A stretch of DNA of 64,000 nucleotides, taken from positions 106,268,001-106,332,000 of the forward strand of contig NC_042997.1 of assembly GCF_006345805.1 (NCBI RefSeq), given 5' to 3'. A model generated the notes under the pieces. The model had not been told where the DNA came from. It saw only the letters and a list, made by a program, of their open reading frames with translations, and did no database searches. The DNA is from Octopus sinensis (lineage: Eukaryota). Shown here in pieces: positions 1-64,000 of the stretch (position 1 is its first letter; each line of letters begins with the position of its first letter). The position numbers were made by a program, and so were the translations under genes.

Positions 1-319
1 ATTTTACTACGCACATTTATGTTCTTTTATGATTATTTATTTCTGGCCTGTGTATGTTCCAAGCACGATTTTGTTTGAGATTATTATAGAATGTGAACAA
101 GAAAAACACAAGGAAAATTCTTTTACATATTTATATTCCTCTAATTCTCTTCTGTTTTTTTTTTCTCTTTCCTGCTCATCTCCTTTTCATTCCATAACTT
201 TGTTTGGACTGAAAACAAACTCGGTATGCCAGCTCAGTCTATCATCCTTCCAAAGTGAAATGCATCTTTGATTGCTTGTGTTTGTGATTCCCTTATTTTG
301 TTAGTGTGATGTTTTGCAG

Positions 320-463
320 GCATCTGAAAAAGACACATCTGACGGTGCTCCATCTGGTATCAGAAGCGTTAAGGACCAAGCCAAACATCTGAACAAACTA
401 CAATCAGAAAGTGACCTGCAGAAACTAACTAGCCGAAAGCATGACAAATCAAAATCTGACAAA
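320..463 (+). CDS. SOWAH: Internal coding exon, 144 nt, phase 0-0: ASEKDTSDGAPSGIRSVKDQAKHLNKLQSESDLQKLTSRKHDKSKSDK
   Basis: Acceptor gatgttttgcag at 308-319 and donor GTAAGC at 464. Coding-like composition inside a pyrimidine-rich flank, and in frame with the next exon. Linkage to SOWAH is inferred from strand and phase. Confidence 0.75.
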
Positions 464-3089
464 GTAAGCTGCTCCCACACCATCATCATCTTCCTCTTCA
501 TCTCTGAACAACAGCTGCCTGTGTGTTGTAGCTTCTCTTGGCTGAAAACTTAACCATATCTGAATAAATTCTGTCTTTTTCTCTCATTCTCTCTTACTTG
601 CATATCTTCTCTCAGTTTCTCTCTTGTGACTAACTCATATTGCAGTAAATTAGCTCATTTCTTTAAAAGTACACCTGGTTTGTCAACTATATTGCTTTAG
701 GTTATTATTGTTGTTTGTTGTTGTCATCCTCATTGTTATTTCCTTATTTTTTTCTCTTTGGCTATTTTCTGCTCATTCATCTTATAACCACGCTTTTTGC
801 ACTTTCTTCTCATCATCTCTGATGCCATCTATTGTAGAGTGCTCATTCTCAACTCTAAATCTCACATTTCATTGCACTTGCCTTCTGTTTTCCTTTTTAT
901 TTGTACATTTATTCTTTTATCTATTCACTGGCACCACTGAATGTTTTCTTTTTTTTTTTTTTTACCATTAATCATTCTTCAGATGGCATTTGTTTTGGGG
1001 GAACACTTTTTTTTTTTTTTTGTCTTTATGACCAACCAGCCAAATTTGAACATAAATGTTGTCGCCACTTTCATTCAACTTCTATTTTGCTTGCATGAAT
1101 CCATTTACCGTAAAATCCAGCAGTTCTTCATTTACTGCTTTAATGTTTCATTACTCTTTCATTTCATATTTCTTTTTGTTGTTGTCTCTCTTTTCTATTT
1201 TCATGAGTTCATTTTCTCTCTGCTTATCATAAAACTTCATCGTGGTCTTTTCCCCTCTTAGTACATAGCATTGATGGAGCAGAAAAACAAAAAAAAAGGA
1301 AAAAATTAAAAGAAACATAAAAACATTTCCATTGAAGTTTGTGCTTCTAGTGAACTGGTCAGGCTTGATGTACTTTTCTTGAACCAGTTTCTTTTTTTTT
1401 TCTTTTTTTTTTTTTGTGACTTGGCATTATAGTCATTTAAATAAGTTTCTGAAATCTTCATGCATGTGTTCCAAGTTCACATCTTATCTCTGTTGTTCCA
1501 GTTATGTCTTGAGATCTAGACAACTAACACTTTTTACCTCACACTACCTAAGTGGAAAATAGGTGTAAATCTATCATGGTTATTTATCATATCATCGATA
1601 TATTTTTTTTATTAATAATATAGTTTTATTTCTTACCTAATTATAGAATGTGAAAAAGAGGAAACAAAATGAAAATTTTTTTTACATATCTTCACTCTTT
1701 CAGTACTCTCCTGTACTTTCTTTGCCTTTCTCATCATTTATTTCTTTTCCATTCCATGCCTGTATTTGGACTGAAAATAAAGGCAATATTCCAGCTCATT
1801 TTGTATTCTTTTCAAATTGAAATTATTCTTCCATTGTTTGAGTTTTTGAGATAGACAAACAGATTAGCTTTCAACATAATATATATCAGTGATCTTGACA
1901 TTGTCGCTTTGGCAGCAGTTTGTTGTTGTTTAGACTCATGTCAGACCTGATCAATCAAACCTGTGGTACGTAGGTAGTCATCTAAGTGGTTGGTATAATC
2001 CCTGTCTCCATCATTCCATTTTCTGTTCTGGAATATTATATCCATAACCAAGTTATCCAGCATATTCATCCATTTTTAAAATGGTAGGGTGAAGTTTGAG
2101 GAAGATTTGGTAACTTTTAGAGGTTATTTTCATTGGCTCAGGAATTATACATATAAGCATTCATGTATGCATTGATGTAACCAACACTTGATATACATAC
2201 TTTCCATGTAATTTTATTCAATCTTTGCAATTTCTCCTATGTTCTGTTCATAAAACCACAAAAATCAACACACAGCACCTGTTTTTTCCCTGACTTTAAA
2301 TTCTACCTGTTTTGGTGAAACTTAAGTATCAGTTTTGTTGTATCTTGGAAGGGTCGTTATGCCAATAATAAACATATTCACTGGTTCTGTTCCACTTTAT
2401 TTTTATTAATTATTCAGTTGATTAATCAATCAGCTGGGTTTGTCAAAGTAACTTTTGTCACAATTTGCAACCTCATCAATGACAAGCTCTCTCTGCTTCA
2501 GGTTTGTCTGAAGTGACATCGAACCCATGTGTGTATTTATTATTGGCATAATGACCCTCCTGAGATACAACAAAACATGCTTCAACACACAAATTCATAT
2601 CAAGAATCTTGCAAACCAAATACAAAAATCATATACCCTGTAATTTCCAAACCTACTTTTTGAACCCTTTCTTACTATCAGTAGTGTACTCTTTAAAATA
2701 AATATTCCAAAATGACAGAAATGGTTTTGCAATGTATTGAGTTCCACTTGTCTACATTGATTGTATTGAGTTCCACTTGTGTACATTTTGAGTCCAAATC
2801 CCAGCAGGGATGCTTTACATCACAAAAATATTGGTAAGTGCAAAACTTTCAGCAATTTAGTGGAGCTTATTCAGTTGACTCAAACCATACAAATGTGTTG
2901 TGTAGTTCCAGTTGAAGAAATTAATCACTCATTCAGGTATATGTGGTTAAGAAGTTTGCTTCACAATGACATAGTTTAATCTTAATGTGAGCACCCTAGG
3001 CAAGTGTCTTCTTCTATAGCCTCTAGTTGACCAACACCTTGACAACATAGAATTTGGTTGACATAAAATGTGCAGAAGTTTGCCATATG

Positions 3090-3120
<31 letters not shown>

Positions 3121-3379
3121 TAGAAGAATTGCTAAAATAGCCCTTTGTGTGTCATATTTAATATGAGTACATCTTGCAAAGGCAAATTTACTGCAGCATT
3201 TGTCCAAGAATAACATCTCTTATAGACATCTGAGAACAGTTTTCATCTCCCTGCAATATATATATATATACACACATATTGTGTTTTTAAACACACCCCA
3301 TCCTTAAGAGATGTTATCTTGGGACAAATACTGCTGTAAACCCACTTTTCAATGATGTTTTTGTGATACATGAATGGTT

Positions 3380-3438
<59 letters not shown>

Positions 3439-3596
3439 CCTTGGTAAATTTGATAGATGGAAACATGTCTGGCTAAAGGCAATTGTTAGCTTGCTTGGGA
3501 AGAAGTGAGGGTTGGCACAGGAAGGGTATGTAGCCATAGAAAATCTGCCTCAACAAATTCTGTCTGGCCCATGCAAGCATGGAAAAGTGGTTGATA

Positions 3597-3627
<31 letters not shown>

Positions 3628-4185
3628 CACTGACTAGTTTATGTTATCCCCATTTTTTTCTCAGTATCTTAACAATTCTACACATAGTTCATATTTCAGT
3701 CAGATACTCGTTAATCTCTGTGGTCAATACTATTGACTAAACCCTTGAAGGTACCATCCACCATGGCCAAAATTCTATGGCTGCAAAGAGTAAAACACAA
3801 TCTGAAAATTTAAAGGGTGTTACATGCACACAGCGAAAAGCTATGTCCAAATCCCTACCTGTTGGAACCTGAACAGTTTATCTATAACCTTAAGTCTTTA
3901 ATACTATTAAGAAAAGCAAAGATGTCAAAATAACCACTTCGTTTAGTATTAGATTTCTCTGTCAAATGTAATCCTTATTTATTCACATTGATTTGAATTA
4001 GTCATGCATTACTTTGTAGCTTTGAGATTTCAATGACATGATTGTTTATTTTTAGAGTTATGTTGTAGGCAGATTATTTGGGTTGGATATGGCTGGTTTA
4101 ATACTAATATTCTACAAATTATATGTTCAATCCAGCCATATCTGGCCTGTCACTCCTATCATACAATGTTACTGAAAAATAAGAA

Positions 4186-4568
4186 GGCGTAGGAGTGGCT
4201 GTGTGGTAAGTAGCTTGCTTACGAACCACATGGTTCCAGGTTCAGTCCCACTGCGTAGCACCTTGGGCAAGTGTCTTCAACTATAGCCTCAGGCCGACCA
4301 AAGCCTTGTGAGAGGATTTGGTAGACGGTAACTGAAAGAAGCCCGTCATATATATGTATGTATATGTATGTGTGTGTGTATACGTTTGTGTGTCTGTGTT
4401 TGTCCTCCCAACATCACTTGACAACTGATGCTGGTGTGTTTACATCCCCGTAACTTAGCAGTTCAGCAAAAGAGACCAATAGAATAAGTACTGGGCTTAC
4501 AAAGAATAAGTCCTGGGGTCGATTTGGTCCACCATGGCCAGTCAAATGACTGAAACAAGTAAAAGAGT
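4186..4568 (+). mobile_element. tRNA-derived SINE, family A (near full length)
   Basis: A-box-like TGGCTGTGTGG, B-box-like GGTTCAGTCCC, central (TA/CA)n, 3' end CAGTCAAATGACTGAAACAAGTAAAAGAG; many copies in the window. Confidence 0.9.
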
Positions 4569-4654
4569 AATCATATCATCAAAATCTCAAAGCTAATGAG
4601 ATAATGCATGATTAATTCAAAACAGTGTAAATGAATAAGCATTATGTCTGATGA

Positions 4655-4990
4655 AGGCACATGGCTCTGTGGTTAGTGTGTCAGGCTCACAATCATGAGG
4701 TAGTGAGTTTGATTCCCTGGACTGGGCCGTGTGTTGTGTTCTTGAGCAAGACACTTTATTTCATATTGCTCCAGTTCACTCAGCTGTAGAAATGAGTTGT
4801 GACATCACTGGGGGCAAGATATATTGGCCTTAGCCTTTCCTTTGGGCAACATTGGTGGTGTGTAAAGAGGAGATTGGTATGCTTGGTTGACTGCTAGTCT
4901 TCCATAAACAACCTTGCCCGGACTTGTACATCAGAGAGGAATTTTCTAAGTGCAATCCCATGATCATTCATGACTGAAGAGGGTCTTTAC
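4655..4990 (+). mobile_element. tRNA-derived SINE, family C
   Basis: Head GGCACATGGCTCTGTGGTTAG...GAGTTTGATTCCC, body TGTGTTCTTGAGCAAGACACTT. Relatives near 36090 (-), 37850, 43133, 44350, 61405 and 62250. Confidence 0.75.
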
Positions 4991-6621
4991 TTTTTACATT
5001 TGACTGAATAATCTGAGTCTAAAGGGTTAAACATAAAACCTTTAGTCTAGTCAAAAGAAATATTTTGTTTCAGGTGGTAGCAAATTTAACAAGTGACTTT
5101 GGAGCACAGACTGGACACCTACTTTGGTGTCTTTCATATGTATATACTTATATATTTATATACATGTGTGTGTGTGTGTGTATTACTGTAGTAACCTTCC
5201 TCCTAAAATTGCTGGTTACCTTGAGCTTTTTAGACTTACGTGGCAATAACATGTTACTTGTTTTCTTAACCTGTCAACCACTGTTACCAGCCTAACAACT
5301 GTTACTTCACTAATTTTGTACCATCGTTTACAAGATTAACATCAAACTTATCTTATGTAAACAGACTTTTCTTTACTGTTTTTGCTGAAGAATGTTGGGA
5401 AACCCATTATTTCATTTCTAATTTATGAAATTAAGGGATCAACATCTATAGCTTCTGAATGTACCAATAAAATACTGCCAAATTCTACAAACTTCTTTGC
5501 TGAGGCCAATATTATTTTAACCTTGCTTACCAAGTATAATTACCTACCAATGTTTATTAACCTAACTTCTTGTTCACTACACGTCCCACTACATGCTATA
5601 TTTAGTCCCACATAGCTATTCTCTGAATTCAAACTCCAGCAACCTTATATTACAGTGCCTACAGGAGGTTTTTTTCACAAATAAGGCTAAATATATATCT
5701 CCTGCAAATCATAAGAGGATGTTAAACGAAATGTCAAATGAAAGAACCAATAGCCTCAGACAGTCTCCTGTTATTTTCACTGGAGAGTATGCCACTTGTC
5801 TAATCAACAGAACCATTCATTCATTATATTATAAAGTAAAAGGTTAAGTTTCAACTGCCATTTGTACTTTTAATGTAATCTTCAGGGAGAATCAGTGTAG
5901 CTGAGTGGTTTAGTTTGTTTCAAAATCATTGGGTTCAAAGGTACAATCCCACATTGTAGTACTTTGAACAAATGTCTATTTCTACTATAGCCTCTGGTTG
6001 ACCAATATTTTTTGTGGTGTTAGGATGATGAAAACTGTGAGAAGCCTGTCATACACACACACACACACACTCTTACATATGTTAGCAGACATGTGCTTCT
6101 TCTATGTTAATAGTCATGCAAACTGTATGATGGTCTCACTACTTCTGGTGGCATAAAAAAAGAAAGCTCCCAGTATATGCTGTATAGTGGTTAGTGTTAA
6201 GGACATGCAGTTATAGAAACCATGCCAAAGCAACTACTGGACTAGAATATGATGCAATCCTTGGAACCATCAGATCCTGTCAAACCATCCAAATACTGCT
6301 AAGCATTTTGTCTAGCATGCTAACAATTCTGCCAGCCCACTGCCTTTGAGCCAGTTCAAGAATAAAAAATTATGATGTATGAAAAGGCTGGCCTTTGGAA
6401 TTAAAAGTATATCTCACTTGATGGATGTCCATCCAGTTTGCATCTGTACAATTTTACTCAGACTTTTTGGCTAACCCAAGGTTGTGGTAGAAGCTATTTG
6501 TTCAAGGAATCAGACAGTAAGATTGAACCAAAGATTTCACGAGTGTAAAGCAAACTTCTTAATTATTCGGCCAGGTACTTGCCTGTCTGATATGTGATGT
6601 AATTGTATCTAAGAGATTATA

Positions 6622-7057
6622 CAGGGTGGACCAAAATGATGACACATTTGGAGGCTTAATAAAAGCACAAAGAAATAATGAAAAGAAAAATTTTATTTTC
6701 TGAATGTACATATTTCTCCTGGAATGGTTGCTATTTTTATACAAATTGCATGTTTTAATTCATCAATAGATCGAGGGCAATGACTGAATACTTTTGATTT
6801 TAAATACCCCCACAAGAAGAAATCACATTTCACCATTCCAGAAGAAATGATCCATAGAGTTATTGATAGCTTTCATGAATGTCTCCAACGGTGTGTTGAC
6901 AATGATGGGAAGCATTTAGCTGATTTAATTTTTAAAACTTAATGAAATAAAATGGCATTATATGTACATTCAGAAAATAAAATTTTTCTTTTCATTATTT
7001 CTTATTTTGTGCTTTTATGAAGCCTCCAAATGTGTCAGATCATTTTGGTCCACACTG
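6622..7057 (+). mobile_element. Non-autonomous Tc1/mariner-superfamily element with about 100-bp TIRs
   Basis: TA|CAGGGTGGACCAAAATGAT...ATCATTTTGGTCCACACTG|TA. The interior keeps the transposase C-terminus IPEEMIHRVIDSFHECLQRCVDNDGKHLADLIFKT*. Confidence 0.88.
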
Positions 7058-7396
7058 TACTTCTTGTTTTATTGACAGTATTTATTAAAGCAAAGCTATG
7101 CAGTATGGTAAAATGGCTATTGAGGTTCAGAAGAACGTATAGTAGTATTGGGGTTGTTGATTGTAATAGTTTGCAGATATTGCTATATATTTGTATGTGA
7201 GTGGATTAAATGAAAGTTCAAGGATTTGATTTTGTTGTTGAAACTGCTAATTATGAGATATGGTTAGCTTGATGATAATTAGCTAGTGTATGTGTTGCAT
7301 AATATTAATTGCAATCTAAAACAGTTTGTTTTATATATGTAGATAGGTATTTCTTGCAAAAACAGTGCTCTTTCCCCTCTCTCTGCCCCTTCTCTT

Positions 7397-7436
<40 letters not shown>

Positions 7437-7695
7437 CTTCATAGTCACTCATAAATCTGCTACTAAAAAACAATTTAAGAAGAAATAAGCTAAAATTAAT
7501 CATTAATGATTTTAAAATGTGTATCTGTGTCTTAATTAAGCATAACATATTGAATTAACATTTATTTCAGAAGCAAAATTAACAAATTGCAGCAAAGGCT
7601 GCTAGGAGAAGCAGTGTTATGTTATTGAGAGGGTTATTAAACATTGGAGTTTTTTTTATGATATTTTTGTTTGTTTTTTCTTTATTTACAAATCC

Positions 7696-7729
<34 letters not shown>

Positions 7730-8309
7730 TTGTTTTTTCAGTTTACAGCACTCCTTTCACATCACATACTACTTTAATTATCATTCATCCAGCTCACTTG
7801 TTTTTATGAACGCATAAGTTTACCTTTTAATATTTCCCCTCATAAAGGCAGTGAGCTTTGCACATGGGCAAAATGCTTAGCAGCATTTTGTCCTTCCTTA
7901 TGTTCTGAGTTCAAATTCTACCGAGGTCAACTTTGCCTTCCATCATTTCAGTGTCAATAAAATAAGTACCAGCTGAGTACTAGGGTCGATGTAATTGACT
8001 TACTCTCTACTCTGAACTTGCTCGCATTGTACCATAGTTTGAAACCACCGTTCCCCCTCATACTGCCCTGAATTCTCTTCTGTACCCAATGATACCAGCC
8101 CACAACATAACTCCTCCACCCTGTTGTTGACGTCGTAAATGTTGGTGAGGCACATCTCCAAAATAGACCCAACAATTCATCCAACCGTCAGGTCCATCAA
8201 GGGTCACTCTGGAAAAGATGTTTCCCTGGAGCTAAATAACAGTAACATTATCCTTGTATGGGACTGTCACATTATGTTGACACATAAACTTTACTATGTT
8301 GTTGCCTGA

Positions 8310-8570
8310 CTAGCTCCTGGGCCGGTGGCACATAAAAAGCACCATTCGAGTGTCGTCGTTGCCAATGCTGCCTCACTGGCCCTCATGCCAGTGGCACATA
8401 AAGGGCACCCACTACACTCAGAGTGGTTGACATTAAGAAGGGCATCCAGCTGTAGAAACTTTGCCAGATCAGACTGGAGCCTGGTGCAGCTTTCTGGCTC
8501 ACCAGTCCTCAGTCAAACCGTCCAACCCATGGAAAGTGGACGTTAAACAACGATGATGATGGTGATGATG
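8310..8570 (+). mobile_element. Isolated RTE 3'-UTR/tail fragment
   Basis: GTGGCACATAAAAAGCACC...GAGTGGTTGACATTAAGAAGGGCATCCAGCTGTAGAAAC...CGTCCAACCCATGGAAAGTGGACGTTAAAC plus (GAT)n. Similar tails near 3500, 6130, 31380, 36860, 58275 (+) and 54321 (-). Confidence 0.85.
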
Positions 8571-8689
8571 ATATCACCATCCACTATCTAGACACACAGA
8601 TTATCTTAAGTTGGGGATTTGTAGGTCTCGGCTAGTCATTCGACTGATTATCTACACCTGCTCTATTAAGACTGATCCCTGTCTAATTA

Positions 8690-9269
8690 AACCTCTCTCT
8701 CTCTCTCTCTCACACCACACACCCACATGCACCTTCATGCTACTTTTCCATCTCTTTCCCTCTTACTACTCTCAACTGGTTTTTTTCTCTTTTAGGTACC
8801 TCTTTTCATTCTTAATCTCCAGCTTTTTTTTATAGTCTTTGGCTCTCTTTTGTCATACCTGATTCTCCACAGCCACTCTTACCAGTATGCAGTCCTTACC
8901 CCATCCCACCCTCATTTCCCTTCTCTCCTCAAACTATTACTCTTTCTCTCTTTTGTCTCTCACCAACCTTCCCCTCTATACTATTCTATCTTTCTTTTTT
9001 CCCTTCTACCATAAAACTGTCCTTAGCTCCTTTCACCCTTCCTTCACACCCCAGCACACTCTGCATTTTTTCCTTCCCCAATCTCTCTTTGTCTCTATAT
9101 AGTTCTTAACCCCCTCCTCTCCTCTTCTGATTAATCCTACCTCTACCTCTCTCTCTTCCTCCTTCATACTTGCTCTTAGTTTCCTATCTCTCTTCCCTAC
9201 TTCAAACTGACCTTTCTCTCACACTTTTCTCTTTCCCTCTGCATTCCACCATTACACTAACAACACACA

Positions 9270-9302
<33 letters not shown>

Positions 9303-9830
9303 CTTTCTCCCTCCCTTTTTCTTTCTCCACTTCCCTCCCTCTTTCTCTCCCCTCCCTCCCTTTTTCTCTTTCGTTCCCTCTTTCCCTCCCTCTTTCTCTC
9401 CCCCTCTCTCTTTCTCCCACTCCCTCTCTTTTTCTCTTTCTCTTTTATTTTTCATTTTCCCTTGTTCCCCACCCTTTTCACTCATTCCAATCCTCAGTCT
9501 TCCTTCAAATAAACCTTATCTCTCTATAGCATATTTTTTTTTTGTTCTCTCTTACTCTTCCTCCCACTTTTTCATTCCTCCTTCACACCTTTTTATTTCT
9601 ATCCTTCTTTTCCTCCCCATTCCTCTTTCACAATCATCATTGCCCCCCTCCACACACACACCCACCATTATTTACCATTTCTTCTCCACCCCCCAGCCAC
9701 ACCTCATTTAAAAGTTGAAAATATTGATCTGAGAAACTAAGCTAAAATAAAACACAATAACCAACACTCCCATTGCACTGTCTCTCTCTCTCTCTCTCTC
9801 TCCTACCACCCCTCTTCTCTCTTTTGACAT
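8690..9830. repeat. About 1.1-kb strand-asymmetric polypyrimidine region with (CT)n runs
   Basis: Almost only C/T on the + strand at 9270-9480; the ORFs here are low-complexity artefacts. Confidence 0.9.
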
Positions 9831-10581
9831 TTGCTTATTATGTATATACTGACTTATTAACCATATATACAATTAGCATGTCTTTGCACCTTGTATTTCA
9901 CAACATGGAAAATTAATTACACTTGCAGTTTCTCGGTTCTCGTTACCAATCATGCATGGTTTTGTAGCCTGTTCAAATTACAATGTTGTTATTGTTGATT
10001 TTTGTTTTGAAAGAAAAATGTTTATAGATTTTTTTTTCTATCTTTCTTTTGTCTTTCGGTTGTTTTTATTAAATATTATTGTTTGTTTTTCTGGCTTGAT
10101 ATTTCATTTTGCTTTTTTTTTTTCAGCATTCTTTAAAGATTCTAAAGGCGGGTATACTCACACATTTGTATAAATTCTTTACACACATATGTCAAAAAAG
10201 GGGAGCTTCAAAGGTTCTTGTTGTTTAGCCCCAGGTCAACGCTGATCAAGGAGACTTGTGATTAAAAGCATTCCTGTTGTAACCATTTCAACATTTGGGT
10301 TAGATCTAGAACTATATTATCTAATATACCATATCCTTTATTTAAAACTGTAGATGTGTGGTAGGTAATGTGAAGAATATTTGGTTGCTATTTCTATCAA
10401 ACTGATACACCACCATGTAAAGCCTTTCTCACTGGCTCAACCTTAGAAGTTGCTTAAACTATTTAATGTATCAGCAAAATCAACACACTCATTTATCATT
10501 TTTAATGTTTTGGGGGTTTTTATTTTTAAATAGGTATCTCTTAATTCAAACAATACAACCACTTGAAAAAGTCTTTATTAA

Positions 10582-10804
10582 CCCTTTAGCATTTAAACCA
10601 ACTATGTCTGGCCCAAAATTTTCCGCCTATTTAATTTTCAAACTGGCCAGATTTGATCTCTCACTCCTAGGCAACAATGTCATTCAAAACATAAACAATC
10701 ACATCATTGAAATTTCAAAACTACAAAGATAATGCATAATTAATTCAAATCAATGTTAATTAAATATGTATTATATTTGATACAGTAATCTGAATGCTGA
10801 AGGG
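10582..10804. mobile_element. piggyBac-type MITE (223 bp), complete
   Basis: TTAA|CCCTTTAGCATT...AATGCTGAAGGG|TTAA. Relatives at about 3950-4110, 4120-5026, 35962-36462 and 54293-54665, several interrupted by nested insertions. Confidence 0.85.
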
Positions 10805-12384
10805 TTAAAGGCTTTATTCAACATAAAACCATAAATAACAATATAATACTTCTCCAGAAGTACACACAGAACACAGGGCTACATTCCTGATAAAAACTTA
10901 GCAAAGTTTGTTAATTGTTGTGAATGGCTTCCTCTATTATAATGAGATTGCATATAACACTAATCAACAAAGAAAGTGCTAAACTCAAATCTGGTCTTTC
11001 TTTTTATAATAGACTAATTAATTTAGTTCACTGTTTGAGTTGATTCCTTTCTAAGATAATTACAAATTCCTTCATGTTAGTAACTAGGAATTAACTGGTT
11101 TGACATACATAATTTGTAGCAAATAATTTTCACAGCAAATCTACTATATGTGTCTTAATGAAGATAGTATTGCTATACTTGATTAAGAGTCTCTATGTGA
11201 AAGATATGTTCAAACAAAGCTTATAAAGGGCTGTCCAACAACTGCAACACTTGCATTCACATAAATTGCAAAGCTCATAAGGGTCATTGGGTTTTAGCAG
11301 TTGTCTTGAAAGTTTTTTCATGTTATTTTTCTTTCATCATGTATAGTAAATCCATAGCTTATTGTTTTGTAAGAACAACATTCAAGACTCCATTTTCATG
11401 TGTGCCCAGAAGTCAGTGTAGCAAAATACTCATCAACCTTAGAGTACTCCCCCTATTTAGAGCAGTCCCATACTAAAGAAAATAATAAAGGAAAGAAAGA
11501 ACCTGTTTGCAGGTAAGCTATTGAAGGAGTTCATATGGTTGCTCAATCATGTAAAAATAACAGCTAAATCCTCTTCAAATTACAGCCTACTATCTTAAAA
11601 AAAAAAAACAGGATACATTGGAAAATATTATCTAAGCACACCTCCCCAAAACAAAACAATGATCATTACTAGAAAACATTTGATCATTACTAGAAAACAT
11701 TTGATTACAATTCTGAAATCTACTTAGTGTTGATTTATGTTTGATTAACTACGATAGCAACAAATGTTGCTATCGTAGTTTTGAAAACAATGCATCAGTA
11801 CCTTCATTTCTATAGGCACACAGTAAAATTCCAGTTACAAATTTATACATCAGAGAATCAAGACTTATGGTATTCTACTAATGCTCTTCAGCAAGGCTTA
11901 GAAATTGAACCTTCTTATTTCATTCCCTTCTAATCATAGATCTTCATGAATAAGAAAGAATTCTATTTTGATTATACAGTGTCAGGGAAAGAAAATTTCT
12001 ATGTAGTCAGTCAACTTGCTAGAAATAGTATCTAAATTTCCTTCAAATTCACTCTTGATTTTAAAAATATGTAAAGGATAATTAGATAATGTAGTTATCA
12101 GTGCACTATACCACAAAAGCAAGAGAAAAGCAAATGGATGCATATAACTGTAACATCTTTGTTGATTTGGGAGCTAAACAACTTTTAAAATTGATGTTTT
12201 AAAAAGTGTCAAAATACTTTACAAAATTTATTCACCATTGAGGGCTTGTATTATTTTCATGGTTTGTTTCGCTTTTTTTTAAAAACATTTATATATATAT
12301 ATGTAAATGTTGCCATGTTGGATCGTTAGCCCCTACACCCAATTTTTTTTCTCCTTGTTTCTCTCCTTGTTTCTTTTCTGTGTA

Positions 12385-12422
12385 TCTTTCTGTCGAAGAG
12401 CGTAGGCTCGAAACGTAAAAGA
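12385..12422 (+). ncRNA. Minimal type I hammerhead-like ribozyme motif (A6U core variant) in a short element at about 12303-12549 flanked by (TA)n
   Basis: TCTTT-CTGTCGA-A-GAGC-gtag-GCTC-GAAAC-GT-A-AAAGA: stem I TCTTT/AAAGA, stem II GAGC/GCTC, palindromic stem III ACGT, GUA site. Confidence 0.6.
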
Positions 12423-12629
12423 CTTGTTTTATTTCTATTCCTGAGCACAATACTAATACATTATTTGTTTGTACTCCACCTGCCTTCGTCTTTTGTTTAT
12501 TTTCATAAACCTGCCTTCGTCTTTTGTTTATTTTCGTAAACCTTCCCGTTATATATATATATATATATGTATGTTTGTATAAATGTAGATACTAATTCTT
12601 AAACTGCCATATGTAAATACCTGTCACAC

Positions 12630-13000
12630 CAAAATTTGTTGATAAACTAAAGGCATCTAAATTTATCTTTTCAACACATAGCCAAGCTATCTTATCCTGT
12701 TTCTCTTCACAGTACCTGTCACGAGTTCTAATTCCATCATTTTCTGCAATTCATTGTTTACCTTTTCTTTCAGCAAAACTCCACTCATTCATTATAGCAT
12801 TCTCATTTCCATTCTTTCCATTCTTCCTTCAAGGATCAGAATGTTTGATGTTTATTACTTGTGTCTCACCCCCATATATAATAACACTCTTCACATATGC
12901 AGTGTACACATTTCTCTTCAGATTCAATGACACATTCTTCCACTCAGTTCTCAGAACTTCGCCGTCACTGAATCAGATCCATTTGCTCCATTTAACATCT
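12630..13000 (-). mobile_element. Ancient RTE-like LINE remnant (post-RT region)
   Basis: Degenerate peptide NLKRNVYTAYVKSVIIYG...MEMRML..MSGVLLKEKVNNELQKMM...NRIR.LGYVLKR resembles the RTE C-terminus. Confidence 0.65.
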
Positions 13001-13646
13001 TTCCAGTAAAGCAAAAAATGTCTGGTTTAATTCTTGTAAAAGGCTATCATATATCCAACCTCAAAACTGTATTTATATGTATTTATCAACTAATATAGAT
13101 TAACTTTTAAATATCAGCTGTAAATAATATATAATACATATACACACATACACAGTCTGTATGTGAATAAGTGTATATTTGTACATACTTTTTTTTATCT
13201 TTCAGTAAAGAGAGCAGGCAGTCGCTATGACTTTTCACTGGGCCTCCAAAATGAATGAGAGGCTAAAAGGGAGACCTGGTCCTAATTCTTACTACAGAGT
13301 AAACTTTATTAAAGGAGTCTAAGGTACCAAGAGGTTATTGTTTAACTGGGCAGCTAAATAAGTGTACCACTGAAATGGACCATGGTGGAATTCGAAATCA
13401 GAGTGCAAACAGTCAGAACAAATATTGCAAGCCATCCAATGTGACTTTCTTATGAGTCTGGCGGTCTATCTCCTTAAATTGGTACTTTTTGTTTTATCAA
13501 GATCAGAGACTTCAAAGGCCCAGTTGACCTCAACAGGATTTGAACTAAGGGTACAGAGTCAGATCAAAGATTATGAGACATGTTATCCAGTCTTCTTAAG
13601 ATTCAACCAATTTGCCATCAGTGCCACATTTGTGTGTGTGTGTGTG

Positions 13647-13678
<32 letters not shown>

Positions 13679-14954
13679 CATCATCATCATCATGTTAAAC
13701 AATGATGATGATGATATATATAAAATTATACGTATTCACTCACGCACACACACATGCATACATATGTATATATAAAGGTGGTGATCGTTCCCCTTTCACA
13801 GATGATTGCCGTCTCTTTGTCCTTGCTTGTTGTCACTTCTGACTTTCTGTCCATGACCTCTCGGATAACTATTCAGTTTTATTGCAGATCTGCATGATTT
13901 GAAGCATAAGTGACGGATGGAAGTTGCAACTTATTGCGTGCTTCCAACTGATCAGGTTTGCACACATTGACACTCTTCCATCACCATAGGACTTTCAGTA
14001 AAATGGTGTGACAAATGAGGTCACCCTGAAGAAACATCTGCACGTATCATATATGCATATACACACACATTCCTGCCTCTCATCAACTAAAATTCTGATT
14101 CGTTGTTTGTCTTTTGAGAAGAACCCTCCTCTTATTTTCAGTCAGGCATCACCTCCTCCTCCTCGACCACCACCACCAAAACACCCACCCACCCTTATTG
14201 TTACTCTCATTGTTTTCTCTTATTGTTAGAGTTGACCATGTTTTACATATTTAAAACATCTGTTACAATTACTGGCCCCGTTCCTCCACCCACCCTTATG
14301 TTCTATTCAATTCTTATTATTGTTACTTCACACCTTTATCTCTCTCTTCTCCTCTCTCATTTTGTTTCCTCTCCCTCTCTACTTTGGTCTATTCTCTTAC
14401 CATTTTATTCCTTTCCCCCACTCCTGCTACATATTCCATACATATTATGCTTTAATCTAATTTTCAAATCATTAACGAGCTCCCCACTTATCAGATTAGC
14501 GTTTAGCTTTTTTGTGTATGGTTTTTGGTTTTCTGCCTAAACCCTGTTCTAGCTTTTGTTTGGTGTCCCCCCCCCACCACCACCACCTTCACCAGCCTTT
14601 CTTCTTTCTTTTTTTTCCTTCCTTCATTAATTTTGTTTGACTAATTTTCGCCTTTTGATTAGCTAATCATTTCACATAATAGTTATTTTTGTGGTTTGCT
14701 TTTATATTTTTAATTATTTCTTATTACATTCCATCCTCACTGATTTGCTCTTGTTCCCTCTTTCTCTCTCTCTCTCTCTTCTCTCCTAATTTTCTTGTTT
14801 CATACCACTTTGAAATTAGTGCCAGAGATTTCTGCTTAAGCATGATGACTAACTCAGAACACCTGTTAATTTGTCAATTCTTTATTTAAAGTCTAATTTT
14901 CTCTGCTTTGAAAGAATTAAACTTTAACTAGGAATCAGGTTTTCTACTATAACG

Positions 14955-14995
<41 letters not shown>

Positions 14996-15595
14996 AACTT
15001 ATTTCAGCTAGTGAGATTTAAAAAAAATTTACTCTGTTCTTTTTCTTCATATGATTGGGGTTTTTTTTATATTCTGTTTATATGTGTTTATTTAATTTTA
15101 GCACAGTGTTTTCTTTGTTTCAATAATGTCTTACATTTGATTTTCTATTTTAACTTTGTGGTGTTGATTGACTGGCTCGTTGATTTCAGTATTTAAGTTT
15201 TAGGTTGCCTCCTTTATCGCTGATCAAACAGATCGATATTACACGTAGACAATTGATCAAATGAATTTAAATTGCTCATAGATAGGCACAGGTGTGGCTC
15301 TGTGGTTAGGAAGCTTGCTTCCCAACTAGGCCATGTGATCTTGGATTCACTCACACTATGCAACATTTTGGACAAATATCTTCTACTATAACCCAAAGAT
15401 CAGCTATAATACCAATTTCACCAGTTATAAACTGTTGCTATGCTGCTGAAGAGATGTTTTAAGCCATTCAAGAACAACTGTTTTCAGCAGATTATTCATA
15501 AAAACCGTCCATTCTTTAATTTATTCAACAGGACAATGTTAAAACATTTGTTCACGTATGTTTGTATGTATGTAAGTATGTATGTGTGTGTATTT

Positions 15596-15634
<39 letters not shown>

Positions 15635-16327
15635 ATGTATAAGTGGGAGATAACTCCTGTCACCCTAACTCCAACACCACCAGATCATGTGGTTTTGATC
15701 TGTATTGGATCTTTTCAGTTGTAGGTACTCGTCGCCAGGCATAGCAGCAGTTTTTTTAACCTTACTTGTAATGTACATAGTTTCATAACTCACTGATTTT
15801 GTAACTAGGAAACTAGTCTGTTAGTAAAGCTCTGTTTGAGACAGAAGCAGCATATGGACCAAAACGTATTGTGTATGGCCACTTTAATGTGGCTGTTCTC
15901 TAAGAGATGACAATACTGCCATTTTAACTCCAAAAATACATCTTCAGTTGGTTTATACAGTGTGCTTCTGGCACTCAATATTTATTGCAAGTGGGAGAGA
16001 GTTTCTTATTTGCAAGATCAATGATTGCATGACACTGTTTTCTACGTATTGCCAGCAAGGTTAAACTGCTGCCATACCTGGCAACAAGTGACCACCACCA
16101 AGAAGATCCCATACAGATCAAAACTACATGGTCTGGTGGTCTTGGAGCTAGGGTGGCCGGAGTTATCACTTGCTTGCTATAATTATTGAGTGCGAGAAGT
16201 TCACTGAATAAACCATCTGGAGGAAGTATCTTCCTGGAGTTAAAATGGCAGTATTGTTGTCTCTTAGAGGACAGCCACATTAAAGTGACCATAAACAATA
16301 CACTTACGTATTGTTTATATACACTTA

Positions 16328-16459
16328 CAAGGTGTCCCAAAAAAAATGTATACACATATTGGTTCGGCAAAAGAGAACAATAGAATAAGTACTAGGCTTA
16401 CAAAGAATAACAAATTTACAATTATTTAAGGTGTGTATACATTTTTTTAGGACACCCTG
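16328..16459. mobile_element. 132-bp Tc1/mariner-type MITE
   Basis: TA|CAAGGTGTCCCAAAAAAAATGTATACACA...TGTGTATACATTTTTTTAGGACACCCTG|TA. Confidence 0.8.
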
Positions 16460-16472
16460 TATATAAAGGTAT

Positions 16473-16629
16473 AGGCACAGATATGTGGTAAGAAGCTTGC
16501 TTCCTAATCACATGGTTCTGGGTTCAATCCCACTGCGTGACACCATAGGCAAGTGTCTTCCACTATAGCCTCGATCCAACCAAAGCTTTATGAGTAGATT
16601 TTGGTGGCGGAAACTGAAAGATACCCATG

Positions 16630-16660
<31 letters not shown>

Positions 16661-16755
16661 GTTTGTCCCACCACCATTTGACAACTAGTGTTGGTGTGTT
16701 TATGTTCCTGTAACTTAGCGGTTAAGCAAAAGAGATCAATTTAATAAGTATTGGG
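16473..16755 (+). mobile_element. SINE family A, 3'-truncated
   Basis: Same head and central microsatellite as 4186. Confidence 0.85.
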
Positions 16756-16944
16756 TCATCACATAAATAATGTGGTTTTTTTCATTTGCATGAACTGAAA
16801 GTTGGAGGGGGATGGGATAAACTACTTGCAACACCTTACTATAAAACCAGGTAGTAGTTTTACTTTGACCTTATTCTTAGTGCAAGTTTTCAAGAGTGCA
16901 ATTCGATTTTAACAGTTATTTTTTTAAGCTATAATAGAAGTGTC

Positions 16945-17262
16945 AAAGAAGCATATTTGGCATAGTTTGTTTTATGAGTTCAATAAAGGAAACAATGCAA
17001 AGGAAAGTGCGAGGAATATTAATGCAGTATAAGGGGTTCTAGAAATTCCAAGCTGGAAACTACAGCCTAGAAGACGAGCCTCGTCCTGAAAGATCTGTAG
17101 AGCTTGATGAGGATGTCCTGCAAACCCTGGTGGAACAAAATTCCATAGTAACTGTTGAGGGACTAGCAGAGAAGCTTGGATTTAGTCATTCAACCATTCA
17201 TCGACACCTGTATGCCATTGGAAAAGTCAAAAAATTGGGTCAATGGGTTCCTCACAAACTGC
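16945..17262 (+). mobile_element. Mariner transposase N-terminal fragment
   Basis: EFNKGNNAKESARNINAV...GNYSLEDEPRPERSVELDEDVL...KKLGQWVPHKL; ends at the WVPHxL motif where SINE sequence begins. Confidence 0.85.
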
Positions 17263-17940
17263 GTGGCACCTTGGGCAAGTGTCTTCTACTATAGCCTCAG
17301 GCCGACCAATACCTTGTGGGTAGATTTGGTAGACGGAAACTGAAAGAAGCCCGTCGTATATTTGTACATATACATACACACGTGTATATATATATATACA
17401 TACACATACATTCATGTGAATGCAGAAACAAAAGAAAAAGGTACTCAACATATCAAGTACAACTTACATGTATTATTATTTAAAACATTTTGATTTGGCT
17501 GTATGCAACTTACTGTTCTCCAGGCTTGCAACTGAAACCTGTCTTGTTTGGGCTTAAATTATCAAATGAAAGAACACAGGAAGCTCAAGATGGGTAGTGA
17601 AAAATGATATCCACTTCTACTTTGGCTAGTTATATTAAGTATTGACCATTTAAGGGCTTTTTTTGCTCACATCTTACCATGCTATTTTCTGGCCCCATTT
17701 AAGTTTTTAGTTACTTTTTTTACTCTTTTATTTGTTTCAGTCATTTGAATGCACCCATGCTGGAGCACCGCCTTTAGTCAAACAAATCAACCCTAGGACT
17801 TATTCTTTGTACGCCTAGTACTCAGTCTATCAGTGTCTTTTCGCCAAACCGCTAAGTTACAGGGGATGTAAACACGCCAACATCGGCTGTCAGACGATGG
17901 TGGGGAAACAACACAGATACACAAACATAACACATATACA

Positions 17941-20644
17941 TCATCATCATCATCATTTAGCGTCCGCTTTCCATGCTAGCATGGGTTGGACGGTTCAACT
18001 GGGGTCTGGGAAGCCAGAAGGCTGCATCAGGCCCAGTCTGATCTGGCAGTGTTTCTACAGCTGGATGCCCTTCCTAACACCAACCACTCCGTGAGTGTAG
18101 TGGGTGCTTTTTACGTGCCACCCACACAGGTGCCAGACAGGGCTGGCAAACGGCCACAGACGGATGGTGCTTTTTATGTGCCTCCGGCACGGGGCCAGGC
18201 GAGGCTGGCAACGGCCACGATCGGATGGTGCTTTTTACGTGCCACCAGCGTGGGGGCCAGGCAAGGCTGGCAATGGCCACAAACGGATGGTGCTTTTTAC
18301 ATGCCCCCGGCACGGAGGCCAGTCGGGGCGGCGCTGGCAACGGTCACGATCGGATGGTTTGCTTACTTGTCACCGGCACTGGTATCACAGCTGCAATTTC
18401 CATTGATGTTGATCGACTTCGATTTTAGTTCTGCTTTCTAATATCTGATTTGATTTGATTTGATTTTCACTTGTCTCAATGGGTTTTCAGAAGTGGAGTT
18501 TTGTGTCCCAAGGAGGAAAGGTATGTATAAGTTGACTGGCTACATACCAGGTAGGGGCCACGGGTCTTCTCACGCACAGCATACTTCCATAGGTCTCGGT
18601 CTCTAGTCATTTCCTTGGTGAGACCTAAAGTTCAAAGGTCGTGCTTCACCACCTCGTCCCAGGTTTTCCTGGGTCTACCTCTTCCACAGGTTCCTTCAAC
18701 CGCTAGGGTGTGGCTCTTTTGCACAGAACTATCTTAAGCCATACCAGCGCAAACGTCTCTCTTGCACACCACAACTGATGCTTCTTAGGTCCAACTTTTC
18801 TCTCAAGCTACTTACACTCTGTCGAGTATGAACACTGACATCCATCGGAGCATACTGGCTTCATTTCTTGCGAGCTTACGCATATCCTCAGCAGTCTCAG
18901 CCCATGTTTCACTACCATGTAGCATGGCTGTTCGTACACATGCATCATACAGTCTGCCTTTTACTCTGAGCGAGAGGTTTTTTGTCACCAGCAGGGGTAA
19001 GAGCTCTCTGAACTTTGCCCAGGCTTTTCTTACTCTAGCAGTTACACTTTCACCACACCCACCCCCGCTACTGACTTGGTCACCTAGGTAGCGGAAGCTA
19101 TCAACTACTTCTAGTTTTTCTCCCTGGAATGTGGTAGAAGTTGGTCTCTGCACATTTTCAGTGTTTATTGCTCCTAAGCATCTGCCACAAACAAAAACTA
19201 TTTTCCTAGTTAGCCTTTCTTTAACATTGCTGCACCTCTTATGTGTCCATAGCTTACACTTGGTGCATCTTATAGAGTTTCTACCTACACCTTTTCTACA
19301 GATCGAGCAGGGCCATCTACCTGAAGGTGTTTGTGATTGGTCTACCTTCCTACTTATTAGGACTTTGGTTTTGGCTAGGTTGATTCTAAGGCCCTTCGAT
19401 TCTAATCCTTGTTTCCACACCTGAAACTTCTCCTCCAGTTCTGATAGTGACTCAGCAGTTAGAGCAAGGTCATCAGCATAGAGGAGCTCCCAGGGGCATC
19501 CTGTCTTGAATTCCTCCGTTATTGCCTGGAGGATTATGATAAATAGGAGGGGACTGAGGACTGAACCTTGGTGGACCCCAACCTCTACCCAGAATTCTTC
19601 ACTGTACTCGTTGCCAACCCTCACTTTACTAGCAGCGTCTCTGTACATGGCTCGCACAGCTCTCACTAACCATTCATCTATCACTAGTTTCCTCATTGAC
19701 CACCAGATAAGGGATTGGGGGACCCTGTCGAAGGCTTTCTCCATGCCAACAAAAGCCAGGTACAGGGGCTTATCTTTGGCTAGGTATTTCTCCTGCAGCT
19801 GTCTTACCAGGAATATAGCATCGGTAGTACTTTTCCTTGGCACGAACCCAAACTGTATCTCATCTAAGCTAACTCTCTCTCTAATTAGTTGGGCTATAAC
19901 CGTCTCCGTAACCTTCATTACTTGATCCAGCAGCTTGATACCCCTGGTTAACTATACAGGTGACTAGGCTATAGCCGACACTACCAGATATTTTGAGCAT
20001 CTCTGCAGTAATTCCTGATGGGCCTGTGGCTTTCCCTGTTTGTAATTGCCTTAACTACTAAGGAACTGTCAACTCGGATTGCTGGTCCCTCTGTTGGGTT
20101 GACAGACTCTCTTTATCCCATTCATTTTCCTTATTCAGCAACCTTTCATAGTGGCGTCTCCAAACCTCTCTCTTTGCATCCTCATTTAGCGCAAGTGAAC
20201 CATCATCCTTGTGAACACATTTCTCTCCTACGTCACGATTCTCTCTCACACACTGTCTTGCAACACGAAATACCTCAAGTCTTTCATCCTCACAGCGCAG
20301 AACATTGGCAAATTTTTTCTTATATGCTTCCCCTCTGGCTAAATACACCTGCTTCCTAGCGTCCCTTCTGGCAGTCTGATACACTTCCCTGCTACCACCG
20401 TTCTTCCTGTTTCTTTTGTCTAATAGCCCTGTCAACAATATTGTTCCACCACGTTATTTTGGGTCTTGAGGGGACTTTGCACCAACCACAGATCTGGTCA
20501 GTGGCTCTCAGCAGGTTGTCCCTTAGAGACCTCCAGTTGTCTTCTATCCCATGTGAAGCTATACCCCCTTCTATTTCGTCAAAGGCTTCAAGTAATATGT
20601 CTCTAAATCTCTGTCCATTTGCAGGATCTTTAAGCTTCCAAGCT
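17941..20644 (-). mobile_element. 5'-truncated RTE-clade LINE with disrupted ORF, tandem-repeat 3' UTR and (ATG)n tail
   Basis: Reverse-transcriptase motifs QFGF...STTDAIF, MEKAFDRV, GVHQGSVLSPLLF and LLYADDLAL in ORF 18812-19918. Upstream fragments at 20058-20438 and 20392-20640, internal deletion near 19940, about 60-bp GATGGTGCTTTTTA repeats at 18100-18370, and a (CAT)n tail at 17941. Confidence 0.95.
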
Positions 20645-20670
20645 ATATATAGCTTTAAGCTATATATATG

Positions 20671-20724
<54 letters not shown>

Positions 20725-20905
20725 ATAATAAATATTAGGGAATAAATCCAAATTTACAGGGAAAAATCAGATTTAGGATTGAATCCAATTTTATAGTAAA
20801 ATATTATATAATATTAATTAGAGACAAAACCACTATTTTGCAAATCAAACAAGGAAAGACTTAATCAATACATAAAAAAAATTTTAATATAAAGTAAATA
20901 AATCA

Positions 20906-20949
20906 CCACTACAATTGTTTCCTGTCTTCAAATGACATTCATCAGGTGG
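20906..20949 (-). ncRNA. Minimal type I hammerhead ribozyme motif
   Basis: Minus strand reads CCAC-CTGATGA-A-TGTC-atttgaa-GACA-G-GAAAC-aatt-GTA-GTGG. Intact CUGAUGA/GAAA core, stem I CCAC/GTGG, stem II TGTC/GACA, palindromic stem III ACAATTGT; A.G mismatch at the base of stem II. Confidence 0.6.
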
Positions 20950-22029
20950 ATTTCATATCTTCTATTCAATTTAATTTAATTTATTCAGTTTCCATCTACC
21001 AACTCCTCCTCACAAGGCGTTGATTGGTCCGAGGCTATAGTAGATGTTTGCCCAAGGTGCCGCACAGTGGGACTGAACCCAGAACCATGTGGTTGGTAAG
21101 CAAGCTACTTACCACACAGCCACTCCTGCGCCTGTTATTTGTTCACATTCAGATAGTTGTCTATTATTTCAGCTAGTACTTCACATTTGTTGTATTTCCT
21201 GAATACAGAAAACATGCTCACATTTTGTTCCAATGAGATATTTTTGTCATTGTATGCAAATTATTTTAATTGCAGGAGATTCTTAATTCCCAATATTCAT
21301 TACCAATATTCATTAGTAAATATAATTTTTCTTATGTTGACTTTAAGACAGTGTATTTTAGATGCAGAAATTATTTTTATTCTTTCTGATCAAGTCTTAC
21401 TTAACTTTCAGTTGAAGATTTTAAATCGTTAACAGCTTATTACTGAAGCAGCTAGAATATTGATTCTTATTATCTTACATTAAGTACAATTTTATTTAAC
21501 TAATGCATCTATAATATTCCTTCATAACCTTTCTTTCAGGTTTGTTTAGTACTTTGTCTAGTTCATTAATTCTTAATTATCTCTGTCAGTCTTTGGTTTA
21601 ATTATCTTATCTCTGTGCTTTATCTCACATATAATTTTTTTTTTTTTGTTAATTAATTTTCTTCTCAGCAGCTACCTTAAATGTACTTTTTACAAATTGA
21701 ATTTCATATCAATTTTGTGGCAGAATTTGTTTATTTTTATGTAACGGCTGCTTGCTATCTGTAGCATACAACTTGAGGTGACCCATATACAAAACTTTTG
21801 TATTGTTCCTCATTGTTATTATTTTTATTTATATATCTAGAAACACAAGATAGGAGAGACAGTTAAGCATTAAATTAAAATGTGTTTACTATTTACTTTC
21901 AGCCTCTGACATATTGCCAATGTCAACTTTTCCTGTTGTTCCTTTATAATTTAAACAATTAATGAGTTTTATTCAATCAGCTGTATTCTCTTGCTACAAC
22001 ATTTCATCTCATGTCTAATCAAAACATTA

Positions 22030-22600
22030 TCATTTTTGTTATCATATCCAGCTTGACATTTCATCATCTTTATCATATTGCATTTTGTTTTTCCATAGTG
22101 CATTATCCCTTATTGATGAGGTTCATCCGGTTAAGATCAGCTAATTCTTCTTTTGTCTTTTTCAATCTTATTCCAGAAGCTCCTTCTCCTCAGAGCACTT
22201 GGTATTTCTTTATTCAACTGTCATTCTTAATAGGCGTCACATGTCTATACTAGTACAGTTTAGCTGATTCTTCTTGTACTTAGTTTTCCTCATCTCATTT
22301 GTTCATTCTTTATGTGCATAAATATTATGAAATCAGTGGAGAATAGTTGCTTCACTTCTTTCTAGCCTTTGCTCTCACTTTATATCCTGTATCATTGTTG
22401 AACTACTCGTACAGTATCACACTTCATATGCCAGCCTCATACAATCTATCTTTCACCCAGAGAGTGAGTTCATTTGCTGCCAGCAGAACCAATGCTCCTT
22501 TGGACTTTTTCCATTCTATTTTCACTTTTGATACCATGCTTTCATTTTATCTACCACCATTATTGATAAGGTCACTATGGCAACAAAAACTGTCAAAAGA
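22030..22600 (-). mobile_element. Old RTE LINE remnant, C-terminal portion (probably the same element as 25190-25690, split by the piggyBac)
   Basis: ESMVSKVKIEWKKSKGALVLLAANELTLWVKDRLYEAG aligns with ESVTARVRKAWAKFRELLPLLVTKNLSLRVKGRLYDAC; collinear with the RT piece. Confidence 0.7.
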
Positions 22601-22818
22601 TCCTTCTGGTTATTTGAAGAAACTTGTTTCACTCACTGCAAACTATCTCTGTTCACCTGTTATATACAAAGTCCTTTTCTATCAGACCATGCATGATTCT
22701 GTTGCATTTCTTTTACACCCATAGCCTACACACTGAAGAATTCATATTTAAAATTTTTCTACATATCAAGCATGACTATTTTATGGATTGCAGTAAAGTT
22801 CTATATTCTTTCCTTGAA

Positions 22819-25000
22819 CCCCTTGCCTGGCAATGGCAAGATATCTCGTTTTTGACCTTTTTCGGAGTTGGACGAAATACCTCATCCAAAAGTTATTCTC
22901 TCAAATAATGGCTGGGACATAATATCTCATCTAACTCAACTCTACAGCACTTTTCAGGTATAAGCGAGTATGTTTGTCCCAATCATGCATCTGGCAGTGC
23001 ATCACGCCATTCATGCTCTCACTTTAGCCAAGTGATTCATGTCTCACATCATTGCACTTACCAGTCATTCATCATTAGCACACACATACATGCATATGTT
23101 TGCTCATTCTAAGGACACATTTTGCATTTTTGCTTTTTATTTTTAAAATGAGCAGCGACAGTGAAATTGATGATGTGGATTTTGCTAATCTGGACTCCTC
23201 AGATTCTAGTGCAAGTGAATAGGATCCAGAAGTTACTGTCCCAAATGATGATGATGATGATAATAATGATAATGATGATTCCTTGCTTGCTGCCAGACAA
23301 TGGTATCAGCTTCCTGTTGGAGATAATCTTGCACCTGCTTCTCTACTATTTCCTTTTGTTGGAGACCCAGTAATATCAATTGATGGTGATGTATCAGAAA
23401 TGACTCCTCTTGATTTATTTCCCTTTATTTTGATGATGATTTAGTTGATTTTGTGTGCAGTGAGATAGATTTGCACAACAAACTTCACCTAACGATAAGA
23501 ATCGGCACCCTGTTACAGTTAGAGAGATGCATTTATTTTTTGCTGTGAACATGCTTGGAAGTATAATAAAGGCACCAGATTTGGAAATGCAGTGATCAAA
23601 GCATCCTCTTCTTGAACAGCCAATTTATGCAACTATCATGTCCCTGAAGCGATTTTGTAAGATTAAACAATATCTACATTTTCTTGATAATCACTCTTAT
23701 GACAAAGCAAGTCACCTGCATCCTAAGTTGCATAAAATATATGATATATACTCTAAGCTACAAGAGAAGTTCCAAAGTTTGTACACTCCAAAACGAGACA
23801 TTTCTGTTGATGAAAGCCTCATTTTATACAAAGGCAGATTGGGTTGGATTCAATATTTATCCTTGAAGAGGAATAGATTTGGAGTTAAATATTTCATGTT
23901 ATGTGAATCTGACTCTGGCTATGTTTGCAAATTTATAATTTATTGTGGAAAGGGAACCCAAAATGGCAACAAGTATCAAGAACTTACCATGGCACCATGA
24001 ATAGTGATGAATCTCATGGAACCTTTGCTGAGAAAAGGATATTGCCTAACTGTGGACAATTTTTATGCTTATCCAGAACTAGCTGATATTTTAGTAGCTA
24101 ATTACACAGATTTTCCAGGAGCAATATGTGTCACAAGAAAGGATTTTCCAAAAGAAATCAAGCAAGCAAAGCTAAAAATAAGGTGAAATTTGTGCTTTTC
24201 AAAGAGGAAAGGTGATGGCACTAAAATGGAAGGATAAAAAAGATGTTACTATGATCTCTACCATTCATAATCCATCTATGATAGATGTAAGCATTCCAAG
24301 GAAACAGATAATAAAGCCACAAGTGGTTTATGATTACAACTTCACTGTGGGTTGAGTTGACAAACTTGACCAACATTTGGTTGATTACCCCTGAAAATGT
24401 GGAAGGAGGTATTACAAGGTGTTTTTTCACATGATAGACTTGGCAGTGTGGGATTCATAGATACTTTATAAAGAATCATTGACACAAATGAGACACAGCA
24501 CAAATCATTGATACAAATGAGTCACAGCAAAACCAATGTCTGATATGAAATATTGACTTGAACTTATTGATTCCCTCTTCAAAGAAAATTATGTTGATGT
24601 TCCTTGTTGAGAAGCTGGAAGACCATCTTCATCTCACCTTACTCAGTACTCATATGGACATTTTCCCATGGATATTCCTCCTAGAGAAAAGGAGAAATTT
24701 CCCCCAAGAAAGTGTGTGCAATATGCGAGAAAAAAAACAGGATGCCTATGGAAAACCAGTTCACAAAGAATCCCATTATATGTGTAAAATTTTCAAAGTT
24801 CCATTATATGATACTCCAGGTTTTGAAGCATTTTATTCAAAATAGCCATGTAATGAAAGAGAAGTACTACAAGTAAAGCGAGTAATGTTTCTTTGCTTTT
24901 ATTTTATCCCTTTCTTTTATTTAAAACACTCTTTCCAATTTTTTTCCATTTAATTTTTTTTTTTTTTTTTACAGAAGCTGAGATATCTCGTTTTTGCTTA
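22819..25000 (+). mobile_element. piggyBac (PGBD4-like) DNA transposon with pseudogenised transposase at about 23148-24845
   Basis: Acidic N-terminus from ATG 23148; motifs ISVDESLILYKGRLGWIQYLSLKRNRFGVK, LTVDNFY, KWKDKKDV and YDYN..GVDKLDQ; remnant C-terminal Cys/His region; stops and frameshifts. Degenerate left end TGAA|CCCC and GAGATATCTC-like motifs at both ends. Confidence 0.9.
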
Positions 25001-25189
25001 CATATGATAATGATAACATATATATTTACATAAGTATATACAATATTTAAATTCTAACACTTTCCTGAACAATAGCATAAAATATACTATAACATAAGCA
25101 AAAAAAAAAGGGATTCATCTGGTTTTGCATTGTTTTTTTTGTTGTTTTTTTTCAAAAATCTACTGGATAAGAGGTTAACAAAGACTCTC

Positions 25190-25690
25190 ATCTTTACCAG
25201 ATTTATTTTTAGATTTCTTGATTCTAAGGCTTGCAACGATGTTTGGAACTTTTCCTCTACATCTATGACCAATTCAGCTATGAGGACTTGATTGCCACTG
25301 TACAGGAATATCCACAGACAGCCAATCTTAAAATCCTCTTTTATAACTTGGATAACTATAATAAACAGGAGGTGGCTAAGAATCAAAATCTGATGGATTA
25401 CCTCCTTACAATTTAAATTCCATACCCAAACTTAACCTATTGCTAACTCACTGACAGCACCCATTTCATTATTCTTTTAGCTTTCACCATTCTTTTAAGC
25501 CATTCTTTTACAACAATTTTTCTTAACCCTTACTAAGAAGTGTAGAACCCTTTCAAAGGCTTTCCCGACACCAACGAAAGCTAGATATAGTGGTTTGTTC
25601 TGAGCTAAGAATCTCTCCTGTTGTTGTCGTCTCATTCAGACAAAAGCATTGGTGGTACCACATCCGGGCACAAATCTGACCAGCATTTTA
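25190..25690 (-). mobile_element. Old RTE LINE remnant, RT portion
   Basis: Degenerate peptides FVPGCGTTNAF...NKPLYLAFVGVGKAFERV and DFKIGCLWIFLYSGNQVLIAE...EEKFQTSLQALESRNLKINL align by eye with the 18812-19918 RT. Confidence 0.8.
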
Positions 25691-26154
25691 TATAAACTAA
25701 TTCTTTTTTGTGTGTGTGTTTGTACTTTGATGAATGACTTGAGGCATTGTCATTACTCTTGAGTTTCTGTGAATTCATACATCCTCAGATAACTGTTGTG
25801 AGAAAATGAAAATTATAATTATGACCATTCATGTTTCAGAATAACAGTGTTTAGAATGCATATAAATTTGCAGAAGCTAAAGTCTGACAACACCAGTAGT
25901 GAAGTTTAGTTAATTTACTTCACTACTGGTACTGAATATATTTACACCTTGGTTACCATTAATTTAAATATGTACATGTTCATTTTTCAGCAGATTTTTG
26001 TCTTTGATTTTTATCTTTACAATTTATTTCTGATTTCTGTTGTTAGTTACCAATTTGATGAAGAAGACACCATCATAGGTTCAAGACTTTAAGAAAAGTA
26101 GAGGCAATCACTCATTTTGGTATAAAATGCTTCTTTTGTTTTTGATTCTTGCAG

Positions 26155-26208
26155 AATAAAGATGGTGCTGATGATGATGATGCAAATTCCGCTGGTGGAT
26201 TTGTCACA
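26155..26208 (+). CDS. SOWAH: Internal coding exon, 54 nt: NKDGADDDDANSAGGFVT
   Basis: Long T-rich tract then ttcttgcag ending 26154; donor GTAAGT at 26209; phase 0-0; joins directly to LSDEQKVWM. Confidence 0.85.
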
Positions 26209-26389
26209 GTAAGTTATTTCAAATATCTTTTAACATTTATCTTGAGTTTTCACATCTAATTTTAGAGAATGATCTCATCTACATTCCACTTTTAAGTGAA
26301 GTAGATGTGAGAAAATATTCCTTGCCTCATCAAACCTCGGTATTTTATGTGAAAACCACTCAGTAATGCATCTAAGTTCTTGACAGGCT

Positions 26390-26982
26390 AAAACTTATTT
26401 AAAATATTTGGTGTATGGTAGAAGTATAAGCTATTACATACAAATTTTAACTCCAAAATTTTATATGGATCCTCAAGAGCCATATGGACCCTGGTTGAGA
26501 ACCACTGATCAAGAGAAATATTCAACAGAGTATTGCACTTGGTCATCTGGTGGTCATCAAGAAAACCAAGTGTAGATAAATGACTCATACTGAAAATTAG
26601 CAAGTTCAAAGTAGAATTTACCCAGCTGATAGGAATCCATCAAGGCTTAGTTCTTAACCTTTTCCTTGTTTTATTATAGCTCTTCAGGATATAGCAGAGG
26701 TTTCAACTGGCAGCTAGGGATATTTTTCTGTTTGCTCATAAACTAATTCACACATATGGCTCTTGAGGATCCATATAAAATTTTGGAGTTAAAATTTGTA
26801 TGTAATAAATTGCTTATACTTCTACAATACACCAAATATTTTAGATAAGTTTTTTTTTTTGTACAATTCCAAATAATGTTTAATTATAAAAATATTAAAC
26901 ATGGAATGGTTATGAGGATCCATCTGATTGAAACAGGAATCAAGGGGATCCAGAGGCAAAAAATGGTTAAGAATCACTGCTC
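26390..26982. mobile_element. Two oppositely oriented fragments of a MITE with CAGTGGTTCTCAACC-type (hAT-like) termini
   Basis: GGTTGAGAACCACTG at 26493-26507 and GGTTAAGAATCACTG near 26965-26979; about 100-bp inverted arms 26390-26486 and 26753-26853. Confidence 0.7.
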
Positions 26983-27251
26983 TAGATCAACAAATACAGT
27001 ACATAGATGTCCTTAGCCAAAAGCAAGCCACTGTGGTTCTTTTATTGGTGAGAAAATATCAGTAGTGACCCATTCTGTTGCAAACCTGAACTGTTTCATA
27101 TCTCAGTTAATTTTCTTTCTAAATTGTTATGCTATAACTCTTCTATTTGCATAACTTTTTTGATATCAAGAAGGAAGTGCAGTTACTCATGACCCTTTGA
27201 AAAAGTCTCTCAGGCTAATAGAAGGGAGGGTGGAAAGCATCTTAGAAATTT

Positions 27252-27285
<34 letters not shown>

Positions 27286-27429
27286 ATGAGTGTGTGAGTG
27301 AGATGAATTCTCAAAATTAAAATTTTTTTTCCACAGTTATTTGTAGTTTGTCTTAATTTTAATTTTAACTAATTACTTCATTAACTGTTTCATTTTGGTT
27401 TCTAAATTATATTTTTTTTAATTAAACAG

Positions 27430-27531
27430 CTCTCTGATGAGCAAAAAGTTTGGATGAAGCAGTCAGCTAATTGTGATTATCAAGAACTAAGTAAACTTCT
27501 ATCAAAAAATCCGTCCCTTGCTAAAGAGAGG
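27430..27531 (+). CDS. SOWAH: Internal coding exon, 102 nt: LSDEQKVWMKQSANCDYQELSKLLSKNPSLAKER (helical segment before the first canonical ankyrin motif)
   Basis: Acceptor tttttttaattaaacag ending 27429; donor GTAAGT at 27532; no stops; SOWAH-like peptide. Confidence 0.9.
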
Positions 27532-27985
27532 GTAAGTTTAACTCATTGCTTATAAACAACACAGACTCACACACTTGTATAAGTGATTTATTATGATTTA
27601 CACCATGTTAGTTATAGTTCTAACCATACAGCTGTGACGTGAAAAGGGCAACAATTTTATGCTTTTTCACCAAGCAACTAGGATTTTGATAACTTACCAT
27701 GTGGTCCTTATGCCAACATCTTAATTTACATGCATTGTTCTTTGAGAGATAGATGTAATGTTTTTCATTTCTAATGCTTTAAAGGTTAACTTTATTGAAT
27801 ATCAGACTCTATTCATTGTATGAAAGTCACATTATTTTGGCTCTTTCAATTAGCCTAGTTAAAAACACATGCCATTCAAAGTACATGTTGACACCATTGT
27901 GTGTGTGTGTGTATGTATGTATGTATATATATATATATATATACATATGTGTGTGTGTGTGTGTGTATATTTATATAGATATATA

Positions 27986-28043
<58 letters not shown>

Positions 28044-29455
28044 AGTGTGTGTGTCTTTGTGTGTCCCCGACTACTGCTCGAAAACTGATGCTGGTTTGTT
28101 TACATCCCTGTAAAAGTTCTGGGGTTGATTCATCCATTAAAGATTCTTCAAGGCGGTGCCCCAGTCTAAATGACTGAAATAGATAAAAAAATATGTGTGT
28201 TTGTGTGTATGTAAGTAGGTAGTTAAGTTTGCTTATTGGCTGAAACCAATAATGCCTACTACTTCCAGTCTCCGTATGTGAAAAAATTGTCATTTGTCAG
28301 GCTCTTCTATATAAGGAGATTGTAAGTGGGCATCGGTATTAATATTCACCTGACCAAGCTAAATGATTCCTTCACTTTACAGTATTTAATACTATTCCTT
28401 TCATTCATTACTGCTGTTACTTTCTATGTGTATGTGTGTAATTTTATTGAAATATTAAATCATTACTTTATGCTGTCTTGTAAAACCAAAACTATTCTAC
28501 CCAAGAGAACAACTGAAACTTCCCCACCGCCTTCCAAAACATAAATTGGATAAAAATAGTAACACGATACAGTAGTATCTAAGGCCTTACAAGAAACAAC
28601 TGAAAAAATAATTTGTAGATACAAACAAATTGCTTTACTAAATAGTTTATTATTATTGTTCTTCTTTAGGAATTTGGCCCTGCTACTTGTCTTTTAATTA
28701 CCCATTTCATTTACAAATCTGCTTTTCTCTAATATTGCTAGTCTTAGAAATATATTAACATATTTAAAATAGAGACCTTGCTGTTCATAAATTAATCCAC
28801 ATATAATTATTTGTAATTGTATAAAATGTACATATTCCACTAAGAGCAATTCTATTTAGAATTAATCTTTCCATACAATTTTTTTTACATTACATACTTA
28901 AAAACCTATTTTATTTTGTTGTCTAGGCTTGATCATTAATTACATGTTAACAGCTAAGCATATTAATGTTACAACAAAGCATATTAATTCAAATATAATG
29001 TTAAAGGGTAACAAAATGCAAAGAAATACATGAGATCAGGATTCACACATTATCACACATTTTTAACACTTTTCATATAATTTTTATACTTGTTCTGGAT
29101 GCCTGATTGTATTTAGACAAGTGCTTCCCTCACTTTCAGTTTTCTCTGTGGTCATTAAGATACAAGTCAATCAACTATACCACTTCCTTGCAAATTTGTG
29201 GCCCTATGTGAAAGATAGCAGGACCATTAGCAAGACTCGCAAAATGCTTAGCAGCATTTCATCTGTCTCTATGTTCTTAGTTCAAATTCCATTGAAGTTG
29301 ACTTTACCGTTCATCCTTTCAAGGTCAACAAAATAAATACCAGTTGAACACTGGGGCCAATGTAATCAAATTATCCCCTCCCCCAAAATTGCTGGTCTTG
29401 TGCTAAAATTTGAAGCCATTATTATTATTATTAGTAGTATTATTATTATTATTAT

Positions 29456-29487
<32 letters not shown>

Positions 29488-30586
29488 CAACAGGTCAATA
29501 TAGAGCTGAACAAAATGCCTTGTGGTATTAAGTTACATTTATTTACATTCTATGTTCCCTTCCAGGGTTGAATTTACTATTCACCCTTTTGGGGTTTATG
29601 AAATAAACACCAGACATATATTGAAATGGATTAATATGAATAACACTCCACCCTAAATTTGGGCTTGTGCCTAATAAGTATCCTTGCTACTATGGAAAGC
29701 AAACTCGTGCCAAGTATGCATTGCTGTTTTAATTGTATTACATTATGTAGCTTGAGATCTCACATTTCTCAATTCAAATCCCATATAATTGGTTTTGCAT
29801 TTTGTTAGTGCCTGACATAAATAAAATAAGTACTAAGGGTTGATTCAATGGATTTGCAACCCACAGATATTTTGTATTTCTGCCAATGTGATAAGGACTT
29901 TTGTACATGTACTTGAACACATGTTAAGCACTTAGCTAGCAAGTGAATACAATATCTCCGTTAACTATATTGGTGTTCAGCTATGAATGTTAGAACATTA
30001 AGTAAATGAACTATGGCTCTCTTCACTAGTTGAGTTCTAGTCTGTCACAGGCAACATGTTCTGAAGTTTTGAAACTTATTCCACACAGTAAATTAAATTT
30101 GAGAATGTAGATGTCAATGCCCAACCTGGAGACAAAATCATGCCTGCAGCATACATTGCACTTACAATCCATTTAACCTTTTCATTAGCCTATAGTATTT
30201 ATTTGAAAGGTGAACTTAGAGTAGTTGATTAATTTGAGGTGCTCATTTTATCATTAATTTTGTTATGAATTTACAGTTGTTGCAACTGATTCCATTCTAA
30301 ATGAAGTTTGATTAGAAAAACAGATTTAAAATATTAAACACTCCCTGAACTGCATTAGCAGTAATTAAAAAGTAAACAGCCATGCATTCAGCTCATTTAA
30401 TATGCTCTGATGTTTTTGTAATTAATGAAATTTCATTTTCTATTAAGCAATCTAATTATTTTTTTATCTTTCATTATGATTCCTGTTAAATTCTAGTTAT
30501 GTTTTCAAAAATCTATTGGCACACTTTCATTGTCTGTTTCTTTTTGCTTTTCTTTTTTTCTTTCATGCTACCATTTTGAAATCCAG

Positions 30587-30598
30587 AGTTTTATTAAT
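30587..30598 (+). CDS. SOWAH: 12-nt microexon AGTTTTATTAAT = Ser-Phe-Ile-Asn
   Basis: Long polypyrimidine tract about 30530-30564, TGC at 30566-30568, atccAG acceptor, donor GTAAGTAAA at 30599. Supplies the expected (D/S)F-I-x residues after the conserved Arg. Confidence 0.82.
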
Positions 30599-32229
30599 GT
30601 AAGTAAAGAAATTGTCTCCATTCTAATTATCATAATGCTTTAAAATTATTTTCCAGTCTTTTTTTTTTTGCTAATTGTTAGAAAATTAATGCATTCTACT
30701 TTGTTATATGCAATCACATGTGAAATGCAACTCCTAAATATAAATGGAAACAGATTGAAAATGTTAACCTTTAGTTTGATAAGACCCCACATTTTACAAA
30801 ACCTCATTAAGTTTGTTTGAGACCTAGAAGTGAACCTTTGTTATATTTTTAATACAATCATTTTAATCTCACTCCCTGCTGTTTTTGCCATGGTAATTAC
30901 TAAAAGTAAAATAAGGCATAAATATACAGAGAGCATTGTTTAAAAATATAACTAAAGCCTGCATATGGCCCAACCAATGCCGCTATAGAACATGTATGTT
31001 AAATGAGGATAATTTTATATATGTGCCCATATCCATTAGAGTCCAACAAACTGTCTATAAGGCTAAGCGCTTTATAGATGCAAAACCATTGGTCACTCTA
31101 TGACTGGCCATGTAATTAACTTCCTATAAATTATATATATATATATGTATGTATGTACGTACACACACACATGCACACACACACACTCATAGAGAGAGAA
31201 AGATGTGGTTGTGTGGTTAGGAAGGTTACTTTTAGGTTTAGTCTCATTGTGTGGTACCTTAAGCAAGTGTCCCTGTCATATAAGCAGTGTTATTCATTTC
31301 TAATTTTTCGTGAAAACATGCCTGGCAATGGGACAGTATTATCTTGCTTGGAAACCGGTGAGGGTAGGCAAGAGAAAGGACATCCAGCTACAAGTAATCT
31401 GCCCCAATAAACTCTGAGCCTTGTAGGCATGGAAAAGTAAACATTGAAAGAGCTTTCAGCTGTAGGAAATCTGCATCAACAAATTCAATCTAACCCAAGC
31501 GAGCACAGAAAAGTGGATGTTAAATGATGAGTTTTATAGTGATGATGATGCTGAATCGCAGTAGAAACTTAGTCAAAAGAAGCAGGTTGTACATATAGTA
31601 ATAGTCAACAATTGGTGAGCCCTAAATGACAGTCGATAAACCCAGCTCTGACTTCAACATAGGATGGCTTCCATTAGTATATATATGCTGAAATTTAATA
31701 TTTATTCTATGCAATGGTGGCATGATGATTAATAATGACACTGAAACCCAGTCTAGAGTTCAAAGACTAAAGAAAATTAGATAATAGATTGATCAAAATG
31801 ATATGAAGAATAAAGATACATGAATGAGGAGAGTAACACTTGAGAGCATTTAATTTAGTTTAGCAATAACAGATGTAAGAGATTCATTTGTATAATCAGT
31901 CTCAAGGACTTTAGAGAAGAGTTGAAAGAGATTAGCATTTAAGATGCTTTTCTAAAGCTGGAATGCCTTATGTCATTAACTGAGAAATTTTCTTGAGAGG
32001 ATAAGATTTTCTTTTGCTTTCTAGGAATCTGGAATAAAGGTAAAAACAAATTATTAAAATTGAGACTGAAATTGTGTGGCAGCGTAATTTTACATAATGT
32101 ATGTGTTATGTCAAGCCACAATTGGAAAGAGACAAATACACACACACACATGCACACACACAAGCAAGAAATACCTATCTGTCTGTAATTTTCTCGCCTC
32201 CCTCTCTCTCAGTATATATATATATATAT

Positions 32230-33218
32230 CATCATCATCGTTTAGTGTCCGTTTTCTATGCTGGCATGGGTTGGACAGTTCGACTGGGGTCAGGAAAGCC
32301 AGAAGGCTGCACCAGACTCCAGTCTGATTGGGCAGTGTTTCTACAGCTGGATGCCTTTCCTAACGCCAAGCACTCCAAGAGTCTAGTGGGTGCTTTTTAC
32401 ATGCTACCAGCACGAGAGCCAGTCAAGGCATTGCTGGCATTGGCCATGTTCAGATGGTGCTTTTTACATGGCATTGGCACAGAAGCCAGTCAGGACGAGG
32501 AGGCTGGCATCGACGATGTTCTGATGGTGCTTTTTATGTGTCACCAGCAAAGGGACCACAACTACAATTTCCATTTGATTGTAATTTGATTTCATTTGAT
32601 GTTGCTGTATTTGACTTAGTAGTTCTCCTCAAGCATGGCATGTTGCCCTATGATCCAAGGGTACTTTTGAGTTGGCTGGTTATGCGACACTGGTGTAGGT
32701 TACAGCTATGATCTCCCTTTATTTGCCAGGTCTTCTCAGTCACAGCATATCTCCAGAGGTCTCTGTCTTTCGTCATTTCCTCTGTGAGGCCCAGCATTCA
32801 AAGGTCATGCTTCACCACCTCATCCCATGTCTTGCTGGGTCTCCCTCTACCCCGGATTCCTTCCACTGTTTGGGAGTGACATTTCACACAGCTTCCCTCA
32901 TCTGTCCGTAATACTTGACCATACCAGCGCAAATGTCTTTCTTGCACACCACGTCCAATGCTTCTTATGTCCAACATTTCTTTCAGGGCGCTTACACTCT
33001 GTTTGTGTGTGCACACTGACATTACACATCCAGCGGATCATGCTAGCTTCATCTCTTTCGAGCCTATGCATGTTGTCAGCAGTCACAGTCCATGTTTCAC
33101 TGACATGAAGCATGGCAGTTCGCATACATGCATCATACAATCTATCTTTCACTCTGGGCAAGAAGCTCTTTGTCACCAGTAGGGGTAGAAGCTGTCTGAA
33201 CTTTGCCCAGGCAGTCCT
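32230..33218 (-). mobile_element. Shorter 5'-truncated copy of the same RTE family (C-terminal ORF plus 3' UTR)
   Basis: RVKDRLYDACMRTAMLHVSETW and GRGRPSKTWDEVVKHDL peptides; same 3' UTR and (CAT)n tail; flanked by (TA)n on both sides. Confidence 0.92.
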
Positions 33219-34056
33219 TATATATATATATATATATATTGTATATACAAATCACTCACAAGGCTTTGGCCCAGAAGGTACCTGCTCAAGATACCATGCA
33301 GTGGGACTGAACCTGAAAGCATATGGTTAGCAAGCAAACTTCTTAATCACACAGCTACATCTGCACATATATATATGGGTGCAAGCATGGTTTTATGGTT
33401 AAGCAGTTTGCTTCCCAATTACATGGTTCCAAGTTCAGTCCCACTACATGGTACCTTGAGCAAATGTCTTCTATAACCCTGGGCTGACTAAAACCTTTAA
33501 GGGATTTAATAGTTGGAAACTAAAAGAAGCTCGTCTTTGTGTGTGTGTTCTTATCTTGACACCACCTGATAGTTGTACATGTGTGTCACTATCACACAAG
33601 AAATGTTATTCATTTCCAATCTTCTGCTAAAACATGTTAGGTCATGGGGAAATAACCTTGCTTGGAAATAGATGAGGATTGATGACAAGAAGTTGCATCT
33701 GGCCATAGAAAATCTTCCCTGATAAACTCCATCCATCAAGTTTTTTCTCACAGAGCACTAGTTAATTCTAGAATATAACAGAGGACACTTAGCCAAGTGG
33801 AAACCATGGAAATCACATAGAAACCATGCTTTTTGTGTTGACTATTATAGTATTCAGAGGGATAGAACATTGAGTGCTTAGTCAATATACATTGCTTTGT
33901 ATCAATATCACAATGTGTATATGTGCTTGTGTATATTTATTTGTTTAGCTGTAAGAGAAGCTGAAGATCAGTCAAAATTTGTAATATATGTATAATGTCG
34001 TTTTTCTTTCATATTTTGGTATTACTGTTGAATTTCTGAATTTGGAATCACTTCAG

Positions 34057-34059
34057 GGT
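34057..34059 (+). CDS. SOWAH: 3-nt microexon GGT = Gly
   Basis: cacttcAG-GGT-GTAAGTAAA at 34049-34068 with a pyrimidine tract at about 34001-34017. Provides the Gly of the ankyrin G-x-T-A-L-H motif, in the correct order. Confidence 0.72.
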
Positions 34060-35961
34060 GTAAGTAAATTTTCTTTTCTCATTGTTAAAAAAAGATATGC
34101 AAATCTTTGAAATAACTCTTTATATTAAAAGCCTCCCTGTTATAATGTATTTGGGTCAGTTGTTGGCAGTAGGAAAGAATAATACTGAAGCCAATTAATT
34201 TGCATTCTGTCTGAAAGTTGTATCAATAAGAAGCCATTGTAATAAGCTTAGTGTTCCTGTATGACAAAGCTCTCATTTATCAATTAATCTTTTTCTATTC
34301 ACAACAAAATGTGTTTCTACTAGAACCAACAACATTCTCAGAAATTATTGGAAAATGTTGAGTACAAATGTTTATCTCATGCATGGAGATGTTCTAGGAT
34401 TTGATCTAGTGTTTTAGAGTTATTTGATTAAAACTGATTGGCATGGGGGTTAGTTTCCGAAGCAGTTTTTACAAATCTGGAAAATATAGTTTTCTTTTTG
34501 TAATTGAATAATGAAAATAGAAATAAAGTTTTCAAAAATCATTTTGTTACTCTTTAAACTTTAGTTGCAATTACTCCCTGTCTACTTATCCAGACATAGT
34601 TCTTTTCTGCTGATTGGGGCTGCTAAAATACATATGGGACTTAAATATGCTTTAGTGGGGTTGAAACTGTTGTCAGTGCACAAACAAGATCACCATTACT
34701 GTGCCCAGTGGTAAGCTGGCAAAATCATTTGCATGCTGGACAAATTTTGCCAAGGTCAACTTTGCCTTATATCCATTTGGAGGTCGATTAAATGAGCACC
34801 AGTTGAGCTCTGGGTCAAAGTAATTGACTAGCCTTATCCTCCCAAATTGCTGGTAAAAAAATTACTGTGCCCAACAAAGGCATAACATTTTCACTCTACT
34901 TTGTTTATTTCTTTGATGATTGAATTTTTCTGCTAAATTGTGATGTAGCTTCATCAATGCTGAGAAGAGTAAACTTGTCATACAATTTTTGAAATTTTGC
35001 TTTTCAGTTGCTCAGTCTGTTCATCCATGCTAGTGAAGCTTCTTTCCCACATCTTGCTCATGACTTGTTAAGTGTTAAGGTTAGAGTTATGGATTAAGAT
35101 AAACATGCATTGTCCATTTCGAAATGATATTTACTGTTATGATTATTTTAAAAGACATCATCATTGCAGGTGGAACCACTTCATACGAGTGTCATCTCTT
35201 GTGTTCTTAGGAATATTATATTTCAAGAAAGTTTCTTATTAGAATATAGTATATATTACATAGTGTTTTGTTGTGTGAAGCGCAGCATATCACTATATGT
35301 ATTTTGCATTGTATGCCTCAGCCTTTTTGCTATTGCATTGGTTGGAGATGATCTTTTTATTAATAGTTATATATTAGTTTAGTACATTAAGTGACAAAGT
35401 GAAGATAGCCACTCAATATGAGTTTGAAACATGAAAAAAAGCAGTATGATGCTGAAGAAATTGTAGGCTTTTATATGCATGTGTTTTGCAGATGTGGTGG
35501 CCGGTGGCCAAACACAGCAGTAACTATGACCTGTAGTCAAAATTGAATAGAAGTCTGTAAAAGATAAAATGATATTAAAGCTGGATTCATTCATTAAGCA
35601 CTGCAGTCTTGCATCACAAAGTTGTTCTTAACCTAGCATTCTTCAAGATATGTGAATCAAAGGACAGTTAAGAAATGCTTAAGATTAGTTACACATAGCA
35701 AGCCTAAATTAAGTATCACTGGGCAGGCCCTTCTGACTTAGCAGCCCTGAGACTATAGAAAAGAGTGCAGTAAAGGACATTTGATGTTAATATCTTGAGG
35801 CAGATATCAGCCGAAAAGAAAACCCCTAAAACAGAAACCTTAGAAAGCCCTAGATGTTTGGAAAATATTTTATCAGCGACCTATGCTCTCAGAGACGATG
35901 TGATTAATAACACCCTAACTAAGAAATAAAATGAAACCTATTATTCAGTAAAAGAAATTAA

Positions 35962-36462
35962 CCCTTTAGCATTCATACTACTCTGTCAACTGTATTACTG
36001 GCACTCCATCAATTACAATGACAAGGGTTCCAGTCATTCCGATCAAGGAAACAGCCTGCTTGTGAAATTAACGTGCAAGTAACTGAGCACTCTACAGACA
36101 CAGTGTGTGACAAGGCTGGACCTTTGAAATACAGGTATTACTCATTTTTGTCAGCTGAGTAGACTGGAGCAAAGTGAAATAAAGTGTCTTGCTCAAGGGC
36201 ACAATGTGTCACTGGGAATTGAACTCATGACTTTGCAATCATGAACCAAATACCCTAACCACTAAGCCACACACCTTCACTGTGTGTGTCAACTATAATG
36301 CTCGGTTATTCACATTGTTTTGTGGTTTTGAGATTTCAGTGATGTGATTGTTTATTTTACAATGACATTGTAGAGTAGGTGTAAGAGGTTGGATACAACC
36401 AGTTTGAACATTAAATGGGTGAAATATTTTGGCCGGATATGACAGGTTTAAATGTTAAAGGG
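35962..36462. mobile_element. piggyBac-type MITE interrupted by a minus-strand SINE (about 35995-36290)
   Basis: TTAA|CCCTTTAGCATT start and TTAAAGGG|TCAA end; same internal sequence as 10582-10804 in the opposite orientation. Confidence 0.7.
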
Positions 36463-36696
36463 TCAATGTGCCTAATAACATTTTGTATCTGACATAGTTT
36501 GAGCTTATGCTCTATGATATTTGTAATCTTAATATATTTAGTTTAACATAAATTTATGTCTGTATGCATGCATATATATGTTTGTTAACTTTTTAATGTA
36601 TTTCATACTTTTTTCACTACTCTCTTTCCCTATTTTTTTTTATGACTTGCTAATTTATCCTGGAACTCTGAATATTTATTTGGTTTCCTCAAACAG

Positions 36697-36699
36697 TAT
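36697..36699 (+). CDS. SOWAH: 3-nt microexon TAT = Tyr
   Basis: tttggtttcctcaaacAG-TAT-GTAAGTAAA; branch-point-like CTAAT at 36650-36654; upstream pyrimidine tract about 36601-36641. Provides the aromatic residue of G-[YF]-T-A-L-H. Confidence 0.72.
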
Positions 36700-39494
36700 G
36701 TAAGTAAAACATTGCTATATTTATTTACTATATTCAATTTTTTTTAGGTTTTCAAGAATCATATTTTTCTTTTTTTTTTTTAATATCATACCTTTGGCAT
36801 TATGTCATGCTTGAGAAGAAGACCCATCAAGCTAAGTAAAATTGCATTTGTGACAGATACTGGTGTCATGCAAATTGGTACCCATGCCAGTGGCACATAA
36901 TAGCCCCCCAATGTCAAATAAATGGCATCCATCCCAGCAGCACATGAAAACACCCATTACACTCTCGGAGTGGTTGACGTTAGGAAGGACATCCAACCAT
37001 AGAAAACCGTGCCAAATCAGATTGGAGTCTGGTGCATCCTTCCAGCATGCCAGTCCAGTCAAACTGCCAACCCATGCCAGCATGGGCAACGGATGTTAAA
37101 TGATAATGATGATGATGATCACTGCTAAGGACAATGTAGAAACTTCTTCAGACCACTTTAACTTGATTGTATTAGTAGTATACGATTTGCCTTCTGGGTT
37201 TATAGGCAGGTACTGAAATGGCCAAAGATAGATTTAATTCTTAACATAATGAGACTTTATACCTGAATAAAGTTTTAAACAAGAACTAATTTAAAGCATT
37301 TTTTAGAATGAGAATGTTCTTTTAAGAATATAATCACGGGATTTTATTTTCATTTCAAGATTTGTATTGCTTCATTTTCCTCAGTCTCTTCTCTCTGCCT
37401 GTTGCTTCTGTTATTATTTCTACATTTCAATTCTTTACAGTGAAGGACATATCTCTACCCAGCTCACTCAATTCATTCATCTCCTCTTTCTCTTGTCTTT
37501 TCACTATGTCTTAAACTTCTAGACTTTGTACCAAACAATGAAGAGTAGCAAAATTTTCTTTATTTTGTGACCTTGTCACACTCTTGTTCACTGGCATAGA
37601 GACCATCACTAGTTTCCTTGGATTCCTCTCTTTCACTTTGTACCAGGTACGTGCCGTCAGTAATTACTCAGAGTAGGCCTTTATGTAGTAAAGCACACAC
37701 AAATTAAATGAAACACAGGCATGAGACTGATTTGAAGGCAGATTTACTTATAAATGTGAGATATTAAGCTTTAAAAATACTGACAAATGTCTTATTTCTG
37801 TCCGTGGCTTTCCATTACTGAGATATTTTATGAGCTAATATTAAAGGTGTTCAGCTCATGAACAGGAGGTTGTATGTTCAATTCTAGAACCATATGGTGC
37901 ATCATATCCTTGAGCAAGGCACTTCATTTCATGTTACTTCAGTCTTGTCAGCTGTAAATAAGTACAAGCTGAGTACCAGGACAGGTGTCTCTCTCTTTCT
38001 AGCTCTCAAATTCTGGATGTTCCACTGAGTCCTAAATAATGAAATATGTGTGCAACAATGAATTAGAGGTGAGGGATGAGAAATCTAATGATAGTTTAAG
38101 TTCATGAAAATCTATTAAGATTTTAAAAATTAAATAAAGTTTACTTACTTTTCATGGAACACAGACTTAATCAATTTCATGAACTTTAAGATTGTTGGTA
38201 CTAGAACCAAATAATCAGATTCTTGTTTCTCCATAAATGATCATGAAAAGTTCTTTAAATGGTTTGTTTTAATAATTTTCTCTATATTATTTCCATCATC
38301 AACAACACTAAACAAATATTGCATTTCTTTGATTTTATTATAACATGTTACATATTAGCTAGCTTTAATTAACGTATGTATATAAAACAAGATATTTTGT
38401 TGTCTAATTTAAGTTTCAAGATTAATAGTGTTTCAATTAAATGACAGACATTCAAGTAGCCAGTCAAATCATCACAATCATCATCATGAAATGTTTATTA
38501 GAAACCACAAAACATTGGATATAATTGTCCTCGTTGATTTTACTATATAAATTAGATACTAAGTCAAGTTAATTAGAGTACCTGTCTAACTGTGTCACTG
38601 CACTGGAATATCAATAACATGAAGATAATTCTCTTTAAATAGGTACAGTGCAGTTCTAAAGTTCACCATTGTTTTTATGGCAATACTGAAGTCCCCTTAG
38701 GGATATGGTCCATAATGAATTCTCCAATTGTGATTGTGTGTAACCAACCATTCATTCAAGTATATTTAGTATGAATGCAAGAGTCAATTGTTAGATTAAC
38801 TTAAGAAAGTAAATCTGCAGGAGAAAGCCTCAAATCAACAACAAAATGTTCTTGTTTGACCTGTAAAACTTAGCCCTCTCTCCCCCTCTCTCACTCACTC
38901 TCTCTCTCTTCTATCACACCCAGTCATCTTAAAGGGAAAAATATATTCAATAATGTTGTCCGAGACACATAATGCCAAAAAAACTCTGGATGGCTGAGGC
39001 CAGAGTATTTTTGAAAACAAGATGTGCCCAAACTGAGCTGTCCTATGGTTAAACAACAACAGCCAAATACACCATCATCATCCTGCCATTATGATATAAT
39101 ATAACCATGTTAGGCATTGCAGAAATCCAGAGTACACATGTATATGGTAATTGTGTCTCGCTTATCTAATTTTTAATATCTCATTAAAACTTGATTTCAT
39201 TCAGTTACTATTTATTCTATTTATAAGTCATTTAAATGCTTTCTTGTGTATATATATCTCGTATTTTTTTACTTGATTCAGTCATTAGACTACAGTCATG
39301 CCGGGGTGCCACCCTGAGGAATTTTTTTGTCAAATGAATAAACCCAAATACTTATTTTGTTTTTAACCCTGGTACTTATTCTATCAGTCTCTTTTGCCAA
39401 ACTGCTAAGTTACAGAGACATAAACACACCTACATCAGTTGTAAAGCAGTGGTGGGAGACAAACATAAACACAAAGTCACAAGCACTTATATAT

Positions 39495-39900
39495 ATATCT
39501 ACTACATATGTGGAAAATCGGTGTGTTTGTTTGTGGCATTGTTAGCTAACTCCTCCTACATCATTTTATTGATTTTGATGAAACTTGACACATGAGTAGA
39601 ACTCATATCTGGAAACCTTGTGATATACTTAGATTGTTGAAAAAATCGATAATACAGCCCCTGGAAGGGATATTTATATCTACCTCATATAAATAATTTT
39701 TTTAAACACTCAAGGGAAATAACCCATAGCACCTGCACTTACAGTTGTTAGTTTTTAGTGAAGCAATCAATTCACAGTTTTCAACTGCTAAACCATATTA
39801 TTGCACTTTCTTGATGCATGTACACTTTCAATTCTCATAACTCCGATAATTCTGCATTTTTCCAGTTAAAATTTTTCGATGACAGTACATAAATTTTTGA
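39495..39900 (+). mobile_element. Probable Helitron-like non-autonomous element fragment
   Basis: TATCTACTACATATGTG start, GTGTGTTTGTTTG tract, AACTCCTCCTAC...TGATTTTGATGAAACTTG motif like Helitron/HINE 5' parts. Confidence 0.45.
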
Positions 39901-39956
39901 TTCCACAACGTATTTATGGGAACATAAACAAAACCAGTTTCAGTGTTTCTGTTGTA

Positions 39957-41210
39957 TTGGGTTGTCAAGAAAGTAATTTTGTTTTTTGCAAATAGAGTTA
40001 TGATTATTTTGAATGACTTTTGTCAATGTTATGATTTTTTACATTTTGACATTTGATAGCCATTACTTTTAGCTTACTTTAAAAGCAAATTGCATGTAAT
40101 TTTGTTTACAGCTGATAGTTCAGTGTCAATTTTAACATGGAGTTAAAAAAATGAACATTTCTGCCATATTTTGCCTTTTTATTTCTGTAAAGGCCAGAAA
40201 GCTGCTGAGGCTCACAAAGAGATATGTAAAGTTTATGGTGTTGATTGCTTAACAGAACACATGTCAGAATTGGTTTTAAAATGCTGTTCTGGAGATATTT
40301 CACTCAAAGATGACCAACGTTCTGGTTGACCTACTGAAGTTGATGATGATTGAAGCAAGGCCATAATTGAATCTGAGATTGTAGAAAGATTAAATGTATC
40401 ATGCACAACAACTGAAAATCACTTAAATGTCTTGGACTTAAGAAGCTCAATATTTGGATTCCACATAAATTGAAAGAGATTCACTTAATACAACGAATCA
40501 ATTTGCAATATGCATCTCAAATGCAATGAAATCCACCTTTTTTTTTTTAATCGAATCATCATTGGTGATGAAAAATGGATTAACACCAATCGAAAACAAT
40601 CATGGTTCAAGCATAATGAACCAGTACAAACCACATCAAAAGCCGAATTACATCAAAAAAAGGTCATGCTGTCAATTTGGTGGGATTACAAAGGTGTTGT
40701 GTACTTTGAGCTGCTTCCAAGGAACTAAATGATCAATTCAGATATTTACTGTCAACAACTAATGAAACTGGTGGAAGCAATCAAAGAAAGACAGCCAGAA
40801 TTGGCAAATCATAAAGGAATCGTGTTCCACCATGACAGCGCTAGATCACATGTCTTTACTGACTCATAAAATATTATTGGAGCTTGGTTGGGAAGTGATG
40901 TCATATCCTCCGTATAACCCTGACCTTGCACTATCAGATTACCATTTATTTCAAAGTTTGCAAAATTCTTTGAACAGTAAAACTTTCAATAATGATGGTG
41001 GCGACCTGAAATCACACTAGCTTCAGTTTTTGGCTGATAAGGACCGGAAGTTTTATGAGCACAGAATCGTGAAGTTGCCTGAAAGATGGCAAAAGGTCAT
41101 CAAACAAAATGGAAAATATATAATTGATTAAAGTTCATTCTTTGTATGAAAATAAAAAAAATACTTTTATTTCACACTAAAAAGCCGAAATTACTTTCTT
41201 GACAACCCAA
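39957..41210 (+). mobile_element. Full-length (1254 bp) DD34D mariner element with pseudogenised transposase
   Basis: Perfect 23-bp TIRs TTGGGTTGTCAAGAAAGTAATTT with TA on both sides. Motifs GDEKW, KKVMLSIWWD, HHDSA and YPPYNPDLALSDYHLF, with stops and frameshifts. Confidence 0.95.
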
Positions 41211-41439
41211 TACTTTCTAATTGGAAAGTTCACCCAATGTTTATATCTGTTGACCATATGAGGACCAGTGCACCTAAATGGTTCACTTGACCTCTGGCTT
41301 TGTTATCAATGTACTTTGGGAAGTACTCTCTGAGTCACTACTAGCTCATCAAGCCTTGAGATCAATAAACTACTGTTCATTAACTAACACAAGACTGCTC
41401 TTTACATATAGAAGTATTTCTTTGTTTCTGATATAGTTA

Positions 41440-42300
41440 ACTTCTCCACCACCACTCCTATTACATCACCTTCACCATCACTATCATTGCCACTATCATC
41501 AATTCATTCACCACCGTCCCTGTCACCTCTGTGCACCTTTGTAACTACTACTGCCTCCATCACCACCATCATCACTACTACTACTGCCACCATCACCACT
41601 ACTACTACAACTAACACCACCATCACTACTACTACTGCTACTACCTCTTCCACCACCATCAACACTACTACTGCTGCTAACACCTCCACCACCATCACTA
41701 TTACTACTAACACATCCACCACCCCCATCACTACTACTACTACCTCCATCACTATTACTACCTCTTCCACCACCATCACTACTTCTACTACTACCTCCAC
41801 CACCATCACTATTACTACTGCTACTAACACCTCCACCACCATCACTACTATTACTGCTGCTCCTAACACCTCCACCACCATCACTATTACTACTAACACA
41901 TCCACCACCACCATCATCACTACTACTACTGTCATCATTGCTGCTATGATAGATCTTTTGTTGCCACAACAGTCACTCTCACTGTTGTTTTTGCCATCAT
42001 TAACACTATTACCTTTGTCATTACCACCATCACTATAGCAGTCACTGCCACCACTGCTTCCTTACGACCACTACTACTATCACTAACACCATTATCTCAC
42101 TCATTACAATAGCCATTTCTCTATTACTATTATCATCATCATCACCACCAGCACTATCCATCTATCACTACTATTATCACCATCACTATCACTTCTCTAT
42201 CACTAGTATCACTCTCCCTACCACCACAACTACATCTCTATCACTACTATCACCACCACTACTGCCACTATTAGTAATGCTATCCCTGTCACAACTACCA
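41440..42300. repeat. Degenerate (ACY)n trinucleotide minisatellite
   Basis: ACT/ACC/ATC triplets with recurring higher-order blocks such as AACACCTCCACCACCATCACTATTACT; open on several frames only because stop codons are absent. Confidence 0.9.
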
Positions 42301-42349
42301 CTTGTTGAGAGACACTGTCCAACTTCCATGATTGACTCTATTCTGTATT

Positions 42350-42950
42350 GATTGATAGTGGTAAACGACCTCTTCTGGTAAGGACCTCTGACTATTTATA
42401 AATTTCTGAAAGCCCCTCTGTCTGTCATGTACCATATGATGCAGCACTGATGATATTTTGACATGTTTCTTTTTTACTAAGTCTCAGATTTATAAAGAAA
42501 GAAGCGAGATTTTGTCATGTCCATGTTTCTCTACTGAGCATTAGCACTGATACAACTGAACTGAAATGGCCACAATTTGAAATCAAGACCATACTTGGGT
42601 CTCCGCCCACTAAAAGCTTCTATTTCTATTGCACTCACTGTATAAATCTATGCTAAAATTTATCTATTAGATTACATTACTTCTGACGACTTCTATGACA
42701 GCGCTACTATGATATATTTTCTTCTTTATTTCTGCACTTTATCACAAGAATATGTCTGCTATCATCAACATCATGGATTGTAAAATTGCATTTAGTATCT
42801 TTTCTTTTATTTGATGCGTTGGTCTGGTCCAGTTGCGACTGCTGTGAACATGGAGTTGACCTACAGTAACATATTGGGTATGATCTGCATAGACCTTTAG
42901 ATCTTGACCACAATACTCCTGCGACACTGTATCTCATTAAGGAAGTAAAG
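42350..42950 (-). mobile_element. Ancient LINE (RTE-like) remnant
   Basis: Traces YADHT (a YADD-like motif) and VSVLMLSRETWT (an LLYGxETWT-like motif) with many stops. Confidence 0.45.
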
Positions 42951-44914
42951 AGGCAGTAAATTTGACTGGTGGAGCAGGACATAAGGCCTAGTTGTTACAT
43001 GTTTAGTAGTAAAGGCCTCTTAAGGGCTTTCTGCCCAGAAGGACAGAAAAATTGAGAGGGTAGCAACAGACAGTGGTACATCAACATGGCCGCAGCTCTG
43101 AGCTGAAACTAGAAAAAAAAAACAGCAGTATGGAGGCGCAATAACCCAGTGGTTAGAGCAGCGGACTCGTGGTTGTAAGAACATGGTTTCGATTCCCAGA
43201 CCAGGCATTGTGAGTGTTTATTGAGCAAAAACACCTAAGCTCCATGAGGCTCTGGCAGGGCGGGGGTTGTGAACCCTGCTGTACTCTTTCACCACAACTT
43301 TCTCTCACTCTTTCTTCCTACTTCTTCCACAAAACAGAGGAACCATGGTGTAACTCACTATGGTGAGGTAAACTATGAAAACCATAGTTGCTGCTAATAA
43401 TGTTTCCAGGGCCTCACTAATCACAGCTCTGAGAATAACTAGAGTAGAAGCAAAGTCAAGTAGAATTATGTTGTCCTCAGTGCTACTCATGCCAGTGGCT
43501 GATGAGGTAGAGCAGTAAAAGGACAAAGTATACCCTCCTCAAGCACTGAACTGGCCAGAGTTACCAAGCAGCAGTTGTTTTCCGTCATCTTGAGATAGTG
43601 TTGAGGAGGCAATAGAGCATAAAGAAGGATGGGATGGAAACTGTTTAGGAAAATAAAACCAGTAAAAGATGCAGAAGTATGGGCCCCAGTCTAAAAAACA
43701 AAACAAAAACAGGTTGGCTACTGGAAGTTCCTCATGGTAGAGCACCTATCTGTTTGCTAAGCCTAGTCTTCATGGTCATCCGAATCAGTGGTGAGAACCT
43801 GGTGCAAATTGTGAATGAGCTGTACAAATGCAAGAGGAATTAATATAGTGTTGATTTATAAGGAGATGGGAGATGATTTACTACTAAATATTTATAGAGA
43901 TTGCCCTGGTCTCATTTCTCTGATTTCAGTGTCTTTATCTAATTCATTGTTCCCAGTTTGTTGTCCTGCAGATCCATCTGCAGGAACCTTCTCTGCCCCA
44001 CTCTGTCATAGTAATCCCTTCATCCTGTCATGAAGCTGACCTGCCCCAGGCCTTGTAGTCCTGCAAAGTGCATGGTGACCTCAATTGTACTGGTGACATG
44101 ATAAAAGCAGCCAGTCCGGCTGGCAGAATTGTTACCACATTGGACAAAATGCTTCGTGGCATTTTTTGCATCTCTTTGGTGTTCTGAGTTCAAATTTCAC
44201 CAAAGTCAATTTTGCCTTTCATCCTTTCTGTGTTGATAAATAAATACCAGTAGAGTACTGGCATTGATGTTACCAACTTACTTCTTACCCCATAATTTCA
44301 GGCCTTGTAACTAAAATAGAAAGGATTATTATCATCATCATTGTTCTTAGGAAGCATGGTCTAATGGTTAGGATGATGTATTCATGATTGTGAGATCATG
44401 ATTTCAGTTCCTACACTGGGTGGTGCATTGCGTTCTTGAGCAAATTACTTCATCTCACATTGCTCTGCAATCACTTCAACACATGGTTTGTGCTACACTG
44501 TGCACTTCTTCAGGCAATATCAATTTGATAGATGGAAGGAACTAATGTACAGCACATGCATTTGATCACTGTAATCAAACCATTTGTGTAGGTTGTTTGG
44601 CAAAAGCTGAAATTCATACACCGTCTTTGACAGGTTAGTGTATCATCGTAGTCATTGTCATCATCATCATCATCATTATTATTATAATGGGGTGGCAGAG
44701 ATTGTAAGCATGCTCGACAAAATGCTTAAAGCAGTTCATCTGTCTCCACATTCTGAGCTCAAATTCCATCGAGGTCAACTTTGCCTGTCATCCCTTCAGG
44801 GTCGATAAAATAAGTACTAGTTGAACACTGGGGACAATGTAATCGATTCGTCCCCTCCCCCAAAATTGCTGCCCTTGTGGCAAAATTTGAAACCATTGTT
44901 ATTATTATTATTAT

Positions 44915-44955
<41 letters not shown>

Positions 44956-45299
44956 TTGTTGTTGTTGTCGTCGCCGCCACCACCGCTACAGCAGATAGTG
45001 AAGGGTCAGTTAAAAATAGAATAAAGGCACTAATAGCCTTCCAATATTTAGTTTTGTCTTTCGCCTTTTTGAATTTTTCCTTTCGTGCTAATGACTGAAG
45101 TCATTAATCTGGTTCACTATTAGCTTTTTATTTTCTGCTATGATGGCAAAAATGAACAATCTCTTCAAAATTATTTTATAATTGTTGAGATTTAGACCCT
45201 TTTTTCCACAGTATTTTAAATAATACTCTTATTCTTTTTGGACCTCATTTAAATAATAGTAGTTGTTACCCTTATTGTACCCCACACAGGTCTAGGACA

Positions 45300-45750
45300 T
45301 GACAGTACCAGTTTTGTTTGGTATTGCTATATTGTTCAGCTTCATTTCAAAATGGTTAGAGAATGGGTAAGCAATTGATCTACACACCAGCCACAGACCT
45401 AGCATGCTGGATTACCATTTTCTTGTCTGGTTTGTAATGTGGTGAGCAACATGCCATCATTTGCATAGACTCTCCATTGAATGAGATGCTTGAGTTGCCT
45501 TTTCTTTGTTTAATAAATTGATACCACAACAGTTATACCTACCATGGCTTTCTTTTGCTGTAGTAAACTCACACTCCATTCTTTTCTTTACTTCTCTGTC
45601 TATTTGGCTATCTATAACAATGCTTTCAGACTTCTGAAAGATTGTCTCTCAACCAAGTCTTTTCATTCAAGGACAACCCTCATTTCTGATGGCAGCAAAG
45701 TGATAAGCAATGTGGTAGGCATAGACTTAAAAAGTATTACTCTTATTTTT
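45300..45750 (-). mobile_element. Ancient LINE (RTE-like) remnant
   Basis: Degenerate SESIVIDSQIDREVKKRM segment, like the post-RT 'IDxEVxxRI' region of RTE elements. Confidence 0.45.
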
Positions 45751-45917
45751 GTTTGGGAAATTTAGTTATTGTTATGGTTGATATATATATATATATTATA
45801 AAAAGGGTTGAATGTGGATTCATCCTTTAATTGGAGTAATTTCCAAAAGATTTCTAATTTTGATTCTTCATAATTTGAATTTACTGATGCAAATTGATGT
45901 AGATATGAAAGGTTACT

Positions 45918-45953
<36 letters not shown>

Positions 45954-47178
45954 TATACACACATGACTGCATGTCATAAGCCTGAGTAATTCACAAAGGC
46001 TTTTGAGATCTTCTGAAAGGTGTCTTCTCCCACTTCTTTCCTATTGTTAGTTGGATGTCCATCACTACAACACCTCATTATACCCAACTGACATGGTAAA
46101 TGGCTAAATGTAAGGTGTTTCCTACTTTGCAGGGGTTTGTTTTGTTTTCCAACCTCCCACCTCTGTAATAAATAATACTCATTTGAATTTCTTCACAACT
46201 TTTTTTTTTTAATATTTTTAATTCAGTTATATTTATAAATATTAACTTACATTAATGTTGCTTTTCTTTTTATTATTTTGGACTTTCTTTCATCATTGCC
46301 CTCACTCCCTATTTGGCAATGGGTGGACCCTTTAGTTGCAATAAATCCAAAGGTACAGACATCTTAATACTTGAGAATAGTTGTAGTTGTAAAATGAAAT
46401 CTAATTTAACGTGTCCATATATAGAGAAAAACTAGTGAACAGGACAAGTCAAAAGTTGTGTTAAAATGGCAGCAGTTGGGTTAAGTTAGATATTTTATTC
46501 ATACAACATCCATTGTTAGAGGCAAGAGGGAGCTTTATCATCCTGGCTTCATCATGTTCTTTTTCTTTCCCCTTTTTAAATTTCAGACATCATTCTGATT
46601 ATTTATTTAAATTGATTATTTATGTAGCAAGAGAACAGTTCATGACATAGTCTCCTGTCTACTCACATTTTCACTTAACTGTTAATACCAGTTCCCTTAT
46701 TCTTCCCTTACTTTCTTTCTGAAGCCAACTTCAGCTCCCCAGCTGCTGCTAATTCCAACCTTCAATGAAGAGTTTGAAAACTTGCTCACTTCATAACAAT
46801 ACTCATGCCAGTGTCACTTTTTTTTTTTTTTTTTTATTACATATTAATCAGAAATGAAATTTATATAATTGACAATAGGTTCTCTAAATAAATAAGAAAA
46901 TTACCATTTCTTACATATTTTTTTTCTTTTTACATTTATTTTAAGATTAAAGGATTCATAATCAGATCTCTTTTTCAAAAAGAAGGGAAGGAAGTGTTCC
47001 TCTTGGATATGAGTGAGCACAAGACTGATTTAGCTTTTCATTCTTTCTTTTCTTGGGAACCTCACTAAATTAAGTTTTCCTAGATCTTCTTTGAACTAAC
47101 TGAAGTTGTTTTATCCAGAAATTAAAACTGGTTCAAAAAGTGCATTTGCTATTTATTTACACTAAACCAGCACGACAT

Positions 47179-47216
<38 letters not shown>

Positions 47217-47409
47217 TCTTCTTTATTCTTTATGCCTTTAACCCTCCAACATGGAGTATAGGCCACTTATAGTTGAATTCTATGTCGCATAATTTATATA
47301 TATATATATATATATATATATCTAAAGGGAAAGTTTACGAAAATAAACAAAAGACGAAGGCAGTACAAACAAACAAATGTATTAGTATAGCGCTCAGGAA
47401 TAGAAAAAG

Positions 47410-47447
47410 TCTCTTACGTTTCGAGCCTACGCTCTTCGACAGAAAGA
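47410..47447 (-). ncRNA. Second copy of the A6U hammerhead-like motif, in an element at about 47322-47513 flanked by (TA)n
   Basis: Minus strand reads TCTTT-CTGTCGA-A-GAGC-gtag-GCTC-GAAAC-GT-A-AGAGA. Core and stem II are identical to the 12385 copy; the one stem I change is a tolerated G.U. Confidence 0.6.
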
Positions 47448-47514
47448 TACACAGAAAAAAAACAAGGAGAGAAAAAATGCATGTAGGAGCTAACAATCTA
47501 TTATGGTGTCCTGA

Positions 47515-47572
<58 letters not shown>

Positions 47573-48494
47573 GGAGAGAGAGTTAAATATATTTTCAATT
47601 TATTTTATTTCTTAACCTTAACTGAGTGCTCTCTTTAACATGGCCATTTTAAGTACCAGTTATTCTCTGATAACAATCAAGATACTCAGAACTAATGAAA
47701 AGAAATGTTTGAAGAAATAGAAGTATTTGAAATGATGCCATACTACATGAAAAACCTTATTGAAATCAAAACACCAGCACTGCCTTTTTCAAGGTGTGGC
47801 ATGCACACCTTTCGACAGCACCCTCTTCCTATATCTTATGTCCACAACTAATTATTTAGATCTAAAGTTTCAAATAATAGTAGCAGTAGTAGTTATAATA
47901 GTATAAGTTGTTTGTTGACCATATTTCATAGTCAAAGGGAGAAAGTGCTATAACCATCTAATAAGAAAGTTCTGTTCACAAAGTATGTCAACCCATAGTT
48001 ATAATTGAAGAACACTGTGCTCTTATCAAGATGTCACACAATGGGATCAAACCTAAAAGCATGTTGCAAAGCAAGCTTCTAAACCGTACGGCTATGTTGA
48101 TGCCTATATAGATTTTCATGTGGTTTTTGAGGGTTTTTTTTATTTTTAAAGAAGTTATCCTAATGTAGCACCCAGTTTATTACCACCACCTTGCTCTTGG
48201 GTGCCTTTAATGGTACCTATTTTTTTTCTATTTTTTCTACTTCCAAACATTCTAAATTAAATTTCAGTCTTCCAATCTACTGACATTTTTTTCTGTAGAC
48301 AATAATGACAGTTATTCAAGCTGCAAGAGTTTCACTTGTCTGTAAAGATCATGGGTACAGTTCATCTTTTCATGACTAACCTATTAAGAAACTGTGTGTA
48401 GTAGCGGGGCAGGACAATGACTTCAAATACAAATGCTAATCTTTAATCTGAAATGCTTTGGACTGGAAATGTTCTAGATTTCAAAATGATTGTA

Positions 48495-49030
48495 TTGGGT
48501 TGAGGAATAATTCACGAGCGTTTTTTTTTTCAAATTTATTGAGTGAAGGTAGTTCGCCACAGTTTCTTAATCACAGTTCATCTACTCCACCAATTCTCTG
48601 GTTGTTTGACATGGATTTTCATGAAGAAGTTGATTCAATTGCTCTCTTCATCAAACTCAATTGGTCGATCGGTGTGTAATCCATCCTTGAGGTCAAAATT
48701 CCCATTTTTGAAGCACAAAAACCAGTGGCAGGTGGTACTTTGAGGCTTTGCTCCTTCTCCATACACAGCGCAAATCTCACGAGCAGCTAAACACCTCGAT
48801 TAAATGCAAAAAGCAAATGGTATCAAAAATATCTAGTTTTGTCCACTTGACATTCCATTTTAATGATCTGAAAATACACAAAAATCAATAAAATTAAACA
48901 ATCAAAACACACTATCTTGTAGAGCAAAAAATTCCTTTTTAAATAACATAAAACATTTTGCCAATGTATTTTATTTCTGCGTTCATTTTTAAATTTGAAA
49001 AAAATACTCATGAATTATTCCTCAACCCAA
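48495..49030 (-). mobile_element. Internally deleted mariner element
   Basis: TIRs TTGGGTTGAGGAATAATTCA(C/T)GAG (23 of 24 matching) with TA TSDs. Minus strand encodes a decayed N-terminal HTH (AAREICAVYGEG...WFLCFKNGNFDLKD). Confidence 0.9.
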
Positions 49031-50373
49031 TATATTTCATCTATAAAATGGGGCATTTGGGTGATGGGACCTGAATTTGTATATACTATTTGTTGATATT
49101 TTGCAATATAGCCTATAATCTCTTCTTACTTTTGGCACAGGGTCAGCAATTTTGTGGGGAGGGGGAAGTTGGTTACATTAACCCCAATGCTTACATGGTA
49201 CTTATTTTATCAACCCTGAAAGGATGAAAGGCAAAGTTAACCTCTGCAGTATTTGAACTCAGAACATAAAGCCGGAAGAAATGCTGCCAAGCATTTTGTC
49301 CCACATTCTAAAGTTTCTGCCAGCTCAGTAATTATTATAAAAGGTCATGATGGTTGTTGCATATAAATTTGGTGCTTGTCCACTTTTGCTCATGTAATAA
49401 TTTCAGTTTTGCCGTGTTTTGCTTTGCACCAAATATCAGTTTTGTCGTGTTTCGCTTTGCACTAAAACAAATTCACTTTTGCCCAACTTGGCTTGGGTGA
49501 AGTTACTACCAACGGCTGGCAGTTCAACATGTGGCTTATAACAGCTGTATATTCCCAGGAAAGTTTCCAAGCTCTTTCTAGAACATTTCATTTGTGACAC
49601 CTCTCATGGAATTTTGAACATTTCAGATTTCAGAACAAGGTTTATCAACTTTTACCACAGTAATTCTGTCAATCTATTCCAACAATAAAGAAGCAATCCA
49701 AGAACAATGAGACAAAACTTAACACAAAGCTAACCCTTTTGTTACCAAATTATGTTGATACACATTACCTTTATTTCAATTAATTTTGAAAATAATGAAT
49801 AATCTTTTAAAATAATTTTCTTTCTTTTAAGTTGGTAGCTGGAACATAAATTAACATAGAATTTTGATGGGTTATTTGAATTTAGTTGATTTTAAAACAA
49901 GAAGTTTGTATAATAGAATTAGTCTCCAGTGCGATGGGATCAAAAGGGTTGCTAGTCAATGGATGTAAGATGGCGAGCTGGCAGAATCGTTAGCATGCTG
50001 GACAAAATGCTTAGTGTCATCTTGTCCATCTTTACATTCTGTGTTCAAATTCTACTGAGTTTGATTTTCCCTTTCATCCCTTCAGGGTTGATAATATAAG
50101 TGCCAGTTGAATATTGAGGTTGATGAAATCGTCTTATCCCCTCCCTTGAAATCACTGACCATGTGCCAAAATTTGAAACTAATATTTACTGCATGAAGGA
50201 TGAAGTACCAGCTCAATGGCAAGAGTGTTGTTTAGCCCCTAAGTGAAGCCTGATTAGGTCTTACTATGGTTTTAAGCATTCCAACCAGTAGTGAGCAGGT
50301 CATCCCATCATATTTTCACACTGTGTATCTCGGATTATATTATCCAAAATATCTATGCTTTTTGAGAAGATAA

Positions 50374-50767
50374 GGCGTAGGAGTGGCTGTGTGGTAAGTA
50401 GCTTGTTTACCAACTACATGGTTCCGGGTTCAGTCCCACTGCGTGGCACCTTGGGCAAGTGTCTTCTACTATAGCCTCGGGTCGACCAAAGCCTTGTGAG
50501 TGGATTTGGTAGACGGAAACTGAAAGAAGCCCGTCGTATATATGTATATATATACATGTGTGTGTTTGTGTGTCTGTGTTTGTCCCCCTAGCATTGCTTG
50601 ACAACCGATGCTGGTGTGTTTATGTCTCTGTTACTTAGCGGTTCAGCAAAAGAGACCGATAGAATAAGTACTGGGCTTACAAAAGAATAAGTCCCGGGGT
50701 CGAGTTGCTTGATTAAAGGCGGTGCTCCAGCATGGCCGCAGTCAAGTGACTGAAACAAGTATAAGAG
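50374..50767 (+). mobile_element. SINE family A, near-consensus full-length copy
   Basis: GGCGTAGGAGTGGCTGTGTGG...GGTTCAGTCCC...GGCGGTGCTCCAGCATGGCCGCAGTCAAGTGACTGAAAC; CpGs retained. Confidence 0.92.
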
Positions 50768-51057
50768 AAAAGAGAAGAGAATAAGTTGAGATTTCAGATC
50801 AATTCATTTGTTATCTCTAGTAAGATTAGCGACCATCTCATTTGCTCTTTTCTTTTTCCTTTAATATTTATATTTGAATATTGTGTGAAGTAATGTCAGT
50901 GGTGTTGCAGTGAAAGAACTCAGAGATGTGGTAGCAATACGGGAATGGTGATAGTGGAATGAGGGTCCCGTTGTTGAAAAGACCTACCATAGTGTGTTTG
51001 CTTCATGTCTATACTCATCTTCGTTTTACACACACTTACACACACCCACACACATAC

Positions 51058-51115
<58 letters not shown>

Positions 51116-52189
51116 TCTCTTCCCCTGTATTTAAACTTTTATACATGTGTTTTTTGGTTTTTGTTTCTTTTTCACTTCCCTCATGTTCTTTCCTCACTTC
51201 ATTTTCCTTTTAATTTTTCCTTTTAAAACAATTAGTTTTGTGATTTGTTTATGGGCAGGGGTGGGTGTATGCATGTGCAAGTGGGTGACATGAATGGGAG
51301 TATGTGTATGTCTATGTAATTATTTGTAATTGTGTGCATGCATGTGTATGTGTGTGTAAATAAATACATTCAAATATCTATATGTCCTTCCAATTTTATG
51401 TATGAGTATGCACATACATATATATATATAAACACACAAATGAAACATATTTGTATGTGTGCATACATACACACATGCACTTAAACTCCTGTTTTTAAAG
51501 ATAGGTAATTTCCATCATTGTCATCACTTCCACCTTCACTACCACCATCGCCATCATCATCACCACCACCACCATCTAGGTTGAGTATTTTCTACTGTTT
51601 TACAAACACTGATGTTTCTGTGTGCCTGCCTATTTGTGTTAGTAAGGAAGAGAAAAAAAAAGGTAAATAAAATAAAAATACCATCAACCAGTTCAGTTCT
51701 GGTAGTCTAGTGTTTTCTCATATATTATTTGTTAATTGGTTGCTGCATGCTAACGAGATAGATTACACTGCAAATCAATGGGTGATGGGGAAACAAAAGA
51801 ATAATAAATATATAAAAGAGCAGCTGCTGCTGCAACAAGGAAAACTAAACTAAACAATCAGCAAAAATCAAGTAAATTTTTGCTTATGTTACCTTTTTTT
51901 TTCTTTTTTTTATGCAGCTATTTTTTTCTTTTTTTTTTGTAGAGAGATGGGTTTGATTGATTAAATCAATCAACATCCATTATTTTGCTGGTATTTAATG
52001 TATCGATGCTAGAAAGGTGACTCATTAAATCAACACTAGCTTTATTCGAAATCAAAAATACAGAGGCACAAATCTTCTGGCCCTTCACCACCACAACTCC
52101 CATCAACATGCATTTCTGTCAATTGTTGTTTATCCATGCAATGTCCTTTCATCTGTTGCCTTTGGCAGATGAAATTATTATTATTATCC

Positions 52190-52985
52190 GTTAGTATGCG
52201 GGACAAAATGCTACAAGGTCAACTTTGCCTTTCATCCTTTTGGGGTCGATAAATTAAGTACCAATGAAACATTGGGGTCAATGTAATTGACTAGTCCCCA
52301 TTCCCAAAATGTCAGGCCTTGTGCCTATAATAGAAATAATTATTATTATTATCGTTATTAAGGTAGCGAGCTGGTGAAATGTTTAGTGGTATTTCATCTG
52401 CCACTATGTTCTGAGTTCAAATTCCACCAGAGTCAACTTTGCCTTTCATCATTTCAGAGTTGACAAATTAAGTACCAGTGAAACATTGGGGTCAATGTAA
52501 TTGACTTGTCCCCTTTCCTAAAATTTCAGGCCTTGTGCCTATAATAGAAATAATTATTGTTATTAAGATAGCGAGCTGGTGAAATATTTAGTGGTATTTC
52601 ATTTGCCACTATGTTCTGAGTTCAAATTCCACCAGAGTCAACTTTGCCTTTCATCCTTTCAGGGTCGATAAATTAAGTACCAGTTGAGTACTAGGGTCAG
52701 TGTAATTAACTGTCTTCCTTCCTGCAAATTCCAGATCTTGTGCCTATAGTAGAAAGGATTATTATTAAGGCAACGAGCTGGCAGAATCGTTAGCATGCCA
52801 GGCAAAATGCTTAGCAGTATTTCATCTGTCTCTACATTCTGAATTCAAATTCTGCTGAGATTGACTTTACTTTCCATCCTTTTGGGGTTCATGAAATAAG
52901 TACCAGCCAAGTGCTGGGGGTCGATGTAATCAACTTGTCCCCCTCCCACACACTCACACAAATTTCAGGGCTTGTGCCTATAGTA
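52190..52985 (+). repeat. Head-to-tail array of four family-B SINE copies (core CTTTGCCTTTCATCCTTTCGGGGTCGATAAAT.AAGTACCAG)
   Basis: Units start near 52190, 52362, 52568 and 52769, each ending in an (ATT)n tail. Dispersed copies near 7850, 29190, 34710, 44120, 44690, 49100 (-), 49970, 57976, 59260 (-) and 62545. The core resembles conserved metazoan SINE central domains; exact domain name not verified. Confidence 0.88.
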
Positions 52986-54292
52986 GTACAATGAATCAGT
53001 CTTTGGAAGATCTATAAATTTGTGCATCAAAATGAATTTTCATGGGTCCCACTACTTTTTTCATTACCTTTCCCCTCTTTCATACATTACACTAGAGATT
53101 ATTACCTCTGGCAGCAAATTACGGCAAGTAACTTTTGCTTCTGATACATTTTATACTAATTTTTCCTATGAAAGTTTGTAGAAGAAATGTAAGGTCTCAT
53201 AGCTTTGCCTTTTATGTAAGGGTATAAAATATTATAGAATGTGTGTTATCTGCTAGCTTATAACCAAAATGATAACACCCACCAACACATACACTCTCTG
53301 TCTTTAATTAAGGACAAGGCACCAAAATGTTAGATTCTTCGCTCTTTCATAGCAATTAAACTTAAAGAATTCTCTTACAAACTTTCCTGTGAGTTTTGGA
53401 TTATTCTCATAATTTTTCTTTTGTTGACCACTAATACCTCTTCAGTGTCTTACATTTGTATAGTTTGTATAAAACAGAATTTTTTTGAGATTGCATTTTG
53501 TACATCTATTTTCTTCAATGACAGTGTCATTGCAACCTAACATTTGAAAATCTGATAAATCTCAAAATTTTTCTTGTTTCTTGATCATAATACAGCTATC
53601 ACCACAATTTGCAATATTCATTTTTTCCATTGTCTCACCTTCATATTGCTACAGTAATTGTTCTCATGCTAAAAATTCTCCCAGTTATTCCATGTACCAT
53701 TTATTAACAAAAGTGGTTTACTAACAGAAATGGTAATGCTTGTTAGTTGATATTTTCTTTTTATTCCTTTATATTTAGAATTTATATCAGCTGGTCTATT
53801 TTTAACCTTGTTGCTGTATTTCCTTTTTTCCAAAAAGGATTTCAATAACTTATCAAACATCTATGCACTGGGGATCAATTCTAGTGAATTTGACTATAAA
53901 TTTGTGGTCTATTTTTTTTAGCAGGTTACATTACTTAAGTGGCATGTACCAGACATGTTTAAAAGTTTTGCTGAAGGTTGTCAAGAGTGAGAGACTACTG
54001 ATGTGTGATATAGGGAAACAAGTTCAAAGTAGTTATGACTCTTTGGAAGTAGCACTGATGAGGAAAAGGGATTAAAGATCAGAAAGTCGATTGTTGATGT
54101 TGTTTACTCCTGCAGGTCAGCTCTGGTTGAGCTGACCTATGATCAAAGTTGTTCCAGCCATGATCATCCGGTTTTTCTGTATATAAAGGACTACATTATT
54201 CAATGTATCTTTCTTTATTTAAATCAGTAATTTGAAGAGGATTTAGCTACCATTTCTAGTAGGTCGCAACTTTGTTGGACTCCCTTGATTAA

Positions 54293-54665
54293 CCCTTTAG
54301 CATTCAGATTACTCTGTCAAATCATCATCATCATCATCATTTAACATCTTTTTTCCATGCAGGCATTGGTTGGATGGTTTGACTGAAACCTGGTAAGCTG
54401 GGGAGCTGCACCAGGTTCCAATCTGATTTGGCATGGTTTCTACAATTGGATAACCCTCCTAATGCCAACCACTCCAAGAGTGTAGTGGGTGCTTATTCAT
54501 TTACTTTGTTTTGAATTAATCATGCATTTTCTCACAGCTTTGAGATTTCATTGATGTGATTGTTTAATCTTATAATGATATTGCAGAGTAGGTTTGATAA
54601 GCTAGACATGGCCAGTTTGAACATGAAACAGATAGATTATCTGGGCCAGTTTAAATGTTAAAGGG
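54293..54665. mobile_element. piggyBac-type MITE interrupted by a minus-strand RTE 3' tail (about 54321-54492)
   Basis: TTAA|CCCTTTAGCATTCAGATTACTCTGTCAAA start, then (CAT)n plus RTE 3' UTR, then MITE body ending TTAAAGGG. Confidence 0.75.
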
Positions 54666-55103
54666 CTGAAGTATCCCAATAACCCTTGAGATAATAGCAG
54701 TGAGGGCCGTTGTTGGATAATTAGCCAGGTCAGACATGCTCTCTTTTGGAGCTATGACATGGGACTGCCATATATTTCCACTAGTTGGAGTAGATGTTGT
54801 AAGCTTCTACTAGAATTGAACTTTTGCTCATACTCATTTCACATATATACTTTTGCTGATATTTTATTTTTGTGTATTTTTTATAAATATTTTTTTTGCA
54901 TGTTTTATTGAAACATTCCTGTGATGATTCATCTAGAGTGATAACACAACATAAGATGCTCACAAACAATGAATTAAAATTATTTATAATTATTCTAATA
55001 TTTAAAATTATTTATAATAAATAACAATGTTGATGATAACAGTAATCTATTATGTGACTTATATTTAGTTTGTGCTTACAAATCGAAATAATTTTCTTTG
55101 CAG

Positions 55104-55193
55104 ACTGCACTTCATTGGGCAGCAAAACATGGCAAACCAGATGTTGTTAAATTATTGTGTGGAAAGCCTGGTGTTAACGTGGACCAAAAAACA
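55104..55193 (+). CDS. SOWAH: Internal coding exon, 90 nt: TALHWAAKHGKPDVVKLLCGKPGVNVDQKT (ankyrin repeat core)
   Basis: Acceptor attttctttgcag ending 55103; donor GTAAGTAT at 55194; textbook ankyrin TALHxAAxxG...VVKLL...G..VN pattern. Confidence 0.93.
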
Positions 55194-55296
55194 GTAAGTA
55201 TTGTTTTGTTTTGATTATGTTTAATGAGAAATATTGCATGTGGACTAAAAACATAGACATAGCTGCATAATAGTCCTTGTGGAGAAATTGCGATAT

Positions 55297-55329
<33 letters not shown>

Positions 55330-56151
55330 GCATGCATTTTGTGGAATATTATTGGAGAGTTATATAATAACTCATTTGTGATACACTCCAATAAACATCC
55401 CTGATACGAATATGCATGGAATGGCAGCCCAGAGGAAAACTTTGTTGACCAGCTCTGTATGGGCATGAGATGTTGGTGTGCTGACCTCATGCTCTTATGC
55501 AGGATCATGAAGGATCATGAAGTTAGGCCAATCCAAGCAAGCTCAGCTTACTTTCCCACAATCCTCAGTTATCTGAAAAATATCATGTTTCACATTTTAC
55601 TTTTTCGTGCTGGTGCAGACTATATTTGTAAACTATTCTCACTCTTGTTTTACATTGGAGAAATATGGCTGTCAGGCTAATTCGTTATATTCACTTTAAT
55701 GAAATTCCTGAATAACACAAAATGTTGTGGAACCTTTCATATTCTTCTATATAAATCATGCCCATGGGTATTTATGTCAATCTTTTCAATACTCTTTAAC
55801 ACTATGATTTAATAGCACTGCTAACACAGTAGAACACAGTATTGACTTATAAAAGCTTTAAATGTACTTTGTAATATATTATGGTTGCATAATGAAATGC
55901 AGTTCTCATACAGGTCATTAATAAGTGATATGATACAAAACTGAACAAATTTGATACGATACGAAACTGAACAAATTTGATCCTTTTCATATATGACTGG
56001 TGAATCAGCTGAAGCCAGTGCATCACTGTTCACACATACAAGTCTACAGGTGGTAGACTCTGCTTGCATATTTCAAGTCAGCAAGTCATTTTCTGATACA
56101 TTTGGTGTCTCAGTTGACACTTCTCAATTTGTTATATTATCATCATTGTTT

Positions 56152-56259
56152 TACTCTTTTATTTGTTTCAGTCATTTGACTGTGGCCATGCTGGAGCACC
56201 GCCTTTAGTCAAGCAAATCGACCCCAGGACTTATTGGGGGGACAAACACACAAACACAT

Positions 56260-56322
<63 letters not shown>

Positions 56323-56488
56323 TATATACGACTGGCTTCTTTGAGTTTCCCTCCACCAAATCCACTTACAAGACTTTGGTCGGCCCGAGGCTATAGTAAA
56401 AGACACTTGCCCAAGGTGCCATGCAGTGGGATTGAACCCGGAACCATGTAGTTGGTAAGCAAGCTACTTACCACACAGCCACTCCTAC
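56152..56488 (-). mobile_element. SINE family A with internal deletion
   Basis: Reverse complement of the 50374 copy, lacking part of the 3' body. Confidence 0.9.
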
Positions 56489-58584
56489 TGTCTACTGTTT
56501 TTTTGCTTGTATGAGTTGTACAGAAGGTTGGAAAGGAAATGGTATTCATTTACAACAATCATGCGACATCAAGACAAGGTGATACAGACATAGACACACT
56601 TATATGGAAGTGCACACAATGGGATTCTTTCAGTTTCCATCTACCAAATCCACTCACAAGACTTTGGTCAATCCAGGGCTATTGTAGAAGACACCTCTTG
56701 TACAAGGTGCTGTGCAGTCGGACTGAGCTCCAAACTATGTAACTGTTGATCCATGTGCTGTTATATTTGCTGTATATTATGCACTGTTGTTATCGGTATA
56801 TCTGGAGTTAGTAGGCCTCAGCTTACAGATGTGGTGGCACTACTGCCATGCCTGCAGTTATTGTTTTCAATGCTGATTCATCAGGAATTGTGAGCTAGTA
56901 CTGATACATCTGCTGACACATATATAGCCGTTTATCACTTCTCTCAAATTGGTACCATTATTAAACTAAACCTGTCGCCACTACCACCACCACTGCTTCT
57001 TTCTTTGCTTTGTGTTCCAACCACCCAACAACGACAATGGAGAAAATTATGTTAAGTACACAGATTACTGTAGTCTTTATGTTAGAATCTGAACTACCAC
57101 AGAAGAGTTCACGCACTTGTGTATGTATGTGTATATATGTATATACTGTTTGTGCATGTACATGTTATAGGTGCATATGTATGTGTTGTTTGTGTATTTC
57201 TGCTTGTATTGAAGAAGAGCAGAGAAGAATAAAGCTTTTTACATAAGTTGTGTAAACATTAAATTAACTACTTTATATAAAAACCAACATTAATAACAAA
57301 TGCTGCATCAATAACAACAATAGAAAGACTTACTCAGATTAAAAAAGAAAAAAAAATAAGAGTAAAATACTGCTAAGTGATAAATAAATAATGAGATAAA
57401 GTTCTGAGTTTAGAGATAAGCAATGCAAACCAAATTTATCTTATTTCAACATTCAAAAAGTCGTTTTTGCTTTCACAACAGAACTTATTTTCCTGAATTG
57501 ATTTTCAAAATATATATGTTACTTTTTAAATAAATAAAGATGCAGCATGCATTTATTTATCTCTGTTACCCATGCTTTCATAATGTCATTGTATTTAAAA
57601 CCACCTGCTCTTCACTCTTCTCTCTCATCTGCATCCATCAGGATACTCAGCCATGTTTGTTTACCCATAAACAGGCAGCAGGAGTAGGAAGAGGAATAAT
57701 TTGTGCTGTAAGCAATGGCAGCACTAAGGAATCATGCAGTACTGAGTTCAGTTCTTCTTCTATCAGAAAAATGTTATCTATGAAAGGCCAACATCTTACC
57801 CATAGAAGAATTACCCCTCCGTTTAATGTTACAGAAGCAGACACGGCTTCTGTGGTTATAAGTTTGCATTGCAACCGCATGGATCTGGGTTCATACCCAT
57901 TGTGTCTTCTGCTATAGCTTCAGGCCTACCAGTAATTTGCAAGTGAATTTACTTAACAGAAACTATATGGATATAGGCGGCAAGCTGGCAGAAATGTTAG
58001 CATGCTGCTGTAATATTTAGTGGTATTTCGTCTGCCGCCACATTCTGAGTTCAAATTCCGCCGAGGTCAACTTTGCCTTTCATCCTTTCGGGGTCAATAA
58101 ATTAAGTACCAGTTATGCTCTGGGGTTGACGTAATCAACTTAATTCCTTTGTCTGTCCTTGTTTGTCCCCTCTATGTTTAGCCCCTTGTGGGCAATAAAG
58201 AAATAAAAAACTATATGGTTATGCATGTCTCATGCATACAGACACACATATGAGTGTGTGTGTATCACGTATAAAGCACCCAGCACAGTCTATAAAATGG
58301 TTGGCATTAGGAAGAGCATTCAGACATAGAAACAAAGCCAAATCAGACTAGAACCTGGCACAGCTCTCTGACTTGCCAGCTCAGATCTATCTGTTCAACC
58401 CATGTCAGCATGGAAAATGGATGTTAAAGGATGATGATGATATATATATTTGCAACTACAATATTTTATATTTTATTTCTACTTCCATTCTCTTATTTCC
58501 CTCTATATTCCCTATCTCCTCCTTTTCCATAATAATTCCTTACTTCAAACTCAAATATTTACCTCTGTTTAATCATCTCACATC

Positions 58585-58632
58585 GTCTCTGATGAAGGGA
58601 TATTCCTAATATCCCAGAAACAGCTGTAAGAC
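58585..58632 (+). ncRNA. Minimal type I hammerhead ribozyme motif, sense to the host pre-mRNA
   Basis: GTCT-CTGATGA-A-GGGATATT-cct-AATATCCC-A-GAAAC-agct-GTA-AGAC. Intact core, perfect 8-bp stem II, stem I GTCT/AGAC, palindromic stem III ACAGCTGT; predicted cut after 58628. The element (about 58450-58710) is bounded by (TA)n. Confidence 0.7.
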
Positions 58633-58705
58633 TATATCTATATCTTTTTTCCTTATAAATGTCCTGAAAACTCCTCACAGCCTTGGCTTTGTTATCTCAT
58701 TTTGT

Positions 58706-58749
<44 letters not shown>

Positions 58750-61700
58750 GTAAGAGCCAGGAATTGAAGTGTAGGAAGAAAGTTAGCTTCGAACAATTCT
58801 GCCCACTATAGAACATATGTAACCCGGATCTTACATACTCCATTCTGTAACTCTTGTATATACATATATGAATATATATGTATGTATGTATGGTGTGTTC
58901 ATTTGTGCACAAATATTGACATTCTACAGCATCGCCAAGTAAAACAGTGATTATATTTCCTTTCCTTGTTGACAGTAAGAGTGGTCAGTTTGTGTTTTCG
59001 AAGAACTGTGGAATAAAAATAAAATCCCTAAGCTGAAAAAGAAAATGTCACATAAGGTCCATCAGCAGGAAGAACATTCAGTCATAAAAATCCCTGCCTC
59101 AAATATGTCCTCATCCAAAGTTGCATGCTAATATGCAAAATGGACATTGAGCACACAAATAAATGAAAGTTATGGATAAGTACTTATCTTACGAACTATT
59201 TTGATTTATTAAAAAGATTAGTTATTAGCAGTATTGTTTCTTCTGACATAAATAATAATAATAAACCTTTGTACTATAGGTGTAAGGCCTGAAATTTTTT
59301 GGCAGAGGACTAATTGATTGCATCAACTCCAGTGCTCATCTAATACATATTTTATTGACCCCCAAAAAGATGAAAGGCAAAGTCGACCTTGACAGATTCT
59401 GGACTCCAAGGTCAACTTTGCCTTTCATCCTTTTGGGGTCAAATAATGACGATGTGGATGAAGTACTGTATGAGGTTATGATCAAGGATCACTGATCAGA
59501 TAATGAGTTGAAGCTTTACTGTAGTTATTGTATGGTACTGCAGAGTAAAGCAAGCAATCCCCCTTAATTGCCTCAGCCTGTTTAGCTGACAAACAGGTTC
59601 CACACTTGTTTTACCTACCTCTACATCAATGAATTTTGTCAAACACATGCAAGTATAGAATTATAGCTATCAAAACAATGCTACTCATTTTATTGGATCC
59701 AGAGATATGAAAAGCTAAGTCAATGCAGGCAGAATTTGAATTCAGTACAGGGTGTATGAAGCAAGATAACATAAGCAACTTCTTTAGATCTCTACCATTT
59801 CTGACCATCTTGAACTAACAGAGAAGCCTCTAATGTAGTCAACCAACTTGCTAGAAATAGCAGCCAAATGTAATACATATTACAACACTCTTCTATCTAT
59901 CTGAATAATGTTGTCCTAGCTATACAATACACAGAGAAAAAAATATATATTGATGGGGATTACAGCTGGAATGCCTTTAATTATTATTGTGTAGTACCAG
60001 GGCTGACCTGAGGCTAAACAGTCACAACAATAACAGCACTACTCATCAAGCTTTATCAAAGTAAAAGAAATGAAAAAAAAAATAATAATATTGATTTCTG
60101 TCTAAGCTCCACTGAGAATTGCATACTACAATGTATTTGTTGATTCTCATAATGCATTAGAAAAAGAAAAAAAAACACTAACTAACTAAATAAATAAATT
60201 ATAAGGATTTCCAACTATTGCCAAACCTTTCTTTGGTTTGCCTCTGGAGAAATCTGCCGACTCACAATTTGCTAAGATTGTAATTATCTCAACCACAACA
60301 AAGAAAATGAAGAGGAGGAAAAAAAAAATCAAAAAAAACAAAAATCTAAAAGTGACTCTTGTTTCTTTTTTGTTACCTCATTTATTTGGGAGAGAAAACC
60401 TCAAACATTATTCATATTTTAGTATATCACCGAGTGCAGGCAGATATTTTCTTGTCTGTAATTGCTATAATTACAAGTTACAGTTTGTTAGTTTAGCGGT
60501 ACAGCAAAACTTCACCATTTAATTATTCATTCGTTTCCATTCAAAAACCTCCTGGCTTGCATCTTTTCATCAGTTCCATTAACTACTCACACAAAATATC
60601 CTGGTTCCCACTATTCGCCAAAGATATGGCTAACTGCTCTATAATAATATCATTATGTTATCAGGATTTACTAGACACATTTCTCCCCTGCTCTCTCTCC
60701 ATGCAAGTCACATTGGTAACTACTTGTAGAAAGCCTTTTTCTCTCCCTCTACCCCTATCATAATTTCTTGGAATGTTAAATATTTTACAACTGTTATGAT
60801 TATGTATTTATCCCAAAGCTTATCATCTTACTAACACAGTTACTCAATAACAGTGACAACAGCAATGACAATCTGACATATCATTTACTATTAAAGATAG
60901 ATGCTGTTTGTTTTGGTTCCACGTGTAATCTTTGATTCAATTCTTTCTGCTCTTTCTTAATCACCACTTTTCATGTGGTATTTCATTCCAAACTTGCTTC
61001 AGCTTCTGGCAACAAATCAGTTTGTCTCTTAAACATTACAGTAAATTAATCAGTAAACCTTATTGAATGTCATAAATACATAATATCTCTTACATGTCTG
61101 CTCAAAAGGTTTCTTCCACTGCAGTGTTTTAAAAACAGATGTCTTCTCTATCACTAACCGCTTAATTGTAAAATCATCAGTGTAATTTTTTTATTCTTTT
61201 TTTTAATAATTTTTGTTTTCTTAGTGAATAAAACAATAGATTACCAGCTGGCTCAGAGTACATGGCATCATATCTTATTATTGGAGTGGTGTGGTGTGTT
61301 ATTTAAGCAAAATTTTATCTCTCTAGAATAGACACAAAATGTTTATTGTGATGGCGATTATGATAATCTTAATGTGAATGATGATTGTAAGAGAGGGTTG
61401 AAAGCATGTAGCCTGGTGGTTAGGATGTTGGGCTCACAATCATAATGTGATGGATTCAGTTTCTGGATCCAGTAGTGTATTGTATCCTTGAAAAATACAC
61501 TTCCTTTGATGTTATTCTATTCTGTTGAACTGAAGTTTAATACCAGCTTTGTGCTAGTGCAGCTCTTTCTCCTCCAGCTGTCACATTTCTTATGTTCCAC
61601 TGGATCAAAGTGTGGGAAAGCTGAGACAGTGTCTGGGTCTGCCAACAACTGCATAGATACCCAAAACAATAAGCAAAAGCCTGTCTGTGATGGCTACAGT

Positions 61701-62765
61701 TTAATTGTCAAATAAAATGATGCTTGTATGTATCCAGTAGAATAACAGAAAGCCAGCCATGGTAGAATGTAAACTCAGTGGTTTAGGAGGGAAACAAAGC
61801 ATTGTAAGACATTTAGTTTGCCTATCATTTAAGGACACTGAAAGATACTCTAATCACCTGACAGGCTAGAAATAGCAACCACTTTTCCCTCATGTCGTCA
61901 CCTTACAAACTCTATAACAAAAACAAAAAAAAACACAAAGATGACAGAGCACATTGGATAGTGTAGTATTAAATGCACCGCAATTGAAAAACTGATAAGA
62001 TGGTCATAAGTGATCATGTCTACTTGATCAGAACTGACTCCAGGCTAGTCATTGGCCACAATAACAGCTGATGAGATTGATAATAAAAACCATGAGGAAA
62101 TTTTCTCAACAAACCATTTTGTCTTAGCTTAATAACCCTGTTACCTTCATTTCAGTCATCATTACCTGCAGTTTATTCCAAAATAGGAAAATTTACCTCA
62201 GATTTCATCTGACCCGTGAAAGCATAGAAAAGTGAACATTGCTGTAGTTAATTATTAGGTTGTTGCACTCCCGATCCAGTGATCATGATTTCAGTTCCTA
62301 GACAGGGTGGTGTGTTGTATTCTTAAGCAAAACATTTCATCTCACATTGTTTTGTGATCACTTTCACACACCTGAAGTGTTGTACACTGTGTACCTGTTC
62401 AGACAATATCGATTTGATGGAGAGGGTGAGCTAATGTGCAGCACAAACATTTGATCACTATAAACAAATCTTTTGTGCAGGTCATTTGACAAAGGTTGAA
62501 TACTCATATGTTATCTTTGACGGGAGAGACCATCATTACTATCATTAAGGCAGCAAACTGGTAGAATCATTAGCATGCTGGACAAAATGCTTAGTGGCAT
62601 TTTGTCCGTCCTTACATTTTGAGTTCAAGTTCTGCTGGGGTCGACTTTGTCTTTCATCCTTTCAGAATTGATGAAATAAGTCCCAGTTATGCACTGGGGT
62701 CAACATAATCAACCAACCCCCTTCCGTTAAAATTTCAGGCCTTGTACCTATAGTAGAAAGCATTA

Positions 62766-63052
62766 TTACCTCTGTCTTAGCGAAGGCAGTGGTATTGCTT
62801 TCAGTCATGTTTGTTTGTTTGTCCCTGGACAAGATATCTCAAGAACCACTGGATGGATTTAGATGAAACTTTCAATGGCACAAACTGATTAGGATTCTCG
62901 ACAAGGATTCTGGATTATTTTTTCTGTTTTATTACCTAATTTTTGAGAGCAGTCGGGTTCATTTTCAGTATTCCCGTTTGTGAGAGCAGTCAAGTCTATT
63001 TCAGATATTCTCATTTTAAAAATCATCTTCGGCTAATCGTTGAGAGGACATT
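62766..63052 (+). mobile_element. Helentron-associated non-autonomous element (HINE/DINE-like), internally deleted
   Basis: Starts TTACCTCTGTCTTAGCGAAGGCAGTGGTA (subterminal hairpin), then a (GTTT)n tract, then GGATGGATTTAGATGAAACTTT. Confidence 0.6.
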
Positions 63053-64000
63053 GCTGCTTCCCCAAAATTGCTGGCCTTGTGCCGAAATTTGAAATCATCA
63101 TTATTATTATCATGACAATGATGATGATTACAGTAAAAAAATATCTTCCATATAGTTTTCTGATTTTTTTTTTCTTCCATAAATGGAACCCTAACATAAC
63201 CATGAATCATAGCATTGTTAGATCTATACATCTTTGCATCTACATTGTGTTACAATTGACTCTACATAGTCTGTGGCAGTCACAGTTACTGAGATCACAA
63301 AATTGAGTTGATAATTGACAGTTCTATGTAAATCTTAAATTACCTTGTAAATCTTGATACAACTTTCTCTGACCACATATGACAATGAGCTTTGGTTGCA
63401 TGTATTCTCCTGTTATGACACCAGTTCTATATGGAGCCTCAACTTATAATTTCCTTTTTGTGCAGGTTCACCCATTACAAAAACTAATTGCTCCCTAACT
63501 CATGACATTTGCTAAGATGTTTGTATTTTATAAAACTGTAATTTATCCATCTCAGAATTTTCTCTGCCTCATTTATTGGATTAGCACTCAAATGTCGCAG
63601 TGTTAACCCATATTTACTGTACAACTGGTTTTCTATTGCTATTCAGCTTCCATTGCCCAAATTAGAAAAAAAATAGTTGAAAGGGAGATTGCTATTTTTG
63701 AAACGATTGTTCTATTTTGAGAGTAGGGAAAAAAGAGGTTAATCAGTAAACATCTATTTAATATATTTGAAAAATTTGAAAATCTGTATGAACTTTTTTT
63801 CTTTGTACCTGAATACAATATAGTCCATAATGTGCCATGCAAATTATTCTATGGAACTTGTACAAGTTTTAAACGGGCAATCACCAAGGGAGGCAATTCA
63901 TGTTCATGTTACGTGCTACAAATGAGCTAGATGAGAGTATCTAATACAGTGACTCATGGTTTGCAGTTCAGATCTTAACGATGGCCAATTCTGTCCTTTC

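What the first reader, a model, noticed from the sequence alone, without database searches (positions are those of the whole stretch)
30587..36699. Ankyrin hairpin assembled from a 12-nt and two single-codon (3-nt) microexons
Seen in sequence: the exon ending ...LAKER (27531) and the exon starting TALHWAAKHG (55104) lie 27.5 kb apart and lack the six residues SOWAH proteins carry between them. In that gap, in the right order, are three YAG-exon-GTAAGT blocks: AGTTTTATTAAT (SFIN), GGT (G) and TAT (Y). Spliced, they give R-SFIN-G-Y-TALHWAAKHG. Established knowledge, recalled: vertebrate SOWAH has RDF-x-x-G-F-T-x-LHWAAK at this position, and 3 nt is at the lower limit of known exon size. Inference: two consecutive one-codon exons would be missed by ab initio predictors and most read aligners, so existing annotations of this locus may lack G-Y.
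Basis: partly seen in the sequence, partly recalled or inferred. Interest (0 to 1): 0.92.

Follow-up and report, generated by a model that had tools for sequence, protein, structure and literature searches.

The report
Real one-codon exons in octopus SOWAH
Three tiny exons of 12, 3 and 3 bases inside a 27.5-kb octopus intron really do supply six amino acids of an ankyrin repeat of the SOWAH gene; the same one-codon exons are present from sea anemone to fly and fish, and gene annotations often miss them.

Summary
The window is the Octopus sinensis-type SOWAH locus. Between exon 27430-27531 (…LAKER) and exon 55104-55193 (TALHWAAKHG…) lie three exon-like blocks. They are 30587-30598 (SFIN), 34057-34059 (GGT, G) and 36697-36699 (TAT, Y), each with a YAG acceptor and a GTAAGTAAA donor. 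None of 2000 shuffles of the intron gave a G site followed by a Y/F site. All four O. sinensis RefSeq isoforms read KER-SFINGY-TALHW, so the product is already annotated for this species. The O. vulgaris and Argonauta hians models lack the six residues. The layout 102 | 12 | 3 | 3 | 87-90 nt, followed by 3+3 or 6 nt for the second ankyrin hairpin, recurs in genomic DNA of Haliotis rubra, Ictalurus furcatus, Actinia tenebrosa and Drosophila persimilis. It also occurs, partly fused, in five unidentified metagenomic animals. In D. melanogaster the orthologous 12, 3, 3 and 6-nt sowah exons are in FlyBase and were detected by RNA-seq. The exons are therefore real, ancient (older than the cnidarian-bilaterian split) and often misannotated. 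They are not a new kind of feature. How such exons are spliced is inferred (strong donors, probably stepwise intron removal), not shown.

The parts
320..463 (+). Upstream SOWAH coding exon (ASEKDTSDG…KSKSDK|gtaagc).
   Evidence: 100% tblastn match to O. sinensis SOWAHB residues 179-226. It carries DLQKL, the O. sinensis variant; the O. vulgaris model has DLLKL.
10127..10147 (+). Candidate alternative 21-nt exon HSLKILK. It is present in isoforms X1-X3 and absent from X4. The donor appears to be non-GT (AAG|gcgggt).
   Evidence: Peptide located, sequence read, isoform difference seen. The exon boundaries are inferred, not verified.
26155..26208 (+). SOWAH coding exon NKDGADDDDANSAGGFVT (54 nt; tgcag|…|gtaagt).
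   Evidence: Exact peptide match to the O. sinensis proteins.
27430..27531 (+). Exon A, 102 nt, encoding LSDEQKVW…LAKER. It covers the helix region that precedes the first ankyrin repeat.
   Evidence: The homologous exon is also exactly 102 nt in Haliotis, Ictalurus and Actinia.
30587..30598 (+). 12-nt microexon AGTTTTATTAAT (SFIN).
   Evidence: Sequence is ccag|…|gtaagtaaa. It is the only one of four SFIN-coding sites in the window that is flanked by AG and GT. Orthologous 12-nt exons are NFTN in Haliotis, DFTS in Ictalurus and Actinia, DPAT in D. persimilis and CPAT in D. melanogaster.
34057..34059 (+). 3-nt microexon GGT (Gly).
   Evidence: Sequence is ttcag|GGT|gtaagtaaa. It is the only AG-GGN-GT site in the whole intron. 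Orthologous single-codon Gly exons were found in five named species and three metagenomic loci.
36697..36699 (+). 3-nt microexon TAT (Tyr).
   Evidence: Sequence is aacag|TAT|gtaagtaaa. Orthologous TAT/TAC/TTT single-codon exons were found in five named species and four metagenomic loci.
55104..55193 (+). Exon T, 90 nt, encoding TALHWAAKHGKPDVVKLLCGKPGVNVDQKT. This is the body of ankyrin repeat 1.
   Evidence: An acceptor immediately before the Thr codon is shared by many homologues.

Best explanation
These are three genuine coding exons of the octopus SOWAH (sosondowah) gene. I read them as constitutive, which is inferred rather than shown. Spliced in order, they insert S-F-I-N, G and Y between …LAKER and TALHWAAKHG…. 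G-Y-T-A-L-H is the canonical start of an ankyrin repeat (the G-x-T-x-L-H turn), so the two one-codon exons encode the tip of the first ankyrin hairpin. The layout exon A (102 nt) | 12 | 3 | 3 | exon T (87-90 nt) | 3 | 3 (or 6) | next exon is inherited from before the cnidarian-bilaterian split. Lineages differ only by intron losses that fuse neighbouring pieces. Shown here: the sequence blocks, their statistical rarity, the identity of the spliced peptide to RefSeq proteins, the orthologous exons in five other named species, and RNA-seq detection in D. melanogaster. Inferred: how they are spliced. A 3-nt exon cannot hold U2AF/U2 at its acceptor and U1 at its donor at the same time (the steric limit discussed in PMC4317164). 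I therefore propose stepwise recognition. Each site has a consensus GTRAGT donor and a YAG acceptor behind a pyrimidine-containing tract. One flanking intron is removed first, joining the codon to a neighbouring exon, and the enlarged exon is then used for the next step. This resembles recursive splicing but leaves 3 nt behind each time.
For: Sequence and statistics. Product: all four O. sinensis RefSeq isoforms read KERSFINGYTALHW and are 100% identical to the window's exons. Given that peptide, 30587, 34057 and 36697 are the only AG…GT-flanked solutions in the intron. Homologues that lack the introns encode the same residues contiguously: Tara loci KDFINGYTALHW and vertebrate-type RDF(T/V)SGFTALHW. 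Orthologous microexons in genomic DNA: Haliotis rubra NFTN|GGT|TAT and CAC|GGG; Ictalurus furcatus DFTS|GGG|TTT and CAC|GGT; Actinia tenebrosa DFTS|GGG|TAT and CAT|GGG; D. persimilis DPAT|GGC|TAT and AATGGG; metagenomic L011, L019 and L037 G|Y, and L047 a fused GGTTAT. In Actinia the strict motif scan of the 1.2-kb intron returned exactly the three expected exons, in order, and nothing else. Third-codon positions vary (GGT/GGG/GGC, TAT/TAC) while the amino acid is kept, which indicates coding constraint. Transcript evidence: D. melanogaster sowah 12-nt, GGC, TAT and AACGGG exons are listed as RNA-seq 'reliable microexons', tagged FlyBase (PMC8042270 Table S4). Pfam: the Ank profile aligns from position 1 only when N-G-Y is present. 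Donors: all 18 microexons in the four fully mapped species are GTAAGT (14) or GTGAGT (4), whereas three of the four exon-A donors are weak (GTTGGT, GTACCC, GTGACT). This fits the reported need of constitutive micro-exons for strong splice sites (PMC4317164).
Against: I could not see octopus RNA reads. Inclusion in octopus rests on RefSeq (Gnomon) proteins, whose exon tables I could not read. Two cephalopod models (O. vulgaris, Argonauta) join KER/KEK directly to TALHW; I read these as annotation misses, but a real skipping isoform is not excluded. The strong-donor observation is partly circular, because my strict scan required GTRAG; only the T at +6 was free. The stepwise-splicing order is untested. 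Octopus introns here are 2.6-18.4 kb, so simple intron definition, which is plausible for the 86-500-nt introns of Actinia or catfish, is less obvious in octopus.
Confidence: 0.9

Rival explanations
1. The three blocks are chance matches to splice-site consensus in an AT-rich intron and are never used.
For: AT-rich introns hold many GT and AG dinucleotides. One further AG-NNN-GTAAGT site (28317, ATT, with a poor acceptor) exists in the same intron.
Against: 0 of 2000 shuffles gave G then Y/F. The spliced peptide equals the RefSeq protein. The same exons occur in five other named species.
Confidence: 0.01
2. G-Y (or SFINGY) comes from a different exon in the intron, for example a single 6-nt GY exon as in metagenomic locus L047.
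For: A fused 6-nt GGTTAT exon does exist in one unidentified animal (L047). Fused NG 6-nt exons exist in flies.
Against: An exhaustive scan of 27532-55103 found only AG|GGGTTT|GT at 46133, which encodes GF rather than GY and has weak sites. There is only one AG-GGN-GT site in total. Haliotis, the nearest mapped relative, has separate G and Y exons.
Confidence: 0.02
3. The microexons are real but alternatively used. Skipping one or more codons produces SOWAH isoforms with a disabled ankyrin repeat, and models that lack the residues reflect such isoforms.
For: O. sinensis isoform X3 differs from X1, X2 and X4 by one residue (F versus FA) at the equivalent place in the second hairpin. A transcript-like fragment (P0001) carries VSI there instead. 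The O. vulgaris and Argonauta models lack SFINGY and FA.
Against: All four O. sinensis isoforms keep SFINGY. The residues are kept in every lineage, including intronless copies. The models that lack them lack different subsets in a pattern typical of aligner failure: Ictalurus has DFTS+F but no G, Actinia lacks DFTSGY but has HG, and H. cracherodii differs from H. rubra.
Confidence: 0.12
4. Inclusion depends on a dedicated microexon activator (an SRRM4/eMIC-type factor binding UGC motifs just upstream of the acceptor) rather than on strong sites and ordered splicing.
For: The 12-nt exon has a TGC about 20 nt upstream of its acceptor. Such factors drive 3-27-nt neural microexons in bilaterians (established knowledge, recalled).
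Against: No TGC lies in the 22-30 nt read upstream of the G or Y acceptors in octopus, and it is inconsistent in the other species. The same exons exist in a cnidarian. The residues are structurally required, which argues for constitutive use.
Confidence: 0.1

Closest known systems
Drosophila melanogaster sowah (FBgn0036302) microexons, annotated in FlyBase and listed in Table S4 of PMC8042270.
   Same: They are orthologous. A 12-nt exon (TGCCCTGCAACG), a GGC exon and a TAT exon lie in that order upstream of the TALHW exon, with a 6-nt AACGGG exon after it. D. persimilis genomic DNA shows the same layout. Two of the ten 3-nt exons detected genome-wide in fly belong to this gene.
   Different: In flies the second hairpin is one 6-nt exon (NG). 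Haliotis, catfish and Actinia have two 3-nt exons there (H, G). Octopus introns are much longer (up to 18.4 kb). The fly exons appear only in a supplementary list, and the paper's main text does not mention sowah.
Conserved microexon clusters in plants (PMC8831610).
   Same: They are groups of adjacent very short coding exons inside conserved protein domains. They trace back hundreds of millions of years, have GTRAGT donors, and are widely missed by genome annotation.
   Different: They belong to a different kingdom and different genes. The plant cases include 1-nt exons and are linked to detained, post-transcriptionally spliced introns, which was not examined here.
RPS24 consecutive microexons in human (PMC11162997, PMC12686416).
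   Same: Several microexons lie in a row between two ordinary exons.
   Different: Those are alternatively spliced (abstracts) and, as I recall, affect the C-terminal end of the protein. Here the exons sit inside a folded repeat and appear constitutive.
Isolated 3-nt exons (mouse Ncam, Drosophila TnT, TLN1, MAP4K5).
   Same: They are single-codon exons flanked by canonical splice sites and conserved across species.
   Different: They are single exons, and at least the Drosophila TnT one is alternatively skipped. SOWAH has two adjacent ones, twice, in one gene, conserved across phyla.
Recursive splice sites (ratchet points) in long introns (established knowledge, recalled).
   Same: An acceptor lies almost against a consensus GTAAGT donor inside a long intron, which implies stepwise intron removal.
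   Different: Ratchet points are AG|GTAAGT with no exon left behind. The window has no YAGGTAAGT site at all. Here 3 nt are retained in the mRNA at each step.
Neural SRRM4/eMIC-dependent microexons of 3-27 nt (established knowledge, recalled).
   Same: They share the size class and the deep conservation.
   Different: Those are regulated, neural and use UGC motifs. Here no consistent UGC motif is present, the exons occur in a cnidarian, and the residues are structurally required.

Membership tests
SOWAH / sosondowah ankyrin-repeat family | Two C-terminal ankyrin repeats whose first repeat carries the (D/N)F-x-x-G-(Y/F)-TALHWAAKHG signature. | tested here: met
   Window exons plus microexons give SFINGYTALHWAAKHG. 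Pfam Ank families hit the O. sinensis protein. Named SOWAH proteins of fish, molluscs and insects share the motif.
SOWAH / sosondowah ankyrin-repeat family | N-terminal SOWAH winged-helix domain (Pfam PF25877 WHD_SOWAH). | tested here: met
   Precomputed Pfam hits list PF25877 for the O. sinensis protein P0154 that matches the window, and for the Argonauta, Haliotis, Ictalurus, Actinia and Drosophila orthologues. The domain itself is encoded upstream of the window. My own hmmscan copy did not return PF25877.
SOWAH / sosondowah ankyrin-repeat family | Identity to a protein that a curated source names SOWAH. | tested here: met
   Three window exons are 97-100% identical to XP_036359357 'ankyrin repeat domain-containing protein SOWAHB [Octopus sinensis]'. 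The only mismatch is one residue past the donor of exon T.
SOWAH / sosondowah ankyrin-repeat family | Linkage to Iroquois/Irx genes, with Irx enhancers in SOWAH introns (Maeso et al. 2012, as cited in PMC12311624). | not tested
   The window covers only the middle of the gene. No Irx search was done, and the Maeso paper is not held in the library.
Coding microexons (3-nt class) | Length of 30 nt or less, flanked by a canonical AG acceptor and GT donor, and in frame with the neighbouring exons. | tested here: met
   Lengths are 12, 3 and 3 nt. All acceptors are YAG, all donors are GTAAGT, and all are phase 0.
Coding microexons (3-nt class) | Inclusion in mature mRNA. | tested here: inconclusive
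   The evidence is indirect. The RefSeq proteins of this species contain the residues, and the fly orthologous exons were detected by RNA-seq. No octopus reads could be searched.
SRRM4/eMIC-regulated neural microexons | A UGC motif close upstream of the acceptor, and tissue-regulated inclusion. | tested here: not met
   No TGC lies in the 22-30 nt read upstream of the G and Y acceptors, and one lies about 20 nt upstream of the 12-nt exon. Regulation could not be tested.
Recursive splice sites (0-nt ratchet points) | Acceptor and donor directly juxtaposed (YAG|GTAAGT). | tested here: not met
   YAGGTAAGT occurs 0 times on either strand of the window. The sites here keep 3 nt between AG and GT.

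The most novel reading that the evidence does not exclude
SOWAH carries the most extreme conserved microexon cluster so far noted in animals. There are four single-codon exons (G, Y/F, H, G) plus a 12-nt exon, placed at the tips of both ankyrin hairpins. The cluster has been kept since before cnidarians and bilaterians split, it is maintained as an obligatory ordered-splicing unit, and it has not been described in the literature despite being partly present in FlyBase and RefSeq. If so, it is a ready natural model for how the spliceosome handles exons far below the steric limit, across introns from 86 nt to 18 kb.
Probability: 0.5. Interest if true: 0.75.

Novelty: new member of a known kind. 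Interest (0 to 1): 0.62.

Why it matters
There are three reasons.

1. Annotation. The same six (plus two) residues are missing, in different subsets, from current gene models of O. vulgaris, Argonauta hians, Haliotis cracherodii, Ictalurus furcatus, Actinia tenebrosa, D. persimilis, and apparently from salmonid, spider and planthopper models. These proteins are therefore deposited with a broken ankyrin repeat. A microexon-aware template (102|12|3|3|87-90|3|3) would repair them.

2. Splicing. Two adjacent 3-nt exons, occurring twice in one gene and kept for more than half a billion years through large changes in intron length, form a stringent natural test of exon and intron definition and of the order of intron removal.

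3. Intron evolution. The pattern of fusions records stepwise intron loss from a very fragmented ancestral structure. Examples are a 6-nt GY exon in L047, a 6-nt NG exon in flies, a fully fused sequence in Tara plankton, and intronless vertebrate-type copies. The gene's introns are reported to house Iroquois enhancers (as cited in PMC12311624).

Tried and rejected
1. The first protein search with the 70-aa spliced peptide gave only four short hits and no junction-spanning octopus protein.
P0001 was used instead, and it led to the Argonauta model.
3. Look-ups of P0001, of a window LINE ORF and of the Myzus protein found nothing on record.
4. The Argonauta and spider genes are longer than 100 kb, so no DNA was returned and no second cephalopod intron could be aligned.
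5. Termite-gut metagenome loci have the acceptor before TALHW, but exon A is not within the 7.8-9.2 kb available. A conserved cag|GGA|gtgagt about 2.9 kb upstream, and a 9-nt tag|TCGATGGAY|gtgagt block, could not be fitted to the model, and no convincing Y exon was seen.
6. L029 and L001 (mollusc-like) show no G or Y candidate in the 0.7-4.7 kb available.
7. The taxon of L011, L019, L025, L037 and L047 was not resolved by the last protein search. Their NG 6-nt exon resembles the arthropod state.
8. A search of window 55194-64000 for the F and A exons of the second hairpin found no credible site. They lie beyond the window.
9. Maeso et al. 2012 (Sowah-Irx block) is not held, so I could not check whether that paper noted the microexons.
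10. No paper in the library contains both 'sowah' and 'microexon'.
11. Rfam found nothing in the window.
Full report
OBSERVATION. The window holds, on the + strand, an exon ending …GCTAAAGAGAGG|gtaagt at 27531 (…SKNPSLAKER) and an exon starting gcag|ACTGCACTTCATTGG at 55104 (TALHWAAKHG…). Three exon-like blocks lie between them. They are ccag|AGTTTTATTAAT|gtaagtaaa (30587-30598), ttcag|GGT|gtaagtaaa (34057-34059) and aacag|TAT|gtaagtaaa (36697-36699). The implied introns are 3055, 3458, 2637 and 18,404 nt.

CHANCE. The + strand of the whole 64-kb window has only two YAG-NNN-GTAAGT sites, and they are these two. It has one YAG-N12-GTAAGT site, which is the SFIN block. In 2000 dinucleotide-preserving shuffles of the 27,572-nt intron, 31 contained a Gly-type site and 74 a Tyr/Phe-type site. 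None had a Gly site upstream of a Tyr/Phe site. Under the loosest definition (AG-GGN-GT) the intron has a single Gly candidate, 34057. The only possible 6-nt alternative (46133) encodes GF and has weak sites. Of four places in the window that could encode SFIN, only 30587 is flanked by AG and GT.

WHAT THE LOCUS IS. A 109-aa fragment that is 100% identical to exon T (P0001) was used for an exhaustive search. This recovered a 521-aa Argonauta hians protein named SOWAHB-like. A search with that protein recovered the Octopus sinensis SOWAHB isoforms. Window exons 320-463, 27430-27531 and 55104-55193 are 100% identical to those isoforms over their coding parts, and exon 26155-26208 matches the same proteins exactly. 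Exon 320-463 carries DLQKL, the O. sinensis variant, where the O. vulgaris model has DLLKL. The proteins carry the WHD_SOWAH domain and ankyrin repeats. The window is therefore the middle of an O. sinensis-type SOWAH (sosondowah) gene.

THE PREDICTED PRODUCT EXISTS. Ab initio predictors cannot place 3-nt exons, so I infer that these models rest on transcript alignments. I could not read the exon table or any reads. The O. vulgaris model (CAI9715648.1) and the Argonauta model join KER/KEK directly to TALHW, and both also lack two residues in the second hairpin.

COMPARATIVE EVIDENCE. A degenerate scan of metagenome contigs for TALHWAAKHG gave 42 loci. Many have an acceptor immediately before the Thr codon. 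Vertebrate-type loci read RDF(T/V)SGFTALHW without introns, and Tara plankton loci read KDFINGYTALHW in one exon. Three unidentified animals (L011, L019, L037) have cag|GGC or GGG|gtaagt followed by tag|TAT or TAC|gtaagt within 250 nt upstream of the TALHW exon. L025 shows the Tyr exon before its contig ends. L047 has one 6-nt GGTTAT exon. All five also have a 6-nt AATGGR (NG) exon before the GYTPLH exon.

Genomic loci of named species were then fetched.
- Haliotis rubra: exon A (102 nt), then NFTN (12 nt), GGT, TAT, exon T (90 nt), CAC, GGG, then GYTPLH.
- Ictalurus furcatus: 102 nt, then DFTS, GGG, TTT, 87 nt, CAC, GGT.
- Actinia tenebrosa: 102 nt, then DFTS, GGG, TAT, 87 nt, CAT, GGG. The strict scan of its 1.2-kb intron returned only these three exons, in order.
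- Drosophila persimilis: exon A, then DPAT, GGC, TAT, exon T, AATGGG.
- D. melanogaster: sowah exons TGCCCTGCAACG, GGC, TAT and AACGGG, in that genomic order on 3L, are tagged as FlyBase-annotated and listed as RNA-seq 'reliable microexons'. They account for two of the ten 3-nt exons found in the fly genome (PMC8042270 Table S4).

Synonymous third positions vary (GGT/GGG/GGC; TAT/TAC; CAC/CAT) while the residue is kept. The architecture therefore predates the cnidarian-bilaterian split, and lineages differ by fusions.

ANNOTATION GAPS. Deposited models lack different subsets of these residues.
- H. cracherodii lacks GY and HG, whereas H. rubra has both.
- Ictalurus has DFTS+F but lacks G and HG.
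- Actinia lacks DFTSGY but has HG.
- D. persimilis GL24938 lacks exon A, DPAT, G, Y and NG.
- The salmonid, Channa, spider and planthopper models lack the G and Y/F residues at the first hairpin; the fish models also lack the 12-nt exon's four residues. Some also lack one or both second-hairpin residues, while the planthopper model retains NG.
- The Myzus model reads DPIT-Y with no G.
This patchiness is what aligner failure produces, not what regulated skipping would produce.

FUNCTION AND MECHANISM. G-Y-T-A-L-H is the start of the ankyrin consensus. The Pfam Ank profile aligns from its first position only when N-G-Y is present. The microexons therefore encode the hairpin tip of repeat 1, and the H/G (or N/G, F/A) exons encode the tip of repeat 2. 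All 18 microexon donors in the four fully mapped species are GTAAGT (14) or GTGAGT (4), while exon-A donors are weak in three of four species. My strict scan did require GTRAG, so this is only partly independent. The result matches the reported dependence of constitutive micro-exons on strong splice sites and on U2AF-type tracts, and the steric argument against simultaneous occupation of both sites of a very short exon (PMC4317164). I therefore infer stepwise removal of the flanking introns, as in recursive splicing but leaving 3 nt each time. The window has no true ratchet site (YAGGTAAGT). No consistent UGC motif precedes the acceptors, and the exons exist in a cnidarian, which argues against an SRRM4-type dedicated activator. 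None of this mechanism was tested.

NOVELTY. Three-nucleotide exons, microexon clusters and their misannotation are known. The fly orthologues are in FlyBase and the octopus product is in RefSeq. I found no paper that mentions sowah together with microexons. The one paper likely to show SOWAH exon structure across phyla is not held. I file the finding as a new member of a known kind. The added observation is that the cluster of single-codon exons is eumetazoan-wide and frequently mis-annotated.

Noticed in passing
window 55194-55202, and beyond the window end: The second ankyrin hairpin is also built from tiny pieces. O. sinensis isoforms read DQKT-FA-GFTPLH (X1, X2, X4) or DQKT-F-GFTPLH (X3). 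Haliotis, catfish and Actinia have two 3-nt exons (H, G) at this place. The octopus F and A exons are not in 55194-64000. A transcript-like fragment (P0001) instead reads DQKT-VSI-GFTPLH, where VSI is the first 9 intron bases GTAAGTATT. That implies use of a weak donor 9 nt downstream, or an assembly artefact.
   Followed up: partly
window 10127-10147 (+): A 21-nt block cag|CATTCTTTAAAGATTCTAAAG encodes HSLKILK, the insert that distinguishes isoforms X1-X3 from X4. It is followed by gcgggt, so its donor would be GC rather than GT.
   Followed up: partly
L048, L049, L050 and window 27430-27531: The exon before the microexons is exactly 102 nt, with the same boundaries, in octopus, abalone, catfish and sea anemone. 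The TALHW exon is 90 nt in the two molluscs and in D. persimilis, and 87 nt in catfish and Actinia.
   Followed up: yes
L006, L008, L023, L024, L030, L034, L041, L043 (termite-gut metagenomes): A conserved tag|TCGATGGAY|gtgagt block lies about 570-630 nt upstream of TALHW, and in L023, L030 and L043 a cag|GGA|gtgagt lies about 2.9 kb upstream. Neither fits the expected G-then-Y order, and no Tyr exon was found. Exon A lies outside the contigs.
   Followed up: partly
L002-L005 (Tara Oceans and other marine metagenome contigs): KDFINGYTALHW is contiguous here, so all three introns are absent. The preceding coding piece (…LLQEK) is not followed by an obvious GT donor.
   Followed up: no
L019 1-45: The contig OBLV0100138592.1 begins with Illumina adapter sequence (…acactctttccctacacgacgctcttccgatct), left in a public assembly.
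   Followed up: no
window 18812-19918 (-), 20058-20751 (-), 23638-24000 (+), 32898-33176 (-): Transposon remains lie in the SOWAH introns. One is a 368-aa reverse-transcriptase-like ORF with a YADD motif, with related fragments nearby. Another is an ORF that looks like part of a piggyBac-type transposase (recalled resemblance, not tested). The RT ORF is not on record as an exact protein.
   Followed up: no
window 41487-42038: A long Thr/Ile-rich open frame on the + strand (Val-rich on the − strand) arises from a low-complexity repeat. It is probably not a gene.
   Followed up: no
P0001 residues 78-109; window 17968, 32253, 37068, 58390: The tail of P0001 (…FPCWHGFN…) leaves the SOWAH reading frame after ARCQ. 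It weakly matches several places in the window on both strands, which suggests a dispersed repeat in a retained intron or alternative 3' end.
   Followed up: no

Follow-up and report, generated by a model that had tools for sequence, protein, structure and literature searches.

The window analyzed here, a 64,000-nucleotide (64-kb) stretch of Octopus sinensis DNA, was found to contain part of an octopus ankyrin-repeat gene of the SOWAH (sosondowah) family. The exons lying in the window match O. sinensis SOWAHB isoforms with 100% identity; together with three microexons, they reproduce the sequence ...LAKERSFINGYTALHWAAKHG..., which is contained in all four isoforms of this protein at NCBI. Membership of the SOWAH family calls for a SOWAH winged-helix domain, two ankyrin repeats, and orthology to named SOWAH proteins; the precomputed Pfam domains of the O. 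sinensis SOWAHB proteins include PF25877, the winged-helix domain of this family, Ank families were found in these proteins in a domain scan, and the winged-helix exons are located outside the window. As listed in Table 1, the window also contains an alternative 21-nt exon, which is followed by GC and so has a non-canonical GC donor (AAG/gcgggt). The exon at 55104..55193 is extended by 9 nt (VSI) in one transcript-derived protein.

Table 1. Exons and splice-site features of the SOWAH gene in the window.
Feature	Position	Strand	Remarks
SOWAH coding exon (..ASEKDTSDGAPSGIRSVKDQAKHLNKLQSESDLQKLTSRKHDKSKSDK)	320..463	+	donor GTAAGCTGC; 100% match to O. sinensis SOWAHB isoforms
Alternative 21-nt exon (HSLKILK)	10127..10147	+	in isoforms X1-X3, missing in X4
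SOWAH coding exon (NKDGADDDDANSAGGFVT)	26155..26208	+	donor GTAAGTTAT
SOWAH coding exon ending ..LAKER, upstream neighbour of the microexon array	27430..27531	+	donor GTAAGTTTA
Decoy AG-ATT-GTAAGTG	28319..28321	+	in no annotated isoform; another AG 3 nt upstream; G at +7
AG-free 3' splice-site region, 12-nt exon	30495..30586	+	long pyrimidine tract ~30524-30577; TGC 30566-68
12-nt microexon AGTTTTATTAAT (Ser-Phe-Ile-Asn)	30587..30598	+	Asn opens ankyrin repeat 1 (position 1); cuttlefish has the same 12 nt
Donor GTAAGTAAA of 12-nt exon	30599..30607	+	
AG-free 3' splice-site region, Gly exon	33970..34056	+	pyrimidine tract ~34001-34017; TCTGAATTTGG 34035-34045
3-nt microexon GGT (Gly)	34057..34059	+	ankyrin repeat position 2
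Donor GTAAGTAAA of Gly exon	34060..34068	+	
AG-free 3' splice-site region, Tyr exon	36540..36696	+	pyrimidine tract ~36601-36641; TCTGAAT 36667-73; TTTGG 36679-83
3-nt microexon TAT (Tyr)	36697..36699	+	ankyrin repeat position 3
Donor GTAAGTAAA of Tyr exon	36700..36708	+	
SOWAH coding exon TALHWAAKHGKPDVVKLLCGKPGVNVDQKT, remainder of ankyrin repeat 1	55104..55193	+	donor GTAAGTATT

The three microexons (internal coding exons of 30 nt or less) encode SFIN-G-Y, which is the start of the first ankyrin repeat; the Pfam Ank repeat comprises residues 282-314 and starts with NGY. All three are in phase 0, preserve the reading frame, and are flanked by AG and GT, with CAG acceptors at 30584-86, 34054-56, and 36694-96 and donors located 12, 3, and 3 nt downstream, respectively, and SFIN, G, and Y are present in the predicted (Gnomon) isoforms X1-X4. 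Within the 27.6-kb intron, AG-N12-GTRAGT occurs a single time, and AG-N3-GTRAGT occurs only as the Gly exon, the Tyr exon, and one decoy; the ordered Gly and Tyr pair was obtained in only 1 of 1000 shuffles. The combination of donor, acceptor, and reading frame is far beyond chance, and the sites of 12, 3, and 3 nt are genuine internal coding exons of octopus SOWAH.

The ordered trio of a 12-nt, a Gly 3-nt, and a Tyr/Phe 3-nt exon was also found in the orthologous intron of cuttlefish, abalone, the sea anemone Actinia tenebrosa (Cnidaria), snakehead fish, and Drosophila persimilis, and these are essentially the sole AG-Nk-GTRAGT sites in those introns. A second pair of 3-nt exons (His and Gly) is present in abalone, anemone, and fish, and corresponds in flies to a single fused 6-nt exon. 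Exons GGC, TAT, and AATGGG were recovered at the corresponding places in D. persimilis, with GTAAGTA donors and set-back pyrimidine tracts. The orthologous D. melanogaster sowah exons TAT, GGC, and AACGGG carry FlyBase annotations and appear in PMC8042270 Tables S4/S5, where Table S5 Sheet 2 gives them as constitutively spliced. We found no description of deep conservation or of a shared architecture of these Drosophila exons, other than their listing in supplementary tables (PMC8042270). The compared introns place the origin of the array before the split between cnidarians and bilaterians.

The six residues are left out of several public gene models (P0086, P0214, P0158, P0162, and P0169), and the Argonauta and O. 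vulgaris models join KER straight to TALHW, as would be expected if the microexons were annotation artefacts missing from the true mRNA. However, the omitted residues correspond to precisely placed, ordered, frame-preserving exons with strong splice sites in six species, they are found in transcript-derived proteins of other species (P0157, P0167, and P0173) and in FlyBase, and the ankyrin repeat would lack its positions 1-3 if the microexons were omitted. An artefact is therefore extremely improbable.

An earlier note on this DNA had claimed that all three microexons end in T and are followed by the same 9-nt donor, which is not shared by the four larger exons, and both observations were confirmed (Table 1). 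Three copies of the donor GTAAGTAAA are present on the window's + strand (at 30599, 34060, and 36700), each preceded by T; for TGTAAGTAAA, 0.47 occurrences were expected on both strands together, and three were reached in 1 of 100 shuffles. When the comparison was extended across species, GTRAGTA (+1 to +7) was found at 17 of 18 3-nt exons and 5 of 6 12-nt exons, relative to 9 of 37 control donors (Fisher p = 9e-7), with the controls in this and the following comparisons being only 35-37 sites taken from the same genes. The 9-nt identity did not hold up as a conserved unit, in that only GTRAGTA is conserved and positions +8/+9 and -1 vary across species. The identity at +8/+9 had a p of ~0.007 (our own base-composition estimate), the AA is not kept in the cuttlefish 3-nt exons, and this identity is weaker evidence than the combination of donor, acceptor, and frame.

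The presence of three identical 10-mers (T followed by GTAAGTAAA) within 6 kb might be due to common descent of the flanking regions by segmental duplication, gene conversion, or related intron-generating elements, rather than to selection on splicing. We regard such an origin as very improbable, because the likeness ends at the 9-mer, the regions upstream of the 3-nt exons align no better than shuffles (17 vs. a null of 19.9), and the intron positions are common to cnidarians, so the introns are ancient.

On the acceptor side, the displacement of the pyrimidine tracts was borne out by the positions of the best tracts relative to the exon starts, which are -63 to -10 (12-nt exon), -56 to -40 (Gly exon), and -96 to -56 (Tyr exon), and the nearest upstream AG is located at 92, 87, and 157 nt, respectively. 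Across species, the AG-exclusion zone had a median length of 80.5 nt for the 3-nt exons, whereas that of the controls was 41 nt (p = 9e-7), with AG-free zones of 47-155 nt before the 3-nt exons. The pyrimidine peak was at -42 to -33 for the 3-nt exons compared to -12 to -3 for the controls (p = 0.002), and the tract is conserved at ~25-70 nt from the AG. For the first array of octopus, cuttlefish, and fly, the AG-free zone was at least 85 nt in six true 3-nt exons and at most 36 nt in ten AG-N3-GTRAGT decoys. The abalone 3-nt exons have a conventional pyrimidine tract adjoining the AG, and therefore a set-back tract is not obligatory.

Matches to the branch-point motif CTRAY were present at -47 for the octopus Tyr exon and at -59 to -86 in the anemone, and several exons had none. 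The octopus Tyr exon match is a good CTAAT, within a branch-point-like TGCTAAT at 36648-36654. Because this CTAAT lies 3' of the main pyrimidine tract, the tract might be an enhancer or PTB site rather than a U2AF65 site. Strong U1-complementary donors and set-back tracts recur at the orthologous exons of six species belonging to four phyla and set true 3-nt exons apart from AG-N3-GTRAGT decoys, which supports the interpretation that they are a functional signature kept by selection; this part of the proposed shared splice code stands, but its novelty does not.

The code had also been proposed to include a UGC near the 12-nt exon and a TCTGAAT...TTTGG motif upstream of both 3-nt exons. A TGC is indeed located at -21 of the octopus 12-nt exon; the Gly exon has none, and the Tyr exon has only one at -49, within TGCTAAT. 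The -21 UGC is absent from the cuttlefish orthologue, and across species UGC was not enriched in the region -40 to -6 (8 of 18 3-nt exons vs. 12 of 35 controls), which does not agree with UGC as a signature of these exons.

The second motif is present in both octopus spacers (34035-34045 and 36667-36683), but it is not supported as an inclusion code: TTTGG is a common pentamer (1.5 per kb) that is not conserved, and TCTGAA is restricted to cephalopods, with a position that is not conserved. TCTGAA(T) alone could be a cephalopod-specific branch site or splicing enhancer of 3-nt exons, atop the general architecture. Each of the four cephalopod 3-nt exons has it in the 100 nt upstream (octopus -22 and -30; cuttlefish -66 and -13) relative to a background of ~0.04-0.05 per 100 nt, the independent cuttlefish pair has a p of ~0.0025 before correction for the motif variants tried, and CUGAA agrees with the CURAY branch consensus at four positions out of five. 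We nevertheless consider such an element improbable, since orthologous exons carry it at different positions, the flanks cannot otherwise be aligned, the 12-nt exons are without it, and CTGAA was found at only 1 of 15 tiny exons of other phyla (fly, at -81). Furthermore, a 7-mer common to two AT-rich spacers of 60-100 nt is expected by chance ~0.3-1 times (our own base-composition estimate).

In the earlier reading, the octopus exons were SRRM3/4 (eMIC)-dependent neural microexons, with UGC acting for the 12-nt exon and the UGC-independent TCTGAAT...TTTGG for the 3-nt exons. They do resemble this class in belonging to the 3-27 nt size range, in being frame-preserving, and in having a strong U1-complementary 5' splice site, a long, strong, displaced pyrimidine tract, a long AG-exclusion zone, and no strong local RNA structure; the splice-site features are those by which eMIC targets have been characterised in the literature. 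Also in keeping with this reading are the UGC at -21 of the 12-nt exon, a somewhat greater frequency of TCTC-type motifs upstream (12 of 19 vs. 9 of 35, uncorrected), and the listing of a separate 46-nt exon of fly sowah as eMIC-sensitive. In contrast, PMC8042270 Table S5 places the tiny fly orthologues among constitutive exons, UGC is not enriched and its -21 copy is lost in cuttlefish, and the array is kept across phyla including a cnidarian, yet the eMIC is reported to have originated in bilaterian ancestors (PMC8797185). The array is present in Actinia tenebrosa and so did not originate within Bilateria together with the eMIC domain. The eMIC programmes of flies and mammals are reported to be almost wholly rewired relative to each other (PMC8797185). 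The encoded residues occupy core positions of the ankyrin-repeat fold, rather than an optional insert, and are present in all four predicted O. sinensis isoforms. Because the fly orthologues are listed as constitutive, the array is found in a cnidarian, and the residues belong to the core of the repeat, a neural eMIC switch is unlikely for the octopus microexons, and we give the earlier reading as a whole a low probability. In bilaterians, inclusion could still be helped by the eMIC or by another factor, because the architecture is typical of eMIC-dependent exons.

Published accounts of microexons include a strong 5' splice site, long AG-exclusion zones, and the displacement of both pyrimidine tract and branch point from the AG, and this architecture has already been described for SRRM3/4-dependent microexons; the signals seen here are thus not a new code. 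The microexon array is real, ancient, and often mis-annotated, and it adds a further case to a splice architecture that was already known. The long AG-free stretch and remote pyrimidine tract are also like those of distant-branch-point, or AG-exclusion-zone, 3' splice sites, a class that was defined on ordinary alternative exons, and the candidate branch points of the SOWAH exons are motif matches. Recursive splice sites and zero-length exons (AG/GTAAGT) are similar in having a strong GTAAGT that almost abuts an acceptor AG in a very long intron; a recursive splice site was rejected, as there are 3 or 12 nt between AG and donor that are retained in the mRNA as codons. Plant microexon clusters (PMC8831610) are likewise reported to consist of tiny constitutive coding exons that are long-conserved and often missed by gene prediction; they belong to another kingdom and other genes, and the likeness concerns clustering, conservation, and annotation.

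The interpretation toward which we lean is that recognition of these exons depends chiefly on core splice signals suited to their extreme shortness, and that they are included constitutively or nearly so, with no need for the Srrm234 eMIC. From the exons, their conservation, and their statistical signature, we infer a steric and AG-scanning mechanism, with constitutive inclusion in octopus and eMIC independence. On the intron side, the GTRAGTA donor can pair with U1 snRNA over seven consecutive bases, a strength that may compensate for an exon side that is set by the codon and overlaps the acceptor. A strong and extended pyrimidine tract would lie ~25-70 nt or more upstream of the AG, presumably along with the branch point and with no AG between, allowing U2AF65 and U2 to assemble away from a U1 site only 3 nt downstream; the second catalytic step would then use the first AG that follows. 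The flanking introns are probably spliced out in sequence, and inclusion is probably constitutive or nearly so and independent of the Srrm234 eMIC domain. Steric hindrance and prior splicing of the downstream intron have been proposed (PMC10250204).

More tentatively, and as a possibility that we rate below an even chance, the 12+3+3 array and the second His and Gly pair may represent a pre-bilaterian, eMIC-free mode of recognition of ultra-short exons. If true, GTRAGTA, a set-back tract, and an AG-free zone would suffice for the constitutive inclusion of 3-nt exons, and the eMIC programme would later have taken over this ancestral core architecture as its substrate for regulated neural microexons.

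The three tiny exons of the SOWAH gene were claimed in the earlier note to end in T and to share one 9-nt donor, GTAAGTAAA (of which GTAAGTTAT is an altered version), and this was borne out by the window sequence and coordinates. It was found that GTAAGTAAA is present on the + strand of the window at the three tiny-exon donors only; 0.47 matches to T followed by GTAAGTAAA were expected on both strands together, and three were reached by 1 of 100 shuffles. The different donors of the four larger exons, which end at 463, 26208, 27531, and 55193, agreed with the list drawn up previously, and the coordinates of TCTGAAT and TTTGG, the TGC at -21 of the 12-nt exon, and the positions of the pyrimidine tracts were likewise as described. 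The nearest upstream AG was 92, 87, and 157 nt before the 12-nt, Gly, and Tyr exons, respectively, and RNA structure around the three acceptors was not more stable than that of shuffles (z = +0.87, +1.29, and +0.09).

Translation of the larger window exons gave ...ASEKDTSDG...KSDK, NKDGADDDD...FVT, LSDEQKVWMKQSANCDYQELSKLLSKNPSLAKER, and TALHWAAKHGKPDVVKLLCGKPGVNVDQKT, identified by homology searches as a SOWAH (sosondowah) ankyrin-repeat protein. Each of the four SOWAHB isoforms of Octopus sinensis at NCBI contains ...LAKERSFINGYTALHWAAKHG..., which corresponds to the window exons plus the three microexons, in phase 0 throughout, and at a diagnostic residue the window matches O. sinensis (SESDLQKL) and not O. 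vulgaris (SESDLLKL). The Pfam Ank repeat spans residues 282-314, and its first residues are N-G-Y. Therefore, positions 1-3 of ankyrin repeat 1 come from the final codon of the 12-nt exon together with both 3-nt exons, and these residues are part of the ankyrin-repeat core and not an optional insert. A protein search with the joined window exons had the transcript-derived fragment P0001 as its sole match, a search of a representative library was dominated by large multi-ankyrin proteins and recovered the Argonauta orthologue P0086, and no match to the TALHW exon was found when metagenome contigs were scanned for its exact pattern.

Exactly these residues are missing from the models of Argonauta, O. 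vulgaris, Actinia, Channa, and salmonids, and in D. persimilis GL24938 (P0169) they are absent along with the preceding exon. The omission is partial in Haliotis cracherodii (NFTN--TALHW versus NFTNGYTALHW in H. rubra), and the Myzus model is without the Gly. This pattern suggested a conserved, often-missed exon array, and the orthologous introns were therefore retrieved, without the Argonauta and Nilaparvata loci (genes >100 kb). It was found that the introns of cuttlefish, abalone, sea anemone (Actinia), snakehead fish (Channa), and D. persimilis (loci L001 to L005) each contain a 12-nt exon, a Gly 3-nt exon, and a Tyr or Phe 3-nt exon, in this order. There was one AG-N12-GTRAGT site per orthologous intron, and AG-N3-GTRAGT was present at the two expected exons only, plus one decoy (such a site other than a true exon) in octopus and one in cuttlefish. 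When the octopus intron was dinucleotide-shuffled 1000 times, an ordered Gly and Tyr/Phe pair arose once. The six residues are present in transcript-derived proteins of other species (P0157, P0167, and P0173), and for sowah of D. melanogaster FlyBase annotates TAT, GGC, and AACGGG as exons (PMC8042270 Table S4). Abalone, anemone, and fish have another tandem pair of 3-nt exons, His followed by Gly, ahead of the exon that encodes GYTPLH in ankyrin repeat 2; in Drosophila this second pair takes the form of a single 6-nt exon. The octopus SOWAH tiny exons are real and ancient, and conservation of the array goes back over half a billion years and extends to a lineage reported to lack eMIC, the SRRM3/4 (Srrm234) domain tied to neural microexons.

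Features of the window and of orthologous loci (slashes mark splice junctions; the three tiny exons of the window are from the window sequence)
Feature	Locus	Position	Strand	Sequence or remark
12-nt exon	window	30587-30598	+	CAG/AGTTTTATTAAT/GTAAGTAAA
Gly exon	window	34057-34059	+	CAG/GGT/GTAAGTAAA
Tyr exon	window	36697-36699	+	CAG/TAT/GTAAGTAAA
Array	cuttlefish (L001)			AGTTTTATTAAT/gtgagtaaa; Gly GGT/gtaagtatt; Tyr TAT/gtaagtaag
Array	abalone (L002)			AATTTCACAAAT/gtgagtaca; Gly GGT/gtaagtatt; Tyr TAT/gtaagtagc
Array	sea anemone (L003)			GACTTTACATCG/gtaagtaaa; Gly GGG/gtgagtaca; Tyr TAT/gtaagtacc
Array	snakehead fish (L004)			GACTTCACCTCA/gtgagtatt; Gly GGG/gtaagtttc; Phe TTT/gtaagtaca
Array	D. 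persimilis (L005)			GATCCAGCAACG/gtaagtttg; Gly GGC/gtaagtaca; Tyr TAT/gtaagtatt
Second pair, His + Gly	L002	12272-74, 12562-64		GTRAGTA donors
Second pair, His + Gly	L003	9623-25, 9799-801		GTRAGTA donors
Second pair, His + Gly	L004	14198-200, 14595-97		GTRAGTA donors
Second pair as 6-nt exon	L005	33554-59		AATGGG, GTRAGTA donor
CAG/12-nt exon/GTRAGTAAA	window	30584-30607		24 nt
CAG/12-nt exon/GTRAGTAAA	L001	71394-71417		24 nt
Tract ends	window	30557-30564, 34006-34012, 36594-36600		TTTCAT(G)
Branch-point consensus match	window	36648-36654	+	TGCTAAT
Alternative 21-nt exon	window	10127-10147	+	CATTCTTTAAAGATTCTAAAG (HSLKILK)
Codons for VSI	window	55194-55202	+	GTAAGTATT
Reverse-transcriptase ORF	window	18812-19918	-	368 aa, intron 1
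FPCWHG-like repeat copies	window	about 17968-18441, 32100-32711, 36832-37099, 58390-58416		several introns

Because the tiny exons were missed, 2-6 residues of ankyrin repeat 1 are absent from many public SOWAH models, namely those of sea anemone, snakehead, D. persimilis, Haliotis cracherodii, Argonauta, and O. vulgaris. The exons are partly or wholly skipped, or the intron is read through, in P0158 (Actinia), P0162 (Channa), P0169 (D. persimilis), P0152 (Haliotis cracherodii), P0086 (Argonauta), P0214 (O. vulgaris), and P0172 (Neoarius), and so the deposited proteins are short by 2-8 ankyrin-repeat residues or carry spurious inserts. A literature search found no paper describing the deep conservation of the SOWAH array, and none with 'sowah' and 'microexon' together in its main text.

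Ordinary exons of the same genes (37 donors, 35 acceptors) served as controls for the splice sites of 18 3-nt, six 12-nt, and one 6-nt exons.

Splice-site properties of tiny exons and controls
Property	3-nt	12-nt	Controls	p
GTRAGTA donor	17/18	5/6	9/37	9e-7 (Fisher)
Mean intronic U1 matches, +1 to +7	6.8	6.3	5.3	2e-6
AG-free zone, median nt	80.5	66.5	41	9e-7
Best pyrimidine-tract score, median	16	23	10	0.0016
Pyrimidine peak	-42 to -33 (0.74)		-12 to -3 (0.74)	0.002 (distal minus proximal)

The gain in U1 pairing did not extend to the exon side (0.9 matches versus 1.0 in controls). The AG-free zone of 3-nt exons exceeded that of controls in all six species, and the pyrimidine content beside the AG of 3-nt exons dropped to 0.63, with the exception of abalone, in which the tracts are conventional and adjoin the AG. 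Tiny exons and controls could not be told apart by where the best tract ends on its 3′ side, because weak control tracts fall anywhere, and binned pyrimidine profiles were used instead. In octopus, cuttlefish, and fly, ten decoys had AG-free zones of 2-36 nt, and A at +7 in two cases, whereas the zones of the six true 3-nt exons of the first array were 85-155 nt. Taken together, these comparisons indicate that strong donors, set-back tracts, and AG avoidance are a real, selected signature. The earlier note's suggestion of a dedicated inclusion code is thus partly supported; the 9-mer identity beyond +7, UGC, and TTTGG do not belong to the signature.

The 3-nt exons of cuttlefish and other phyla do not retain AA at +8/+9 (ATT, AAG, AGC, ACA, and others), and at -1 T was seen in 11, G in five, and C in two of the 18 3-nt exons. 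UGC within -40 to -6 was found at 8 of 18 3-nt exons versus 12 of 35 controls, cuttlefish has no counterpart to the UGC found at -21 from the octopus 12-nt exon, and TTTGG occurs at 1.5 per kb. The regions upstream of the two octopus 3-nt exons are alike only to the level of shuffles; duplication or gene conversion of the flanks was ruled out, as the similarity ends at the donor. Each of the four cephalopod 3-nt exons has TCTGAA in the 100 nt before it (-22, -30; -66, -13), with a background chance of about 0.05 per site and no conserved placement, and beyond cephalopods the one CTGAA found was that at -81 in the fly; TCTGAA is a weak lead, possibly to a branch site. Upstream TTCAT/TTTCA were present at 12-13 of 19 tiny exons versus 6-9 of 35 controls (p about 0.001), an enrichment that fails correction for 1024 pentamers, and no downstream k-mer was enriched. 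We also observed that set-back tracts often end in TTTCAT(G), in the window as well as in L003, L004, and L005, which resembles an acceptor with AG changed to AT (TTCAT upstream of 12 of 19 tiny exons versus 6 of 35 controls).

The octopus and cuttlefish 12-nt exons are the same in 12 of 12 bases, synonymous sites included, and the 24-nt block around them has one difference amid unalignable intron; no intronic conservation was found between the two species outside CAG/exon/GTRAGT(AAA). This identity hints at constraint on the 12-nt exon at the nucleotide level.

SRRM3/4-dependent microexons have stronger 5′ splice sites, stronger pyrimidine tracts and branch points that both lie at a greater distance from the AG, long AG-exclusion zones, and a UCUC...UGC enhancer (PMC8797185; bioRxiv 10.1101/2024.09.17.613571; PMC12871342). 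The SOWAH tiny exons are like them in the strong donor, set-back tract, and long AG-free zone, and since this architecture is already published, the code is not new in kind: the SOWAH exons exemplify, in well-conserved form, a known microexon design. The likeness might be read as eMIC control and neural inclusion, but several observations argue against this. The D. melanogaster orthologues are listed among the microexons with constitutive splicing (PMC8042270 Table S5 Sheet 2), the array is found in a cnidarian whereas eMIC and neural microexons are reported to have originated in the ancestors of bilaterians (PMC8797185), UGC is not enriched at the SOWAH 3-nt exons, and the encoded residues are structural. 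A 46-nt exon of fly sowah (D. melanogaster chr3L:12538996-12539041) is listed as eMIC-sensitive (PMC8797185 supplementary file 4); it is distinct from the constitutive 3- and 6-nt exons, and thus sowah is not wholly outside the eMIC programme. Inclusion of the tiny exons is probably constitutive in octopus as well.

For a 3-nt exon, U1 pairing at -3 to -1 would span the whole exon, with the acceptor AG at -5/-4, so that donor strength would have to lie on the intron side, hence GTRAGTA. Recognition of the acceptor AG would clash with U1. If a strong tract is placed 25-70 nt upstream and the interval is free of AG, U2AF65 and U2 may be able to commit the intron from afar, and the acceptor would be the first AG downstream, selected at step 2. 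The reported similarity of eMIC targets to U2AF1-repressed exons fits such distant commitment. For the shortest exons, published proposals include U1-U2 steric hindrance and splicing out of the downstream intron before the upstream one (PMC10250204). The sole TGC near the Tyr exon lies inside TGCTAAT, a good branch-point consensus match downstream of the main pyrimidine tract, and the displaced tract of this exon may therefore be upstream of the predicted branch point.

Other features of the window were also observed. The alternative 21-nt exon is in O. sinensis isoforms X1-X3 and not in X4; GCGGGT follows it directly, and a non-canonical GC donor is thus seemingly used. P0001 reads ..DQKT-VSI-GFTPLH, where VSI is encoded directly after the coding exon ending at 55193; this points to a weak alternative donor, GTTTTG at 55203, 9 nt further on. 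In the NCBI isoforms, this place is taken by FA (X4) or F (X3). There was no AG-N3-GTRAGT site between 55194 and 64000, and so the tiny exons expected there are probably beyond the window. Intron 1 holds a retrotransposon reverse-transcriptase ORF, several introns carry repeat copies with FPCWHG-like strings in translation, and P0001 seems to end in an exonised copy of this repeat, its C-terminus being …NVFPCWHGFNKQHYDIQ.

As a practical result, AG-N3-GTRAGTA with a long AG-free zone picked the true exons and excluded decoys in all loci examined. The inclusion of exons below the spliceosome footprint is still debated and has mostly been modelled on eMIC-dependent neural exons. The SOWAH locus provides a natural set for comparison: its arrays of 3-nt exons are seemingly constitutive, at least in flies, and their flanks have wholly diverged save for GTRAGTA, pyrimidine-tract placement, and AG avoidance. 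Therefore, the minimal cis-requirements of such exons are directly testable by minigene.
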